Origin: an uncultured bacterium
Lineage (GTDB): Bacteria > Babelota > Babeliae > Babelales > Vermiphilaceae
DNA length: 64,000 nucleotides
Direction: 5' to 3'
NCBI GenBank assembly: GCA_963702025.1
Contig: OY969699.1
Coordinates: 1,376,001 to 1,440,000 of the forward strand
A model generated the notes under the pieces. That model was not told the origin of the DNA. It ran no database searches and saw nothing but the letters and a program-made list of their open reading frames with translations. The translations under genes were made by a program, and so were the position numbers. Below, one piece after another: positions 1 to 64,000 of this stretch; positions within the stretch are counted from its first letter, which is position 1, and each line of letters begins with the position of its first letter.

Positions 1-2
1 GT

Positions 3-3000
3 AAGCGAAGCATTACCCACAAAACCGGCAGCCGGTGTAAAGGTGAAAGCACCCGTAGCCGTATCAAAGGCAGTTACTGTGCCATGTGCCGTACTCACAA
101 CAAAGAATGTATATGGCGGTGTGCCACCGGTAGTGGTCACCGTACCACTCACCGGTACATTTTCACAGGTTGTTAACGGACTTAGGCTCGTAATAACCGG
201 TGCAGCGTTAATAAGGAATGAAACTATGGCAGTATTACTCACGCACCCAAAGCTATCAGTAGCATCATAATCAAAACTTGCCGGACCGGTATAATTTGGC
301 GTTGGGTTAAAGCTATAAATACCACTCGTATTTACGGTTACCGAGCCATTGACCGGATCAAATACAGAGAATGTATACGGCGGTGTACCAACACTCATTA
401 ATGGATTTAAGTTACCGGTTGCTTTGGTATTTTCGCAGATATTTAATGGACCGGTATTCGCTGCCACCGGTGTTGGATGCACATTTACCGTGCCTGTTGC
501 AATATTGCTCAAGCATGGGGTTGAATCTTCTGCCTGATAGCTAAAGATGCACGACCCAACAAAATCTAGATTCGGCACAAAAACAAAACTTCCATTCGGA
601 TTCACCGTAACGGTGCCGCACGTAGGCGCCGCACCCGTAGCAAAAAACGTATATGGCGGAAAGCCTCCAAAAATAAGATTGGTTAACGTGCCGGTATACG
701 TAGTATTTTCACAAATATTAAATGTTCCGGGCAACAGCGTTGGGCCATCTTCAAAGGTCACTTGTACCGTTGAAACTGCACTTTCACAGGATGGCGTACC
801 TGAGTCCACCACTTGATATTGGAAACTGCATGAACCGACAAAATTCGGATCCGGTATAAAGGTAAATGTTCCATTAGGGTTAACACCTACAATACCACAC
901 GTTGGCATCGGCCCTGTTTCAAAGAAATCGAGTGGCGGCACGCCACCGGTAACAAGTCCGGTTAAGGTATTTATAATGGGGAAATTTTCGCAACCGGTGA
1001 ATGCGCCATTACTTGATTGTGGCCCCGGATTAACACTCATCGAAATAAGACCCGTTGCGAAACAGTTATTCGAATCGTAGGCAGTATACACAAAACTGCC
1101 GCCAGTTACTCCCTTGGAAGGGGTAAAGGTATAAATACCACTTACAGGGTTAACAGTCACGGTACCATTTACGGGGCCCCCAACTGCAAAAGTATACGGT
1201 GGATTTCCGCCGCTCACGAGCGGATCCAATGCACCCGTCACCGGCACCCCACCGCAGGCAAGATTTGCGCCACTTGCCGCAGTCGGTGATGCATTAACGG
1301 TAACATTCTCGGTTCCCGCCGCGGTACAACCGTAAAATGATGTCACAATAAACCCGAAACTACCCGGACCAACCCCGGCCGGTGTAAAGGTAAATAATCC
1401 GCTTGGTTGAATCACCACCGTGCCGTTGACCACTGAACCGTTGCTGACAAAGGTGAATGGCCCCTGCCCGGAAACCAGTCCGTTAAGATTGCCATTAACC
1501 GGACTGCCGGCGCATGCTAAAATAGCACCGGTAGCTACCACCGGCAGCGGATTAACCGTAATGCTAATAGTCTCAATGGCACTTGGACAACTTAATGAGA
1601 TATCAATTACTTCATATTGGAAACTGTCGGGCCCCGAATAACCTGGATTTGGCACATAGGTAAAAGCCCCTGTTGTAGTATTAAGAGTGAGTGTGCCGTT
1701 TGCCGGTAATGTGACGACCATAAAATTGATATTTGGCCCAAATGGTGGTGATATAAGATAATTTTGTAAATTTCCCGTCAAGGTACCGTTGGTACAAACG
1801 CTCAAATTCGCGCCGGTTGCCACCGGTGCGGCTTCAAAATCTATATTAACCGTTGCGCCCGTTGCCCCCGTGCATCCACTGCCACCAACAACATACTGGA
1901 ACGATCCGATACCGGTGAAGAATTGTGAATACGGACTAAATGAGAAGGTACCATCTGCATTTACAATTACCGATCCCCCTGTTGTTCCACCGGTTTGCGC
2001 AAAGGTATAGGGCATCGCGCCACCGCTCACCAGTCCGGTCAAACTGCCGGTAAAGGTGGTGCCTTCACATCCGGTAAACATTCCCGTAGCGGTCACCGGC
2101 GGTGTGGATACAATAATAGTAATTGTTGCAGGAGCCACCGGCGGACAGCCATTTGCATCGGTTACCGAGTAATTAAAACTGGCCACCCCGGTAAAACCAC
2201 TTGTTGGTGTAAAGGTAAAATCACCAGTTGTCGGATCAAAAAACGTAACCATACCATTGACTTGTGAAAGAGGATCGTAGGAGAAGGTATAGGGAAGCAC
2301 GCCACCTGCCGCGGTAACCGTCCCGCTGACCGGCATATCCATACAAGTACCAATCGTTTGCGGGAAGACAATTGGCGCTAAATTAATTTTAACCGTTACC
2401 ATACCCACACCGGTACAATTTGGCGGTGTGTTATCCGTAGCTTCATACTCAAAAGTACATATACCAACACCGGTAGGCGCGGTGTAGGAATAGGTGCCAT
2501 CAGGATTTACGGTAACGCTACCGCATGTCGCAACGCCATACTCGCTAAACGTATAGCTGCCCGATCCACCGGTAACAAATGGCACCAAAGTACCCGTAAC
2601 ATTTGATCCGGCGCAACCGGCAATGGTGGCATTGGAAGCGACCGGATTCTGTACATAAGGTATTACCCAGATACCCGAGGGGCTTGCAGGACAAAATTGT
2701 GGTAAGCCGGGACCTGTTGCATTTACATTGTATTGAAATTCTGCATCTCCGGTAAATCCGGGAGTTGGCGTGAAAGTAAAAGTACCAAGCGTTGCATCAT
2801 CAACCATCACTATTCCACCCGTTGCATTGCCCATTGAATAATAATAGGGCCCGGTGGTACCAAGAACTCCACCCGCTATGAAAGAATTCACCGTGGTTCC
2901 TTCGCACGCCGTTGCGCCGGTACCATTGGTTACAATTGCGCGATTATTTACTAAAATAACGGGCTGAAAAAGCACGTCGCAAAGGCCGATGCTAACTCCT

Positions 3001-3584
3001 GTTGGCAACCAGGTTTGCAGTCCAGCTGCCGTAGCTAGAACATTATACGTATAAGTATAGGGAACACCTGGTAATATAACTCCTGTTCCCGCAGGAATAG
3101 TTAACTGACCCTGACCAGAACTCGCCGGTCCACCGCCACCACCTGTAGAACCACAATGCTGCATACCATCCGCCGCTAGATAGGTTCCCCCGGTTATTGG
3201 AGGGTTGGGACCTGTTTGTTCGAATATCGTACAAAACGGCGGATTTAGACAGAGACTTAACCCCGGACAGGTGGTGCCGGCAACGGTTGGATTTGGTGCA
3301 AAATCTTGAACAATTATACCGCCGTCACCATAGCTTTGGGTTACGGTGATGGTTAAAATAACTGTGAATGTATCACCCACACATACACATGATGGATAGC
3401 TTAAGGTATAGGTTGCAGCGCCAAAGGTATTTGATAAAGTGCAGGTATTACAATTAACCGTACATGTTGTTACCGCAGAAAAAGTCTTTTGCTGAACACC
3501 CACAAAGGAAAATAACATAAGCGCGAGACCGGCAGCGTGCCAAAAAGTTGATTTAAAAAATGTCCTTAGGTTTGTTTGCTTCAT
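3..3584 (-). CDS. Giant Cys/Thr/Gly-rich secreted surface protein: DUF11-like N-terminal domain plus tandem ~90-aa Ig-like (Big_9/cadherin-like) repeats; partial, continues past the left edge
   Basis: ATG at 3584 follows an AAAGGA RBS. Translates MKQTNLRTFFKSTFWHAAGLALMLFSFVGVQQKTFSAVTTCTVNC... and stays open to the window edge (...TFTPAAGFVGNASL). Recurrent GG.PPYTF...G.V.VNP.G.F.F.P...F.G motif. Not in the ORF track because there is no stop in the window. Confidence 0.9.
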   Translation of the reverse strand, partial: MKQTNLRTFFKSTFWHAAGLALMLFSFVGVQQKTFSAVTTCTVNCNTCTLSNTFGAATYTLSYPSCVCVGDTFTVILTITVTQSYGDGGIIVQDFAPNPTVAGTTCPGLSLCLNPPFCTIFEQTGPNPPITGGTYLAADGMQHCGSTGGGGGPASSGQGQLTIPAGTGVILPGVPYTYTYNVLATAAGLQTWLPTGVSIGLCDVLFQPVILVNNRAIVTNGTGATACEGTTVNSFIAGGVLGTTGPYYYSMGNATGGIVMVDDATLGTFTFTPTPGFTGDAEFQYNVNATGPGLPQFCPASPSGIWVIPYVQNPVASNATIAGCAGSNVTGTLVPFVTGGSGSYTFSEYGVATCGSVTVNPDGTYSYTAPTGVGICTFEYEATDNTPPNCTGVGMVTVKINLAPIVFPQTIGTCMDMPVSGTVTAAGGVLPYTFSYDPLSQVNGMVTFFDPTTGDFTFTPTSGFTGVASFNYSVTDANGCPPVAPATITIIVSTPPVTATGMFTGCEGTTFTGSLTGLVSGGAMPYTFAQTGGTTGGSVIVNADGTFSFSPYSQFFTGIGSFQYVVGGSGCTGATGATVNIDFEAAPVATGANLSVCTNGTLTGNLQNYLISPPFGPNINFMVVTLPANGTLTLNTTTGAFTYVPNPGYSGPDSFQYEVIDISLSCPSAIETISITVNPLPVVATGAILACAGSPVNGNLNGLVSGQGPFTFVSNGSVVNGTVVIQPSGLFTFTPAGVGPGSFGFIVTSFYGCTAAGTENVTVNASPTAASGANLACGGVPVTGALDPLVSGGNPPYTFAVGGPVNGTVTVNPVSGIYTFTPSKGVTGGSFVYTAYDSNNCFATGLISMSVNPGPQSSNGAFTGCENFPIINTLTGLVTGGVPPLDFFETGPMPTCGIVGVNPNGTFTFIPDPNFVGSCSFQYQVVDSGTPSCESAVSTVQVTFEDGPTLLPGTFNICENTTYTGTLTNLIFGGFPPYTFFATGAAPTCGTVTVNPNGSFVFVPNLDFVGSCIFSYQAEDSTPCLSNIATGTVNVHPTPVAANTGPLNICENTKATGNLNPLMSVGTPPYTFSVFDPVNGSVTVNTSGIYSFNPTPNYTGPASFDYDATDSFGCVSNTAIVSFLINAAPVITSLSPLTTCENVPVSGTVTTTGGTPPYTFFVVSTAHGTVTAFDTATGAFTFTPAAGFVGNASL

Positions 3585-3601
3585 ACGCGTTCCTTTTTTA
3601 A

Positions 3602-6600
3602 TTATTTCACATCAACAGATATACTCAGTTTACCCGGCAAACTCTGCGCTTTCTTTGCGTCAATAGCAACATAGTTAATCGCTGCTTCACCCACAAATTG
3701 CATGTCAGGGCCAAAGTGATAAATACCATCTTGAGAGATAGATATTTTAGAGCCATTCACTGAATTACCAACTTTTTCAAACGTATATGGTGGATTGCCT
3801 CCAGTTATCATTTCCAAGAGCGATCCAATTACTTCTGATCCTTTTGGAACTTTCAATTGCGTATCACTGACCTGCGGCCTTCCATGCACAGTCACCTGTA
3901 CTTGGCCAGTTTTACTCACCGACTTTTTCATATCCGTAACATTATAGTTGAATGCTGTTTTACCTACAAAATTAGTTGCTGGCATGAATTGATACGTTCC
4001 GCATGGGTTCATAAAGAGGGTTCCGTCTTTCGGTTCACCCATTTTTTGGAAACTATACGGCGGATAGCCTCCCAACACTGATGGTGTTAATGAGCCCACT
4101 AACATTTGCCCTTGAGAAATTTCTTGCTCTCCATTCATCACATGCGGCTTTTCATGAACCGTGATTACAAGAGCACCCTCGGCACTCTTTAATTTTCTTG
4201 CGTCTATCGCAATATACTTAGCTATCGTTGTGCCTACAAAATCTTTATGGGGGCTGAATTGATACGAACCATCAGGATTTATTGTGAGAGAACCTTCACC
4301 ACAATCACTTATCTTTTGGAATGTATAAGGCGGTTGACCCCCTTTAATTAACCCCTTTAATGACCCGGTTAATTGTTCACCCTGAGAAATACTCACTTCT
4401 TTATCATGTGCTCTCGGTTTCTCATTTACTGTTATAAATATTGTTCCCCGTTTGCTTCTTGATCCTTTAGAATCAATAGCAACATAATTACATTTTATTC
4501 TGCCGGCAAAATTTGAACTTGATTTACAATGGTACGAACCATCTTCATTTATCACAACAGGATTTTCTCTTGCATCATTCACTTTTTCAAAAACATATGG
4601 CGGAGTGCCACCGTCAACCATATCCTGCAAAGATCCTGATACTTCTTGCCCTTGGCAAACTTCATAGTTAACATTATTTGCACATGGACGTTCAATAACC
4701 GCTACTGAAACTTCGCCAATTTTGCTTGTTAGCTTTTTCATGTCGGTAACTTGGTAATCGAAATGGGCCATGCCCACAAAATTATCAGCCGGAACAAACT
4801 GATACGAGCCACAGGGGTCAATTGTCAAGGTACCATTTTTTGGTTCGCCTACTTTTTGGAAGTTATATGGTGGGTAACCGCCCATAACAAATGGAGTTAA
4901 TGAACCTACCAGTGCATTGCCCTGAGAAATTTCTTGCTCTAAAATCATCAAACGTGGTTTTTCAAGAACCGTTATTGCAACGGCACCCTCTGCACTCATT
5001 ATTTTTTTGGCATCCACCGCACTATACTTAAATTCTGTTGTGCCTACAAAATCCTCGTGCGGGGTAAATTCATATGAGCCATCGGTTTTAATTTCTAACG
5101 ATCCATTTTCCGGATCGCCAATTTTTTGGAACGTGAATGGTTGCTGACCCGCTTGTATCAACTTATTGAGCGACCCTGACAATTTTTCGCCTTGTGCAAC
5201 TATTAACTGTGCAGGAATTGTATGCAGCTTTTCGTGAACCGTGATTTCAAGAACCCCTTCCAAACTTTTTGCCTTCTTGGCATCAATAACCGCATATCGG
5301 CAAAAAGCTTTTCCGGTAAATTCCGGATTTGGAATAAAATGATATGTTCCGTCAGGGTTAATCACTAATGAACCATTCTCGGGATCGCCAGCTTTTTCGA
5401 ATATATATGGCTTATGACCACCATCGACTAAAGCAACTAATGATCCTGACAATTCTTGTCCTCGCATCATCTCAACTTTTTCGCTCGAGACACGCGGCTT
5501 TTCATGCACCACAACGGTTACTTGCGAAGCTTTGCTCACCGAATTTTTAATATCAGTTACGTTACAGTTGAATGTTGTTTTACCAGCAAAATTTTGGGCC
5601 GGTACAAATTGGTAGGTACCACATGGATTTATAATCAGGTTTCCATCTTTTGGTTCATCAGTCTTTTGGAAAATGTAAGGTGGGTTGCCTCCCATAACAA
5701 GTGGAGTTAAGGAACCCACCAGCGCTTGCCCTTGTGCAATTTCTTGCTCAAAATTAATTAAACTTGGCTTCTCATTGACAGTTATACAGATTTCCCCTTC
5801 CGCACTTTTATGTTTCTTTGCGTCAATTGCAACGTAGCGGCAAGTAATTGTACCAACAAAACTAGGATTGCATGAAAATCTATATGAACCATCTGCACTA
5901 ATAAAGAAACCATCTTTTCCGTCACCTTTTTTTTCAAAAGCATATGGAGGATTGCCTCCCGTAACAAACATGGCTAATGATCCGGCCAGATCTTTACCCT
6001 GAACAACTTCTAACTTGATGTCTTTAACGCGAGGGCATTCATAAACCGTTATAGTAATAGAGCCTTGCATGCTCTTTGATTTCTTGGCATCAATAACCAT
6101 ATAGCTACATTCTGCCGTACCCACAAAATCGGAATCCGGCATACATTGATATGAACCGTCTTCATGTATAATAAACGGGTATTCTTTTGAATCATTCACT
6201 TTCATAAAGGTATAGGGTGGGCATCCCCCTGCTGCTAATTTTTGCAATGAACCGGATAATTGCTGGCCCTTGCCGATATTTAACTCAAGATTCTTTATCT
6301 GCGGTCTTTCATGAACTGTAACATTCACCTGAGCATTTTTCGAGATAGATTTGGCAATATCAGTAATGTTATAGTTGAATTTCGTTTTGCCGGCAAAATG
6401 AGCGGCGGGTATAAATTGATAAAACCCACAAGGACTCATTATCAGACTTCCCTCTTTTGGCTCTTCTGCTTTTTCGAAGATATATGGCGGATTACCACCC
6501 ATAACAAACGGTGTTAATGAGCCCATAAGTGCATCACCTTGCAAAATTTCATGTTCTATACTGTTTGCCTGTGGTTTTTCATTAACCGTTATCCAAATAG

Positions 6601-9600
6601 TCGCCTTAAAGCTTTGTGTTTTTCGTGCGTCAACTACAACGTATTTGGCTTGCGTTGTGCCGATAAAATCTGCCCGTGGAATAAATTGATACGACCCATC
6701 GGGGTTGATGGTTAATGAACCATCAACAGAATCATCAACTTTTTGGAAATAATAGGGTGGCTGGCCCCCTTGTATAAACGCTTTTAATGATCCAGTTAAT
6801 TGTTCGCCCTGAGAAATAGTTAATTTCGCATTGCGCGCTCGTGGCTTTTCATTAACCGTTATAAAGAGCGTTCCCCATTTGCTTATTGATCCTTTAGAAT
6901 CGATAGCAACATAATTACATTTTATTCTACCGATAAAATCAAAATGTGGTTTACAATAATATGAACCATCCTCAAGTATCACAACAGGATTTTCTCTCGC
7001 ATCATTCACTTTTTCAAAAATATAAGGCGGATTGCCCCCGTCAACCAGATCCTGTAAAGATCCTGATACCTCTTGACCTTGGCAAACTTCAAATGCAACG
7101 TTATGTGCCCGTGGTCGTTCATTGACCGTTATTGAAACATGACCGGTTTTACTTAATGACTTTTTAATGTCAGTGACTTCATAAGTGAATTTAGTATCGC
7201 CAACAAAATCTTGCCCCGGCACAAATTGATAGGTACCACATGGATCAATTGTTAATGTCCCAACTTTTGGTTCACCCACCTTTTGGAAAATGTATGGCGG
7301 ATAGCCACCGGTCACCAGTGGGGTAAGCGAGCCCGTTAATGCATTTCCTTGAGCAATTTCTTGCTCACAAGAGATAATACGTGGTTTTTCATTAACCGTA
7401 ACTGCGACTCTACCGGCCACACTTTTTGTACCTTTTGCATCGATCACCAGATATTTAAATTCGGTTTCACCTACAAAATCATCATGCGGCACAAATTCAT
7501 ATGAACCGTCAGAATTTATAGTTAATGATCCATTTTCAATATCGTCTATTTTTTTGAATGTGTAGGGAGGATTACCACCACTTACTAATTTCTGTAATGA
7601 TCCGCATAATTTTTCTCCTTGAGCAACACCTTGCACAACTTTTGACGCACGCGGCTTTTCATTAACAGTAATAAAACACGTGCCGGAATTACTCTTGGTT
7701 CCATGAACATCTTTTACGCCGTATTTAAAGCTGAACTCTCCAAGGAAATCTTGCTGTGGTGTGCAAATAAATGTTCCATCGTCATTGATTAAAATGAGCG
7801 CGTTCTTATTGTTTTGATCGATTTCAAAGGTATAAGGAGCAATGCCGCCGGATAATGATTCACGCAGGGAACCTGCAATGATATCTCCTTGACCAATCGT
7901 AAAGGATAAATCAGAAACTTTCGGTTCTTCTTTAACAATTATTTCAAGCGTGCCGGTCATCTTCGATTGCTGAGAATCTACAATGCTCATAGGTACCTTT
8001 ACGATGCCAACAAAATTAGATGGGGGCATCAAAAGGCATGACCCATCTTGATTAATTTTTATATCACCATTTTCAACAGGCCCCGCAAGTTCAAAATGAT
8101 ATGGCGAACGATCTTGGGCAATCAAAGGCACTAAGCTACCTTCAAATGGCTTACCTTTTAGTGTCCAAAGATTTTCCGGAGCACAGCATGGCGTCTGATG
8201 AACGGTAATGGTTGCGGTGATTGGATCACTTATTCCTTTATGACTATCGGTAATAGTATACTGCATCCGAGCCTCGCCCTTAAATTGGTCTGCAGGCGTA
8301 AAAAGAAATGAACCATTTTTATTAAGCTCTATCTGGCCACCTTCTATGCCAATAAGATTAAATTCAAATGGCGGCTCTCCAATAATAGTAGTATTCTTCA
8401 AATCGGCATTTAGTGTTGTGGCGTACCCCGTTTCAAAATGAACACCATCAGACTCAGGACGGCGGTGAATTATGATTTCCATAGTACTTATGGTGCTGCA
8501 ATTGGTTACTTCATCAGTTACTTCAACAACCATTTTACCTTTACCATAAGGGATTAATGGCTTAAAGACAAATGAATTATCCGCATACACTATCACGTCA
8601 CCATGTTCGCACGATAATACTTTAACACGATAATTGCCCGAAGCACCCTGCGCTTGCAAATAACTGTATATCGGATCTAAGCCAACGGTTTGCCATACCT
8701 GATTCTTCAACTGTGGATGTTGATCAATATGAAGTACAATCGGAGCTGACTGCACATTAACATTACCATTTTTGTATGTCTCTACGGCCATTATTTGGCG
8801 ATAACCACTTTTAAGAGCAGGCAAGGTATAACTCCATTCACCATTTATCGCATTTGAAACCGTACCACCAACGTAATTACCGTCAACAAGAATGTGAACA
8901 AATGCCTTATTTTGAGCCATTCCCTTAAGCAAAATAGCGCTACCGTTAATAAAACGGCTGCTATCATCGGGACAAATTATCATTGGTGACTGCAATTGGC
9001 CCCCGCGGCAGGCATAACGAGCGAGTGCAAATGCCGGGCGTATATTTGCCAATGTTCTACCCGCTGCAATTATAGTACCATCCTGATGTATTCCCATGCC
9101 GAATATTTCGTCTTCCACACTATTATTAAACTTCGTTCGCACGGTGCCTACAACCGTATCGTTACTGTCGCTAAAAGAACTATCCAAGGCTCCGTTATCA
9201 TCATAGCGAGCAATAGCAAACATCGATTTATCATTTAGCATTGTGCTGCCACCTGCTACTATTTTTCCATCAGCCTGGAGCACAAGCGCGTTAACATGCC
9301 CACCATTCTCTTGTGATCCGAAACTGGTTATAACCGTACCGGGAATCGTTGCCAGCCCATTTCCCCCAAAACTTTGATCAAGTAAACCACATTGATCATA
9401 CCGTGCAAGCGCAAAGCGGCTTTTTCTAGCAAAATTATTACTATCGCTATAGCCACCAACTACAATTTTTCCATCCGGTTGTATAACCAAAGCATTGGCA
9501 CCACATTCTCTTTCTCCCGATCCAAATACTGTCAAAACAACCCCATGCACACGGGAATGAGCCACATCATACAATGAATTATCTAATTTTCCGTCCGGCA

Positions 9601-10393
9601 TATAACGCGCAAGTGCGCATGTCTTGTAACCCAAAGCATATGATGAACCGGCAATAACAATTTTGCCATCAGGTTGTATAGCAATCGCATTCGCCCTATC
9701 ATCTTGGAGTGCTCCCTTGCCTAAGCTCATGCAGAGAGTGCCCGGAATAGAATCAACACCGGATTCATTAAAGCTTGAGTCTAATGATCCATCTTGACTA
9801 TAACGTCCAAGCGCAACAAATACAGAATCGCGTACTGCAACAAATCCTGCTGCTACAATTTTGCCATCGGATTGCAACGCCATCCCATTTATCTGACTTG
9901 CTTTTTCATCTTTATAAAAAGCTGTTATTACTGTACCCGGGATAATCCCTCTATCGCCAAAAAATGATTCATCCAATGAACCATCTACATTGTAACGGGC
10001 AAGGCACCAACGAAACGTATCACGAATAACATTAGTAAAGCCTCCGGCAAGTATTTTGCCATCGGGCTGTATTACTATTGCATGAGCACCGCTTATTTTT
10101 TCTCCGGCACCAAATTTAGTAGTAACTAAACCGCCGTTACCAAATGTTTCATCAAGGGAACCGTCAACATTAAAACGTGCTACCGCAAAACGATTATGAC
10201 CATCAATAGTGCTGTAACCGGCAACAACAGCCTTACCATCGGCTTGAACAGCCATCGCTTTAGCCGTTGAACTTTGGCCCGCAATCACGGTATCGGCAGC
10301 ATGAAATACTTTAGCAAGACTTCCATCACTAATGGCCCATACTGCCTGTGTAACTAATAAAAAACAATAAACAATCTTTCCAAAGCTTTTCAT
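3602..10393 (-). CDS. 2263-aa secreted adhesin-like protein: 7 delta-60 repeats (beta-propeller), an Ig linker and ~19 tandem Ig-like repeats
   Basis: Signal peptide; seven Q.DGKI..AG / ARY..DG.LD.SF repeats; then ~90-aa GSL...GG.PPY.F...DG.Y.F.P...F.G repeats. Confidence 0.9.
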   Translation of the reverse strand: MKSFGKIVYCFLLVTQAVWAISDGSLAKVFHAADTVIAGQSSTAKAMAVQADGKAVVAGYSTIDGHNRFAVARFNVDGSLDETFGNGGLVTTKFGAGEKISGAHAIVIQPDGKILAGGFTNVIRDTFRWCLARYNVDGSLDESFFGDRGIIPGTVITAFYKDEKASQINGMALQSDGKIVAAGFVAVRDSVFVALGRYSQDGSLDSSFNESGVDSIPGTLCMSLGKGALQDDRANAIAIQPDGKIVIAGSSYALGYKTCALARYMPDGKLDNSLYDVAHSRVHGVVLTVFGSGERECGANALVIQPDGKIVVGGYSDSNNFARKSRFALARYDQCGLLDQSFGGNGLATIPGTVITSFGSQENGGHVNALVLQADGKIVAGGSTMLNDKSMFAIARYDDNGALDSSFSDSNDTVVGTVRTKFNNSVEDEIFGMGIHQDGTIIAAGRTLANIRPAFALARYACRGGQLQSPMIICPDDSSRFINGSAILLKGMAQNKAFVHILVDGNYVGGTVSNAINGEWSYTLPALKSGYRQIMAVETYKNGNVNVQSAPIVLHIDQHPQLKNQVWQTVGLDPIYSYLQAQGASGNYRVKVLSCEHGDVIVYADNSFVFKPLIPYGKGKMVVEVTDEVTNCSTISTMEIIIHRRPESDGVHFETGYATTLNADLKNTTIIGEPPFEFNLIGIEGGQIELNKNGSFLFTPADQFKGEARMQYTITDSHKGISDPITATITVHQTPCCAPENLWTLKGKPFEGSLVPLIAQDRSPYHFELAGPVENGDIKINQDGSCLLMPPSNFVGIVKVPMSIVDSQQSKMTGTLEIIVKEEPKVSDLSFTIGQGDIIAGSLRESLSGGIAPYTFEIDQNNKNALILINDDGTFICTPQQDFLGEFSFKYGVKDVHGTKSNSGTCFITVNEKPRASKVVQGVAQGEKLCGSLQKLVSGGNPPYTFKKIDDIENGSLTINSDGSYEFVPHDDFVGETEFKYLVIDAKGTKSVAGRVAVTVNEKPRIISCEQEIAQGNALTGSLTPLVTGGYPPYIFQKVGEPKVGTLTIDPCGTYQFVPGQDFVGDTKFTYEVTDIKKSLSKTGHVSITVNERPRAHNVAFEVCQGQEVSGSLQDLVDGGNPPYIFEKVNDARENPVVILEDGSYYCKPHFDFIGRIKCNYVAIDSKGSISKWGTLFITVNEKPRARNAKLTISQGEQLTGSLKAFIQGGQPPYYFQKVDDSVDGSLTINPDGSYQFIPRADFIGTTQAKYVVVDARKTQSFKATIWITVNEKPQANSIEHEILQGDALMGSLTPFVMGGNPPYIFEKAEEPKEGSLIMSPCGFYQFIPAAHFAGKTKFNYNITDIAKSISKNAQVNVTVHERPQIKNLELNIGKGQQLSGSLQKLAAGGCPPYTFMKVNDSKEYPFIIHEDGSYQCMPDSDFVGTAECSYMVIDAKKSKSMQGSITITVYECPRVKDIKLEVVQGKDLAGSLAMFVTGGNPPYAFEKKGDGKDGFFISADGSYRFSCNPSFVGTITCRYVAIDAKKHKSAEGEICITVNEKPSLINFEQEIAQGQALVGSLTPLVMGGNPPYIFQKTDEPKDGNLIINPCGTYQFVPAQNFAGKTTFNCNVTDIKNSVSKASQVTVVVHEKPRVSSEKVEMMRGQELSGSLVALVDGGHKPYIFEKAGDPENGSLVINPDGTYHFIPNPEFTGKAFCRYAVIDAKKAKSLEGVLEITVHEKLHTIPAQLIVAQGEKLSGSLNKLIQAGQQPFTFQKIGDPENGSLEIKTDGSYEFTPHEDFVGTTEFKYSAVDAKKIMSAEGAVAITVLEKPRLMILEQEISQGNALVGSLTPFVMGGYPPYNFQKVGEPKNGTLTIDPCGSYQFVPADNFVGMAHFDYQVTDMKKLTSKIGEVSVAVIERPCANNVNYEVCQGQEVSGSLQDMVDGGTPPYVFEKVNDARENPVVINEDGSYHCKSSSNFAGRIKCNYVAIDSKGSRSKRGTIFITVNEKPRAHDKEVSISQGEQLTGSLKGLIKGGQPPYTFQKISDCGEGSLTINPDGSYQFSPHKDFVGTTIAKYIAIDARKLKSAEGALVITVHEKPHVMNGEQEISQGQMLVGSLTPSVLGGYPPYSFQKMGEPKDGTLFMNPCGTYQFMPATNFVGKTAFNYNVTDMKKSVSKTGQVQVTVHGRPQVSDTQLKVPKGSEVIGSLLEMITGGNPPYTFEKVGNSVNGSKISISQDGIYHFGPDMQFVGEAAINYVAIDAKKAQSLPGKLSISVDVK

Positions 10394-10417
10394 GCTATTT
10401 CCCCTTGATTTTTATAA

Positions 10418-11287
10418 CTATCGTAAAATTTCAGACTTAGGATATTCAACAAACGTAACCATAACCTCTGCGCTGGATGTATTACCGAGGGCATCTTGTA
10501 TGGTATACATAAAATTATCTTCACCAATAAAATCCTGCGTCTGCATATAGGTTATAGAATTATCATCATTAATCTTCACCGAGCCACGAGCAGGCTGGGA
10601 GACCTCTACTATTTCTACCGGCAAATCAGATATGTCATTGCATATTACCGGGATAGTTAGAGGAAGCCCTTGAATGCCAACTGCATGATCCGGATTCGCT
10701 CTCAGTAGATTAGGAGAAGCCTGCGTTTCCATTGCAAAAAAGGAAGGAGGGTTGGTGGCAATAAATGTTGTATATTTTTTTGTTCCTTCTTTGGTTGCCC
10801 TAAAAGTAATCGCTAATTTTTGAATAGAATTGGCAGGTAACCCTTTTTTAAAACTCCACTTGGTTTTACCACCTTTGCGTAATATCGATGATGCTTTTAG
10901 ATCATATTCGCCGGTTGTCGGCGCCGTAGAACTAATATATTCAACACCATTGCCACCATCTTGAGAAGGATCAGGAATTAGATCTGCCCAAAATGGAATA
11001 TTGCTTGCCCGCATCGATTGTACCGTAAAATAGATAGTAAATTCTTGGCCCAGAACTACCTGACTGGGCGCCGTAATACCAAATGTCACAGTATTGTACG
11101 GATATGCCGGAGTAAAAACAGAGAGACCATCTTGCACCTGGGCATCTTGTGATTGGACAACATCAAACTCATGGACAATCTCAATTTTATTGTTTTGTTC
11201 ATTATAAATAACATTTATGCCTACGGCATAAAATTGCATAAGAAACAGCGAAACCACTAGTGTTTTGAAAGCATTATTTATCATCAT
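10418..11287 (-). CDS. Secreted DUF11-like plus C-terminal Big_9/cadherin-like domain protein
   Basis: Likely start MMINNAFKTLVVSLFLMQ (the ORF track extends to 11377). APSQVVLGQEFTIYFTV...DLIP...GVEYISS resembles DUF11; ANPD...IPVICND...G.D.F.YTIQD..G resembles Big_9. Confidence 0.75.
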   Translation of the reverse strand: MMINNAFKTLVVSLFLMQFYAVGINVIYNEQNNKIEIVHEFDVVQSQDAQVQDGLSVFTPAYPYNTVTFGITAPSQVVLGQEFTIYFTVQSMRASNIPFWADLIPDPSQDGGNGVEYISSTAPTTGEYDLKASSILRKGGKTKWSFKKGLPANSIQKLAITFRATKEGTKKYTTFIATNPPSFFAMETQASPNLLRANPDHAVGIQGLPLTIPVICNDISDLPVEIVEVSQPARGSVKINDDNSITYMQTQDFIGEDNFMYTIQDALGNTSSAEVMVTFVEYPKSEILR

Positions 11288-11483
11288 TTTTTTGCCCTTT
11301 TGAAAATAAATGTGAGGATTAAAAAATCTATACCTTACATCGTCACACTTAGTCAATACCAGACTTAAATATTCCATTTTTTTATACTATGCGGGGTTCT
11401 ACGAAGTCAAGAAACAAAACATCTTTACAAGTTCCTCCGAAAAATACTACCTTTCAAAAGTGACAAAATTAGAAGGAGAAACA

Positions 11484-12281
11484 ATGATTCATGTAATGGA
11501 TTTTTTAGAAATCATATTCTTTAGCGGCATTATCTATCTTTTTTCTGTATGGTTGAGCACGGATAAAAAAAAGAATCTGCTCGTCTATTTTTATTGTTAT
11601 TGCGCCTGTATATTTACCAGCTATTTCTTAAACGCTGTAACTATCTCGACTTTCTTAATATATATAAGTCCCGTTGCCTTAATCCTCTTTATAATTTTTC
11701 ATCAAGATGTTTTGCAAAGAAACTTCATTACACTGCACACCGAACAGCCGATCGATTATGATATCTTTGTTGATTGGCTAGAAAATCTCATTCGAACGGC
11801 ATTGTATGCGATCAATAATAATAAACAATTGATCTGTGTTATTGAAAATGAGTCCGATCTCGCATCCTATCTACAAACATCTTTTTTAATACAAAGTCCT
11901 CTTGCTCAAAATATCATGTGCCTGGTAATTGACAGCGCGAGTTTTGATCAAGAAAAATTATTTTGGTGCAACCGCAAGGGAAAATTGGTAGCCATCAATG
12001 CCTCGTGGAATATTCCCCGAAACGTAGAAACTCCTCATAACAATATGCCGTTGTGGCAACAGGATGCGTTACTCATGACTCTTAAGACAGATACTATTGT
12101 TTTTAAAGCAGATCCGCGCACGCGTAATTTTGATTGTGTAATCAAGGGAATTTTATACCAAAATGTGACCGCCCATAATCTCATACCGCTCATAAAAAAG
12201 AATATGCATCATATTCGTAAAGGAGACATAATTCATGAAAACGTTAATCAAAAAAAGTATTTTGAACAACAAAACTATTAA
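11484..12281 (+). CDS. CdaA/DacA-like membrane protein with a degenerate DAC domain (catalytic DGA and RHR motifs absent)
   Basis: AAGGAG RBS. Three TM segments end in IIFHQDVLQR (cf. IIFQPELRR). ICVIENESDLASYLQT and MTLKTDTIVF align to the DAC fold. Followed by a YbbR-like gene. Confidence 0.7.
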   Translation: MIHVMDFLEIIFFSGIIYLFSVWLSTDKKKNLLVYFYCYCACIFTSYFLNAVTISTFLIYISPVALILFIIFHQDVLQRNFITLHTEQPIDYDIFVDWLENLIRTALYAINNNKQLICVIENESDLASYLQTSFLIQSPLAQNIMCLVIDSASFDQEKLFWCNRKGKLVAINASWNIPRNVETPHNNMPLWQQDALLMTLKTDTIVFKADPRTRNFDCVIKGILYQNVTAHNLIPLIKKNMHHIRKGDIIHENVNQKKYFEQQNY

Positions 12282-12624
12282 AGTATGCTCATTAATACTC
12301 GGCTACTGTATGTGGTCATTTCTTGCAAAACACGCGAATGTTGCCCAGTGGAAAGAGGTTCCCGTTTGTTTTTATAATGCGAATGACTCATTCACTGTAA
12401 CAAGCAGTATCTCTAAAGTTAAAGTTCATCTTTATGGAAAAAGAGAAGATCTAAACCTCTGCAATGATATAGCTTTTCATATTAACGTACACTCATTAGC
12501 CGAGGGACAAAGCCTTCTCACGCCAACCAGTGACCAATTATTTTTACCTACCACCGTAAAACTGGTAAACTATAAGCCCTTAACAATTCTGGTGATCAAA
12601 GAGAAAAATAGAATACTATCGTAA
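12235..12624 (+). CDS. CdaR/YbbR-like protein (single YbbR domain)
   Basis: N-terminal NKTIKVCSLILGYCMWSFL resembles the CdaR anchor (N..LK..SL..A..LW); V.V.L.G motif; AAGGAG RBS; position after the cdaA-like gene. Confidence 0.65.
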   Translation: MKTLIKKSILNNKTIKVCSLILGYCMWSFLAKHANVAQWKEVPVCFYNANDSFTVTSSISKVKVHLYGKREDLNLCNDIAFHINVHSLAEGQSLLTPTSDQLFLPTTVKLVNYKPLTILVIKEKNRILS

Positions 12625-12635
12625 ATTGAGAATGT

Positions 12636-13274
12636 ATGAAATCGATAACAAAAAAAATTAAGAATGCTATATATAAATTATGGTCGATATTTCTTAAGGG
12701 GCTCTTGGCATTATTACCAATAACCATAACTGTCGCATTATTAAATTTTTCTTTTAAGCTTTTAAAAAAGTGGTTGCACCCTATTTACCAACTTGAGCCT
12801 GAATTTTTAAAAGCAATCCCTTTTTCGGAATTTCTGCTGACTTTTTTTGTTATCTGCATTATCGGTATAATCCTCAACTTTTTTATTCTCCGTTCTTTAT
12901 GGCATTTTTTTGAGTTATTGATTGGCAAAATACCGCTCGTGCATCCGGTTTATAAAGCAGTCAAACAACTGGTGCAAGCATTTAATCCGCACAATGATCA
13001 GAGCTTTAAGCATGTAGTATTAATAGAATTTCCTCGCAAAGATATTTACAGCATTGGCTTTATGACTAGTGAAGTGCCCGCTCAGTTATCACCCAATAAG
13101 AACCATACGTATTATAACATATTTTTACCAACCACACCCAATCCCACGGCAGGATTTTTCTTAATGGTAGACAAAAATAATGTCCAGATTACCAATCTTT
13201 CTCGCCAGGAAGCGATGGCATTGATTATGTCCGGCGGCATTATTCTACCCGATCATCTATCAGAAAAAAAATAG
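12636..13274 (+). CDS. DUF502 family membrane protein
   Basis: GLLALLPITIT, KIPLVHPVY, VVLIEFPR, FLPTTPNPTAGF and IMSGG motifs. Confidence 0.9.
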   Translation: MKSITKKIKNAIYKLWSIFLKGLLALLPITITVALLNFSFKLLKKWLHPIYQLEPEFLKAIPFSEFLLTFFVICIIGIILNFFILRSLWHFFELLIGKIPLVHPVYKAVKQLVQAFNPHNDQSFKHVVLIEFPRKDIYSIGFMTSEVPAQLSPNKNHTYYNIFLPTTPNPTAGFFLMVDKNNVQITNLSRQEAMALIMSGGIILPDHLSEKK

Positions 13275-13280
13275 ACTATC

Positions 13281-14270
13281 CTATTTTGACAATGCAAATT
13301 CATTTGAAAAAAATTTTGAATAAAAAAGATCAAGACTATACGTTATTTCCACACTACTTTTAGAAATAAGATCAAGTTCATATATATATTGATGAGCGTT
13401 TTTAAACTCAGTCAATGAACTTCTTTTCCAATCTTTTTGTAAAAAAGTAAACGGTAACCGGAAACTCATGCTTTTTGCTGCAGCAAAATTTTTTTGATTA
13501 AGATAAAACCATACAAAATAAGCGCGCCACAGTTGCTCACTCCAAAAAACCGACCAAAACGTAAGGGGATATTCCAATTGATACTGTTGCCACGCCTTGA
13601 AAAATGCACGCGAATCCTTGGCAAAAAAATGTTGACTTATAGCAAACAAGGATGTCTCGGGAACAATAATTTTCTCCAAAAAAGAAATTGTTTGCTCATT
13701 ACAGCCAGCTACTTTCATATATTCCGTAATCATACAGACAGCATCAACCGACATTTTTTTATATCGCTGACCTAGTTGTTTAAAAAGCAATACCGATTGA
13801 TTACTATTTTTTTTCTTGTCGAGAGTAAACAATTGTTCAAAAAGCTTTACATCAACTTCTTCAGGAATATTAATTATTTCTTCCTGCAGTAGATTTTTTT
13901 TATCTTGCTCGGACACAAATAAAATTACCCTATGTGGGCCTTGGTATTTAGTAAGGTAGTGCAAAAAACGATCGCGAATTTTTTTATCAACTTGATCAAA
14001 CCCTCTGAACCAGTAAATTAAGCCGCTTCCTAAAAAACTCATTTCAAGCTGTGATATAACTTCATCGAGCGGAATTGCTTCTATATTACCTGTTTGAATT
14101 TGACAACCATCGGATTGCAAGCGAGAAAAAAACCGCGATGCAAAAAGAATCGGCATTTCTTGTGTATAGGAGAAAATAAAATGTTTTTTTACACCATTCT
14201 CATGCGCTTTGAGAGTATAGTGATCAAGAAATTCATGTAGTTGCATTAACTCGTTAACCCACGTTAACAA
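13281..14270 (-). CDS. Putative divergent DNA polymerase III delta subunit (HolA-like)
   Basis: ~320 aa; MSFLG followed by a beta-strand, ETSLFAISQHFF and YELDLISKS resemble HolA; start uncertain. Confidence 0.5.
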   Translation of the reverse strand: MLTWVNELMQLHEFLDHYTLKAHENGVKKHFIFSYTQEMPILFASRFFSRLQSDGCQIQTGNIEAIPLDEVISQLEMSFLGSGLIYWFRGFDQVDKKIRDRFLHYLTKYQGPHRVILFVSEQDKKNLLQEEIINIPEEVDVKLFEQLFTLDKKKNSNQSVLLFKQLGQRYKKMSVDAVCMITEYMKVAGCNEQTISFLEKIIVPETSLFAISQHFFAKDSRAFFKAWQQYQLEYPLTFWSVFWSEQLWRAYFVWFYLNQKNFAAAKSMSFRLPFTFLQKDWKRSSLTEFKNAHQYIYELDLISKSSVEITYSLDLFYSKFFSNEFALSK

Positions 14271-15075
14271 AACGATTTTTAAGAGAAAATAATGAAGAAC
14301 GATCAGTTTTCATGGTAACAGGATTCTGGTTTTTTTGCACGCAATCTCTGGATGCAAAAGAGAGATCAATGATAGAAAAAAGTTTATTGCTTCCCTGAAT
14401 TGCCAATTCTTTCAGCTGCTCGAATTCGGACCACGACAAGGGGTTTTTTTCAGCCGTTCCTTGAATTTCAATAACAGCATTAGACTTTGTTAAAACAAAA
14501 TTATAATCCGCATCAATAGCATTGTCTTCATTAAAATCAAGATCAATAAAGGGCTTATTGTCTTTGATGCCCACCGAAACAGCAACAATTGTGTCGGTTA
14601 AAATGCTCGTGGAAAGTTGCCCAGATGCAAGCCACGTTTCAACCGCCATTTGCAAAGCAATGCAAGAACCGGTGATAGCTGCCGTGCGTGTGCTGCCATC
14701 AGCTTGTAAAACATCACAATCAACATTAATAGTACGCTCATTAAGAGTGGAAAGATCAACGATTGCCCGTAATGACCTGCCTATTAAACGTGAAATCTCT
14801 ATAGAACGTTCATTTCTTTTTGCTTGACTGCTTTCGCGTACCGAACGAGCAATACCTGAATTGGGCAACATGGCATAATCAGCAGTAAGCCATCCGGTCT
14901 TTGTTCCTTTTAAGAATGGTGGAACCCCCGGTGTCATACTTACTGAGCAAAGAACCTTGGTATTGCCCAGTTCAAATAATACTGAACCGGGCGCATAACC
15001 AAAAGAATTGTAGCTAATTTTAATCTCACGCAATTGATCAAAAGATCTTCCTGCATTTCTGCTAAAGTGATCCAT
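14254..15075 (-). CDS. rph: Ribonuclease PH
   Basis: GSVLFELGNTKVLC, GWLTADYAMLP, EISRLIGRSLR, DCDVLQADGSTRTAAITG and IEIQGTAE motifs; likely start MDHFSR. Confidence 0.95.
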   Translation of the reverse strand: MDHFSRNAGRSFDQLREIKISYNSFGYAPGSVLFELGNTKVLCSVSMTPGVPPFLKGTKTGWLTADYAMLPNSGIARSVRESSQAKRNERSIEISRLIGRSLRAIVDLSTLNERTINVDCDVLQADGSTRTAAITGSCIALQMAVETWLASGQLSTSILTDTIVAVSVGIKDNKPFIDLDFNEDNAIDADYNFVLTKSNAVIEIQGTAEKNPLSWSEFEQLKELAIQGSNKLFSIIDLSFASRDCVQKNQNPVTMKTDRSSLFSLKNRFVNVG

Positions 15076-15082
15076 GAGACTG

Positions 15083-17173
15083 TTACTTTTCAATCAAACG
15101 TAAACGAACGCGACCAGTGCTTTCATCATATTCAAGCACTTCAACGGTAACAACATCATCCACTTTATAGTCACGCAAGAATGTTCGTTGCTTATCGCGC
15201 GGAATATTAGAGACGTGCACTAATCCGTCAAGACCAGGAACAAGTTCAACAAAAAGACCAAATTCAGCAAGCCGTTTTATTTTACCGGTATATCGAGTGC
15301 CCGGTTCAATTTGACCGCCGAGAGTTTTAACCCAATTAATCGCCATTTCCATATCAGCACCCGGCGCACCAAAAATTTTAACCAAACCGGTCTCATCAAT
15401 ATCAATGCTCGTATTGGTCTTGGCAATAATTTCACGAATCACTTTGCCACCGGTGCCAATAATAGCACCAATTTTATCAGAATTAACTTTGACGGTTACC
15501 AATTTAGGTACCAACGGTGATAACTCAGGAGCCGGCTCACGCATTACTTTTTGCATTTCACCTAAAATATGGAGGCGGCCACTTTTTGCTTGTGCAAGAG
15601 CTGCATCAAAAACATTTCGTTCGAGCCCACCTTTATACTTAATATCCATCTGGATAGCAGTAATACCATTTTGGGTTCCGGCAACTTTGAAATCCATTAA
15701 ACCGAATTCATCCTCAAATCCTGAAATATCAGAAAGAACGGTAAATTTGCCTTGTAAGCTTTTTAAAAGGCCCATTGCAATGCCGCTCACCATTTTCTTA
15801 ATGGGAACGCCAGCTTGCATAAGCGCCATCGTTGAACCACACACGGTTGCCATTGAGGTTGAGCCGTCAGATTCAAGAATATCCGCAACGATACGAATGG
15901 TATATGGAAAATCTTTATTGGCAGGCAATACTTTTCTAATTGCCGATGCTGCTAAATGACCATGACCAACTTCACGTCTTCCCGGACCGCGCATTGGGCG
16001 AACTTCGCCAACAGAAAACGGTGGAAAGTTATAATGCAACATAAATGAACCATCAGCTTCATGATCCATAATACCTTCAATTTTTTGTTCATCATCACCG
16101 CCACCAAGCGTTGCCGTTACCAGCGCTTGGGTTCTTCCGCGCGTAAAAAGAGCAGAACCGTGGGTGAATGGAAGTAATCCTACTTCTGTTGAGATATGAC
16201 GAACTTGATCAAACGCACGGTCATCAATACGTTTGCCACGTGAAAAAATAAGTTCGGTTAATTTCACTTGCAGTACTTTATCAAGAATATAATCAATCAC
16301 TCTTGCTGTTTCAGTTGATTCAGCTATCTGTTCTTTATAAAGCTGATTAAATGCCTCTTGAATCTTATCAAGCTGCTCGTTACGCTGAACTTTATCCGGA
16401 ACATTAACCGTTTTAACTAAATCTTCCGTTAAGAAAGAATCTACGCGGTCTTTCCAGATTTTCCAGCCATATTTATCTGCAATCTCTTCTTTGGCCGCGC
16501 CAACTTCGCGCTGTATTTCTTTCTGCCATGCAACCAATTTTTTAATGTAATCATGTGCCATAAAAAGCACATCAATAAGCTCTTGCTCACCAATCTCAGC
16601 CGTCGATCCTTCAACCATGCAAATACCTTCATCGGTACCAGCAACTACCACTCGGGAATCAGCTTTTATTGCATCGGAGAATAAGGGATTGGCTACCCAT
16701 TTGCCATCCAAACGAATCATTTCTACCGCACCAATAGGACCCATAAAAGGAATTTTGGAGAGCGTAAGTGCAATAGAGCTTGCTATGATACTAATTACGT
16801 TCGGCGCATGTTCTTTATCAACAGAAAATACTGTTGCAATAATTTGTAATTGCTCAAAATATTCAGCAGGAAATAAAGGTCGTATACCACGATCTATTAA
16901 ACGGCTGGTAAGCACTTCCTTATCAGTAGACTTACCTTCTCTCTTAAAATAACCACCAGGAATTTTACCCGCAGCCGAAAACTGCTCGCGGTAGTCTACC
17001 GTTAATGGTAAAAATCCAGGAAAATCTTTAGATGGCGATGAAACTGCCGTGGCAAGAACAACGGTCCCACCGTGCGTAAACCACGCAGCGCCATCGGCTT
17101 GACGCGCGAATTTACCTATTTCTACTTCATAACCGAATTCCGGAAAACTAAATTTTTTTACCATTATTATCAA
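15083..17173 (-). CDS. pnp: Polyribonucleotide nucleotidyltransferase (PNPase)
   Basis: FLPLTVDYRE, AGKIPGGYFKREG, FMLHYNFPPFSVGE, MDFKVAGT; C-terminal KH and S1 domains. Confidence 0.98.
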   Translation of the reverse strand: MIIMVKKFSFPEFGYEVEIGKFARQADGAAWFTHGGTVVLATAVSSPSKDFPGFLPLTVDYREQFSAAGKIPGGYFKREGKSTDKEVLTSRLIDRGIRPLFPAEYFEQLQIIATVFSVDKEHAPNVISIIASSIALTLSKIPFMGPIGAVEMIRLDGKWVANPLFSDAIKADSRVVVAGTDEGICMVEGSTAEIGEQELIDVLFMAHDYIKKLVAWQKEIQREVGAAKEEIADKYGWKIWKDRVDSFLTEDLVKTVNVPDKVQRNEQLDKIQEAFNQLYKEQIAESTETARVIDYILDKVLQVKLTELIFSRGKRIDDRAFDQVRHISTEVGLLPFTHGSALFTRGRTQALVTATLGGGDDEQKIEGIMDHEADGSFMLHYNFPPFSVGEVRPMRGPGRREVGHGHLAASAIRKVLPANKDFPYTIRIVADILESDGSTSMATVCGSTMALMQAGVPIKKMVSGIAMGLLKSLQGKFTVLSDISGFEDEFGLMDFKVAGTQNGITAIQMDIKYKGGLERNVFDAALAQAKSGRLHILGEMQKVMREPAPELSPLVPKLVTVKVNSDKIGAIIGTGGKVIREIIAKTNTSIDIDETGLVKIFGAPGADMEMAINWVKTLGGQIEPGTRYTGKIKRLAEFGLFVELVPGLDGLVHVSNIPRDKQRTFLRDYKVDDVVTVEVLEYDESTGRVRLRLIEK

Positions 17174-17202
17174 CCTACGAATATATTATATGTACGGTAA
17201 AC

Positions 17203-17472
17203 CTACTTACGCAGTCCCAATCGGCTTACGATCTCTTTATACTGGGTAGCATCTTCTTTGTGTAAATATGCCAAGAATTTTCTTCTTTTGGCAACTGCTT
17301 GTAAAAGGCCTCTTTTTGAGGACACATCTTTAGGGTTTTTTTCCAAATGTTCTGCAATCTGTTTGATTCGTTCAGTTAAAAGAGCAATCTGGACAGATGT
17401 TGATCCGGTATCATTTCCTGCAATACCAAAATCTTTGATGATTTTTTCTTTGTTACTTTTAACAAGTGACAT
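17203..17472 (-). CDS. rpsO: 30S ribosomal protein S15
   Basis: DTGSTSVQIALLTERI...SKRGLL...LGLRK. Confidence 0.98.
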   Translation of the reverse strand: MSLVKSNKEKIIKDFGIAGNDTGSTSVQIALLTERIKQIAEHLEKNPKDVSSKRGLLQAVAKRRKFLAYLHKEDATQYKEIVSRLGLRK

Positions 17473-17516
17473 ATTTTATAAAACCTCATGGGTTATGTGT
17501 TTGTATCATTTCTATA

Positions 17517-17591
17517 TGGTAGGCGCGAGCGGGATTGAACCGCTGGCCCTTGCTACGTCAAAGCAATGCTCTACCACTGAGCTACGCGCCT
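17517..17591 (-). tRNA. tRNA-Val(GAC)
   Basis: AGGCGCG/CGCGCCT acceptor stem, TAGCTCAGTGGTAGAGC D-arm, TTGCT-TTGACGT-AGCAA anticodon arm, GGTTCAATCC T-loop, encoded CCA. Confidence 0.95.
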
Positions 17592-20500
17592 TCTTGTTCT
17601 TTATACTGTCTATTCTCTTCCCTCTCATGCATCTCTTCATGCTGCGCCTGACGCTCAAGGTCTGAAACATCATCACCTAAATAGCGCTTTCTAAAAGAAG
17701 CAATCCCCGTACCTGCAGGTATCAATTTACCAACAATTACATTTTCCTTCAAACCATATAAATGATCTACTGCACCGGAAATAGCTGCTTCTGAAAGAAT
17801 TCGGGTAGTTTCTTGGAAAGATGCTGCTGAAATAAAGCTCTCGGTTCCTAAAGAAGCCTGCGTTAGTCCCATCAAAATAGGTTTTGCAGTAGCAGCACGT
17901 TTATTTTCTGCTTTTACCAGAGAATTGACCATTTTAAAGTGAACACGGTCAACGCGGTCACCAATCAAGAAATCAGTATCTCCCGGATCAACAATACGCA
18001 CCTTACGTAACATCTGGCGCACAATCAATTCAATATGACGGTCATTAATTATAATACCCTGCAAGCTGTAAATTTGCTGAATTTGATCAACAAGATAACG
18101 CTGAACCATTTCAGGCCCCATAATGCGTAAAATATCATGGAGAACTGGAGAACCGGATGTCAAAGGATCTCCGGCAGTTACTTTCTCGCCATTGACCACG
18201 TTTACCTGTTTGCCGCGAGGAATAAAATAATCAATTGACTGATCCCCGTTGGCAATGGTAATTTTTCTCAAACCTCGATGCAAGCCACCGAATATAACCT
18301 CGCCATCGATATCTGCAATAATTGCAGGATCTTTTGGCATACGCGCTTCAAAGAGTTCAGCAATACGTGGCAGGCCACCAGTAATATCCCCAACCCTCGA
18401 TGCTTCACGGGGCACCTTAACAAGGATGTCGCCAACCTGTACTTCTTGGTGATCACTAACCAAAAGATAGGCTCCCGATGGCAAATAGTAGAGCGCCTCT
18501 TCGTTGCCATTTTCATCTTCAATGGCAATGGCAGGCTGATATTTTTCACTTTTATGCTCAAGAATCATATAGGTTGATTTATTTGTTTTTTCATCAAACC
18601 GTTCTTGAACAGTAACGTTTTCAACTAAATCAATAAATTTAATGCGACCCGCTTTTTCAGTCAGCAAGACTTTACTTGTTGGATCCCATTCGGCCAATTT
18701 TTGACCAATAACTATTGGTTGTTTATCATTTACCAGAAGTGTCGAACCATATTCTAAATCATGATGTCGTAATTCGCGACCATCCGGGGAAACTATAAAA
18801 ACACGGGCCTTTCGGCTCATCACAATAGCCTGACCATGACGATTTCTCACTGTACGAACACCGCGCCACTCAACGATACCCTCATGTTTAGCAACATAAA
18901 ATGGCTGTTGAGACATACCACTTGCCGTACCACCTATGTGGAACGTTCTCATAGTCAACTGTGTTCCCGGTTCACCAATCGATTGCGCCGCAATTACACC
19001 AACCGTTGTTCCAACATCAACGAGCGAGCCTTTTGATAGATCGTACCCGTAACATTGCGCACAAATACCCCGTTTTGCTTGGCAGGTTAATGCCGAACGA
19101 ACCATTATAGATGTTGCAGCGGAATCGGCAAGGCGAGAAATATCTTCTCTGCTGAGCAAATGCCCTTGTTTGAAAATTAATTCACCTGATACTGGATCCT
19201 TAACATCACTGGCCAAGACTCTTCCCAACACGCGATTGTTTAATGGTGAAATTACGTCACCCGATCCTTTGAGATCTCCAATCTCGATATAGCCGAGCGT
19301 TTGACAATCATCCATTGAAATCACAACATCTTGAGCTACGTCAACTAAACGACGCGTTAAATATCCTGAGTTTGCCGTTTTCAATGCTGTATCTGCTTGA
19401 CCTTTACGAGCACCGTGAGTAGAAATAAAGTATTCAAAAACGCTCAAACCGTCTTTAAAGTTACTCTTAACCGGCGTTTCCATAATCTCACCACTCGGAC
19501 GGGACATCAATCCCCGCATTCCGGTGAGCTGCTTAATTTGATCTTTTGAACCACGCGCACCTGATTCGAGCATCATGAATATTGGATTAAACGGTTTAAA
19601 GTCACGTTTTTCATTTAAAAAGGCTTCTTGGTCTTGCTTTTCCAAGGTTTTTGTCATTTCTGAAGCAACATCATCGGTAGCATGTTCCCAAATACTCAAC
19701 ACTTTATTATGACGCTCACCATTAGTGATTACGCCATCCATATATAAATCTTCTATACGCTGAACTTCTTTATCGGCCTTCTTGACCAATTCATGTTTTT
19801 GCGCAGGAACAATAAGATCACGCAATGAACAAGAAATGCCACTTACGGTTGAGTAGTAGAATCCAAGTTTTTTTATCTTATCTAATGCTTCAACGGCGGA
19901 CTTACTGCCAAACCGATAATAAATGCGCTCAACCAAACGGGTCAAATCACTTTTTTTCATTATCTTGTTTAACCAGTTAAAATCGGTGCCGCTTGGCAAT
20001 CCCTCAAATAGGATAACTCTTCCAACTGTTGTCTGAGTAATCTCTTTAGTGTCCCCCATGCGCACACCAATTTTTGCGTGGAGAGAAACTTGTTCACACT
20101 GAAAGGCAGTTATAACTTCACCAATATTGGAAAAAGTGAGACCTTCGCCTTTGGCACCCAGTCGAACTTTGGTCATATAGTGCAATCCAAGAACCATATC
20201 TTGGGATGGCACAGTAACCGGACGCCCATTAGCCGGAGAAAGTATATTATTTGTGGCAAGAATCATGGTTTTTGATTCTTCTTGTGCCTTTTTGCTCAAC
20301 GGAATGTGGACAGCCATTTGGTCACCGTCAAAGTCTGCGTTGAATGCTGCGCAAACCATCGGATGTATTTTTATCGCTTTGCCATCTACCAAAATCGGGT
20401 AAAACGCTTGTATACCCAAACGATGTAGGGTTGGTGCACGATTAAGGAGCAATGGACGATCTTTTACCACTTCTTCAAGAACATCCCAAACTTCCGGCGC

Positions 20501-21721
20501 TAATTCTTCAACCATTCTTTTGGCCACCCGTAAGTTAGGTGCTATTTCGCGTTCAATGAGACCTGCAAAAATGTACGGCTTGAATAGTTCAAGTGCCATA
20601 ATTTTAGGTAAACCACAGCGGTCCATTTTAAGTTCCGGGTCAACGACAATTACCGAACGCCCGGAATAGTCAACACGACGTCCCAGCAAGTTCTGACGGA
20701 ATCGTCCTTGTTTACCACGAAGCATTTCACTCAAAGATTTAAGCGCTCGTTTGTTTGAGCCACGCACCGGCTGGCCGCGACGCCCATTATCAATAAGCGC
20801 GTCAACCGATTCTTGAAGCATTCTTTTTTCATTTTTGATAATAACTGAGGGAGCTTCTATCTCGAGTAATCGTTGCAAACGAATATTTCTATTCAATACT
20901 CTGCGATACAATTCATTTAAATCGGAGCTCGCAAAACGGCCACCTTCAAGAGGAACCAACGGACGCAAGTCAGGTGGTAATACCGGCAAAATCGCAAGAA
21001 TCATCCATTCAGGTCTCATATTGCCATGCAGCAATCCTGAGAACACTTTAATGCGACGCATAATTTTATGACGAATAGCAACTGATGTTGTGTGCCGATA
21101 CTCTTCTTCTAAATTCGCAATCTCTAGTTTTAAATCTACCATGCTTAAGATATCGCGAATCGCTTCAGCACCAGATCCGGCAGCAAAATCTAAGTCTTCC
21201 GGATGAGTATCGAGATAGTTCTCGTATTCGGTATTATTCAAAATAGTTTTTCGAGGGTATGGAGAACGGCCTTGGTGAATTACAATATAGGCATCAAAGT
21301 AAATGACGCGCTCCAAATCCTTAACCGGAAGATCCAGCAACAACCCCAAGTAACTTGGAATTCCTTTAAGGTACCAAATATGGCATACCGGAGAAACAAG
21401 TTCAATATGCCCCATTCGCTCACGGCGCACACGAGATTGGATAACTTCTACGCCACACTTTTCGCAGGTCACACCGCGATGTTTCATTCTCTTATACTTA
21501 CCGCAGTTACATTCCCAATCTTTTTGCGGACCAAAGATTCTTGCGCAAAAAAGGCCGTCCCTTTCAGGTTTCAACGTACGATAGTTAATTGTTTCAATCT
21601 TCTTCACTTCACCATAGGAAAGTGATCGAATCTTTTCAGCAGAAGCAAGACCAATCTTTAATGCATTAAACTGCGTTAAATTAACATATTCTCTAAAGCG
21701 ATCTAAAATCCGATTATTCAC
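17582..21721 (-). CDS. rpoC: RNA polymerase beta' subunit
   Basis: ETINYRTLKPERDGLFC, N-terminal Zn finger, NADFDGDQM active site, SAASFQET. Confidence 0.99.
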   Translation of the reverse strand: MNNRILDRFREYVNLTQFNALKIGLASAEKIRSLSYGEVKKIETINYRTLKPERDGLFCARIFGPQKDWECNCGKYKRMKHRGVTCEKCGVEVIQSRVRRERMGHIELVSPVCHIWYLKGIPSYLGLLLDLPVKDLERVIYFDAYIVIHQGRSPYPRKTILNNTEYENYLDTHPEDLDFAAGSGAEAIRDILSMVDLKLEIANLEEEYRHTTSVAIRHKIMRRIKVFSGLLHGNMRPEWMILAILPVLPPDLRPLVPLEGGRFASSDLNELYRRVLNRNIRLQRLLEIEAPSVIIKNEKRMLQESVDALIDNGRRGQPVRGSNKRALKSLSEMLRGKQGRFRQNLLGRRVDYSGRSVIVVDPELKMDRCGLPKIMALELFKPYIFAGLIEREIAPNLRVAKRMVEELAPEVWDVLEEVVKDRPLLLNRAPTLHRLGIQAFYPILVDGKAIKIHPMVCAAFNADFDGDQMAVHIPLSKKAQEESKTMILATNNILSPANGRPVTVPSQDMVLGLHYMTKVRLGAKGEGLTFSNIGEVITAFQCEQVSLHAKIGVRMGDTKEITQTTVGRVILFEGLPSGTDFNWLNKIMKKSDLTRLVERIYYRFGSKSAVEALDKIKKLGFYYSTVSGISCSLRDLIVPAQKHELVKKADKEVQRIEDLYMDGVITNGERHNKVLSIWEHATDDVASEMTKTLEKQDQEAFLNEKRDFKPFNPIFMMLESGARGSKDQIKQLTGMRGLMSRPSGEIMETPVKSNFKDGLSVFEYFISTHGARKGQADTALKTANSGYLTRRLVDVAQDVVISMDDCQTLGYIEIGDLKGSGDVISPLNNRVLGRVLASDVKDPVSGELIFKQGHLLSREDISRLADSAATSIMVRSALTCQAKRGICAQCYGYDLSKGSLVDVGTTVGVIAAQSIGEPGTQLTMRTFHIGGTASGMSQQPFYVAKHEGIVEWRGVRTVRNRHGQAIVMSRKARVFIVSPDGRELRHHDLEYGSTLLVNDKQPIVIGQKLAEWDPTSKVLLTEKAGRIKFIDLVENVTVQERFDEKTNKSTYMILEHKSEKYQPAIAIEDENGNEEALYYLPSGAYLLVSDHQEVQVGDILVKVPREASRVGDITGGLPRIAELFEARMPKDPAIIADIDGEVIFGGLHRGLRKITIANGDQSIDYFIPRGKQVNVVNGEKVTAGDPLTSGSPVLHDILRIMGPEMVQRYLVDQIQQIYSLQGIIINDRHIELIVRQMLRKVRIVDPGDTDFLIGDRVDRVHFKMVNSLVKAENKRAATAKPILMGLTQASLGTESFISAASFQETTRILSEAAISGAVDHLYGLKENVIVGKLIPAGTGIASFRKRYLGDDVSDLERQAQHEEMHEREENRQYKEQEGA

Positions 21722-24700
21722 TTGCTTTCTCCTTGCCGCTCTTAAACAAATCCACTTGTAATCCTAAGCTTTGCAACTCTTTGATGAGTACGTTAAATGA
21801 TTCAGGCACGCCTGACTCAGGTACATCCTCACCGCGAACAATCGCTTCATACACCTTATGTCTTCCAGTTACATCATCTGATTTATAGGTTAGCATCTCT
21901 TGCAAGGTATATGCGGCGCCATACGCTTCGAGAGCCCATACTTCCATTTCTCCTAGACGCTGGCCGCCTAATTGCGCTTTACCGCCAAGTGGCTGCTGGG
22001 TTACTAATGAGTATGGCCCAACAGAACGCGCGTGCACCTTGTCATCAACCATGTGATTCAATTTCATCATATAAATGGAACCCACGGTCACCGGCTGTTC
22101 AAAGTATTCTCCGGTGCGTCCATCACGCAATCTAAATGCGCCGACGTCTGGCAACTGTAACTCTTCAAGAAGAGGTTTTATATCACTGTCATATTGTGCC
22201 CCATCAAATACCGGTGTTTTATATTGCACACCGCATTGTGAGGTTTTACGCGCAAGTTCGGACAACCCTTGCTTGCCATAGGCTTTTTCATAAGACTCAA
22301 CGAGTTCTGCGCCATAGACATTTTTTAAATATTTTTTAATTTCTGGGTAGCCTTGATTATTCATCAACTCTTCAAGCTTGTTACCCAACTCCTTGCCTGC
22401 CAAACCTAAAGCAGTTTCAAGAATTTGCCCCACGTTCATACGAGATGGAACACCCAGCGGATTTAAAACAATATCAACGGGTCTGCCATCATCCAGATAT
22501 GGCATATCTTCACGAGGAACAATAGTTGAAACAACACCTTTATTTCCGTGACGACCAGCAAGTTTGTCGCCAACCGATATGGTACGCTTCATGGCAATAT
22601 AGACTTTAACCATTTTAATGACACCGGATGCCAAGATGTCACCTTTTTTTAATTTGTTAATTCGTTCTTCTTTCAAGACTGCCAAGATACGAATTTGGTT
22701 TTCGTAAGAATCCTTAAGACGTACAAGATTTTCATTGAGCTCTTTATCTGCTACTTTAACAGCAAATAACTCGCTGACAGGCTTGCTTAAAATCTTCTCT
22801 TTATCAAAAACTCCACCAGTAGTTAACGATTTTGAAACGGTAGCCGCTGCTTTTTGCCCGGCCAAACGGCTCGCAATAGATTCAACAGTCATTTTCTCTA
22901 AAAAGCGAAGATGATCAGCAAAATCAGCATCAACTTTTGCAACCTGTTTGGTAATTTCGTCTTTATAGCGTTTATCTTTCCGCACGCCGCTTCGTGAAAA
23001 GATTTTAACGTCAACCACAGTACCTTCAATACCAGGCGGCACGCGCAATGATGTATCGCGCACTTCACGTGACTTCTCACCGAAAATAGCACGAAGAAGC
23101 TTTTCTTCAGGAGAGTATTGAATATCTCCCTTAAGCGTAACTTTACCAACTAAAATATCACCGGGTTTTACACGTGTTCCGATGCGAACAATGCCATCTT
23201 CATCCAGACCAGCCAATGCAGTTTCACTCACATTAGGAATATCCCGGGTAATCTCTTCAGGACCTAGTTTAGTGTCCCGTGCATCCACCTTATATTCATC
23301 GATATGAACCGACGTTAATGAGTCATCGGAAACCAGCCGCTTATTTAATACGATGGCATCCTCAAAATTATATCCGTGCCATGGCATAAACGCGACAGTT
23401 AAATTAGTACCAAGAGCCAATTCACCATCTTTTATGGAAGAACCGTTGGTTAAAATATCACCCGCATTCACATAATCGCCTCGGTTTACGATCGGCGTAT
23501 GGTGAATCCATGTGCTATGACTTGAACGCTGGAATTTTCTTAAATGATAGGTATCTATTGCCTGTGAAAGCCATTCATCAACGTTTTTAAACTGTGATTC
23601 TTCAGCTCGAATCATAATTTTTTCTGACGACACATATTCAACAGTTCCTGCTCGCTTTGCAACTATCACGCCACCGGAAGCTTTTACAATCTCTCTTTCC
23701 ATTCCGGTTCCCACCAGAGTGTTCTGAGGATTGATAAGCGGTACCGCTTGACGTTGCATGTTTGCTCCCATCAAGGCACGACTTGCGTCATCATGCTCCA
23801 AAAATGGGATAAGTGCCGCTGAAACAGAAACAAGCTGCTTAGGAGACAAATCAATATAGTTTATTTTATCAGCATCAACAAATAAGAAGTTGCCCTGATT
23901 ACGAGCAAATACCCTCTGATTATCAAGCTTTGTATCAGTTGCTTCATCCGGTTGCGCAATAAACTGATCTTGTTCTTCAAATGCATCCAAGAACACAACT
24001 TCTTCTTTAATTTTTCCATCTTGAACAGGTCTATATCCAGTTTCTATAAATCCAAGATCGTTAACCATTGCATAGGTAGCAAGGGATGAAATAAGACCAA
24101 TCGTTTGACCTTCAGGAGTTTCAATCGGACAAATACGACCGTAGTGAGACGTATGCACGTCACGAATTTCGGTCGTTGCACGATCTTTAAGAACACCACC
24201 GGGCCCGAGTGCGGACAATCGTCTTTTATGAGCAACCTCGGAGAGAGGATTTGTTTGATCCATAAACTGAGAAAGTTGACCCAACCCAAAGAATTCACGC
24301 AGCACAACACTGAGTGGTTTTACATTGAGGAAGTCTTGTGGCATTAAAGCGCCATGCGGTTCTTGCATTCTGAAACGTTCGCGAATAATTCGTTCGATAC
24401 GTAAAAATCCAAGATAGACCTGATTTGTTAAAAGCTCTCCAACCAAACGAACGCGGCGGTTTCCCAAATGATCAATATCATCAAGTTCACCTTCTCCACG
24501 CTCACGCAATCCAACCAGATAACGAATGGTAGCAATTAAATCTTCTTTGGTGAGTACCGTTTTTTCTTCGGAAACTGAAAGCCCTAACTTTCTGTTCATG
24601 CGAATACGGCCAACCTTGGTCAGGTCATAGAAACGGCTGTTGAAGAAAAGATCTTCAAAGCGTTGTTTAATCTCGTGCAATGAGGAGGTATCGCCCGGAA

Positions 24701-26033
24701 ATAATTTTGCATGTATTTCCTTAAGCGCATCTTCTTCACTCATGCAGCGATCTTGTGTAAGTGTCATAGCAATTGTTGGCTGAAATACGTAGCCGGAAGA
24801 TTGAATGAGATCAAACTCAAGATTTTTAAATTTCTTAAATAGCTCATACGTATCTTCGGTAAATGTTTGACCCTGAGCAACAAGAATTTCTCCGGTATCC
24901 TGATCAATAACATCTTTTGCAAAAACACGATTTAAAAGAGCTGATTTTCGTAGTGAAAGCTTATCTATTCCCAATTTTGCAAGTCGAGATAAGATATCTT
25001 TGGTAACCCTGTTGCCAAGAAACGCTTTTTCTTCTTTTTCCGGGAGCATGCCTTTTTCAATACGCTGTCCCATAAGCGTTGCATCAACTTTTCGGAAAAA
25101 CTCGCCGTTGCGAATGCTTACATTTTCGAAATTATAAAAAAGAGAAACAATATTTTCACGCGCGAATCCTAAGGCTTGCAAAAATGTTGTTATGAGTATT
25201 TTCTTCTTTTTATCGATACGTACATAACAATAATCATTCGTATCAAACTCAAAATCCAACCATGAGCCACGCATAGGAATTATACGGGCCAAATAGTAGG
25301 CACGTCCGCGTAAATCTTTTACTTTTTTACTTTGGGAAAAAACAACACCCGGTGAACGATGTAGCTGACTCACAATAACCCGATCAACACCGTTGATCAG
25401 GAATGTACCAATATTTCCTAATAAAAAGCGACCATTTTCTTCATATAAGTCTGCCATAACCGGAACATCGGCAAAGAAAATATCTTGTTCTTTAATATCA
25501 TGAACAACTTTTTTATTGTCGGCATCAAGGGACCAGCTAATAAGTTGAATCTTAACTTTCAACGGCATTGAAAACGTTTGCTCGCTTGATCGACACTCTT
25601 CAAGAGTCATTGGTAATTTAACAACAACTCGCGACAAACAATTTGAACAGGTTTTATAGCGCGCTGTCTTCTTTTTGCAGAATCGACACGTGAAATCTGC
25701 ATCAAGTCGAGAGCAGTCTGATTTTTTACATGCCGTGCAAGTCCATTGATAGCGATTTTCTATCCCGGTTAGTTTACCACATGTGCATGCCCAAAGACCA
25801 AGCTCATAACTGACATATTCAAGAGACATCTTGTCATTATAGTCTATCGGAAAAACATCTCTTAAAACTTTTTCAAGTCCAATCAACTTTCTTTCACTTG
25901 GCAGAAAATCTAATTGCGCAAATTCATTAAAAGAATTAGATTGAATTTCAATCAAGTTGGGTACTGGGGCAATATCTTTGATCTTACCAAAAGATCGACG
26001 GATATTGTTTTTGCTCATGTGCAACTTAGTCAT
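21714..26033 (-). CDS. rpoB: RNA polymerase beta subunit with an N-terminal Cys-rich insertion
   Basis: SQFMDQTNPL, HYGRICPIETPEG, GDKLAGRHGNKG, GGQRLGEME; likely start at 26033, after a GAGGAG RBS. Confidence 0.99.
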   Translation of the reverse strand: MTKLHMSKNNIRRSFGKIKDIAPVPNLIEIQSNSFNEFAQLDFLPSERKLIGLEKVLRDVFPIDYNDKMSLEYVSYELGLWACTCGKLTGIENRYQWTCTACKKSDCSRLDADFTCRFCKKKTARYKTCSNCLSRVVVKLPMTLEECRSSEQTFSMPLKVKIQLISWSLDADNKKVVHDIKEQDIFFADVPVMADLYEENGRFLLGNIGTFLINGVDRVIVSQLHRSPGVVFSQSKKVKDLRGRAYYLARIIPMRGSWLDFEFDTNDYCYVRIDKKKKILITTFLQALGFARENIVSLFYNFENVSIRNGEFFRKVDATLMGQRIEKGMLPEKEEKAFLGNRVTKDILSRLAKLGIDKLSLRKSALLNRVFAKDVIDQDTGEILVAQGQTFTEDTYELFKKFKNLEFDLIQSSGYVFQPTIAMTLTQDRCMSEEDALKEIHAKLFPGDTSSLHEIKQRFEDLFFNSRFYDLTKVGRIRMNRKLGLSVSEEKTVLTKEDLIATIRYLVGLRERGEGELDDIDHLGNRRVRLVGELLTNQVYLGFLRIERIIRERFRMQEPHGALMPQDFLNVKPLSVVLREFFGLGQLSQFMDQTNPLSEVAHKRRLSALGPGGVLKDRATTEIRDVHTSHYGRICPIETPEGQTIGLISSLATYAMVNDLGFIETGYRPVQDGKIKEEVVFLDAFEEQDQFIAQPDEATDTKLDNQRVFARNQGNFLFVDADKINYIDLSPKQLVSVSAALIPFLEHDDASRALMGANMQRQAVPLINPQNTLVGTGMEREIVKASGGVIVAKRAGTVEYVSSEKIMIRAEESQFKNVDEWLSQAIDTYHLRKFQRSSHSTWIHHTPIVNRGDYVNAGDILTNGSSIKDGELALGTNLTVAFMPWHGYNFEDAIVLNKRLVSDDSLTSVHIDEYKVDARDTKLGPEEITRDIPNVSETALAGLDEDGIVRIGTRVKPGDILVGKVTLKGDIQYSPEEKLLRAIFGEKSREVRDTSLRVPPGIEGTVVDVKIFSRSGVRKDKRYKDEITKQVAKVDADFADHLRFLEKMTVESIASRLAGQKAAATVSKSLTTGGVFDKEKILSKPVSELFAVKVADKELNENLVRLKDSYENQIRILAVLKEERINKLKKGDILASGVIKMVKVYIAMKRTISVGDKLAGRHGNKGVVSTIVPREDMPYLDDGRPVDIVLNPLGVPSRMNVGQILETALGLAGKELGNKLEELMNNQGYPEIKKYLKNVYGAELVESYEKAYGKQGLSELARKTSQCGVQYKTPVFDGAQYDSDIKPLLEELQLPDVGAFRLRDGRTGEYFEQPVTVGSIYMMKLNHMVDDKVHARSVGPYSLVTQQPLGGKAQLGGQRLGEMEVWALEAYGAAYTLQEMLTYKSDDVTGRHKVYEAIVRGEDVPESGVPESFNVLIKELQSLGLQVDLFKSGKEKASE

Positions 26034-26054
26034 TAAGTCGCTCCTCATTAAAAT

Positions 26055-26088
26055 ATATTAGTTACTTTGCAACTGAAGTAACTAATAT
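26055..26088 (-). terminator. Hairpin between rplL and rpoB (possible attenuator/terminator)
   Basis: Perfect 13-bp stem ATATTAGTTACTT/AAGTAACTAATAT with an 8-nt loop, followed by ATTTT on the minus strand. Confidence 0.55.
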
Positions 26089-26123
26089 CGTGTCTTGCGA
26101 ATAAACAATAAAAAGCAGTAATA

Positions 26124-26510
26124 TTATGAAAGTTCGACTTTTGCGCCTGCAGCTTCAAGCTCTTTTTTCAGTTTTTCAGCATCAGCCTTTGGCATCGCTT
26201 CAGAAAGCACTGATGGCGCACCATCAACTTTTTCTTTAGCTTCAGACAATGACAAGCTAGTAGCAGCTTTAAGAGCCTTAATTACTTGAATTTTTTGTGC
26301 TCCGGCATCAACCAGTTTTACTTTATATTCAGCTTTTTCTTCAGCTTTAGCAGCGGCGGCAGGAGCTGCACCGGCAGCAGGAGCTGCAGATGTCATCGCA
26401 GCAGCAGAAACACCGAATGCCTCTTCAAGGGCTTTAACAAGCTCATTAAGCTGAGCAACGGTCATAGAACCTATTTCTTTGATAATTTGTTCATTTGTAT
26501 TAGCGGCCAT
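26124..26510 (-). CDS. rplL: 50S ribosomal protein L7/L12
   Basis: [31 protein letters not shown]. Confidence 0.98.
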
Positions 26511-26562
26511 AGCTTCTCCAAAAGGATAATTAATAATTTACTTTATTGTTGCGCTTTTTTTA

Positions 26563-27045
26563 CTACTGCTTTTTATTGCTGATTTGTTGCAACACGAAAG
26601 CTAATTTTGCAACCGGTGCCTTCATAATGCCACACAATTGCGCCAACAGCACTTCGCGAGGAGGTAACGTTGCCAGAACTTTTAATGTTGCTGCATCAAC
26701 AAGCTTCGAATCAATTGATCCGGCAACAAATGTTAATGCTTCGTTCTCTTTGGCAAAATTATATAAAAATTTGATAACTGGATCTTCTTTTTCAATGAAG
26801 ACAAGACCAACCTGATCCTTGAAATACGGAATAAGGGATTGCGCATTTTCAGATTCTTGCGCAGCAATTCTCATAAGGCGCGCTTTGGTTACTTTAAAGA
26901 CACCGCCATTTTGCCGAATTCCTCTTCGCAATTTCTGCAATTGCATAACTGAAAGGCCTTTGTAGCCTACCAAAACCGAACTAGGACTTTGTGAAAATTG
27001 TGTTTTAAGCTCTGTGACTAATTGAGTTTTTTCTTGTCGATTCAT
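26563..27045 (-). CDS. rplJ: 50S ribosomal protein L10
   Basis: MNRQEK, YKGLSV...LR, LATLPPREVLLAQL; operon position. Confidence 0.95.
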   Translation of the reverse strand: MNRQEKTQLVTELKTQFSQSPSSVLVGYKGLSVMQLQKLRRGIRQNGGVFKVTKARLMRIAAQESENAQSLIPYFKDQVGLVFIEKEDPVIKFLYNFAKENEALTFVAGSIDSKLVDAATLKVLATLPPREVLLAQLCGIMKAPVAKLAFVLQQISNKKQ

Positions 27046-27056
27046 ATTTATTTCCT

Positions 27057-27758
27057 TTAGGCAGCAGCGCTTAATATTTCATCAGGACTTACCTGAATGC
27101 CAACACCCATTGTTGAAGTAACCGTTAACTTCTGAAGGAATTTTCCTTTTGAAGATGCCGGCTTGGAACTTGCTAGTGCTTTAATAAATGCGGTTAAATT
27201 TTCTTGCAATTTCTCTGGGCCAAATGAAACTTTCCCAAATGAGAAATGAACAATACCATTTTTATCATTCTTGAAGAAAACGCGGCCCTTTTTCAGATCA
27301 GCAACAACTGCTGCGACATCAAAAGTTACCGTACCCAATTTTTTGTTCGGCAATAATCCACGGGGCCCAAGAACTTTAGCAACTTTACCAACAATCGCCA
27401 TCATATCAGGAGTGGCAACCGCATAGTTAAAGTCCATCCATCCGCCATTAATTTTTTCTACTAAATCATCGGCACCTATATAATCAGCGCCAGCTTTTTT
27501 TGCAAGGTCAACGTTCTCGCCTTTTGCAAAGACAAGAACCTTAACAGCTGCCCCTTTTGAATAAGGAAGCACCAATGAACCGCGCACCACTTGATCACCC
27601 TTAGAGGCATCAATACCAAGATTCACGTGAGCATCAACGGATTCATCAAATTTAGCAAAAGCCAATGATTTTATTTTGTTAAGAGCTTCCTTAACCGGAA
27701 GAGCCTCTTGACCTATCTGCTCTTTTGCTTTGCGATATTTTTTACCATGTTTCAACAT
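27057..27758 (-). CDS. rplA: 50S ribosomal protein L1
   Basis: KFDESVD, VRGSLVLP, LGPRGLLPN, STMGVG. Confidence 0.98.
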   Translation of the reverse strand: MLKHGKKYRKAKEQIGQEALPVKEALNKIKSLAFAKFDESVDAHVNLGIDASKGDQVVRGSLVLPYSKGAAVKVLVFAKGENVDLAKKAGADYIGADDLVEKINGGWMDFNYAVATPDMMAIVGKVAKVLGPRGLLPNKKLGTVTFDVAAVVADLKKGRVFFKNDKNGIVHFSFGKVSFGPEKLQENLTAFIKALASSKPASSKGKFLQKLTVTSTMGVGIQVSPDEILSAAA

Positions 27759-27768
27759 ATTTACCCCA

Positions 27769-28194
27769 TTATTCCGTAACTACCACGCCCATGCTGCGTG
27801 CTGAACCAGCAATAATTTTCTTTGCTTGTTCGATACTGTTTGCATTAAGGTCAGGCATTTTGATTTTGGCGATTTCTTCAATTTCCGCCATGGAAATTTT
27901 TCCAACTTTATCGGTATTCGGCCGGGAAGAACCTTTTGAAATATTGATTTTCTTTCTTATGAGCTCACTTGCCGGCGGCGTTTTGAGTTCAAAACTGAAC
28001 GTCTTATCAATATACACTGTAATAATTACAGGAACCGTTTCACCTTTTTTAGAGGCCGTTGCCTCATTAAATTTCTTGCAAAAATCCATAAGATTCACTT
28101 GGTGTTGGCCAAGATTGTTACCTACTGGAGGAGCTGGGGTTGCGGCACCACCAGGAATTTGCAATTTAATTTTTGCTTTTACCGCTTTTGCCAT
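27769..28194 (-). CDS. rplK: 50S ribosomal protein L11
   Basis: [31 protein letters not shown]. Confidence 0.98.
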
Positions 28195-28217
28195 TGTAAA
28201 AACCTACCTTGAACGTA

Positions 28218-28733
28218 CTATTTTATTTGATTAAAACCTAACTCGACAGGTGTCATTCTACCAAAAATACTCACCATTACCGTAACTCGCTCATTTACCT
28301 CGTCAATAGAATCTATAATACCAACAAAGCCCGCAAACGGCCCATCAGTAATATCCACTTCACTGCCAACAGTAAACTCGCTCTTTTTAGCAACAACAGT
28401 TACTTCACCCTTCATTTGACCAATAATGCGCTCAATTTCTTTTTGAGAAATGGCGACCGGATCTTTGCCCCCAAGGAATTTTATAACACGCAGGGAGGAA
28501 GTAACGAGCTTAATAGTTTGAGGCATCGCCTCCATTTCAATGAGTACATACCCAGGAAACAGCTGAGAATCCTTAGCATCTTGCACATCAAGCATTTGCT
28601 TTAAACGTGCCGAGGGGATAAGTATTTGACCAAACTTATCCTCTAATCCTTCATCAGCAATACGCTTTGTTACATCGGCTTTAACTGCCTCTTCAAAACC
28701 TGCGTATACTTGAACGACGTACCAACGTTTCAT
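28218..28733 (-). CDS. nusG: Transcription termination/antitermination factor NusG
   Basis: MKRWYVVQVYAGFE, FPGYVLIEM, KOW motif DGPFAGFVG, VSIFGRMTPVEL. Confidence 0.97.
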   Translation of the reverse strand: MKRWYVVQVYAGFEEAVKADVTKRIADEGLEDKFGQILIPSARLKQMLDVQDAKDSQLFPGYVLIEMEAMPQTIKLVTSSLRVIKFLGGKDPVAISQKEIERIIGQMKGEVTVVAKKSEFTVGSEVDITDGPFAGFVGIIDSIDEVNERVTVMVSIFGRMTPVELGFNQIK

Positions 28734-28750
28734 CTGAAAGTATCCCAACC

Positions 28751-28948
28751 CTAAAATGAGCCATATGTTTTAAAAATATAGCTTGCAATTTTGGAAAAAC
28801 CAAAATCTATTAACCCTAAAAACAACGCAAAGATTAAAACTAATACTAAAACAATTATGGTAGAACCTATCCAATCATCATATTTAGGCCATACCACTTT
28901 GTTAAGCTCTATGCGAACTTCACTTAAAAATTGTACTATATCTTTCAT
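28751..28948 (-). CDS. secE: Preprotein translocase subunit SecE
   Basis: FLSEVRIELNKVVWP plus one TM segment; position upstream of nusG. Confidence 0.95.
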   Translation of the reverse strand: MKDIVQFLSEVRIELNKVVWPKYDDWIGSTIIVLVLVLIFALFLGLIDFGFSKIASYIFKTYGSF

Positions 28949-28987
28949 TACTGATCCATTGCTTGTTGCATGTTACTTGCATCTTTT

Positions 28988-29064
28988 TGGCAGGCCAGGA
29001 GGGATTCGAACCCCCAACCCGCAGATTTGGAGTCTGCCGCTCTACCAATTAGAGCTACTGGCCT
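28988..29064 (-). tRNA. tRNA-Trp(CCA)
   Basis: AGGCCAGTAGCTCTAATTGGTAGAGC...GCAGA-CTCCAAA-TCTGC...GGTTCGAATCC...GCCA. Confidence 0.96.
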
Positions 29065-29076
29065 ACAAACACTATG

Positions 29077-29235
29077 CTATTTCGTTTCTTTATGCATATG
29101 GTGCTTGCGGCATCGAGAGCAGAACTTCTTCAATGTCAATGAGCCAGCTGACCTTTTCTTTGACACAACTTGCGTATAATTACGCTCTTTACACTCTTCA
29201 CATGCCAGGTGTGTGGTTATTCTATTTTTTGCCAT
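29077..29235 (-). CDS. rpmG: 50S ribosomal protein L33, Zn-binding (C+) form; not in the ORF track
   Basis: MAKNRITTHLACEECKERNYTQVVSKKRSAGSLTLKKFCSRCRKHHMHKETK (52 aa, two CxxC). Confidence 0.96.
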   Translation of the reverse strand: MAKNRITTHLACEECKERNYTQVVSKKRSAGSLTLKKFCSRCRKHHMHKETK

Positions 29236-29432
29236 ATACTCTCAAGCACTCGTTAAGATTATTACTTAAACACTAAATACACAAAAATTCAGCTTTTTAA
29301 GTCCAGCCTACGCTTATCTGGGTCTTCCGACTCGGCAAGCTTCGGCGGACAGTCTTCACATTTTGCAAAAGCAACTCTCTGTTACTTCCTCAAAACTTGG
29401 CGGCGCCAGGCATAGCCCGCTAGGGCGAAGAC

Positions 29433-29508
29433 TGGAGCCCGCGACCGGGATTGAACCGGTGACCTCTCCCTTACCAAGGAAGTGCTCTACCAACTGAGCT
29501 ACGTGGGC
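29433..29508 (-). tRNA. tRNA-Thr(GGT)
   Basis: GCCCACGTAGCTCAGTTGGTAGAGC...CTTCC-TTGGTAA-GGGAG...GGTTCAATCC...TCCA. Confidence 0.96.
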
Positions 29509-29651
29509 AAAACTTACTTCTTCTTTTTAACTTTAACGTCAAGGATAGAGTAAAAAACTTAAAATGACAACTTATTTTATCGTAAAACTGCAACGAAGTT
29601 GCTAATAATTTAGTCCATCTTCGCCAACTTGCGCTGAGAACGGGCGAAGAT

Positions 29652-29727
29652 TGGAGCTGGCGACTGGACTTGAACCAGTGACCTGCTGATTACAAATCAG
29701 CTGCTCTACCAACTGAGCTACGCCAGC
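29652..29727 (-). tRNA. tRNA-Thr(TGT)
   Basis: GCTGGCGTAGCTCAGTTGGTAGAGC...GCTGA-TTTGTAA-TCAGC...GGTTCAAGTCC...TCCA. Confidence 0.96.
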
Positions 29728-29920
29728 ATATATCAAATCTTAGGACAGTCTTCGCATCTTGCGCTTAAGCTTTATGATCATTCCTTATAGGTGATGTCGA
29801 AGCCAGGCCCCTTCGACCGGGTCAGGATAAACTCCGCAATTTTTAAGGAATTATCCTTAACTGGCCGCGCCAGGCGTAGCCGTGTTTATACTTCGAAGTC
29901 TAGCCCGCGTAGGCGAAGAC

Positions 29921-29996
29921 TGGAGCGGGAAACGGGAGTCGAACCCGTAACCTACAGCTTGGAAGGCTGCCACTCTACCAATTGAGCTATTCCCGC
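29921..29996 (-). tRNA. tRNA-Gly(TCC)
   Basis: GCGGGAATAGCTCAATTGGTAGAG...CAGCC-TTCCAA-GCTG...GGTTCGACTCC...TCCA. Confidence 0.96.
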
Positions 29997-30286
29997 CTAC
30001 GTTAAAACTACGGCGGGCAGGCCCGCTTTTTTAAAGGATTAATCTTTAAAAAGGCCGTGCAAGCACGCAGTACCGTTTATTTCAAATCTAATAGAATCTA
30101 GGTTATTTAGCTTTAAAAGGCAAGCACTTTAGGTCTTTTTTCAACTTTGGATCCAATGGTAAAGCAAGAAAACGCTCATGCATTAGCGAAAGCAAAGTTC
30201 GCCGGACTTCGGGCGCGATCATTAATCCTTAACTGGCGTTAGCCAGGCGTAGCTTGCCGAGCCGGAAGGCCCGGATAAGCGAAGAC

Positions 30287-30372
30287 TGGTGGCGAGAGTA
30301 GGATTCGAACCTACGAAGACATAAGCCAACGGATTTACAGTCCGTCCCCTTTGACCGCTCGGGAATCTCGCC
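30287..30372 (-). tRNA. tRNA-Tyr(GTA)
   Basis: GGCGAGATTCCCGAGCGGTCAAAGGG...ACGGA-CTGTAAA-TCCGT, long variable arm, GGTTCGAATCC, ACCA. Confidence 0.96.
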
Positions 30373-30440
30373 GATTTCAAATATAAAAAACCTGTGCATC
30401 TATAATAGAGCCTTTTAAAGCATATTTCAACTGCTTTTTA

Positions 30441-31076
30441 TCATTTTTGTTGAAGATAAGGGGGAGTATAGTTAGTTAATGCAAGATGACCATCTTCCCC
30501 TATAATTACCCCTACGTTCTTATTTGCTTTGGAAGGTGCCCAAAAATAGGCAAATTCTCCCTTAAGTTCTGGCTCTAATTCTGCCTCCTTCGGAGTTATT
30601 TTAAAGATTTCATCGTTATTTTTCTTATCTCGCAAAGAGGAAACCGTATAAACGTTAGATTTGGTACTAATGTTCAAATTCTTTTTATCACCATACAGCG
30701 TCATTTTGCGTTTAAAGAGGTTGTTCGGTTTCTTCTTGGCTGAACTAAGTATAGCAGAGCTCAGTTTAGGATCTTCTTTAGTTTGATATGTTATCAACAC
30801 AGGCACATCAGAGTTATTAATTATCTCTCTTATTGTTGGATATTCCACTTCGGTTTCAGAAAGGGGTTCAGTGCTTGTGTAACCCGCTTCATAGAGTGGT
30901 GAACGTATATCACGTTTGGATTTTTTAGTTCGTTCCTCTTGTTCGGATTCAAGAGGCAATGAAGAGGCAATGTCCTTCTCTTCAGGCTGATTCAAAGGAC
31001 GTTTTTTCTGCTCAAGCTTTTCCATACCATTTGTTATAAAAACAGCGAATAATAAAAACATAAAGCCTTTTTTCAT
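30441..31076 (-). CDS. Secreted hypothetical protein (signal peptide + ME)
   Basis: MKKGFMFLLFAVFITNG|ME; AGGAG RBS. Confidence 0.75.
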   Translation of the reverse strand: MKKGFMFLLFAVFITNGMEKLEQKKRPLNQPEEKDIASSLPLESEQEERTKKSKRDIRSPLYEAGYTSTEPLSETEVEYPTIREIINNSDVPVLITYQTKEDPKLSSAILSSAKKKPNNLFKRKMTLYGDKKNLNISTKSNVYTVSSLRDKKNNDEIFKITPKEAELEPELKGEFAYFWAPSKANKNVGVIIGEDGHLALTNYTPPYLQQK

Positions 31077-31100
31077 GATTACTCCTGATAAAAATGAATA

Positions 31101-31304
31101 TTACGTAGGATTCTTTTTACTGTGGCCAACAATCTCTTTTACTTCTTCAACACAGCTATTACACCCGGTCCCCACCAAAAGCGATTCTTGGAGTTTTTCA
31201 TACGAATCATCGCCCTTGGCAATCGCCGCAAGAATATCCGAATACATTACACCCATGCAGGTGCATACTAAATAATCTGGGCGTTGTAGCAAAGGACTTT
31301 TCAT
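31101..31304 (-). CDS. BFD-like (2Fe-2S)-binding protein
   Basis: LVCTCMGV...GTGCNSC motif. Confidence 0.85.
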   Translation of the reverse strand: MKSPLLQRPDYLVCTCMGVMYSDILAAIAKGDDSYEKLQESLLVGTGCNSCVEEVKEIVGHSKKNPT

Positions 31305-31308
31305 ACAT

Positions 31309-31737
31309 CTAGTCAGGTTTTATGATTGTTAATTTTCTTTTATCATCATAATAGTCTATTAAACAAAGGCAAACCTTTTCTTTTAATAATGGTGCCACAA
31401 TGGCCGGCCACTCAATAATTGTCCAACTATTGGGCACGTACAGATATTCTGCAAATCCTGCTGCTACAAAATCTTCAAGCGTTGCGATCCGATACAAATC
31501 AAAATGATAAAAAAATTCTTTTTTATCATTTTCATATACATTCAGATAGGTAAAGGTTGGACTTGTTACCAGTTGGCCAACACCACACTGCTTGAGCATC
31601 TCTTTTATTAATGTTGTCTTACCTGCTCCCAAAGGCCCCTCAAAGGTAAAAATACGGCAGGCATCACGGCTATCAGCAAGCTTCTTGCCAATAACCGGTA
31701 TCTCATGTTCATTATAAATAATTATTTCTTTATTCAT
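31309..31737 (-). CDS. tsaE: tRNA threonylcarbamoyladenosine biosynthesis ATPase TsaE
   Basis: GPLGAGKTT, VTSPTF, YHFDLYRI, IIEW; likely start MNKEII. Confidence 0.95.
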   Translation of the reverse strand: MNKEIIIYNEHEIPVIGKKLADSRDACRIFTFEGPLGAGKTTLIKEMLKQCGVGQLVTSPTFTYLNVYENDKKEFFYHFDLYRIATLEDFVAAGFAEYLYVPNSWTIIEWPAIVAPLLKEKVCLCLIDYYDDKRKLTIIKPD

Positions 31738-31741
31738 ATTG

Positions 31742-32317
31742 TTATAACTTCTTAATTTTTTGTAAGTAAGCTCGTTCTTTTTTTGAAGATGTATGCGAGC
31801 CGGGGATTCTATTGTGCGTGTAATCGATTTCCGGTTTTTGTATCTGTTCAATATTTTTCATCATTAATTCATCAATGAGCGCATTTTTTTCCTGCGTCGT
31901 TTTAACAACTGATGCAGATGATTGATGCTCTTTTTTCGATTGCAAAGTATTCCGCAAAAGGGCATAAAATTCAGCCGCATCTATGGATACCAAGCCACGC
32001 GATGCCGCCTGTGATCGCAGAACATTATCCGACGATACCAACAAAAGACCATGGGATCTACCCTGTAATATTTCAGTAATAACGTCGTCGGCTGTTTTTT
32101 GGTTCCCCGAATAGATGATTTTAACACCGTGATCTTTTTCTTGAGACGCAATGCCCAGCGGCCCACCATCAAAAACAAGAGTAATTGAATGATTCTTTTT
32201 TTCAGCATATTTACCCAATAAGGCTATAAAAGCGCGTCGCTGCTTTTGAGAGATCTGGCCATCATGCAGGACCTGCTTTAAGACATTGTAGCCATCGATA
32301 AGAATATGCATGGACAT
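31742..32317 (-). CDS. NYN-domain (YacP/Rae1-like) ribonuclease
   Basis: ILIDGYNV, LVFDG, TADDVI and LVSSD motifs. Confidence 0.9.
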   Translation of the reverse strand: MSMHILIDGYNVLKQVLHDGQISQKQRRAFIALLGKYAEKKNHSITLVFDGGPLGIASQEKDHGVKIIYSGNQKTADDVITEILQGRSHGLLLVSSDNVLRSQAASRGLVSIDAAEFYALLRNTLQSKKEHQSSASVVKTTQEKNALIDELMMKNIEQIQKPEIDYTHNRIPGSHTSSKKERAYLQKIKKL

Positions 32318-32441
32318 CCATAATTACTATTGTTTCATTGCCAACCAGGGTAAACAATATTAGTATAAATTAGTAAATAATAGTATCTACAATAGAATAG
32401 TAAAAATAATCACGATCAGACAGACCAATGAGGACAAGCCC

Positions 32442-33302
32442 ATGTCTTTACTTATTCAACTCCGACAACGAATCAAAGCCATTGAAACCATCAAAAAAAT
32501 TACCCATGCAATGCGCCTAATTTCTATGTCGGCACGCAGTCGCCTTAAAAGTAAAGAAAGTCCCTTGCGTGATTACATACAAACGATAAGCACTCTTTTA
32601 GCACAAATCAAACAGTATGCTCCTGATTGGCATAATCCCTTACTTAATCCTTTGCCCAATGCGCCGCACAATCCCCTAGTTATCATAATTGGCTCTCAAC
32701 GCGGCTTATGTGGCAATTTTAACACAACACTGTTCCATTTTTTCCAAAAAACCATCGCAAAAGGTTCCCATGAAGGCGGCGTTATTCCGGTAATTCCAAT
32801 TGGCAAAAAAGCAGTAATCTATTGTGAACACAACCCACTGTTTAAGATAATTAAATCCTATCCTGAGCTTCACGCAAAAAAAATAGAAGCAATTTCTCAA
32901 GAAATAACGCAGTTACTCGAGTCGCAGCAGCCGGCATTTACCCATGTTACCGTTTTTAGCAATATGTTAAAAACTTTTTTTGTGCAAAAGCCACAAGAAG
33001 CACCATTAATACCACTTACGCTCAAAGCAGAACAAGAACTAAGCAATAACCAATCCATTGATTACGAATGGGAGCAGTCACCCACCAGTTTACTCGATCA
33101 GCTTGCGCGCCAAACAATACTCATTAATCTTCATTATTTGCTTTTTGAATCATTACTTGCAGAACATGCCGCACGCTTTATTTCTATGGATAATGCCACA
33201 CGTAATGCACAGGCATTATTAGAAGAAACTAAATTGCAATACAACAAACTGCGTCAAGCAAAGATTACCAAAGAATTAACTGAGCTGGTCAGCAGCATGT
33301 AA
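32442..33302 (+). CDS. atpG: F1 ATP synthase gamma subunit (orphan)
   Basis: KKITHAMRLIS, RGLCGNFN, EHAARFISMDNATRNA, YNKLRQAKITKEL. Confidence 0.95.
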   Translation: MSLLIQLRQRIKAIETIKKITHAMRLISMSARSRLKSKESPLRDYIQTISTLLAQIKQYAPDWHNPLLNPLPNAPHNPLVIIIGSQRGLCGNFNTTLFHFFQKTIAKGSHEGGVIPVIPIGKKAVIYCEHNPLFKIIKSYPELHAKKIEAISQEITQLLESQQPAFTHVTVFSNMLKTFFVQKPQEAPLIPLTLKAEQELSNNQSIDYEWEQSPTSLLDQLARQTILINLHYLLFESLLAEHAARFISMDNATRNAQALLEETKLQYNKLRQAKITKELTELVSSM

Positions 33303-33429
33303 ATTTTTGCTCTCCTTTACAGGTACAGGGAAGCACCTTTCAGGCCCTTTTTAAGGCAATTTCCCCAAAAAATGCTCTATTTACCCTTTTTTTGACTATT
33401 CTTTTATGATTATAGGTTCAAAAAACACC

Positions 33430-33459
33430 TTGACTTACGCACTAATTTCATGTTAAAAT
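33430..33459 (+). promoter_or_regulatory. Sigma70-type promoter (copy 1 of a duplicated promoter)
   Basis: TTGACT-18 nt-TAAAAT with extended -10 TG; near-identical copy at 34904. Confidence 0.7.
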
Positions 33460-33515
33460 ACAAATAGAGAATAAAATATAAGCAATAAACGTAAATAATG
33501 AAAAAGGAGAATAGT

Positions 33516-34871
33516 ATGAAGAAAATGTTAACAATAGCTAGCCTTACGCTGTTGGGAAGCTTTTCCCTCAATGGTATGGAAATGCCGCGCTTAAGGGTCA
33601 AAGAACTGTCTTTAGAAGAGAAAGTAATTAATCTTTACTCATTAATTGCAAGCAACCAACGTCAAATAAAGGAGCTTGAAAAACAAGCCAAACAAGGGGA
33701 AATAACTCCGGACCAGTTTAAAGCTATGGCAAAAGATCGCGTTGGGTTAACTAATGAACTTCAAACTCAAATAGAGCTTGAAAAACAATTGGCAGAGGTT
33801 GAAGCAGAAATAAATACCCTATTCATAACATTAGGGGAATATGAGAAATCACCTCAACGATATGCGACAGAAATTAAATCTATAAGTCAAGTATGGCAAC
33901 AAAAAGAGAATGCAAAAGAAAACATTAAAGAAAAACTGAAAGTTAGCGCTCGGAAGTTAGATGATCTTCAGCTAGGCTTAGTTACTCAAGAAAGAGCAGC
34001 AAAAGCCAAAGTATTACCAAGCGCCAAGCAAAAACCGCCCGTTCCACCACGTGAAGAACCGGTCAAGAAAACACCACCTCCTGTTCCAGCACGCGAACCG
34101 GTAGAACAAGCTCATCCATTGCCAGTTTTGCCCGCTATTAAGAAACCGGCTGAACAGCCCGCTCCCATAGCTGAACAACGTGAGCAAGAACATGCTCGCG
34201 CTGAAAAAGAACGTAAAGCCGCCGGAGAAAGACGAGCCGCTGAACAACAACGCCGTGAGCAAGAACGAAAAGCAGAACAAGAACGAAAAGCCGCTGAAGA
34301 ACAAGCTCGTGCTGAAAAAGAACGTAAAGCAGCCGGAGAAAGGCGAGCCGCTGAACAACAACGCCGTGAGCAAGAACGAAAAGCAGAACAAGAACGAAAG
34401 CACGCTGAAGAACAAGCTCGTGCTGAACGCGCTGAAAAAGAACGTAAAGCAGCCGGAGAAAGGCTAGCCGCTGAACAACAACGCCGTGAGCAAGAACGAA
34501 AAGCGGAACAAGAACGAAAGCACGCTGAAGAACATGCTAGTCCTGAAGAATTAGAAGAACTAGCAGCTGCTATTCAACGACAAATAGACCGAGAACGAGA
34601 TGCTGAATATGTGAGAAAAGAAGCAGCTGAAAAAGGTGCCTTTGCTGCACTTGGCCTTCAGCCAAATGCATCCTGGTCCCAAATTTTAGGATTATCGGAA
34701 AATCCGTCATATGACGAAATAAAAAGCGCTTATAAAAAGCTCACTATAAAATGGTCACCTGATAGAAATCAAGACAAAAGAGCTAATGAAGTCACCAAGC
34801 TGATTAGAACAGCGCGCGATACGTTAGCAGCTAAATATGAACCGGAAAGAGAAGCGCCCTTAGAACATTAA
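33516..34871 (+). CDS. Secreted effector-like protein: coiled coil, Pro-rich linker, ER/K repeats and a C-terminal J-domain (HPD changed to SPD)
   Basis: MKKMLTIASLTLLGSFSLNG|ME after an AAGGAG RBS; ILGLSENPSYDEIKSAYKKLTIKWSPDRN. Confidence 0.85.
   Translation: MKKMLTIASLTLLGSFSLNGMEMPRLRVKELSLEEKVINLYSLIASNQRQIKELEKQAKQGEITPDQFKAMAKDRVGLTNELQTQIELEKQLAEVEAEINTLFITLGEYEKSPQRYATEIKSISQVWQQKENAKENIKEKLKVSARKLDDLQLGLVTQERAAKAKVLPSAKQKPPVPPREEPVKKTPPPVPAREPVEQAHPLPVLPAIKKPAEQPAPIAEQREQEHARAEKERKAAGERRAAEQQRREQERKAEQERKAAEEQARAEKERKAAGERRAAEQQRREQERKAEQERKHAEEQARAERAEKERKAAGERLAAEQQRREQERKAEQERKHAEEHASPEELEELAAAIQRQIDRERDAEYVRKEAAEKGAFAALGLQPNASWSQILGLSENPSYDEIKSAYKKLTIKWSPDRNQDKRANEVTKLIRTARDTLAAKYEPEREAPLEH
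34200..34538 (+). repeat. Three intragenic tandem repeats of ~111-120 bp (AEKERKAAGERRAAEQQRREQERKAEQERK...)
   Basis: GCTGAAAAAGAACGTAAAGC starts at 34200, 34311 and 34431. Confidence 0.9.
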
Positions 34872-34903
34872 TTGATTCTGTGGAGGGGGGCATTTTTGCC
34901 CCC

Positions 34904-34933
34904 TTGACTTACGCACTAATTCCATGATAAAAT
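34904..34933 (+). promoter_or_regulatory. Sigma70-type promoter (copy 2), directly after a GGGGGGCA/TGCCCCC hairpin
   Basis: TTGACTTACGCACTAATTCCATGATAAAAT versus TTGACTTACGCACTAATTTCATGTTAAAAT at 33430. Confidence 0.7.
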
Positions 34934-34992
34934 ACAATTAGATAATAAAATATTGTAGTCATCGTATATATATATCAAAAAGGAGAATAATT

Positions 34993-35973
34993 ATGAAAAA
35001 TACGTTAAAAATCGCTTTACTCACCCTTCTGGGTGGCTTTACCTTAAGTAAGGGAATGGAGTTACCATATGTTGGCATCCCAGTCCCCGCAGCTGGAAGC
35101 CAAGGAGAATCACTGGCTCAACGAATAAGCAATATTAATTCTATGCTTGCTGCTAACCAGGAGAATATGAATGAGCTAGAAAACAGCTTCAAAAGAGGTG
35201 CTATTAATGGGGATCAGTTTGAATCGATGATTAAGCATCGTCTTTCGATCTACGAAGAACTTGAAACTGAAAAAAATGAACTGCTTGCACAGCAAAAAGC
35301 ACAAAGAGGAGCATCTGTTGGCATGCCATTACCACCAGTTATAAAGCCTGCTGCAAAAGCACCCCCGGTAATATATGCGCCAACACCTGCAGTAGTTTAT
35401 CAATTAGAGCCGGCCGTTCAACCACGTGAAGAACCGGTCAAGAAGACACCGCCTCTTGTTCCGCCACGAGAACCAGTAAAACCAGCAGAAAAGCCTGCTC
35501 CTGTACAGATCGCACCGGTAGTTGCGCCAATTCTGCCTGCTATTAAAAAACCGGCTGAACAGCCTGCTCCCATAATTGCACCACCGGCACCTAATATTCC
35601 TAAAGCTCCCCCTGCTCCAAAAGGAGGATTTCCGGCCTTCAAAAAACCGGCGGAACAACCTGCTCCCGTACAGCCTGCTCCTGTAGTTGCACCGGTCGCT
35701 GTTCAAGCACCTCAAACTCCTGCTTATCAGGTTCCGCAAGCTGACATTGACAGATGGAAAGCTATGACAAAAGAGAAATTAAGTGCTGAACGAGACAGAC
35801 TTAATTGGAAAATGGGAGCCTTAGCACAAGCACGTCCTTTAAGTAATAAACCTGCCTCTGATGAAGAGATTCAGCTTAATGCGGAAATCAATGCGATTGA
35901 TGAAATAGCCAAAACAAAGAATTTTTGGGTAGCAGGTGAAAAACCAGTTCTTTCTAGAACTTGGCTCCCTTAA
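34993..35973 (+). CDS. Secreted Pro-rich effector-like protein, partial paralog of the 33516 gene
   Basis: MKNTLKIALLTLLGGFTLSKG|ME; shares PREEPVKKTPP and LPAIKKPAEQPAPI. Confidence 0.85.
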   Translation: MKNTLKIALLTLLGGFTLSKGMELPYVGIPVPAAGSQGESLAQRISNINSMLAANQENMNELENSFKRGAINGDQFESMIKHRLSIYEELETEKNELLAQQKAQRGASVGMPLPPVIKPAAKAPPVIYAPTPAVVYQLEPAVQPREEPVKKTPPLVPPREPVKPAEKPAPVQIAPVVAPILPAIKKPAEQPAPIIAPPAPNIPKAPPAPKGGFPAFKKPAEQPAPVQPAPVVAPVAVQAPQTPAYQVPQADIDRWKAMTKEKLSAERDRLNWKMGALAQARPLSNKPASDEEIQLNAEINAIDEIAKTKNFWVAGEKPVLSRTWLP

Positions 35974-35990
35974 AACTATTCAAAGAGCTC

Positions 35991-36030
35991 AAAAAAAGAA
36001 GGATGTCAAAATTGACATCCTTCTTTTTTT
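35991..36030. terminator. Bidirectional-type intrinsic terminator
   Basis: AAAAAAAGAAGGATGTCAA-AA-TTGACATCCTTCTTTTTTT. Confidence 0.85.
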
Positions 36031-36036
36031 GTTCCC

Positions 36037-36213
36037 TATGCCTATTGGGTTGAGACATTAGAGGATGCGTCAAGAGAAATTGTTGAAGCAATAAAAAATA
36101 AAACAGCCGTTGATTATATTACCAAACTTTGGCAAAAAGTTGCTGCGTTGCTTCCACTTATCCCTGATGATTTGTATAATGCCTTAAGCGCGCGGCCCGG
36201 CGGTGGCTTTTAA
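36037..36213 (+). pseudogene. 3' remnant of a short-chain dehydrogenase (SDR) gene
   Basis: YAYWVETLEDASREIVEAIKNKTAVDYITKLWQKVAALLPLIPDDLYN resembles an SDR C-terminus; no start codon; begins right after the terminator. Confidence 0.55.
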
Positions 36214-36239
36214 AGACAATCAAACAAAAGAATATTCGA

Positions 36240-36983
36240 ATGCTTAACCCATGCTCATTAAGGCAAAAAATGAATAAAGTTATGATCTATCTTTTCTTAC
36301 TATTTTTTACAGTCTATCCAGCTTTTGCCATAGAAAAGCTTAACTCTTCGCCACATAAAATTGCACTGGAAGAATATCTTATCAATGAACTCGATGATGC
36401 ATATATTGCAAAAGAACTGGCAACAATTCTGGTCGAAAATATTTTGATATGGAAAGCGCCAACTATTGCAACGGCACAAATAACTTCAATTATTGCCTAC
36501 GCATTCGGTAACCGAATTTTGCCGAACGGCAATCGGATTCCTGGACCAATGAATGAAGCATTGGCTGATATTGTTGTGCAACTACATAAAGAAACGAATG
36601 CGCCGGTGTTTGCGCAATGGGAAATTGCTGAGGCGATTGGTGACCGCATTGCGCCTGAGAACCTAACCGTTATCAATCCAGCGCTGGATGCGCAAGCAAA
36701 TATTGTATATCTAAGCACCGCTGGCGTTGCATCAGCAATAATAAAACATGTTGGCGACCCTCAAAAACTTGGCAAAGTTGCGGTGATCGCATTTAATGAT
36801 CATCTCTATCGATGCATCAAAGTATCGCGTGATGCGGGCATTGATGCATACGCGCCTGAAGGTTATTCAATGCCCGGCAATTACGACGAGCATTCAGGCC
36901 AACCGTGGACTCGCAACCGTCTTATATATTTGGTAACCGATATGAAAGCGCGGATAACAAATTGTTTTGAAAAATTACTTTAA
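36240..36983 (+). CDS. Secreted conserved hypothetical protein (possibly YdcF/DUF218-like fold)
   Basis: Signal peptide; YAFGNR...PGPMNEALA...AQWEIA...HLYRC...QPWTR. Confidence 0.65.
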   Translation: MLNPCSLRQKMNKVMIYLFLLFFTVYPAFAIEKLNSSPHKIALEEYLINELDDAYIAKELATILVENILIWKAPTIATAQITSIIAYAFGNRILPNGNRIPGPMNEALADIVVQLHKETNAPVFAQWEIAEAIGDRIAPENLTVINPALDAQANIVYLSTAGVASAIIKHVGDPQKLGKVAVIAFNDHLYRCIKVSRDAGIDAYAPEGYSMPGNYDEHSGQPWTRNRLIYLVTDMKARITNCFEKLL

Positions 36984-36996
36984 AATTTTTTTTTAT

Positions 36997-37128
36997 AATC
37001 CTTTATGCAGAAATTAAACGCCAAATTTAATTAGTTGCGATGCGCGATATTCAACGGATGAAGAAATTACTTTTGATTATGCATCCGTGATTGCCGAACT
37101 TGAAAGCAATTGCAAGCGATCCTATTAG
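36997..37128 (+). pseudogene. Decayed SET-domain gene remnant
   Basis: Reads AEIKRQI*LVAMRDIQ(frameshift)DEEITFDYASVIAELESNC, matching the SET C-terminal motif GIKGQI.LVAMRDI..GEEITFDY plus a post-SET Cys. Confidence 0.55.
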
Positions 37129-37220
37129 AAATAGATTTAAAAATTTCCAAATATTGACTGAACAGGCTTTTTTGCTATTCTTGCAATAATACTTTTTTAT
37201 TTTTACGATGGTGAAACTAC

Positions 37221-38123
37221 ATGAGACTGACCTTGCACTATTTTTTATTCTTCTTTCTTTTCGGCATACATACATTTCCACTTTCTGCAATGGAAGAACA
37301 ACCACTAACGCCGCGCACTCGAACTATCATTCAATTAAGTCAGCAAGTTGATAAGGTAACTCGGCAAGTTAATGCGGTGACCGCCGTGGTAATTGGTCAA
37401 GATGCACAACTCAGAGCAACTCAAACGGCATTAACGGCTACGCAATCTCAGCTCACAGATACGCAAGCCGCGCTCATTGATCTTTTAAAGGAAAAAAATG
37501 CCCGTCTTAAAGTCGCGGAAAAAGAGAGAATACTGCAAGCAAAAAATAGCAAGCTCTTGGCTATCGCCCAAAAATGTGCCCTCGGTGCAGCAAAACTCGG
37601 TATATTTCGCGGTGCTTCTGTAATTTTAAAACAATATTCCCAAACTATAATGCCCGGCGATTTTTTAACAAATGAAATTTTGCCTGACCTGTGTGCCACC
37701 GTAGTTGCTCAACAAGCCCCACAATTAGTTTGGAAAGTTTATGAGGGTCTGGGAACAATGACTAACCGTTGTAGTAGCGCATTAAATACGATGTTGGATC
37801 ACTATATAGACCTTTACTTGCAAGAAGATGCTACAGAACCAAACAGCAACAACCTTGCCAGAATCGGAAAACTGTACAAACGTAAAGCAGCATTAGAAAA
37901 AAAACCAGAATGGGAAGAATCATTTGATGAAAGTTTTAGGAGCAGTGTGGATGAGAAAACTAACTTCTTTAAAAATTATCTATCAAACCCGGAAGTAGAA
38001 ATTTTCCCTTTGCATACAGAAAAAATGGCATCTAAAATAGATGCACTTGAAAAAGATATTTCTTTGGCTGAAAAACTCATTAAAGAATGTCATGCTGTAA
38101 AAAGCCTAGCAGAAAGAAAATAA
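37221..38123 (+). CDS. Secreted coiled-coil protein (signal peptide + ME)
   Basis: ...HTFPLSA|ME; heptad-rich N-terminal half. Confidence 0.75.
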   Translation: MRLTLHYFLFFFLFGIHTFPLSAMEEQPLTPRTRTIIQLSQQVDKVTRQVNAVTAVVIGQDAQLRATQTALTATQSQLTDTQAALIDLLKEKNARLKVAEKERILQAKNSKLLAIAQKCALGAAKLGIFRGASVILKQYSQTIMPGDFLTNEILPDLCATVVAQQAPQLVWKVYEGLGTMTNRCSSALNTMLDHYIDLYLQEDATEPNSNNLARIGKLYKRKAALEKKPEWEESFDESFRSSVDEKTNFFKNYLSNPEVEIFPLHTEKMASKIDALEKDISLAEKLIKECHAVKSLAERK

Positions 38124-38160
38124 GAAAAAAACAATACAAGTGATATTTTAGGGTAATACA

Positions 38161-38706
38161 ATGAATCACCAGTTAATTGCATTTGCATGTATAGTAAGTT
38201 TCTCATCAACATATGGGATGGATAATGCATTAGTACAATCTCATGCTACGGCTTTAACGAAAGATGCGCATGCCCAAGCATTGGTAGAATTACTGCAAAT
38301 CGATGCAAACCGATCTGAAGAACTTAAAAAAATCCACCTACGGATGCTTAAGCAAGAAGAAGAAAAAACAAGCCTGCAGGCTCAGTTAAGAGCAACGAAG
38401 GATGAGCTTGCCAATCAAAAAACCAATAATCAAAATCTTGCAGATCAAATGACACTTCTACAAGAATCTAATATTAGACTGGAAATAAAAGTAGATTCTC
38501 TCAAACGCGACAAATCCGAACTTCGTTTTTATGTTACCGGTGCTATTTTTATCGGCGGACTAGCAGTCTTAAGCCATATTATTAAATTGCCGCAAACAAA
38601 TAGTAGTGTTGAAGAAATTATTAAATCAAAACCTGTTCAAGCAGATGATAAAAAATCTGATCCAGCAGATATAGATTACGCAGACCTGGTACATGGCCTG
38701 TTGTAA
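38161..38706 (+). CDS. Secreted coiled-coil protein with a C-proximal TM segment (signal peptide + MD)
   Basis: ...SFSSTYG|MD; coiled coil; FYVTGAIFIGGLAVLSHII. Confidence 0.75.
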   Translation: MNHQLIAFACIVSFSSTYGMDNALVQSHATALTKDAHAQALVELLQIDANRSEELKKIHLRMLKQEEEKTSLQAQLRATKDELANQKTNNQNLADQMTLLQESNIRLEIKVDSLKRDKSELRFYVTGAIFIGGLAVLSHIIKLPQTNSSVEEIIKSKPVQADDKKSDPADIDYADLVHGLL

Positions 38707-38766
38707 TAAAAAAATGCATAAAATCAGTTTCGTACAGTAATAGTTGTTTAGTAAAAAATTATCTAA

Positions 38767-40118
38767 CAATGGTTCGGACATTTTTAACATCTGACAACTC
38801 CGGTTTCTATTACACTTTTTATCCCAGGGTGGAATTTAATCAAACTCAGGTCCAACCCTAAGATTGAAAAAATTAGATTTACCAGCATTTCATTATAGTT
38901 TCTCCTTTTGTGGCTTTGCATAGAAAATGGCGCTCTTTCATTGGTACCAGCCCCCGCTTCCGTCTCTTGAATTTTGGTCAAAAGAAGAGCGGTCGCTGAG
39001 GCATTTAAGTGGGCATGTATTTTTTCTTTACTGCGGACTTGGAAGTCAGTAAGCCCAACAAATTGTTTTCCATCACGAAAGATGAACTCAATCTGAAAGC
39101 GTGAGCTATAGGTAACATGGATCTCCTGAGCGCTCAAAGTCAAATCGGTAGAGAACATGAGTACCAGGCCTTGCTTATTTTTACGCGTACGCACTAGACA
39201 AGCAACCTTAACCGTACACTTGAGATTTACACTATAAAAAGTTCCTTCATATAAATCATCTCCATCCTCAGTTGCGCATACAAAAGAGTAACTTTTCAAA
39301 TCTTTCACATCAACTTTATCTCCATATTTTTTTGGCCGACCTCTTCCTCCTTTTTTCTCAAAATTGAGGAACCGCAAATTAGCATCGCAACGCAACTTGC
39401 TTACTACGTGATAGCCGCATTTGCGAGCCATAGTGACAAACTTTTTGTTGGCAAAGTACGCATCAACAATGAGTAGCTTAATACTCAGAGGCAAGCCATG
39501 CAATTTCATCTTATTGAGCTGCTGTTCTGCGCAGTCAACATAAAAATCCATTCGATTTGCTTCAGAAGCTCCAATCAACTTTTTGATTTCATCTTTTGGT
39601 GGTGTTTGGATCACCACGAGGGGATAAGCCGTATTTTTCTTAATATCGATAAGCGCGAATCCATTTCCTTCAAGACCCTTTTCAGACTTGCCGCTGGAGC
39701 CATTCCAAAATGATTCCAGGCCATAGGTTTTCTTGCCAGACTTTTTTATAAAAAACGGATCATAAGCTATTCCATAATGCCCATTTTCATCGATAATTTT
39801 GTTCACTGTCAAGCAATTGAATTGCAAGTAATCAAATGGCTTTTCAAAATTCCGAGAGAACGTTTTTTCGTCATAAGATGCATATCGCGCCATGTTACGA
39901 AAATTCATTCTTCCCCCCATCGATAATATCGTGCCAAGCATGCTTTCGATAAATTTTTTCTGAGGCTTATAAATTCCTGTCATTTTTTCTAAAATTTCCT
40001 GTATAATTTTCATTGCCGCATTTCAATCTTTTTTTAGAGGAAGTTTGATTGACTCCACTAATTATGGGTATGCGGTTTAAATTTTCAAGTTACTTTCAAA
40101 AAACTGTCCGAACTATTG
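38767..40118 (-). mobile_element. Intact insertion sequence (IS4/IS701-like DDE), 1352 bp
   Basis: TIRs CAATGGTTCGGACA (38767) and TGTCCGAACTATTG (ends 40118), 1 mismatch in 14; 6-bp direct repeat ATCTAA at 38761-38766 and 40119-40124. Confidence 0.92.
38784..40013 (-). CDS. DDE transposase
   Basis: IAYD...KSGKKTYGL, IVDAYFA, YSSRFQIEFIFRDGKQFVGL (Y-R-E-K signature). Confidence 0.93.
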   Translation of the reverse strand: MKIIQEILEKMTGIYKPQKKFIESMLGTILSMGGRMNFRNMARYASYDEKTFSRNFEKPFDYLQFNCLTVNKIIDENGHYGIAYDPFFIKKSGKKTYGLESFWNGSSGKSEKGLEGNGFALIDIKKNTAYPLVVIQTPPKDEIKKLIGASEANRMDFYVDCAEQQLNKMKLHGLPLSIKLLIVDAYFANKKFVTMARKCGYHVVSKLRCDANLRFLNFEKKGGRGRPKKYGDKVDVKDLKSYSFVCATEDGDDLYEGTFYSVNLKCTVKVACLVRTRKNKQGLVLMFSTDLTLSAQEIHVTYSSRFQIEFIFRDGKQFVGLTDFQVRSKEKIHAHLNASATALLLTKIQETEAGAGTNERAPFSMQSHKRRNYNEMLVNLIFSILGLDLSLIKFHPGIKSVIETGVVRC

Positions 40119-40140
40119 ATCTAATACAAAGGCAATATCC

Positions 40141-40647
40141 ATGATTAACAAATCTCTAACTCTTCTTATGGTACTCAGTATTTCAGCAACCTATGGCATG
40201 CAAAAGCAACAACTTCAACTATCATCGGCGCAATTACAACAGGGTATTTATACTCGATTGAATTCTCATGAGGATCAACTGAGAAAAAATACCGATCAAA
40301 TAAATGCACTTGAAAAAATATTAAAAGATAGGGAAGAAGAAAAAAAAATATTGGCAGAAGCGCACGCAATAAAAGATAATGAAAATGCCAAAAAGCTGAA
40401 AGAATTAACCGCTGAAAATACTCAATTGCAGAATAGCGTGAGTAATCTTCAGGCTGCTGCAATTGGAACTGGTATTTTTGCGGGTTTATCTGCTCTTGTC
40501 GGCTTAGTTTGGCTTGTAGATCATCAAGAAACTCTCAAAGAGCATAAAGAAACTCTCAATGAACATGGGAACGAGTTGAGAAATCATGGCTACGAGTTGC
40601 GAAATAATCAAGAAACTCTCCAAAAGTTTGCCAACAAGCCCAAATAG
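40141..40647 (+). CDS. Secreted coiled-coil plus TM protein (signal peptide + MQ) with C-terminal heptad repeats
   Basis: ...SISATYG|MQ; IGTGIFAGLSALVGLVWLV; HQETLKE-HKETLNE-HGNELRN-HGYELRN-NQETLQK. Confidence 0.75.
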   Translation: MINKSLTLLMVLSISATYGMQKQQLQLSSAQLQQGIYTRLNSHEDQLRKNTDQINALEKILKDREEEKKILAEAHAIKDNENAKKLKELTAENTQLQNSVSNLQAAAIGTGIFAGLSALVGLVWLVDHQETLKEHKETLNEHGNELRNHGYELRNNQETLQKFANKPK

Positions 40648-40663
40648 CTGAAGCGTTCATCAG

Positions 40664-40870
40664 TTATTTTTCTACAAACTCCAAAAGCTCACCCGGCTGA
40701 CAATCTAATGCTTTGCATAAAGCTGAAAGCGTTGAAAATCGAATAGCTTTTGCTTTATCGTTTTTTAAAATAGAAAGATTTGCTTCGGTGATACCAACTT
40801 TTTGCGCAAGCTCATTCAATCGCATTTTGCGTTTTGCCATCATTTCATCAAGTCGCACAATAATAAACAT
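40664..40870 (-). CDS. XRE/Cro-family HTH regulator (YozG-like)
   Basis: LDEMMAKRKM...VGITEANLSILKNDKAKAIRFSTL...LDCQPGELL. Confidence 0.92.
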   Translation of the reverse strand: MFIIVRLDEMMAKRKMRLNELAQKVGITEANLSILKNDKAKAIRFSTLSALCKALDCQPGELLEFVEK

Positions 40871-40872
40871 GT

Positions 40873-41421
40873 TTACACCACCAAATCTTGTTCTGATTTG
40901 ATTTTATGGGCCTCTTGAATTAGATGCACCGCCATAAAAAGAATTAAAACGATGAACAAATGTATTATATCGTTAAAGTTTATTGACACCATAACATAAC
41001 GGTTTCCTGCTGATTTAAATAAAGAAATCATCAAACTTGCAATGGTATCAAAAAAAACTTGGTAAAGAGCCCAAACAAGCATGATCATATTAATTTTCTT
41101 TACTATGTTAACCACTTCTTGCGTGAAAAACTGATTTTTTTTGTAGAGTTCTAAAATTTTAAAAAAATACCACAATGCAAAAAGTAAACAGATTACTGAT
41201 ACGCTTTCAAGAATGAAAAATAAAGCTTTGCCCAAGAAAGGCACTGTTACGATATCATGATCGAGAATTGCTGGAGCCGCTTGCATTTGATAATACGCAA
41301 GACAAAACTTGTTTGCATTAATTTTTCCCCACGAAAGTAATCTCATAATAATAATGAGCGGAACCACAACAAAAAGCGCACATCGCTGAATCCATATTGC
41401 AATGTTAGAAATTTTATTCAT
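40873..41421 (-). CDS. DUF2975 family membrane protein
   Basis: Four TM segments; C-terminal EAHKIKSEQDLVV; paired with a YozG-like HTH; likely start MNKISN. Confidence 0.85.
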   Translation of the reverse strand: MNKISNIAIWIQRCALFVVVPLIIIMRLLSWGKINANKFCLAYYQMQAAPAILDHDIVTVPFLGKALFFILESVSVICLLFALWYFFKILELYKKNQFFTQEVVNIVKKINMIMLVWALYQVFFDTIASLMISLFKSAGNRYVMVSINFNDIIHLFIVLILFMAVHLIQEAHKIKSEQDLVV

Positions 41422-41620
41422 CGTTACTCCTAAAAAAAGTAATTTAACAATTTTCAACACATCGAATAATAACAAATATTTATCGAAAATCAATATATTT
41501 TTTGAAAAATGTTTTATAAATATGCATTTCTGCAAGTTACTTCCACTGATATTCGACAATCGGTATAATGGCTTAAATGAATTTTAAGATTACGCAATGC
41601 AAATAAAAAAAGGGTCACGA

Positions 41621-42781
41621 ATGTTCAAAACGTCTTTGGTAATAATCGGCACCACACTTGCTGCGTTACTCTGGTATGCATCACCTATTTTTAAACCCTT
41701 CCCAAAGCCAACCGGGCCCTATTCTGTTGGCACAACAGTTGTCGAATTAACAGAAGCCAATCGTAAAGAAACTTTTTCGGGAAATCCTGATGAGAAACGT
41801 ATGTTGGTTGCACGGATATTTTATCCTACTATCCGAGTAGATAATCTTGAAAAATATCCGTATCTTGGCAACAAAATGCCGTACTACCAAAAATTTGTGG
41901 CGTCTTATTATCAGGTTCCCGAATCTATAGCAAAATTGTTTTTGCGTGGGGTTGAAACTCATTCATTTATCAATGCCACAGTAGCAAACAAACAAAGCTC
42001 GTATCCCGTTGTCTTATTTTCTCATGGATTACTTGGCCTGCCCAGTGACACCTCTTTAACGATTTTAGAAAACCTTGCAAGTCATGGGTATATTGTTGTT
42101 GCAATTGATCACTCATATTTAAATGCACTTACCTTGTTTGCCGATGGCAGAGTGACTTCTTCGGTTAAATTGAGCGAGCAGTTTAATAAAATGCGGCCGC
42201 ACGAACAAAAAGAGTTTCAGACCAAAGCAATTGATGTGTATAAAGCCGACATGAAATTTATAATCGATGAACTAGTGAAACTCAATGAAGATCCCAAAAG
42301 CATCTTTTACCACCGCATTAACCTGGAAAAGATTGCCGCAATGGGCCATTCTGCTGGCGGTACCGCTTCAATAGAGTTTTGCCGGAGTGATAATCGATGC
42401 AAGGCAGCAATAGATCTTGATGGCTGGTATGATCAAGCAATTGGCCTAGAACCCATTAATAAGCCATTGCTTTTGATGTTTGGTTCAAAAAGCCTGGAAG
42501 TTTCTGAGCCCACGTCGGAATATTTAAAAAGAAAAGAGCTAACGCGAGAACAATATTTTGAGCGTGAGAAGAATATTGATGCTCACATCAAGAAATTATG
42601 TTCCGTGCCTACCTGCTCTTTTGTTATTATCCCCAATGCAAGCCATGGCGATTTTGATGATGAAATGTTTATAAAATGGCCATTGAGATCATGGAATGAA
42701 GTTGAACCATATACAACAATAGCATTAATCAATGGCCATATTGTACAATTTTTGAATAAATACTTATCAAAAGAAAAATAA
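41621..42781 (+). CDS. Alpha/beta hydrolase (PAF-acetylhydrolase-like)
   Basis: PKPTGPYSVG, PVVLFSHG, LASHGYIVVAIDH, nucleophile motif GHSAGG, DLDG, ASHGDF. Confidence 0.9.
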   Translation: MFKTSLVIIGTTLAALLWYASPIFKPFPKPTGPYSVGTTVVELTEANRKETFSGNPDEKRMLVARIFYPTIRVDNLEKYPYLGNKMPYYQKFVASYYQVPESIAKLFLRGVETHSFINATVANKQSSYPVVLFSHGLLGLPSDTSLTILENLASHGYIVVAIDHSYLNALTLFADGRVTSSVKLSEQFNKMRPHEQKEFQTKAIDVYKADMKFIIDELVKLNEDPKSIFYHRINLEKIAAMGHSAGGTASIEFCRSDNRCKAAIDLDGWYDQAIGLEPINKPLLLMFGSKSLEVSEPTSEYLKRKELTREQYFEREKNIDAHIKKLCSVPTCSFVIIPNASHGDFDDEMFIKWPLRSWNEVEPYTTIALINGHIVQFLNKYLSKEK

Positions 42782-42965
42782 GCATGAAATTACCAGATCA
42801 ATTTATTACTTTCGTTGAAAGTGTATGGCATGAACCTCAGTGTGCCCAGAAAATTATAGAAATTTGATTACGGCATCGTATCTGCTTGCTTAAATTTGCG
42901 GTATCATTACTCTATTAGATGTTTTTCACTCAATTACATCACCGTTAAAATAAAAGGATTCTCTC

Positions 42966-43586
42966 ATGTTCACATGCAAAGCACTCGCCATCATTCTTCT
43001 TGTAAGCTCATCCAGCACATTTTCCATGCAAAATGAAAAAAATAATGAGCAACCAAACCCATTTTTGCAAGGTTCTCAAGCAATACCGGTTCCCTCTATT
43101 ATTTATCCTTCTCTTCCAGTACCGCCCGTAACTCTTTCAATACCATTACCAATATTACCCAATGAATTACCAAAACGGAGCTTATGGGCCGGTGGCGCAA
43201 TTGCCAATATTGGTATTGCTGACCATGCAACGCGTTTCACCATAAGCACACTTGCGCATGCCAATGGATGCATTGAACATCGATATGCACCATCTACCTA
43301 TCTACTTGCCGCAGCAGGTGCGGGCCTGGCGGGTGCTTCAGCCGGATCCGTTTTACTCTGCGCAAAAAAAGCATATTGCGGACAACAAGCAATCATCAAG
43401 AAAAAAAAGGCCGCGCTGGGCATTGGCAAAGTAGCCAGTGGCGCCATTATTTTTGCACTGAGCACTCAATTAACTTCCCTTGATGATTCAATGGCCACTA
43501 CCACTCTTGCGCGCGGCGGGCAATTTATCAGTTTGGCCTGCGCCGCCGATGGTATTTATGATATTTATACATCTGTTGGCAAATAA
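42966..43586 (+). CDS. Secreted protein with a Pro-rich N-terminus and Gly/Ala-rich hydrophobic segments (signal peptide + MQ)
   Basis: ...SSSTFS|MQ; AAGGA RBS. Confidence 0.7.
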   Translation: MFTCKALAIILLVSSSSTFSMQNEKNNEQPNPFLQGSQAIPVPSIIYPSLPVPPVTLSIPLPILPNELPKRSLWAGGAIANIGIADHATRFTISTLAHANGCIEHRYAPSTYLLAAAGAGLAGASAGSVLLCAKKAYCGQQAIIKKKKAALGIGKVASGAIIFALSTQLTSLDDSMATTTLARGGQFISLACAADGIYDIYTSVGK

Positions 43587-43629
43587 CGCGAACTCGAACT
43601 AAAAAACTAGAGGAACAAATTGAGAAAGG

Positions 43630-43761
43630 CCGCTCGTGGTGAGTGCAGCCGCAGGCTGCGTATCAAACCATGCGGCCCAAAAATCATAAGATATATTGAT
43701 AAATATTTATTAAACCCGCATGGTTCGATACGATTGCTTCGCAATCACTCACCACGAGCGG
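43630..43761. repeat. REP-doublet (REPIN-like) inverted element
   Basis: Arms at 43630-43675 and 43716-43761 are inverted copies of CCGCTCGTGGTGAGT-[hairpin]-GTATCRAACCATGCGG. Confidence 0.8.
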
Positions 43762-43819
43762 GTTTTATGACTAATTTTCAAAATTTTATCCCAATTTAAC
43801 GTTAATTAAAAGGATCCGC

Positions 43820-44542
43820 ATGAAAACATCCATCTCATTACTTCTACTCACCATCTGCACAGTACCGCAGTACCTCGTTGCGTCCGAACATTGCAGCAAA
43901 AAGAAAATTGATCCATCACATGAATATTCCACCTGGGAAAGCCTCATTGATCAATCAATAATTCAAGCATGCATTAAAAGCACGCAATGGTGCAAACAAA
44001 GAACATTGAAAGAGAATGAAAAGGATTTACAAACTGCCTGCGAGCAGCTGAATAATGATATTGCGAAACTTAAAAACGGAAACCATTCACGTGCTAAGAG
44101 TGCGCGAGATGCCGTATGGACCATTTATCTAAAAAAAACATTCGATATAACTGAAAGTCAAAAGGATCTTTCCAAAAACAAGATTACCCAACTGGAACAA
44201 CAATTACGCAGAAAGGAGCTGCTCAGTTTACACTATGAATTACACAATCAGAATAATTGGCAATCGCATATTTCGTCAGAAATTATAAGCGCTTGCCGGC
44301 GAGTAAATAATAATCTGGGCTCACTGGAACTGGAATCAAAAGATGTGGAAGTTCATAAAGCTTGTGCCCAATTGCAAAAGGATATGCTTGCTTTGACATA
44401 TGGGAATAAGGGAAAAGCTGCGGATGCCCGCCGAAACATCGACATCATTAACAGCAAAACTAGTTCTACTGAAGTTCCCGGCGGCTGCAGTCGTACAAGT
44501 GCGGAAATGATCGATGCTTTGGCAAATCGACAGCTTTCATAA
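43820..44542 (+). CDS. Secreted helical protein with an internal two-fold domain duplication
   Basis: WESLIDQSIIQAC...ACEQLNNDIAKLKNGNHSRAKSAR versus WQSHISSEIISAC...ACAQLQKDMLALTYGNKGKAADAR. Confidence 0.75.
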   Translation: MKTSISLLLLTICTVPQYLVASEHCSKKKIDPSHEYSTWESLIDQSIIQACIKSTQWCKQRTLKENEKDLQTACEQLNNDIAKLKNGNHSRAKSARDAVWTIYLKKTFDITESQKDLSKNKITQLEQQLRRKELLSLHYELHNQNNWQSHISSEIISACRRVNNNLGSLELESKDVEVHKACAQLQKDMLALTYGNKGKAADARRNIDIINSKTSSTEVPGGCSRTSAEMIDALANRQLS

Positions 44543-44552
44543 AAAAAAATTT

Positions 44553-44822
44553 TTAAAAATATGGCGGGCCCCATGCCAGATAATCAAATCCGGTATCATG
44601 ACCTTTTTTTTCATGTGTCATGCAGTGATGGGCACAATATTCATCAAGTATTTTTTGCGCATGAATCTTTACATCAATATCTTGTTTAAAATATTCTATC
44701 AATCGCATCCGGATCGCAAAACCGGCGAACTCATATAGAGAATCATGCGCTACAAATCGCATCATACCTTTCCATAAATCTGCAGGCAATAATTGCAAAT
44801 AATTATCAAATGGAAGGATTAA
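44553..44822 (-). pseudogene. Leaderless fragment with an F-box-like start (PFDNYLQLLPADLWKGMMRFV)
   Basis: No ATG or signal peptide; matches SYLQLLPKDLW of the 56862 protein. Confidence 0.45.
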
Positions 44823-44830
44823 TTTATCTT

Positions 44831-45529
44831 TTAACTTTTTTTTAACAATGCGTTAAACTCGGCAACAACTTTTGCATGATGTTCTTTATCTGCTGCAAAA
44901 TCATAAGAAAACGTAGAGGCAATCTCGCTCCCGGAATATTTTGGAGTAAATGGAGGACGGTAGCCTCTGGTTATCATTATATCGGACGCCCCTTCTTCAT
45001 CCTTTGCAGTTTCACTCTTATGTTTTTGATATGCTTCACGTAGCGGCGCATTATAAATCTTATCTTCTTCGGTTTCAAAACCTGAAAATAAAAGCTCAAC
45101 TTTTTTGTTATTTACCAAGCAGTGAACTTTACCGGTTGGGATATAGCTGAGCAAGCGATGCACCTGATCTTTTTTTGTCATCATAACTAAACATGCACCG
45201 CTATCAATGGTGCCATTCTTTATTTTTTCAAGTAGCTCATGAAATGGCTTTTGATCGAGATCACGAGCTTTTGATGCTTGCACGCAGAGTTGGATAAAAA
45301 ATGGCTGTTGCACCCGCGCAAGCTTTACCGTATCATCTGCTTGCTCGGTTTCTGCCAGCGGGCTAAGATAATGGTCATAGATTTCTTTGACCCTGCCGCC
45401 TCGGCCATCGCTTACCCACACATCGCCATTATCTTCGATGATGCATTTGAAATAGGGGCGGCCTTCCATTGCTTGCATGCTTATAATACTAAAACACGCT
45501 AATGCGATTATATTTTTTATGTAATTCAT
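44831..45529 (-). CDS. Secreted protein, unnamed 'QLxVQA/HRLL' family member 1
   Basis: ...SMQA|ME; FFIQLCVQASK, HRLLSYIPTG, YDFAADKEHHAKVVAEF. Confidence 0.8.
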   Translation of the reverse strand: MNYIKNIIALACFSIISMQAMEGRPYFKCIIEDNGDVWVSDGRGGRVKEIYDHYLSPLAETEQADDTVKLARVQQPFFIQLCVQASKARDLDQKPFHELLEKIKNGTIDSGACLVMMTKKDQVHRLLSYIPTGKVHCLVNNKKVELLFSGFETEEDKIYNAPLREAYQKHKSETAKDEEGASDIMITRGYRPPFTPKYSGSEIASTFSYDFAADKEHHAKVVAEFNALLKKS

Positions 45530-45556
45530 GAGATCCTCAATAATTAATGATATGAT

Positions 45557-46321
45557 CTATTTTCCAACTTCACGCAACTCTTGTTTCCATGCTTGTTTTT
45601 TTTGTTCTAGTTTTGCTGCTTCTTGCAGTGCAGCCTCTTTGTCTTGTTGATATTTTTTTAAAACAAATTTGCAACCCGGTGCAAAAAAGGGCAATACATT
45701 GCATCTTAAAATTACCGGTAGAGAGACTGATCGCTTTATATGTGTAAACATAAGCTCGGCTACGCCCTCATCTTTTATTGCTTGCATCTGATTAAAGATG
45801 CCAAAGTCGGGCTCCGCTACAAGAGAGCGATGAGAAAATGGATACTCGTCTGGATCAGCAAAAGTTATTGCCATTGCCCCTTCCCGGCTATAAAGCCCAA
45901 AAAAAACTTTCAAGAAACCAATATTCTTGTGCGCCAGAGCCTTATCAAAAAATGATACTTTTGTATTAATAGCGAATAAGGTGAACTGACTTGCTGGTGG
46001 CTTTGTCCAGTAATAATCTTCGTCCCTGTAGTAAGTTTGTTTATATTTAATTTCATTTCTAACCTCATATCTATCACTCGCGGAATCTTTATTTGCGCAT
46101 AATAGAGCACGAAGATAGAGGCTATCTTTTTTTCTTTCAAAATTTTCAGCAAGCTTTTCTAATTGCTCAGTTCTGCACTTGTAGTCACATCCTTGTTTTT
46201 CGAATTCTTGTAAAAATTTACGATGGTCTTCTTGCGAACACGGTTCAATTTTCTCTTCCATTGCACATAGGCTTATAATGCTAAAACAAGCTAACGCAAT
46301 TATTTTTTTGGTAATATTCAT
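45557..46321 (-). CDS. Secreted hypothetical protein (signal peptide + ME)
   Basis: MNITKKIIALACFSIISLCA|ME. Confidence 0.75.
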   Translation of the reverse strand: MNITKKIIALACFSIISLCAMEEKIEPCSQEDHRKFLQEFEKQGCDYKCRTEQLEKLAENFERKKDSLYLRALLCANKDSASDRYEVRNEIKYKQTYYRDEDYYWTKPPASQFTLFAINTKVSFFDKALAHKNIGFLKVFFGLYSREGAMAITFADPDEYPFSHRSLVAEPDFGIFNQMQAIKDEGVAELMFTHIKRSVSLPVILRCNVLPFFAPGCKFVLKKYQQDKEAALQEAAKLEQKKQAWKQELREVGK

Positions 46322-46330
46322 GAGATCCTT

Positions 46331-47050
46331 TTATGGCAATTTGTTTTGGAACAGCCCATTAAATTCAGCAACAATTTTTGCGTGATGTTCTTTATCTGCT
46401 GCAAAATCATAATTTGAGCTCAAGCGATCTTCACCGGTTAATTCCGTTTCTTTTCCTCTTCTGGCTTTTTGAGCAGCCAAAAATTCATAACATGGAAAGC
46501 CAGCCGGATCTAAAGGAAAATCTTCTTCCACTTTAGGCGCAACTGTTCTCACGATAGATTTATCTGGCTTATCAACCAATCGCATGCCAAGAATAATAGT
46601 CATTCTAATTTTTTTGTCGTTTACCAATTGCTTATTCACTTCTTTTCCCGAAGGAATATAACTGAGCAATCGATGTTCAGCATCTTTGTGGGTCACGGCA
46701 ATAGTTTCTTGTTCAGCCTCAATCTTGCCGCTTCGAACTCTATCCAACAATTCATGAAAGGGTATTGTATCGAGCTGCTTTATTTTTGAAGCTTGCACCA
46801 CTAGTTGAATAAATAATGCCTGTGGAATATTAAAATGTTGTTTGATATCATCTGCATTTTTAGTTTTATCCAGTGAATAAAAAAAGTTCGGATACGTTTC
46901 CTTTATCATGCCGCCGTGCTCATCTTTTATCCACACATCACCATTGCTGTCTTCTTCACTAAATACTCTATAATTATAAGCGCGCCCATCCTCCATTGCA
47001 GATGTAGCATTTGATAACAGTAGTACAGTTAGTAAGGCTTTTTTTAACAT
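46331..47050 (-). CDS. Secreted protein, 'QLxVQA/HRLL' family member 2
   Basis: ...NATSA|ME; LFIQLVVQASK, HRLLSYIPSG, YDFAADKEHHAKIVAEF. Confidence 0.8.
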   Translation of the reverse strand: MLKKALLTVLLLSNATSAMEDGRAYNYRVFSEEDSNGDVWIKDEHGGMIKETYPNFFYSLDKTKNADDIKQHFNIPQALFIQLVVQASKIKQLDTIPFHELLDRVRSGKIEAEQETIAVTHKDAEHRLLSYIPSGKEVNKQLVNDKKIRMTIILGMRLVDKPDKSIVRTVAPKVEEDFPLDPAGFPCYEFLAAQKARRGKETELTGEDRLSSNYDFAADKEHHAKIVAEFNGLFQNKLP

Positions 47051-47062
47051 AAGATTCCTTTA

Positions 47063-47179
47063 TTATTGAATATCACAAGACCATGAAGACCGTATTAACT
47101 GGGTAGCTTTAATCGGGTTCTGCTGCATGAAATAGACTGCATTCGATGTAAGTATTATTATAAAGGCTTTTTTTAACAT
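47063..47179 (-). pseudogene. 38-aa leader-only mini-ORF or truncated gene
   Basis: MLKKAFIIILTSNAVYFMQQNPIKATQLIRSSWSCDIQ*; ATG overlaps the upstream TAA; leader resembles MLKKALLTVLLLSNATSAME of the next gene. Confidence 0.5.
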
Positions 47180-48066
47180 TATTTTTCCAATTCTTGTTTA
47201 ACTGTTTCAATAAAAGATGCTTCCCATCCTGTTGTGTTTGATGCTGAAAATATTGCTAGCAAACTAAGAATTCGTTTTCGAGATTCTTGTAATTGAATCA
47301 AGGTATACGTGTCCTGCTGCGATAGAATATTGGCAGGCTTTTGTAATTGAGCGATCTCTTTTTCTTTGCTTTGCAATGCCTCCTGTTTTGCCACAGCATC
47401 GGACGTGAGAGCCTGTACTTGCAGCGTTAAAAGAGCCGCATCATTTATTTTTTCTAGTAACTGAGTTTTCAAACGAGCTGCTGAATCCTGAAGCTCTTTA
47501 TGTTCTTGCGCCGAAATCACCTGTTGCCCAGATAGCTGCGTTTGTAAATGCGCAATCAACTCATCTCTTTGTGTAAAAGCTGCCTCCAATTCTTTAGCCA
47601 TTTTTTTATAGCCAAGTGCTTGCTGTCTCGCTTCTTCACCATAAAATGCTTGATCAATAGTACTGAAACTGGCCGCAGCCATGTCTGATACATAATCATG
47701 ATTTGCCAATTCCCATAGCTTTTTCAATCCTGCGAGTTTCTCAATTTTAGTTGTTATTGCTTGAGACTGGCCTTGATTTGCAGAAATTCCATTAAATGCC
47801 ATCTCCAATTCTTTTGCGATTGCTTGGGCACGATTACGCATTTCCCTGTTACCCGTATTTAAGAATTCTATCGTTGCAGGATCATGGTCAGTATTATCCC
47901 AATTTTGTTCTGGAATCAAATTATGTAATTTTTTTATTCCCGCCTGGAATTCTGCTTTGTGTTTAGCTATTTCTTGCAAACCCGAACGTTCCATGCAAAA
48001 AAGCAAGACGTTAAAGCTAAAACCGGCTAGTAAAATAAATATTTTTTTTACCATGTTGATTCTCAT
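47179..48066 (-). CDS. Secreted coiled-coil protein with a shared C-terminal motif (signal peptide + ME)
   Basis: ...VLLFC|ME; ends QESRKRILSLLAIFSASNTTGWEASFIETVKQELEK. Confidence 0.8.
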   Translation of the reverse strand: MRINMVKKIFILLAGFSFNVLLFCMERSGLQEIAKHKAEFQAGIKKLHNLIPEQNWDNTDHDPATIEFLNTGNREMRNRAQAIAKELEMAFNGISANQGQSQAITTKIEKLAGLKKLWELANHDYVSDMAAASFSTIDQAFYGEEARQQALGYKKMAKELEAAFTQRDELIAHLQTQLSGQQVISAQEHKELQDSAARLKTQLLEKINDAALLTLQVQALTSDAVAKQEALQSKEKEIAQLQKPANILSQQDTYTLIQLQESRKRILSLLAIFSASNTTGWEASFIETVKQELEK

Positions 48067-49346
48067 TAATTCTTATGCAATTCTTCTGTGATTGTCGCAA
48101 TAAATGTTGCTTCCCATCCGGTTGTTTTTGATGCTGAAAACATCGCCAACAAACTGCGCATGCGTTCACGGGACTCTTGCATTTGCGCTAAAGCTTGTGC
48201 CCTCTGTTGGGCGAGAGCATCAAATTGAGCCGCTTGGATCTCTACGGTTTCAAGTTGCTTTTGAAGTTTTGCGTTCTCATCTTCTTTTCTTTTCAAATTG
48301 CCGCGTACGATTTGTTTAACGTGTCTCTGACTTGCAAGTTGCTGTTCGAGTGACTCAACTTGTTTTTTGTTTTCACTAAGCGTAGTGTCTAAAGTTGCTT
48401 GGATCTTTTTAAGGTGCAACTGTTTTTCTGCAATCTCTGCTAAAAGATTTTTCTCACTTTCCTCATAATGCTGAATTCGCTGGCTGAGACCGCGTTTTTC
48501 TAAAATACCCTCTTGATGCAAATTATTTAATCGTATAACTTCATTATGTTTTGCAATTGCTTCAGCACGAAGATCTGCAAGTTGCCCACGTGTTTGGGTA
48601 AGTTCGGTTACTTTTGCTGTGAGAGTCTGCTGAAGCACTTCCGGTTGGCTCAGGCGAATGACTTCTTGATTTAAGCAATCAATTTCAGCTTGTTTAGTCG
48701 GGATTGCTCGCTTCATCACAGAAAGCAAACCCCAATCATCGCCTTCTTGCATTTGCGATTGCAATAATTCTGTTTCTTTTTTCCAGTCAAAAAAAAATTC
48801 AAAAATGACATCAATTGATTCTTCCTCTCCTTTTAACGTGGCAATTTTTTCTTTGAGGTGATTAATTTCTTTCATCTTGGGCGCTAAAACTTGCTTAACC
48901 TGCTCTTCATGCGAATAAAATTTACCACGTTCTGCTTGCCCTAGTGCTTGATAATACTCATCCCAAAACCGGTATGAAGGGCAAACCTGCTGAGCCAGCT
49001 GTGTCATGAGCTTAAGCTTTCTTATTTTTTCTTCTTTTGTTTTGGGACGGTCTTCATCTTTCATATACATGGATAAATGTATATAAGAAGCTACTACATC
49101 CTCATCTTTTAATTGAGTAACGTGTTGACCGGCAGCTCTTTTTTCATTATTTTCTTTGTCATAACAATTTATTTTCCAAGATTTATATTGTTCGGCAAGT
49201 ATTTGAACATCTTGTTGCGCCTGGTGTGCCACATGCTGTACTCGCGCTTGTCTTAACTTTTCAAGATCGGGCTTGGCTACCATTCCTTCAACAGAGCAAT
49301 TAATAACGCTTGTTAAGAGCAGTAATACAATAATAATTTTCTTCAT
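48066..49346 (-). CDS. Secreted long coiled-coil protein with a shared C-terminal motif
   Basis: ...CSVEG|MV; ends QESRERMRSLLAMFSASKTTGWEATFIATITEELHKN. Confidence 0.8.
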   Translation of the reverse strand: MKKIIIVLLLLTSVINCSVEGMVAKPDLEKLRQARVQHVAHQAQQDVQILAEQYKSWKINCYDKENNEKRAAGQHVTQLKDEDVVASYIHLSMYMKDEDRPKTKEEKIRKLKLMTQLAQQVCPSYRFWDEYYQALGQAERGKFYSHEEQVKQVLAPKMKEINHLKEKIATLKGEEESIDVIFEFFFDWKKETELLQSQMQEGDDWGLLSVMKRAIPTKQAEIDCLNQEVIRLSQPEVLQQTLTAKVTELTQTRGQLADLRAEAIAKHNEVIRLNNLHQEGILEKRGLSQRIQHYEESEKNLLAEIAEKQLHLKKIQATLDTTLSENKKQVESLEQQLASQRHVKQIVRGNLKRKEDENAKLQKQLETVEIQAAQFDALAQQRAQALAQMQESRERMRSLLAMFSASKTTGWEATFIATITEELHKN

Positions 49347-49458
49347 TCATTTCCTCGTAAAAATTTAATTTTTTAATTTATTAATTTCTAATATTATTTA
49401 CTCATCGGCAGACTTGCACTTGCAATTGGAGCCGGTGCTGCTTGCGCTTTATGAAGAG

Positions 49459-49485
49459 AATGGGCCCGATAGTTTCGGGCCCATT
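49459..49485 (-). terminator. Hairpin downstream of the ankyrin gene
   Basis: AATGGGCCCGA-TAGTT-TCGGGCCCATT, perfect 11-bp stem. Confidence 0.65.
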
Positions 49486-49496
49486 GTGATAGTTTT

Positions 49497-50273
49497 TTAT
49501 GGTTTGATGCTACTCGGCTCAACCGGCAGACTGGCGGTTGTTAATGATAGCGCCACGGGCTCACCGGTAGCAAGCTGTGCCTTCTTTTTTACTGCCTCAC
49601 TCAGCACATCAAATAGTGCTGCCCCATTGGTATTGGTTGCCACATAATGCAATGCTGAATTACCTGATTTATCAAGCTCCTCGATACGAGCGCCTTTGAG
49701 CACCATTTCTTCCAGGCCCTCAGCACTATCTGCTTGGCACGCACGATGAAGCGCAAATTCTTGAGATGCATTTTTAATGTCAAACAGCTTTTTACATGAT
49801 TTTTGAAGAGTAATGAGCACTGTCGGATCACTATAATCTTTATAGGCAAGCGCATGATAGACAGCACCGGTATTGCCAAAATCAGGAGTTACCGCCACCG
49901 AAGCTCCGGCAAGAACAAGAGTTTCCACAACGTCCACGTGCCCTTTTTTACAAGCAATATGAAGCGCCGTTGCATTTTCATTATCAGTTTGATCAACTAA
50001 TGCGCCGTTTTTGAGCAATATTTCTGCAATTGTGTTCTTATTATACTCAGCGCTCAACATAAGCGGCGTTCTTTGCAGCGGCAATGCGCGTGCATCAATG
50101 CGCGCACCCAGCTCAAGAAGCTTTTTTGCCACTTCGGTATTACCCACCGATACGGCAGTATGCAACGGGGTCCAGCCCGCTGCATTGCGAACGTCTATCA
50201 GTTTTTCCATAGCCTGTAAGTTTGAAATGGTGGCGCTCACCAAGAAAAGAGAAATGTGTAATGACTTTGCCAT
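49497..50273 (-). CDS. Secreted ankyrin-repeat protein (signal peptide + ME)
   Basis: GWTPLHTAV, RTPLMLSA, ATALHIAC, FALHRAC, GNSALHYVA. Confidence 0.93.
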   Translation of the reverse strand: MAKSLHISLFLVSATISNLQAMEKLIDVRNAAGWTPLHTAVSVGNTEVAKKLLELGARIDARALPLQRTPLMLSAEYNKNTIAEILLKNGALVDQTDNENATALHIACKKGHVDVVETLVLAGASVAVTPDFGNTGAVYHALAYKDYSDPTVLITLQKSCKKLFDIKNASQEFALHRACQADSAEGLEEMVLKGARIEELDKSGNSALHYVATNTNGAALFDVLSEAVKKKAQLATGEPVALSLTTASLPVEPSSIKP

Positions 50274-50444
50274 TGCCTACTCCTGCATAGTTAAAAAAAG
50301 TCGTACGGTTGTTAAACTGCGCACACTCTACCAATTTAAAAAGAAAAAGCCAAGCGATTTTTTGCTTGCATATTTTTAATCAATGATTACCATTATGAGC
50401 AGTGAATATATGTACCATTAAAATTCAATACCGTAAGGATCGCT

Positions 50445-50645
50445 ATGAAAAAACTGATTTTTGCACTGGTTTGTTTTTCTGCTGCTGAAGCAGTAGCAAT
50501 GGAAACTCATCGGGAACGCCAAGAAAGAGAGATGTATCGACCAACTGCACCGGCTCCCATTCACGGACAACCTATAACTCACAGACAGCGCCAAGAAGCT
50601 AACCTCGCCAATCCATCTGCTCCTCAACCGGGCCAAAAACGATAA
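50445..50645 (+). CDS. Small secreted peptide (signal peptide + ME)
   Basis: MKKLIFALVCFSAAEAVA|METHR...; AAGGA RBS. Confidence 0.7.
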   Translation: MKKLIFALVCFSAAEAVAMETHRERQEREMYRPTAPAPIHGQPITHRQRQEANLANPSAPQPGQKR

Positions 50646-50671
50646 TATTTAAGAGTGGGTAGAAAATTCAA

Positions 50672-50713
50672 AAAACCCGTTCGTGGTGAGCTTGTCGAAC
50701 CATAGCGGGTTTT
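50672..50713. repeat. Single REP-like copy forming a hairpin between convergent genes
   Basis: AAAACCCGTTCGTGGTGAGCTTGTCGAACCATAGCGGGTTTT; same flanks as the 43630 element. Confidence 0.7.
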
Positions 50714-50721
50714 CTTTTGCT

Positions 50722-51288
50722 CTATTTTCCAAGCAATTTACTAAATTCTTTTTCAATCTTTTCACGATGATCCATCTCTGAATCAAAATCATCTTCATTA
50801 TTGGCAACTATCGTTATCTTAAGTGGCGCGCCTACGCGCTTTCCTTGATGCGCCTGGATCCCCGCATTAGCAAACTGATTATTCAACAAAACCTCATGAA
50901 AAACCATGCCGCATTCTTGATCAACGTTGCCGTTCCAAGGAATATATTTGAGCAAAGTATGAAAAGCGGCTGAATAGTTAGTTTTAATGAGCGGGCCATT
51001 AAAGCTGTCTTCTTGCCGATTAATATCATGCGCTAAATCTGCAAAGGATGCCGCAGTAAAATTTTTATCTTGTGCCGCTTGCACAAAAAGATGAAAAAAT
51101 AATCGTTTTTTTGTCCGAATTGTAATGACGTCCGCGTGCTCTGCGGTAAAGCATTGAACCACAGCAGGAGATGTTGCAAGAGATTTGTTGTACCTATTGT
51201 TGAGATTTTCTTTCTCTTGCGGGCACTCCATCGCATATCCGTTTATTGTTATAAGCGCTAACAGTGAATTTGCAATTATTATTTTCAT
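50722..51288 (-). CDS. Secreted protein, 'QLxVQA/HRLL' family member 3
   Basis: ...NGYA|ME; LFFHLFVQAA, HTLLKYIPWNG, DFDSEMDHREKIEKEF. Confidence 0.75.
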   Translation of the reverse strand: MKIIIANSLLALITINGYAMECPQEKENLNNRYNKSLATSPAVVQCFTAEHADVITIRTKKRLFFHLFVQAAQDKNFTAASFADLAHDINRQEDSFNGPLIKTNYSAAFHTLLKYIPWNGNVDQECGMVFHEVLLNNQFANAGIQAHQGKRVGAPLKITIVANNEDDFDSEMDHREKIEKEFSKLLGK

Positions 51289-51293
51289 GATTA

Positions 51294-52019
51294 TTAATGC
51301 GCCAGCTCAAAAAAGAGATGATCCCGCGTTGCTTTTTCGTCAAGATTGGCGACCTGCACAGCAGGTTTAAGTTTTGTATAATCCAGGCCATGCACAATTA
51401 CTTTAGTTCCTTGTTTATTAAAATCGATAGTAGAAATATTGCCGAAAAAGTGCGGTATCGTGAATGTTTGCGGTATTTCAAATTTGTCCGGTTGTAGGCC
51501 CGGCTTGCGCAGTTTTTGCACCGCAAGCACCGTTTTCCAATCAAGGCGTTCAATGCCCCCTTGGGGGAATACCATTTCATGTTTCAGTGTTGCTAAAAGT
51601 ACCCCATCATAAGAAAGAGCAATGTGGCGCACATCCGTCAAAGATTCGAAATGTGTAATATCCTCAAGGCCCTGATTGATTTGGGCAATTTTTTCAGACA
51701 ATGCATAGCGTTGTTTCAGATCATACACGGCAAGAATTGCAGAAACGGAAGTAAAGCCTTTTTTTCCATCAAAAGTGTTATGTTTCCTCTCTAAAGTAAG
51801 CATCGTAGAAGAATCCCGCCAATATGTATCGATCATATCTATAGCAAGACAAGGAGAATCTGAGCTGTCTGATTCATGTTGCAAGAATTTTTCTCTTGTC
51901 CGCTCGACACATTCGGCATCCGTTTCTGAATCAATGGTATCTAATGGGCTTGGCGATTGTTGCATAGTGTAGGTACAGTTTGCGAATAATAGCGTAATTG
52001 CAATGATGATGTTTTTCAT
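51294..52019 (-). CDS. Secreted protein with WD40-like blades (signal peptide + MQ)
   Basis: HIALSYDGVLLA and IDFNKQGTKVIVHG; paralogous to the 53504 gene. Confidence 0.7.
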   Translation of the reverse strand: MKNIIIAITLLFANCTYTMQQSPSPLDTIDSETDAECVERTREKFLQHESDSSDSPCLAIDMIDTYWRDSSTMLTLERKHNTFDGKKGFTSVSAILAVYDLKQRYALSEKIAQINQGLEDITHFESLTDVRHIALSYDGVLLATLKHEMVFPQGGIERLDWKTVLAVQKLRKPGLQPDKFEIPQTFTIPHFFGNISTIDFNKQGTKVIVHGLDYTKLKPAVQVANLDEKATRDHLFFELAH

Positions 52020-52047
52020 GGAATATCCTTCTTTAATGATGATTTTT

Positions 52048-52860
52048 TTATTTCTTTATCAACTCATAAAACTCTTTAAGAATCATATTATGATGTTCGG
52101 CATCAGCTTCAAAAAAATAATCCGCTAATAGTCGTTGCCCTGAATATTGATAATATTCATATTCACCCTTAATTTCTTGGCCCCACTTCCATTCTTGTGG
52201 TGGCAATTTTTCTCGAGCAACTTTAATTTTTAGATTTTCTATTGTATCCTCATCAGTTTCATATGGTCGTAGAACAAACCGCACTTTTTTTCCATTAATT
52301 AATGACTTGGTATGTCCGGTTGGAACACATGCAAGTAAGCGATGGCATAAATCTTTTTTGGTAATGCCAACCTTATTGGTATGCACCTTAACATTATCAT
52401 ATATGCCTAATCCTTCACCATCACGTATTGCAATCTTGTTGTATGTTATAATTTCATTAGCACCTATCTTTACAAAATTATCTTTTTTTATTTTGGCCAA
52501 AAGCTCTTGAAAAGCGGCTAAGCGAGCGCCAACCGCTTTTGATGCCTGCACACATAATTGCATGAAAAGTGATGATCTCACCAATGAATATTGGCCCACA
52601 TCATCATAGAATGCCGTTTTTTCTAAATCACAAAAATAATGATCAAAAACCTCTGCTTTTTCTAACAGAGGATTCTCAGAGCCTTGTTGGGGAGTTTCAT
52701 TTTTTTCTGTGGTAATAAAAAGATCACCTGAATTGATAATAACCTTAAAATCACCCATTTGAACCAAATGAGCATATGGTTGTTCGGGTGCTGGTTTTTC
52801 TTCCATTCCGAGCGCTACCGCATTCATCATTAATAAAACCGACAACATGATTTTATTCAT
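52048..52860 (-). CDS. Secreted protein, 'QLxVQA/HRLL' family member 4
   Basis: ...AVALG|ME; LFMQLCVQASK, HRLLACVPTG, YFFEADAEHHNMILKEF. Confidence 0.8.
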   Translation of the reverse strand: MNKIMLSVLLMMNAVALGMEEKPAPEQPYAHLVQMGDFKVIINSGDLFITTEKNETPQQGSENPLLEKAEVFDHYFCDLEKTAFYDDVGQYSLVRSSLFMQLCVQASKAVGARLAAFQELLAKIKKDNFVKIGANEIITYNKIAIRDGEGLGIYDNVKVHTNKVGITKKDLCHRLLACVPTGHTKSLINGKKVRFVLRPYETDEDTIENLKIKVAREKLPPQEWKWGQEIKGEYEYYQYSGQRLLADYFFEADAEHHNMILKEFYELIKK

Positions 52861-53492
52861 TTTGAGTTCCTTTCAAGTTTACGGCAAAGTTTTTCAAATT
52901 CATCACAGATTTTTTCGTGTTCTTGATCCTCATAAAAATTATGTCCGGAAAACATTTCTATAATTTTCACCGGTTTTATACATTTTGATTGCCATTTTAA
53001 AAAAGCCAACCCTATTTTTGTTTCATTAATGAGTGTATTGTAACAGTTGATCGTATTATCACCAATGCCATCCCACGGGATGCGAGACAATAGTTTATAA
53101 AATTCGTTCGGCTCTTCAATGCCGATCCAATCATTATTGTGATTTAAAGATTTTTCTAAATCACTTTGTAAGCCAAGCAACAAAGATGGATCATATTCCC
53201 ATTGAGTAGGGAAAGTTTCTCTCTCTCTTATTTTGCACGCTTGCACCACTAAATGTATAAATAATGGTCTTTGAGTTGTAACAATATTCGTATCACCAAA
53301 TATTTTTTTTAAATGGGGAGCGTCGGCCAAAACTTTGTTATAGGCACGTAGATGAGAAGGCATATTGGAAATATTGCGTGCAGCCGCGTTATAATGTGCT
53401 ACAAAATTAACTTTTGGTTTAGGCGCTATCATTGCTTGAATGGGAATGCACAATGCCGCTAAATTCAGCGCTACAATAATCTTTTTCTTCAT
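52857..53492 (-). CDS. Secreted protein, 'QLxVQA/HRLL' family member 5
   Basis: ...IPIQA|MI; LFIHLVVQACK, YKLLSRIPWDG, NFYEDQEHEKICDEF. Confidence 0.75.
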   Translation of the reverse strand: MKKKIIVALNLAALCIPIQAMIAPKPKVNFVAHYNAAARNISNMPSHLRAYNKVLADAPHLKKIFGDTNIVTTQRPLFIHLVVQACKIRERETFPTQWEYDPSLLLGLQSDLEKSLNHNNDWIGIEEPNEFYKLLSRIPWDGIGDNTINCYNTLINETKIGLAFLKWQSKCIKPVKIIEMFSGHNFYEDQEHEKICDEFEKLCRKLERNSK

Positions 53493-53503
53493 TGATTAAC
53501 CCT

Positions 53504-54298
53504 TTATTTTTGCAAACTATTTGCAAGCTTTTTGCAAACGCCGCGTTGTTTAAAATAATCATCCAAAGTTTGTTTGCTTTTTTTAGCTTGAGCTTTACGC
53601 TCTTCTTTGTTCATCAGGTTCCACAGAAAATAAGTAGGTTCTTCTTTTTCAAAGCAAACGCCATGAGTAATAATTTTGGTGCCTTGCTTATTAAAATCAA
53701 GAAAAACGATATTTTTCAAAAGCATCGGAATAGGAAAATCTCTTTTAGTGTTGGTAGGAATATGAATCACCGTGATTTGCGCGCTATTTGGAGGAGCAGT
53801 AGCTCCTTGACATGCTATCGTTCTTTGGCCCAATCGCCCGAACCATTGGCCATCCGATGAAATGGCAACATCGATAGTTTGATAATAATATTTATCAGCA
53901 TCAATTACTGTGGCCACAGTATCAAGAGAGATGCGCTCTGAATCTTCTTTGGGCACCGTATCCCAAGCAATCACTCTTGATACCGTGGAATCACTTTGAT
54001 CAAGATAAACCTTCTTCAAATTATCAGGAGAATAAGCAGAAAAACAGGTAGAAATGCGCCCTTGTGACCGCCTATATTGTTGCGCGTCTCTATGATAATC
54101 ACTGACATTATGGCTTTTAATTTCTGTGCGGCGAATAAAATCAGCTTTTGATTCTCTCTTTCTGTTCGGCAAATAACTTGCAATAATATTCTGCGCATCT
54201 TTGGGCAGCATGGCTAAATAACAAATGCCCTGCTCACGTTGCATTGCTTGCAAAAAGCTGCAAAAAAGTAACGGCGCTACAATACTACGTAATTTCAT
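53504..54298 (-). CDS. Secreted protein with an F-box-like motif and WD40-like blades (signal peptide + MQ)
   Basis: CYLAMLPKDAQNIIASYL; AYSPD, VAISSDGQW, LDFNKQGTKIITHG. Confidence 0.7.
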   Translation of the reverse strand: MKLRSIVAPLLFCSFLQAMQREQGICYLAMLPKDAQNIIASYLPNRKRESKADFIRRTEIKSHNVSDYHRDAQQYRRSQGRISTCFSAYSPDNLKKVYLDQSDSTVSRVIAWDTVPKEDSERISLDTVATVIDADKYYYQTIDVAISSDGQWFGRLGQRTIACQGATAPPNSAQITVIHIPTNTKRDFPIPMLLKNIVFLDFNKQGTKIITHGVCFEKEEPTYFLWNLMNKEERKAQAKKSKQTLDDYFKQRGVCKKLANSLQK

Positions 54299-54856
54299 TT
54301 AGGGACACCACATATCATTATTCCTTTGCTTCTCTTGATTGTAATTTCTCCTCTTGTTAAGAAATCTAATCAAAAGAGGATCGGCCCCACTCTGCTCAAC
54401 GTTCTCCCTCCATGATGAATCACTACAAAATCCAACAATAAGATCATCAGCGCAGGCGCTAATAATTGAGCTATTAAGCACTATGAGCGTATACTCAGCT
54501 TCGCTTTTTATAAATCCATTTAAAAACTTTTCAACCAGGTATTGGTTCGTGGCTTTGAAATGCAATGATACCGGCGTGATATGAAATAGACTATTTTCAT
54601 AAGAAATGTTGCAAGCTTCTTTGAGCAGTGGCATGGCTGCCCATTTGTTTATTTTGCGATAGCTTTCCCCGTAACGTTCACAAAGCTTATCATCGATTGC
54701 TTTTGCCAAAAGCTTTCGCTGCTTGGGCAATTTTTTCTCAATGTGATCGGCGATTGTTTTGACACACAACGATGCAAGCGATGGAATCCCGCTGCGGCTG
54801 GCCAGAAAATGAGTAAGGGAAAATGTAAAAAGTATGAGCGCTAAAAGTTTTTTCAT
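54299..54856 (-). CDS. Secreted protein with a BC-box/SOCS-like motif
   Basis: Signal peptide followed by IPSLASLCVKTIADHI. Confidence 0.65.
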   Translation of the reverse strand: MKKLLALILFTFSLTHFLASRSGIPSLASLCVKTIADHIEKKLPKQRKLLAKAIDDKLCERYGESYRKINKWAAMPLLKEACNISYENSLFHITPVSLHFKATNQYLVEKFLNGFIKSEAEYTLIVLNSSIISACADDLIVGFCSDSSWRENVEQSGADPLLIRFLNKRRNYNQEKQRNNDMWCP

Positions 54857-55100
54857 ATGCTGCTATTCAAGAAAATGTCCCAAAAATCTCTATAAAGGAT
54901 GCCAATTTCTAAAAATAATGCCACAGTAACCTGCAAAAAAGCAATCGCTCTCGACTTAAAAATATGACTCATATGATTCATTTTTGGCTATTTATGACTC
55001 ATGCGAGTTATATGAGTTGTATTTTCAAATGACTTGCTATTTTGCCATGCATTTTTTATACTCAAATAAAACTTTTGCATCGCAAAATTAATAGGAAACT

Positions 55101-56420
55101 ATGAAAAGATATATAATCCGGGCTAATGAAGACGTTATTTTTGAGTCTTTTGAGAGGCCCTTCATAAGCGCCCTTTTGGGGCCTCGCAGGGTAGGAAAGA
55201 CTACATTGCTTGAATATTATATTGGCCAACACCCCCAAAGAAAATGGGTGAAATTCAATATGGATATTCTGAGCCAACGAGATCGGGTTTCTCAAGAAGA
55301 ACTGGCCCTCATGATCGAACAAACAGCATTACAAAAAATTGGTGGACCTCAAAAACTCTGGGTTTTTATCGATGAGGCGCAAAAATGTCCGGAACTTTTT
55401 GATCAAATTAAAGTGATATACGATACCTATAAAGGCACCAATCATATTAAATTTCTACTCACCGGATCAGCGCACCTTAATCTTCATCAATTGACCGCCG
55501 AATCACTGGCCGGGCGAGTAGAATTACTCAATTTACGTGAATTTAACTTGAAAGAAATGGCATTATTGGAAAATCATAACCTGAGCGTTCCACATGATAA
55601 TGCATTTGATGCCATTTTTCATAATAAGATAAGCACCTTGCATAAAAATTTCTCCGACTTATCTCCGTTTCAACTCGTTTTGCAATCTGCCCTAGAAGAT
55701 CTTTTAGTATGGGGAGGACTTCCTGAAACGATGCAAGAGCCTTCGGAAAAATTCCGTTTAAAATATCTGGGCGACTATCTGCAAACCTATTTGGAAAAAG
55801 ATATTCGCGCAATCGATACCATAGGGGATCTAACTCTTTATCAAAACTTAATGAAAATTGCTGCTGAACAAACAGGCTCTATCCGCGATGATAAAAAAAT
55901 TATTGAGGCACTCCATTGCTCCCGCATCACCCTTACCAAATACCGTGATTATTTGCTGGCAACTTTGCAATATGAAGAGATCTATCCGTATTTGCGCAGC
56001 TCGGTTAAACGGCTGGTAAAATCTCCTAAAGGATACCTTATAAACAATGGGCTTGTGAGCTACCTTACCGGCATTCATGAATTTTCTATACTTAAAACAA
56101 CCAATATGCTCGGCTATCGCTTTGAAAATTGGTTTTTAAATGAAATTAATACCTGGCTCGACGCTCAAACCGCTCATCATCAGGTTTTTTACTGGCGCAC
56201 CGGAGCAGGAGCTGAGGTGGATTTTGTTATCACATTGGGGAATAAAGTAATTCCGTTTGAAGTTACGTATGCATCTTCTATCGAAACTAAAAAATTAAAT
56301 AATTTAAAGAACTTTATGAAGAGCACTTCGCAGGTACCCCTTGGGGTGTTTTGCTACAATGGAAAACTGGAATTTGACAGTGAAAATAATATCCTCTTTT
56401 TACCGGCATGGATGATATGA
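55101..56420 (+). CDS. AAA+ ATPase (AAA_14) with DUF4143 / PD-(D/E)xK-like C-terminus
   Basis: Walker A GPRRVGKTT, Walker B FIDEAQK, LTGS, WGGLPE, YWRTGAGAEVDFVI...PFEVT. Confidence 0.92.
   Translation: MKRYIIRANEDVIFESFERPFISALLGPRRVGKTTLLEYYIGQHPQRKWVKFNMDILSQRDRVSQEELALMIEQTALQKIGGPQKLWVFIDEAQKCPELFDQIKVIYDTYKGTNHIKFLLTGSAHLNLHQLTAESLAGRVELLNLREFNLKEMALLENHNLSVPHDNAFDAIFHNKISTLHKNFSDLSPFQLVLQSALEDLLVWGGLPETMQEPSEKFRLKYLGDYLQTYLEKDIRAIDTIGDLTLYQNLMKIAAEQTGSIRDDKKIIEALHCSRITLTKYRDYLLATLQYEEIYPYLRSSVKRLVKSPKGYLINNGLVSYLTGIHEFSILKTTNMLGYRFENWFLNEINTWLDAQTAHHQVFYWRTGAGAEVDFVITLGNKVIPFEVTYASSIETKKLNNLKNFMKSTSQVPLGVFCYNGKLEFDSENNILFLPAWMI

Positions 56421-64000: not shown

Follow-up and report, generated by a model that had tools for sequence, protein, structure and literature searches.

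The rpoC–tRNA-Val(GAC) junction

The window, a 64,000-nt stretch of DNA from an uncultured bacterium whose closest named RpoC matches are Dependentiae/Babeliales (Babelota), carries on one strand the gene order nusG-rplK-rplA-rplJ-rplL-rpoB-rpoC-tRNA-rpsO-pnp-rph. Members of the phylum Dependentiae are described as strictly intracellular in protists (PMC12172432). On the minus strand, rpoB (21714..26048, preceded by rplK, rplA, rplJ and rplL) lies 5' of rpoC (17582..21721), which encodes the 1379-residue RNA polymerase beta' subunit (TIGR02386, 1658 bits, above cut-off). A tRNA-Val(GAC) gene with an encoded CCA follows on the same strand (17517..17591); it was found by ARAGORN and matches Rfam RF00005 over its full length, at 67.2 bits against a cut-off of 29. 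Further downstream, still on the minus strand, are an A/T-rich 44-nt spacer (17473..17516, from the tRNA CCA to rpsO) without a terminator-like site, rpsO for ribosomal protein S15 (17203..17472), pnp for polynucleotide phosphorylase (15083..17173) and rph for RNase PH (14254..15093). No terminator-like site was seen between rpoC and rpsO in the window.

rpoC and the tRNA gene have 10 nt in common (17582..17591, minus strand). The 3' end of rpoC reads GAA-GGC-GCG-TAG and the protein ends in ...YKEQEGA, so that in rpoC terms the overlap comprises the last base of the Glu codon, the Gly and Ala codons and the TAG stop. In tRNA terms it comprises acceptor nucleotides 1-7 followed by TAG at nucleotides 8-10, the rpoC stop being U8-A9-G10 of the tRNA (17582..17584, minus strand). 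A stop inside tRNA-Val had been proposed in the initial annotation, and the open reading frame, ARAGORN and Rfam coordinates agree on it. tRNA-Val(GAC) is present as a single copy in this genome, and it is the only one of 38 tRNA genes that a long upstream frame (at least 100 codons) enters. All features of the class of same-strand CDS/tRNA overlaps that can be tested on DNA are present: a recognised coding sequence, a valid downstream tRNA, a stop 3' of tRNA +1, and RNase P.

The part of rpoC that reaches into the tRNA is poorly conserved. The TIGR02386 match stops at residue 1344, 35 residues short of the C-terminus, and the last ~35 residues form a variable, acidic tail. In non-overlapping relatives the tail past the last conserved motif is 4-45 aa long, the shortest ones being found in frameshifted assemblies. 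Because the tail varies in length and sequence and the model ends before the C-terminus, the position of the rpoC stop is loosely constrained. Folding of the junction with its flanks gave no excess over shuffled sequences (z = -0.27), a result that is uninformative since energy folding missed the cloverleaf.

An assembly error could conceal an earlier rpoC stop, as the initial annotation had cautioned, and frameshifts are present here in some related assemblies. Contigs from two other sequencing runs, which may be from the window's own sample, show 0 differences over 17382-17606 and 17494-17644, and a related contig with 96 substitutions in 1501 nt crosses the junction with no indel and no new stop nearby. 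The overlap is also common to 27 other species. With independent contigs, same-genus relatives and the wider set of species all showing it, we consider this explanation refuted and give it practically no weight.

Distribution across the phylum

Among 261 species genomes of the phylum, the junction was matched in 232, obtained from 231 and scored in 229; G193 was not fetched, G080 has no rpoC in the stretch obtained, and G087 is cut before the tRNA, while the score for G238 comes from inspecting a contig end by eye. Seven genomes with an upstream stop look frameshifted and were kept as scored (G013, G017, G045, G064, G137, G234 and G241), and G013 may hide an overlap. The locus itself is nearly universal, being matched in 186 of 189 near-complete genomes. 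In all 229 scored genomes rpoC is followed by tRNA-Val(GAC) on the same strand. The next gene is rpsO in 222 of 228, at a median spacer of about 50 nt. At 26 more distant loci drawn from RpoC matches, no tRNA was found behind rpoC.

The position of the stop is much more variable. In 192 of the 229 genomes it lies upstream of the tRNA, with a median gap of 14 nt; its distance to tRNA +1 is -10 in 28 genomes, -2 in six, and -1, -21 and -39 in one each, the -39 case being one that may reflect an assembly slip. The 28 genomes with the 10-nt overlap are spread over 17 genera and six families; the first ten tRNA bases are unchanged in them, and 25 of 27 have an encoded CCA. Conservation in related genomes, which the initial annotation had singled out as informative, holds at short range: of five relatives in the same genus in which the locus is present, four show exactly this overlap (5/6 counting the window's own genome). 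Same-genus G002 has an in-frame TAA 8 nt upstream of the tRNA, and the TAG of the tRNA is still in frame beyond it. Over the phylum as a whole the arrangement is conserved in only 28 of 229 species, with reversions, and in this it departs from a programmed non-stop message. The further suggestion of the initial annotation, that beta' synthesis is coupled to tRNA processing by a dedicated link, finds no support here, given that 192 of 229 species stop upstream and that the state flips in close kin.

Two further observations concern this set of genomes. Two members of one genus in family f3 (G026 and G079) have an additional tRNA-Val(GAC), nearly identical to the first, on a different contig. 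The 192 upstream stops include one at 0-3 nt before the tRNA, 22 at a distance of 4-7 nt and 54 at one of 8-11 nt; the paucity of stops at 0-3 nt possibly reflects a shortest permissible tail once RNase P has cut.

Origins, reading frames and depth of overlap

Parsimony was applied to a FastTree phylogeny built from 460 RpoC residues, in which many nodes are weak, some assemblies are frameshifted and four short rows were omitted. With gains and losses costed equally it gives 14 gains and two losses of the 10-nt overlap; other cost settings give 8-16 gains. The overlap clusters phylogenetically, needing 16 steps where shuffled data need 26.8 on average and 22 at least, and it flips between close kin. 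These many origins, the occasional losses and the patchy spread argue against a one-off read-through and equally against a fixed device of the whole phylum. Once acquired, it is retained in five of six genomes of the window's genus and in six of eight in family f5, in agreement with the chance of 0.72-0.82 that 3-5 free codons contain no stop.

The first stop that a reading frame meets in the tRNA is, in one frame, at +10 in 207 of 228 genomes and otherwise at +1; in a second frame it is at +21, at +39 or missing (all but four genomes); and in the third it is at +2 if a T precedes the tRNA (110 genomes), and otherwise at +35 or missing. Because +10 is the first stop of its frame in so many genomes, repeated arrival there is expected. 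Upstream stops are split about evenly over the three frames (63, 55 and 74), yet read-ins past +2 number 28 in the +10 frame, two in the +21/+39 frame and none in the frame that has no stop before +35. In terms of origins, the +10 class holds 14 of 16 where a share of 0.36 would be expected (binomial p = 3e-5), and 8 of 10 at the lowest origin count (p = 0.006). The -2 class, with about five origins when the tree is read by eye, is as frequent as expected. Deeper read-ins are thus much rarer than reading-frame use predicts, and since every overlap would give a non-stop message, the cost of overlapping appears to rise with depth. Such a cost appears to act through unfolding of the tRNA by a terminating ribosome or through a longer foreign peptide, two routes that the data do not separate; the former is an argument from the ribosome footprint.

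Transcription of the tRNA

The initial annotation had placed a possible internal promoter within the 3' end of rpoC (17600..17628, minus strand), from which a near-leaderless tRNA-rpsO-pnp-rph transcript could evade the conflict between the rpoC stop and tRNA maturation. Its hexamers, ATGAGA and TATAAA, are indeed at that place and agree with the consensus at 9 of 12 positions. However, TATAAA lacks the T at position 6 of the -10 element, and the site was not reported by a sigma-70 scan (a -10 with A2 and T6, and a -35 at 16-18 nt). The pair occurs in no other overlap genome, the other 26 having unrelated hexamers. Within 72 nt before the tRNA, none of 27 overlap genomes has a promoter-like site, compared with 29 of 324 control windows inside rpoC, which is no enrichment and not a significant depletion. 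Genomes with long spacers are richer in such sites (20/87, against about 9% of controls), for which their A/T-rich spacers may account. In this genome a canonical TTGACA-16/18-TAnnnT does lie upstream of several t(m)RNA genes that stand alone, so the sigma-70 consensus applies to this organism. Even a real internal promoter would leave the conflict in place, as the rpoBC transcript needs the tRNA for its stop and would still contain a cleavable tRNA. The proposed promoter is not supported by these tests, and we regard it as very unlikely.

A crude hairpin-plus-T test for a terminator after the tRNA was positive in 8 of 222 spacers, and in 1 of 26 in overlap genomes. Two motifs associated with t(m)RNA genes of this genome were also seen. 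The sequence TTGAA[AT] occurs within 30 nt upstream of 15 of 40 t(m)RNA genes compared with 3.5% of random windows; in the window it lies upstream of the tRNA-Tyr at 30372. tRNA-Val(GAC) is not preceded by it, and of 27 overlap genomes 26 are likewise without it; 19 of 87 long-spacer genomes have it. This leader resembles the boxA antitermination motif. A G+C-rich hairpin repeat starts directly after the CCA of 30 of the 40 t(m)RNA genes, tRNA-Val(GAC) not being among them; in the window it is found within 29433-30372, after tRNA-Thr, -Thr, -Gly and -Tyr.

Processing, rescue and decay machinery

Both components of RNase P are encoded in the genome (rnpB at 231 bits, rnpA above cut-off), as are smpB and two tmRNA genes. 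Given RNase P, tmRNA and SmpB, cleavage at tRNA +1 is predicted to yield a non-stop rpoC message, much as the initial annotation had reasoned. The genome also has two full-length release factors, ArfB (above cut-off), RNase E/G, RNase Y and two Lon genes. ArfB, which acts on peptidyl-tRNA at non-stop ends and needs no stop codon to hydrolyse it (PMC3985003), had gone unnoticed in the initial annotation; it would free beta' short of three tail residues, and may soften the cost of the overlap.

In this genome ClpX and the RqcH domain have no match above cut-off, the ClpP family has a marginal match only, and RNase R/II has no match. Phylum-wide, among 261 genomes ClpX was found in none, ClpP in one and the RNB domain (RNase R/II) in one, with controls positive in 10-11 of 14. 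This near-total absence of ClpX, ClpP and RNase R from the phylum had likewise been overlooked. Mycoplasma pneumoniae, which is also without ClpXP, is reported to direct its tagged proteins to Lon (PMC8403727), and by this precedent Lon is the likely degradation route here. The 30 tmRNA tags read in the family end in Phe-Ala or Tyr-Ala in 18 cases and in Ala-Ala in two. By analogy with Mycoplasma, tag degradation in the phylum has likely switched to Lon.

Each of the two tmRNA genes (G000:C1:192053-192477 and 182479-182838; L032 and L033) is complete and has a promoter-like site; they are separated by 9.6 kb. Translated in one common register, their tags are 31 and 9 residues long, respectively; for the second gene ARAGORN picked another frame. 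Of 80 genomes of the family, eight have two tmRNA copies, four of these eight being in the window's genus. We considered the second tmRNA as an enabler of the overlap and rejected it: G002, without the overlap, has two, and most overlap species have one.

Comparison with known systems

Overlaps of this class have been surveyed across bacteria by Hudson, Lau and Williams (2014). That survey listed 250 upstream coding sequences overlapping on the same strand among 115,660 bacterial t(m)RNA genes, as candidate non-stop mRNAs, with examples such as FtsW/RodA with tRNA-Ile(CAT) in Helicobacter and smpB-ssrA in Carsonella (PMC4131195). As at rpoC, the upstream stop lies within a same-strand RNA gene, a non-stop message is predicted, and the distribution is patchy in close relatives, for example in half of the Carsonella strains (PMC4131195). 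The top families of the survey represent few evolutionary events, whereas here a single junction shows 8-16 origins and a depth limit, and the host gene is rpoC, which is not named in the passages of the survey considered here (PMC4131195).

Other systems share parts of the arrangement. In Escherichia coli secG-leuU, an mRNA is followed by a tRNA and RNase P separates the two, as is predicted here; the unprocessed transcript lasts under 30 s, after which secG decays fast (PMC2241853). The passages of that report considered here describe no overlap of the secG stop with leuU, whereas at rpoC the cut would take the stop itself (PMC2241853). In plant mitochondria, t-elements of nad6 and ccmC are cut by PRORP1 and the stop-less transcripts are translated, so that, like here, an RNase P activity acts on a tRNA-like fold upstream of a stop; there, however, the element is no working tRNA, the enzyme is protein-only and translation has been demonstrated, whereas at rpoC a stop-less message is predicted from DNA (PMC12214727). 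The arfA gene of E. coli likewise has a nuclease site upstream of its stop that leads to trans-translation, but it relies on RNase III and its feedback logic is clear, whereas the rpoC overlap is missing from most species (PMC3985003, PMC4131195). In the literature searched, which took in few subscription journals and the survey outside its supplements, we found no published mention of an rpoC/tRNA-Val overlap, and an earlier listing is possible; nor did we find in it a test of the cost of CDS/tRNA overlaps. The class of overlap is already known, and what is new is rpoC as the host, the many origins and the apparent depth limit.

Interpretation of the overlap

Our preferred explanation, to which we assign a probability of roughly 0.6, is that the rpoC stop drifts within a dispensable tail at a very tight junction found throughout the phylum and is caught by the conserved TAG of the tRNA, the overlap being tolerated and not a selected switch. 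The sequence of events would be as follows. rpoBC and the tRNA are probably co-transcribed, and as long as the tRNA is attached, ribosomes would terminate at the TAG and briefly melt the 5' strand of the tRNA. The RNase P cut at +1 would then free the tRNA and leave a message ending in ...CAA-GA, which would encode beta' to ...YKEQ and have a two-base partial codon at its end. The cut message would quickly decay, like secG after leuU removal in E. coli. Ribosomes remaining on it would be released by one of two routes, ArfB giving a beta' that lacks only Glu-Gly-Ala and is probably functional, and tmRNA giving a tagged chain that is probably destroyed by Lon. On this account the cost would be small at overlaps of up to 10 nt and larger at 21 nt or more, either from tRNA unfolding or from the longer foreign peptide.

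Several points weigh against this drift-and-capture explanation. At the cutting speed known from E. coli, many ribosomes on the 4.1-kb gene would meet a non-stop end, and a large share of beta' would have to come via rescue, favouring a role for ArfB. A nearly free overlap is also hard to hold without ArfB, for which 3 of the 28 overlap genomes have no match. The clustering on the tree and the persistence on deep branches could be compatible with weak positive selection as well. Finally, the single stop of 192 at 0-3 nt, compared with 22 at 4-7 nt, is left unexplained.

One alternative is that RNase P cuts fast, that non-stop messages are the source of most beta', which ArfB releases three residues short, and that ArfB is what permits the overlap. 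The residues lost would fall in the non-conserved tail, nad6 and ccmC in plant mitochondria offer a precedent for translation from stop-less messages (PMC12214727), and four families without an ArfB match (f13, f6, f19 and f8) show no overlap. ArfB was found in 25 of 28 overlap genomes, including the window's, compared with 122 of 192 others (naive Fisher p = 0.005). The association is gone when genomes are taken by genus (p = 0.27) and within family f1 (14/16 vs 42/51), and independent pairs give a median p of 1, informative pairs being too few to reach significance. The three overlap genomes in which ArfB has no match are 96%, 93% and 80% complete. As the raw enrichment is lost once kinship is allowed for, ArfB is not supported as a requirement for the overlap, and we judge the dependence of rpoC expression on it to be unlikely. 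Selected feedback has been weighed beside it: slow translation would let the tRNA fold and RNase P cut, the rpoC message and nascent beta' would be destroyed (through tmRNA and Lon), and RNA polymerase supply would be coupled to ribosome activity. The exact same overlap has many independent origins and persists in several clades, ribosomal protein genes, pnp and rph are on the same transcript, and arfA is a known programmed non-stop message (PMC3985003). But the overlap is absent in 192 of 229 species, close relatives differ, reversions occur, and repeated arrival at +10 is what the reading frames predict. A tRNA 4-15 nt downstream could, moreover, time message decay without any overlap, and such feedback seems to us rather improbable.

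It is harder still to credit that tRNA-Val(GAC) is rarely matured from the rpoC transcript and nearly dispensable, with tRNA-Val(UAC) reading four codons. A U34 can read four codons by wobble, the genome has a second valine tRNA (TAC), and tRNA-Val(GAC) is without the TTGAA[AT] leader of other t(m)RNA genes; set against this are the near-universal locus, the unchanged first ten bases and encoded CCA in overlap genomes, and GTT being the commonest valine codon. Returning to tolerated drift, the junction can be seen as a replicated natural experiment, with one gene, one tRNA, 229 species and about a dozen independent arrivals at 10 nt, with hardly any at greater depth. Such a pattern suggests that even in a large essential gene the loss of the stop through maturation of a tRNA is tolerated, and that the depth of the overlap counts more than the non-stop end. 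A bolder idea, which we hold to be something of a long shot, is that in overlap lineages beta' comes routinely from a stop-less message, so that the split between ArfB and tmRNA with Lon, in cells that have no ClpXP or RNase R, would set the amount of RNA polymerase. If true, this would amount to a dial on RNA polymerase supply controlled by ribosome rescue, evolved about a dozen times.

Other open reading frames in the window

Apart from the rpoBC region, the window contains an open reading frame at 10418-11377 with a weak tandem-95 repeat match below cut-off, adjoining one at 3602-10393 (minus strand) that encodes 2263 aa. Two other very long frames run off the ends of the window, at 3-3584 (minus strand, open, over 1194 aa) and at 59201-64000 (plus strand, open, over 1600 aa).

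Follow-up and report, generated by a model that had tools for sequence, protein, structure and literature searches.

Stavrinides, Ma and Guttman are said to have described, in 2006, the terminal reassortment of type III secreted effectors. In phytoplasmas, the SVM signal peptide (Pfam PF12113) is common to unrelated secreted proteins. In the CRN (Crinkler) effectors of Phytophthora, a conserved N-terminal leader is followed by varied C termini that arise via recombination of fragments, according to the portions of the published account drawn on here (PMC3726527).

The locus described here lies in a window of 64,000 nt (the whole stretch of DNA that was analyzed) from an uncultured, small, host-dependent bacterium of the Babelota and is a tight, same-strand array in which every gene opens with a Sec-type leader (Table 1). 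Y sits between X2 and X1, both of family X, with spacers of 9 nt and, toward X1, 27 nt, and has leader L1 in common with X1. The order of transcription read by the first-pass annotation, i.e., an L2 leader alone, L2 with an X body, L1 with Y, L1 with an X body, and then a leaderless ORF, is right. Between 44.3 and 49.6 kb, neither promoter-like sites (19 versus 14.1 in shuffled sequences, SD 4.2) nor terminator-like sites (4 versus 5.0, SD 2.1) were above the level of the shuffles.

Table 1. Features of the array, in coordinates of the window
Feature	Coordinates	Strand	Remarks
CC1, leader-bearing coiled-coil protein	47179..48066	-	
Leader-only mini-ORF, 38 aa	47063..47179	-	X2-like leader
X2, family X paralog with leader L2	46331..47050	-	
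Y, separate uncharacterised family, leader L1	45557..46321	-	Single copy in genome
L1 cassette of Y, RBS and predicted signal peptide to Ala-Met-Glu junction	46255..46329	-	Likely donor copy
L1 cassette of X1	45463..45537	-	Likely recipient copy; 80% identity to that of Y
X1, family X paralog with leader L1	44831..45529	-	Body nearest P0006/P0007, from other organisms
Conserved C-terminal motif of family X in X1	44838..44906	-	X2 partner 46344-46412
Orphan ORF, 81 aa, TTG start, without leader	44553..44798	-	
4.67-kb stretch missing in sister strain	48515..53184	.	
Further family X paralogs	50722..53492	-	X3 50722-51288, X4 52048-52860, X5 52857-53492

As in type III terminal reassortment, an N-terminal secretion signal and a cargo of discordant histories are joined in X1. 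However, the leader is of the Sec type and predicted to be cleaved, the tract is only ~75 nt long with the RBS included, and it probably came from the gene next to X1 rather than from a mobile element or a different genome. With respect to the machinery, the parallel with type III effectors drawn in the first-pass annotation fails: the genome, which is 95% complete, encodes SecY (E = 1.3e-105) and a signal peptidase I that scored over the cut-off, but no member of the type III export gate family FHIPEP (PF00771) was found in it, in a search whose control matched 4 of 14 control genomes. The phytoplasma case is similar in that, in a reduced bacterium that depends on its host, one signal-peptide type precedes exported proteins that are unrelated to one another. 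Unlike SVM, L1 is not on a large set of proteins; it was found only on X1, on X9 with its relatives P0035 and P0037, and on Y together with relatives of Y, and a Pfam scan of X1, Y, X2, and 13 neighbors gave no SVM match at E ≤ 0.01. The CRN effectors, as portrayed in those portions of their account, likewise have a conserved motif after the signal peptide, recombination that pairs leaders with varied cargo, and tandem families in a host-dependent organism, but they are eukaryotic, and their exchange is frequent and builds a superfamily, whereas we see one clear case in ~270 leader-bearing genes. Word searches of the literature, which prove little, turned up no account of leaders being exchanged in this bacterial group.

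Leaders and the L1 cassette

Leaders were called with a regular-expression rule of our own (positively charged start, hydrophobic core of ~10 to 15 residues, small residue before the cut) instead of a standard predictor. The rule matched 299 of the 2,545 ORFs of at least 80 aa, and a stricter version retained 270 ORFs of at least 100 aa. X1, X2, and Y conform to the Sec/signal peptidase I type, and the Ala-Met-Glu junction at the leader end is shared by ~270 ORFs. These sequence features mark the leaders as signal peptides of the Sec pathway, with predicted export and predicted cleavage before Met-Glu. For a cultured member of the group, the parts of the report used here give a putative signal peptide for 44% of the CDS (PMC6561590).

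The first-pass annotation had pointed to a near-identical 5′ cassette in X1 and Y, and nucleotide comparison bears this out: the cassettes match over 75 nt with 80% DNA identity, and 17 of the 22 leader residues are identical. The match runs from 8 nt 5′ of the ATG (AGGATCTC) through ATGGAAG and stops exactly at the Ala-Met-Glu junction. Both copies lie in one genome, their flanks are unrelated, and nothing is alignable outside the 75-nt tract, as expected of gene conversion. The same holds for silent sites, although the sample is small: at 11 of the 15 identical residues with degenerate codons, the same codon is used, compared to 6.0 expected from codon usage (P = 0.009; 15 codons only). Since the 8 non-coding bases preceding the ATG are also identical in X1 and Y, and the same codons are used in excess, we conclude that the similarity reflects descent at the DNA level and not convergence. 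The cassette is common to X1 and Y at the DNA level, non-coding bases included.

Chance, or convergent selection for one leader sequence without shared DNA ancestry, is close to refuted. Some similarity is expected, because all leaders are alike in composition and in their Met-Glu end, and among the 36,315 pairs formed by the 270 leader-bearing ORFs, 136, 36, 6, and 2 non-homologous pairs have 10, 11, 12, and 13 identities of 26, respectively. X1 and Y, with 17 of 26, are far past the tail of this background and form the most similar leader pair without body homology. The identity of bases that are not translated and the codon excess speak against this reading as well, and the two genes are adjacent.

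The bodies of family X and Y

That the bodies of X1 and Y are unrelated, as stated in the first-pass annotation, was confirmed by profile-against-profile comparison, in which only the leader aligned. The possibility raised there that the Y body is a distant homolog of family X was pursued by several routes, and none was detected: phmmer and hmmsearch gave no similarity between X and Y outside the leader (hmmsearch --max score, −1.7 bits), no X domain was found in the other reading frames of Y, hhalign runs with 3 against 12 sequences and, later, 10 against 27 aligned the leader alone (Prob 49% and 21%), and body-only hhalign gave a Prob of 0.08%. By detectable body homology, Y is not a member of family X. 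A representative search returned 9 proteins of the Y family, including the window's own P0001 and P0028, a frame-shifted, near-identical Y allele; the seven others are 29 to 44% identical and have their own leaders. Y was found neither in 41 related genomes nor in a contig-level genome search, and the 4.3-kb stretch was not found in 7 other genomes of the genus. Pfam gave sub-threshold matches only, in 2 of 10 members of the Y family, and the Protein Atlas offered no lead for the Y body (scores of 0.92 to 0.94, few shared features, mixed families).

It is highly improbable that Y arose by tandem duplication of a family X gene, with the body diverging past recognition and the leader being kept. 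Y does resemble the flanking family X genes in length (254 versus 232 and 239 aa), strand, and leader, and is wedged between them; furthermore, a forced alignment of X and Y has three loosely collinear motif resemblances, and residues 30 to 43 of Y are faintly similar to the motif at the C terminus of X (hhalign E = 0.64). However, profile comparisons gave nothing past the leader, two of the three resemblances are not kept among Y's own relatives, and the Y family, down to 29% identity, conserves a Cys pattern of its own and is devoid of X motifs. In addition, the Y body is under strong constraint at present, with 1 change in 232 residues compared to L039 (called the sister strain here; a strain, or perhaps a different species sharing the island), and the closest outside relative of X1, likely its ortholog, is without L1. 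AlphaFold modeling of Y on 3 sequences reached a pLDDT of 46.9, which is too poor for a fold comparison with X and leaves room for a shared fold.

Family X has 9 copies in the genome, among them X1 to X5. The X1 body is paralogous to X2, as the first-pass annotation had it, with 88 of 230 aligned residues identical. The 30 identical base pairs that it had noted between the two genes are present as well, within the 69 nt of 86% identity listed in Table 1, but they fall on YDFAADKEHH, the most conserved motif of family X, and thus are no sign of exchange. Examined as a conversion tract, they were rejected for this reason; the run of 9 same codons has a chance of ~0.02 before correction for position. 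Neither a fold nor a function could be assigned to X1: its structure model (pLDDT, 82.5) had no Foldseek match in the PDB at E ≤ 0.001, and VIA-align in wide mode gave a best Z of 4.3 that covers a single long helix only. Pfam assigned no family at E ≤ 0.01 to X1, X2, X4, X5, Y, or the tail ORF; X3 has only a sub-threshold match to DUF4030 (17 bits versus a cut-off of 25.2).

Origin of the X1 leader

In the body tree, X1 falls in one group (93/97) with X2, X4, and relatives from other genomes. The pairs X1 and its L039 counterpart (97/97) and P0006 and P0007 (95/94) are supported, and X1, P0006/P0007, and P0010 form one clade (86/87) that is drawn open, the branching order inside it being unsettled. 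X9, which is 24 kb away, groups with X3 in another family X clade (100/99) and has an L1-like leader (15 of 26 identities); apart from X9, no other family X member with leader sequence examined has one. P0006 (66% identity to X1) is likely the ortholog and closest outside relative of X1, and it carries a different, MKK-type leader; a contig-level genome search with P0006 returned the record of G021 alone. In contrast, the Y relative P0002 (body identity, 63%) carries L1 (17 of 22 residues), and P0026 (44%) has a weakly L1-like leader; the leader identities to P0002, P0006, and P0026 are counts by eye on alignments. Taken together, the body trees and leader identities (22 residues are too few for a leader tree) indicate that the leader and the body of X1 have different histories.

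Hence, it is on balance probable that the 75-nt cassette of RBS and signal peptide was copied from Y to X1 via a short recombination (gene-conversion) tract ending at Ala-Met-Glu. X1 is taken as the recipient because relatives of Y elsewhere carry L1 while the closest outside relative of X1 carries another leader. The mechanism may be short-patch conversion or illegitimate recombination between the adjacent genes, and the tract would be anchored in sequence that nearly all leaders share, with the RBS plus ATGAA as the anchor of one end and GCAATGGAA as that of the opposite end. The transfer would not be recent, since the bodies of X1 and X2 have a similar share of same codons (57 of 86). If a short patch from a neighbor can replace or confer a leader, this would be a cheap route to new exported proteins; leader patching, if true, would also explain disagreement of leader and body in trees of such families. 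The weight of the finding is limited by there being a single clear case.

Several observations count against a transfer from Y to X1. The gene call of the Y relative P0003 begins at the junction Met, with the leader outside the call. The orthology of P0006 rests on the tree and on an inferred shared contig: P0003, P0006, and the X2-like P0009 are probably on one contig, for which the only basis is that the longest contig of the cluster is 16,778 nt in each case. Leaders change fast, as in X2 versus its counterpart X2′ in the sister strain, and therefore, the leader of P0006, and not that of X1, could be the replaced one. Finally, the L1-like leader of X9 would call for a second event or for another history.

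In a doubtful alternative, L1 was native to family X (X9 and X1), was captured by the Y lineage, and was later replaced in the P0006 lineage. Two family X members, X1 and X9, bear L1-like leaders, and in P0037 such a leader is joined to the C-terminal extension of X9. Furthermore, Y is placed between two family X genes as if in the slot of a former X copy, and the related array of G021 is without Y. However, P0002 and, weakly, P0026 already have L1-like leaders, and within the clade of X1, such a leader is confined to this strain pair. Moreover, the leader of X1 equals that of P0002 in closeness to that of Y, which is hard to fit with a capture that predates the split of P0026.

Recombination in the array and across the genome

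The array recombines, as indicated by the sister strain, which has boundaries in or beside two leaders and a 4.7-kb deletion. Per-gene pS relative to L039 ranges from 0 to 0.36. In the X1 leader, divergence jumps from ~2% to ~16% near codon 9, and high identity returns near 44936, just upstream of the conserved C-terminal motif of X1. A ~250-nt divergent patch ends at most 4 codons from the Ala-Met-Glu of X2, and the last ~30 codons of CC1 are within a divergent patch. X2 and X2′ are 65% identical in the leader and 95% in the body (pN, 0.167 versus 0.023). Some divergence boundaries fall outside leaders. The deletion removes part of CC2, an ankyrin gene, X3, 51294-52019, X4, and part of X5; its joint (48514->53185, 4 shared letters) fuses X5 to CC2 out of frame. 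The whole array may thus be prone to recombination, with leaders and conserved motifs as preferred boundaries.

The mini-ORF had been described as a leader-only copy of the X2 leader. The X2 leader is indeed its best match among 270 leaders, but the match is modest (score of 42, next 37; mean 19.3, SD 5.8), with 83% identity over 29 nt at the start of X2. Past the first 37 nt (−8 to +29 of the ATG), its similarity to X2 DNA was not significant (−16 versus −22.9 in shuffles, SD 5.2). The 129-nt unit that holds it varies between strains: it is missing in the sister strain, which was seen in three assemblies and in which X2′ begins exactly at the position of the mini-ORF. The corresponding joint (46985->47158) is present in Logan contigs of the runs labeled X4 and X6; both structural joints were found again in independent Logan contigs, in a check of those parts of the window with contig cover. 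On sequence grounds, the mini-ORF is either a scar or a partial duplicate, and it varies between strains. Its ATG overlaps the stop of CC1 (TAATG), and CC1 shares a 113-nt 3′ module (77% identity) with 48066-49346. The supposed body with no leader at 44553 to 44822 does not stand as a module: it is an orphan ORF unrelated to X and Y, open in frame from 44852, with its first start, TTG, at 44798. No relatives of it were found in this genome or among the 79 other genomes of the family that were searched; in the sister strain, the frame is kept under weak constraint (pN/pS, ~0.7).

Genome-wide, leader similarity is mostly a matter of paralogy. Seventeen leader pairs are highly similar; 14 of them are plain paralogs, and 3 are without body homology, 2 of which involve Y. 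Leaders usually diverge fast (802 dispersed paralog pairs have a mean identity of 5.17 of 26, compared to a background of 5.01), and therefore, similarity marks recency; in these genomes, it signals recent duplication or exchange, not family membership. A possible second case, genome positions 265630 versus 268068, is weak (14 of 22 residues, DNA only 41 of 66). The proposal that recombination at Ala-Met-Glu reassorts leaders and cargo therefore holds in part. The X1 leader and body are discordant, the body grouping with X2, X4, and P0006/P0007 and the leader with Y and X9, and the tract ends at the junction; serially shuffled modules were not found, and most similar pairs across the genome are paralogs.

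A standing, secretome-wide system in which recombination at Ala-Met-Glu routinely makes new exported proteins is improbable. The junction common to so many ORFs, the three boundaries in or beside leaders, and P0037 as another pairing of leader and body would fit such a system. The leaders of neighboring genes with unrelated bodies are also slightly more alike than those of distant genes (mean identity of 5.40 versus 5.01; Mann-Whitney P = 0.001), and at least 10 identities occur in 3 of 193 neighbor pairs versus 180 of 35,260 distant pairs. However, only 3 of the 17 similar pairs lack body homology, the deletion joins two genes out of frame, i.e., decay and not a new fusion, other divergence boundaries are outside leaders, and no recombinase or dedicated repeat was seen between 42.5 and 55.2 kb. 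A related conjecture is that Ala-Met-Glu and the stereotyped leader start are genome-wide recombination joints that make RBS/signal-peptide cassettes exchangeable across the secretome of ~270 genes. This is unlikely; if it were true, new exported proteins would arise via leader capture from neighbors, and strain-level breakpoints would pile up in leaders. With a single clear case, the copying of a leader from Y to X1 looks like a rare local event and not part of a general mechanism by which leaders and cargo are reshuffled. As a side observation, gene callers drop these leaders: the calls P0001, P0003, P0004, and P0005 begin at or near the junction Met.

The leader cassette shared by X1 and Y

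Our comparisons suggest, with modest confidence, that the neighbouring genes X1 and Y record a real case in which one leader replaced another, within an array of putative exported proteins that recombines. X1 belongs to paralog family X (nine members in the genome), and Y is single copy. As the first-pass annotation had described, both carry a near-identical 5' cassette (ribosome-binding site plus signal peptide up to an Ala-Met-Glu junction; leader type L1), which extends over 75 nt at 80% identity, starts 8 non-coding bases 5' of the ATG and ends with ATGGAAG; the leaders agree at 17 of 22 residues. To place this value, the first 26 residues of 270 leader-bearing ORFs were compared in 36,315 pairs, with body relatedness judged by blastp. 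Seventeen pairs had at least 14 identities and 14 of these were ordinary paralogs, leaving Y-X1 (17 identities), Y-X9 (15) and a pair of near neighbours at genome positions 265630 and 268068 (14) as those without body homology. Pairs with unrelated bodies drop steeply, from 136 through 36 and 6 to 2 at 10, 11, 12 and 13 identities, and the 17 of Y-X1 therefore lies far out. Because leader similarity exceeds this background, silent sites use the same codon more often than expected (11/15 versus 6.0; P = 0.009) and the non-coding bases are identical, the cassette points to shared DNA ancestry and not to convergence.

The bodies had been called unrelated, and this was borne out when a distant homology of the Y body to family X was examined: none was detected. 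Neither the Y body, searched against the family X profile with all filters off, nor the other reading frames of Y gave a link; hhalign of Y against X with 3 versus 12 or 10 versus 27 rows aligned the leader alone, and the body-only comparison had a Prob of 0.08%. An exhaustive representative search with Y returned nine proteins, among them P0001, which is Y of the window itself, and P0028, an allele that is near-identical but frame-shifted. Since the remaining seven (29-44% identical) have their own conserved Cys pattern and leaders, and no body link to X was found, Y is, judged from its sequence, a separate family. Pfam gave nothing above threshold for either family. The predicted structure of Y is poor (pLDDT 46.9) and that of X1 good (pLDDT 82.5), the latter without a match among solved structures. 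Two minor observations concern Y: window 46190-46235 (residues ~30-43, just past the leader) bears a faint, non-significant likeness to the family X C-terminal motif (hhalign E = 0.64), and P0028 shifts to another reading frame past residue ~58 and runs on in it, so that Y is broken in some population.

Features of the array and of related loci (window positions unless prefixed; G000, genome examined)
Feature	Position	Strand	Description
X1	44831-45529	-	family X paralog with leader L1
Y	45557-46321	-	own family, leader L1
X2	46331-47050	-	family X paralog
Mini-ORF	47063-47179		leader-only ORF
CC1	47179-48066	-	coiled-coil gene
X9	G000:C1:1445654-1446487 (L012:5654-6487)		C-terminal extension ~90 aa past family X domain
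Stretch absent from sister-strain contig L039	48515-53184		4.67 kb; six genes or gene parts
Examples of leader-bearing genes	42966-54856

Direction of copying

The most economical reading, which we favour by a little, is that X1 took its leader and ribosome-binding site from the adjacent Y; Y would be the donor and X1 the recipient. An L1 leader (17/22, counted by eye) is also present on P0002, which comes from another organism and shares 63% identity with Y; P0026 (44% identical to Y) has a weakly similar one. The body tree joins X1 and its sister-strain version (97/97), P0006 with P0007 (95/94), and P0010 in one clade (86/87), which is drawn open, with the order of its branches not resolved. 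P0006, 66% identical to X1, has a different, MKK-type leader, and the similarity to X1 starts directly after Ala-Met-Glu. Leaders of dispersed paralogs are no more alike (5.17/26 identities) than those of unrelated genes (5.01/26), and leader likeness therefore marks recency. Among the family X leaders examined, none other than that of X9 is L1-like. X9 lies 24 kb off, in a different family X clade with X3 (100/99), and its L1-like leader needs a further event; in P0037, an L1-like leader is joined to the X9-type C-terminal extension alone. The clusters of P0006, P0003 (a Y relative) and P0009 (X2-like) have longest contigs of equal length (16,778 nt each), and for this reason the three probably share one contig.

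Recombination in the array and the sister strain

On L039, a metagenome contig of a presumed sister strain, Y has 99% protein identity. L039 and the window are 99.6% identical over 53185-59125 but 77-82% identical below 43800, and pS per gene spans 0-0.36 (Y body, 0.015; X2 body, 0.08; X1 body, 0.28). In X1, divergence rises from ~2% to ~16% near leader codon 9, and the two versions become highly identical again close to the conserved C-terminal motif. X2 differs from its L039 version mainly in the leader (65% identical versus 95% for the body), within a ~250-nt divergent patch from the last 30 codons of CC1 to within 4 codons past the X2 Ala-Met-Glu. A 129-nt unit holding the mini-ORF is absent from L039, where X2 starts at the position of the mini-ORF start and overlaps the CC1 stop. 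The larger absent stretch is a loss and not a new fusion, because its joint (4 shared letters) leads from the first half of X5, a family X paralog, to the end of the coiled-coil gene CC2 out of frame. Each of the two joints is also present in Logan contigs from other runs (129-nt unit, two runs from two studies; larger stretch, one run), and hence the L039 structure is real. These comparisons argue that the array does recombine. Three boundaries fall in or beside leaders, too few for a test, and others elsewhere.

Window 42500-59125 is a mosaic within 16 kb relative to L039, and below 43 kb the two differ in gene order; this may be strain variation or an island shared between species. A ~40-nt stretch (43720-43761) is matched by many otherwise unrelated contigs in 4/4 metagenome runs, and the matches have loose ends to the left and right. 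It resembles a short, widely distributed repeat element; an inverted repeat occupies 43625-43675 and 43716-43766, with a related copy at 50664-50690.

Other members of the proposed shuffled series fared unevenly. The X1 and X2 bodies are indeed paralogous (88/230 aligned residues identical). Their 30 identical bases exist, within a 69-nt stretch at 86%, but we rejected them as a sign of exchange, as they lie on the best-conserved motif of family X (same codons overall, 57/86). The mini-ORF and X2 leaders start alike (29 nt at 83%), although the match is only modestly the best among 270 leaders (42 versus 37 for the next). A leaderless ORF exists (81 aa from TTG 44798) but is a body of neither family X nor family Y; it has no relatives in this genome or 79 others of the family, and is in frame in the sister strain under weak constraint (pN/pS ~0.7). 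CC1 and CC2 have a common 113-nt 3' module (47183-47295 and 48073-48185; 77% identity), of which CC1 in the sister strain has a third, equally distant version.

Putative Sec leaders and the extent of leader exchange

In this genome (1.596 Mb, one contig, 39% G+C; window, G000:C1:1376001-1440000), minus-strand genes are packed tightly at ~43.8-54.9 kb of the window, and nearly all have a hydrophobic leader ending in Ala/Gly/Ser-Met-Glu/Gln. A rule of our own assigns a junction-type leader to 299 of the 2,545 ORFs with at least 80 aa; a stricter one (small residue, Met, then Glu/Asp/Gln) leaves the 270, of at least 100 aa. Because the genome encodes SecY and signal peptidase I and a search of it for the type III export gate family was negative, the leaders are best read as putative Sec signal peptides. 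Public gene calls of P0001, P0003, P0004 and P0005 (Y, X1 and relatives) begin at or near the junction Met, and the leader is lost.

Terminal reassortment is known for type III effectors, and the X1/Y event would work alike. In outline, it also resembles leader-cargo recombination as reported for Phytophthora CRN effectors (PMC3726527). Unlike both, it involves a putative Sec leader, a ~75-nt tract including the ribosome-binding site, and, probably, a neighbour as donor. The leader falls outside the phytoplasma SVM signal family, as Pfam gave no match. Signal-peptide-rich proteomes have been published for this bacterial group, as one report indicates (PMC6561590); word searches of the literature on the group found no description of leader exchange.

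Same-strand neighbours with unrelated bodies have a mean leader identity of 5.40 versus 5.01 for distant pairs (P = 0.001), and at least 10 identities occur in 3/193 neighbour versus 180/35,260 distant pairs. Just two neighbour cases stand out, the second weak at the DNA level (41/66). For this reason the wider model of the first-pass annotation, in which recombination at the junction reassorts leaders and cargo, is mostly unsupported, and we consider a standing shuffling system very improbable. This second case (G000:C1:265630-268772) pairs a 564-aa singleton with a leucine-rich-repeat protein; their genes are separated by one other, and their leaders are alike at 14/22 residues; the gene between them is a tandem paralog of the leucine-rich-repeat protein with a different leader.
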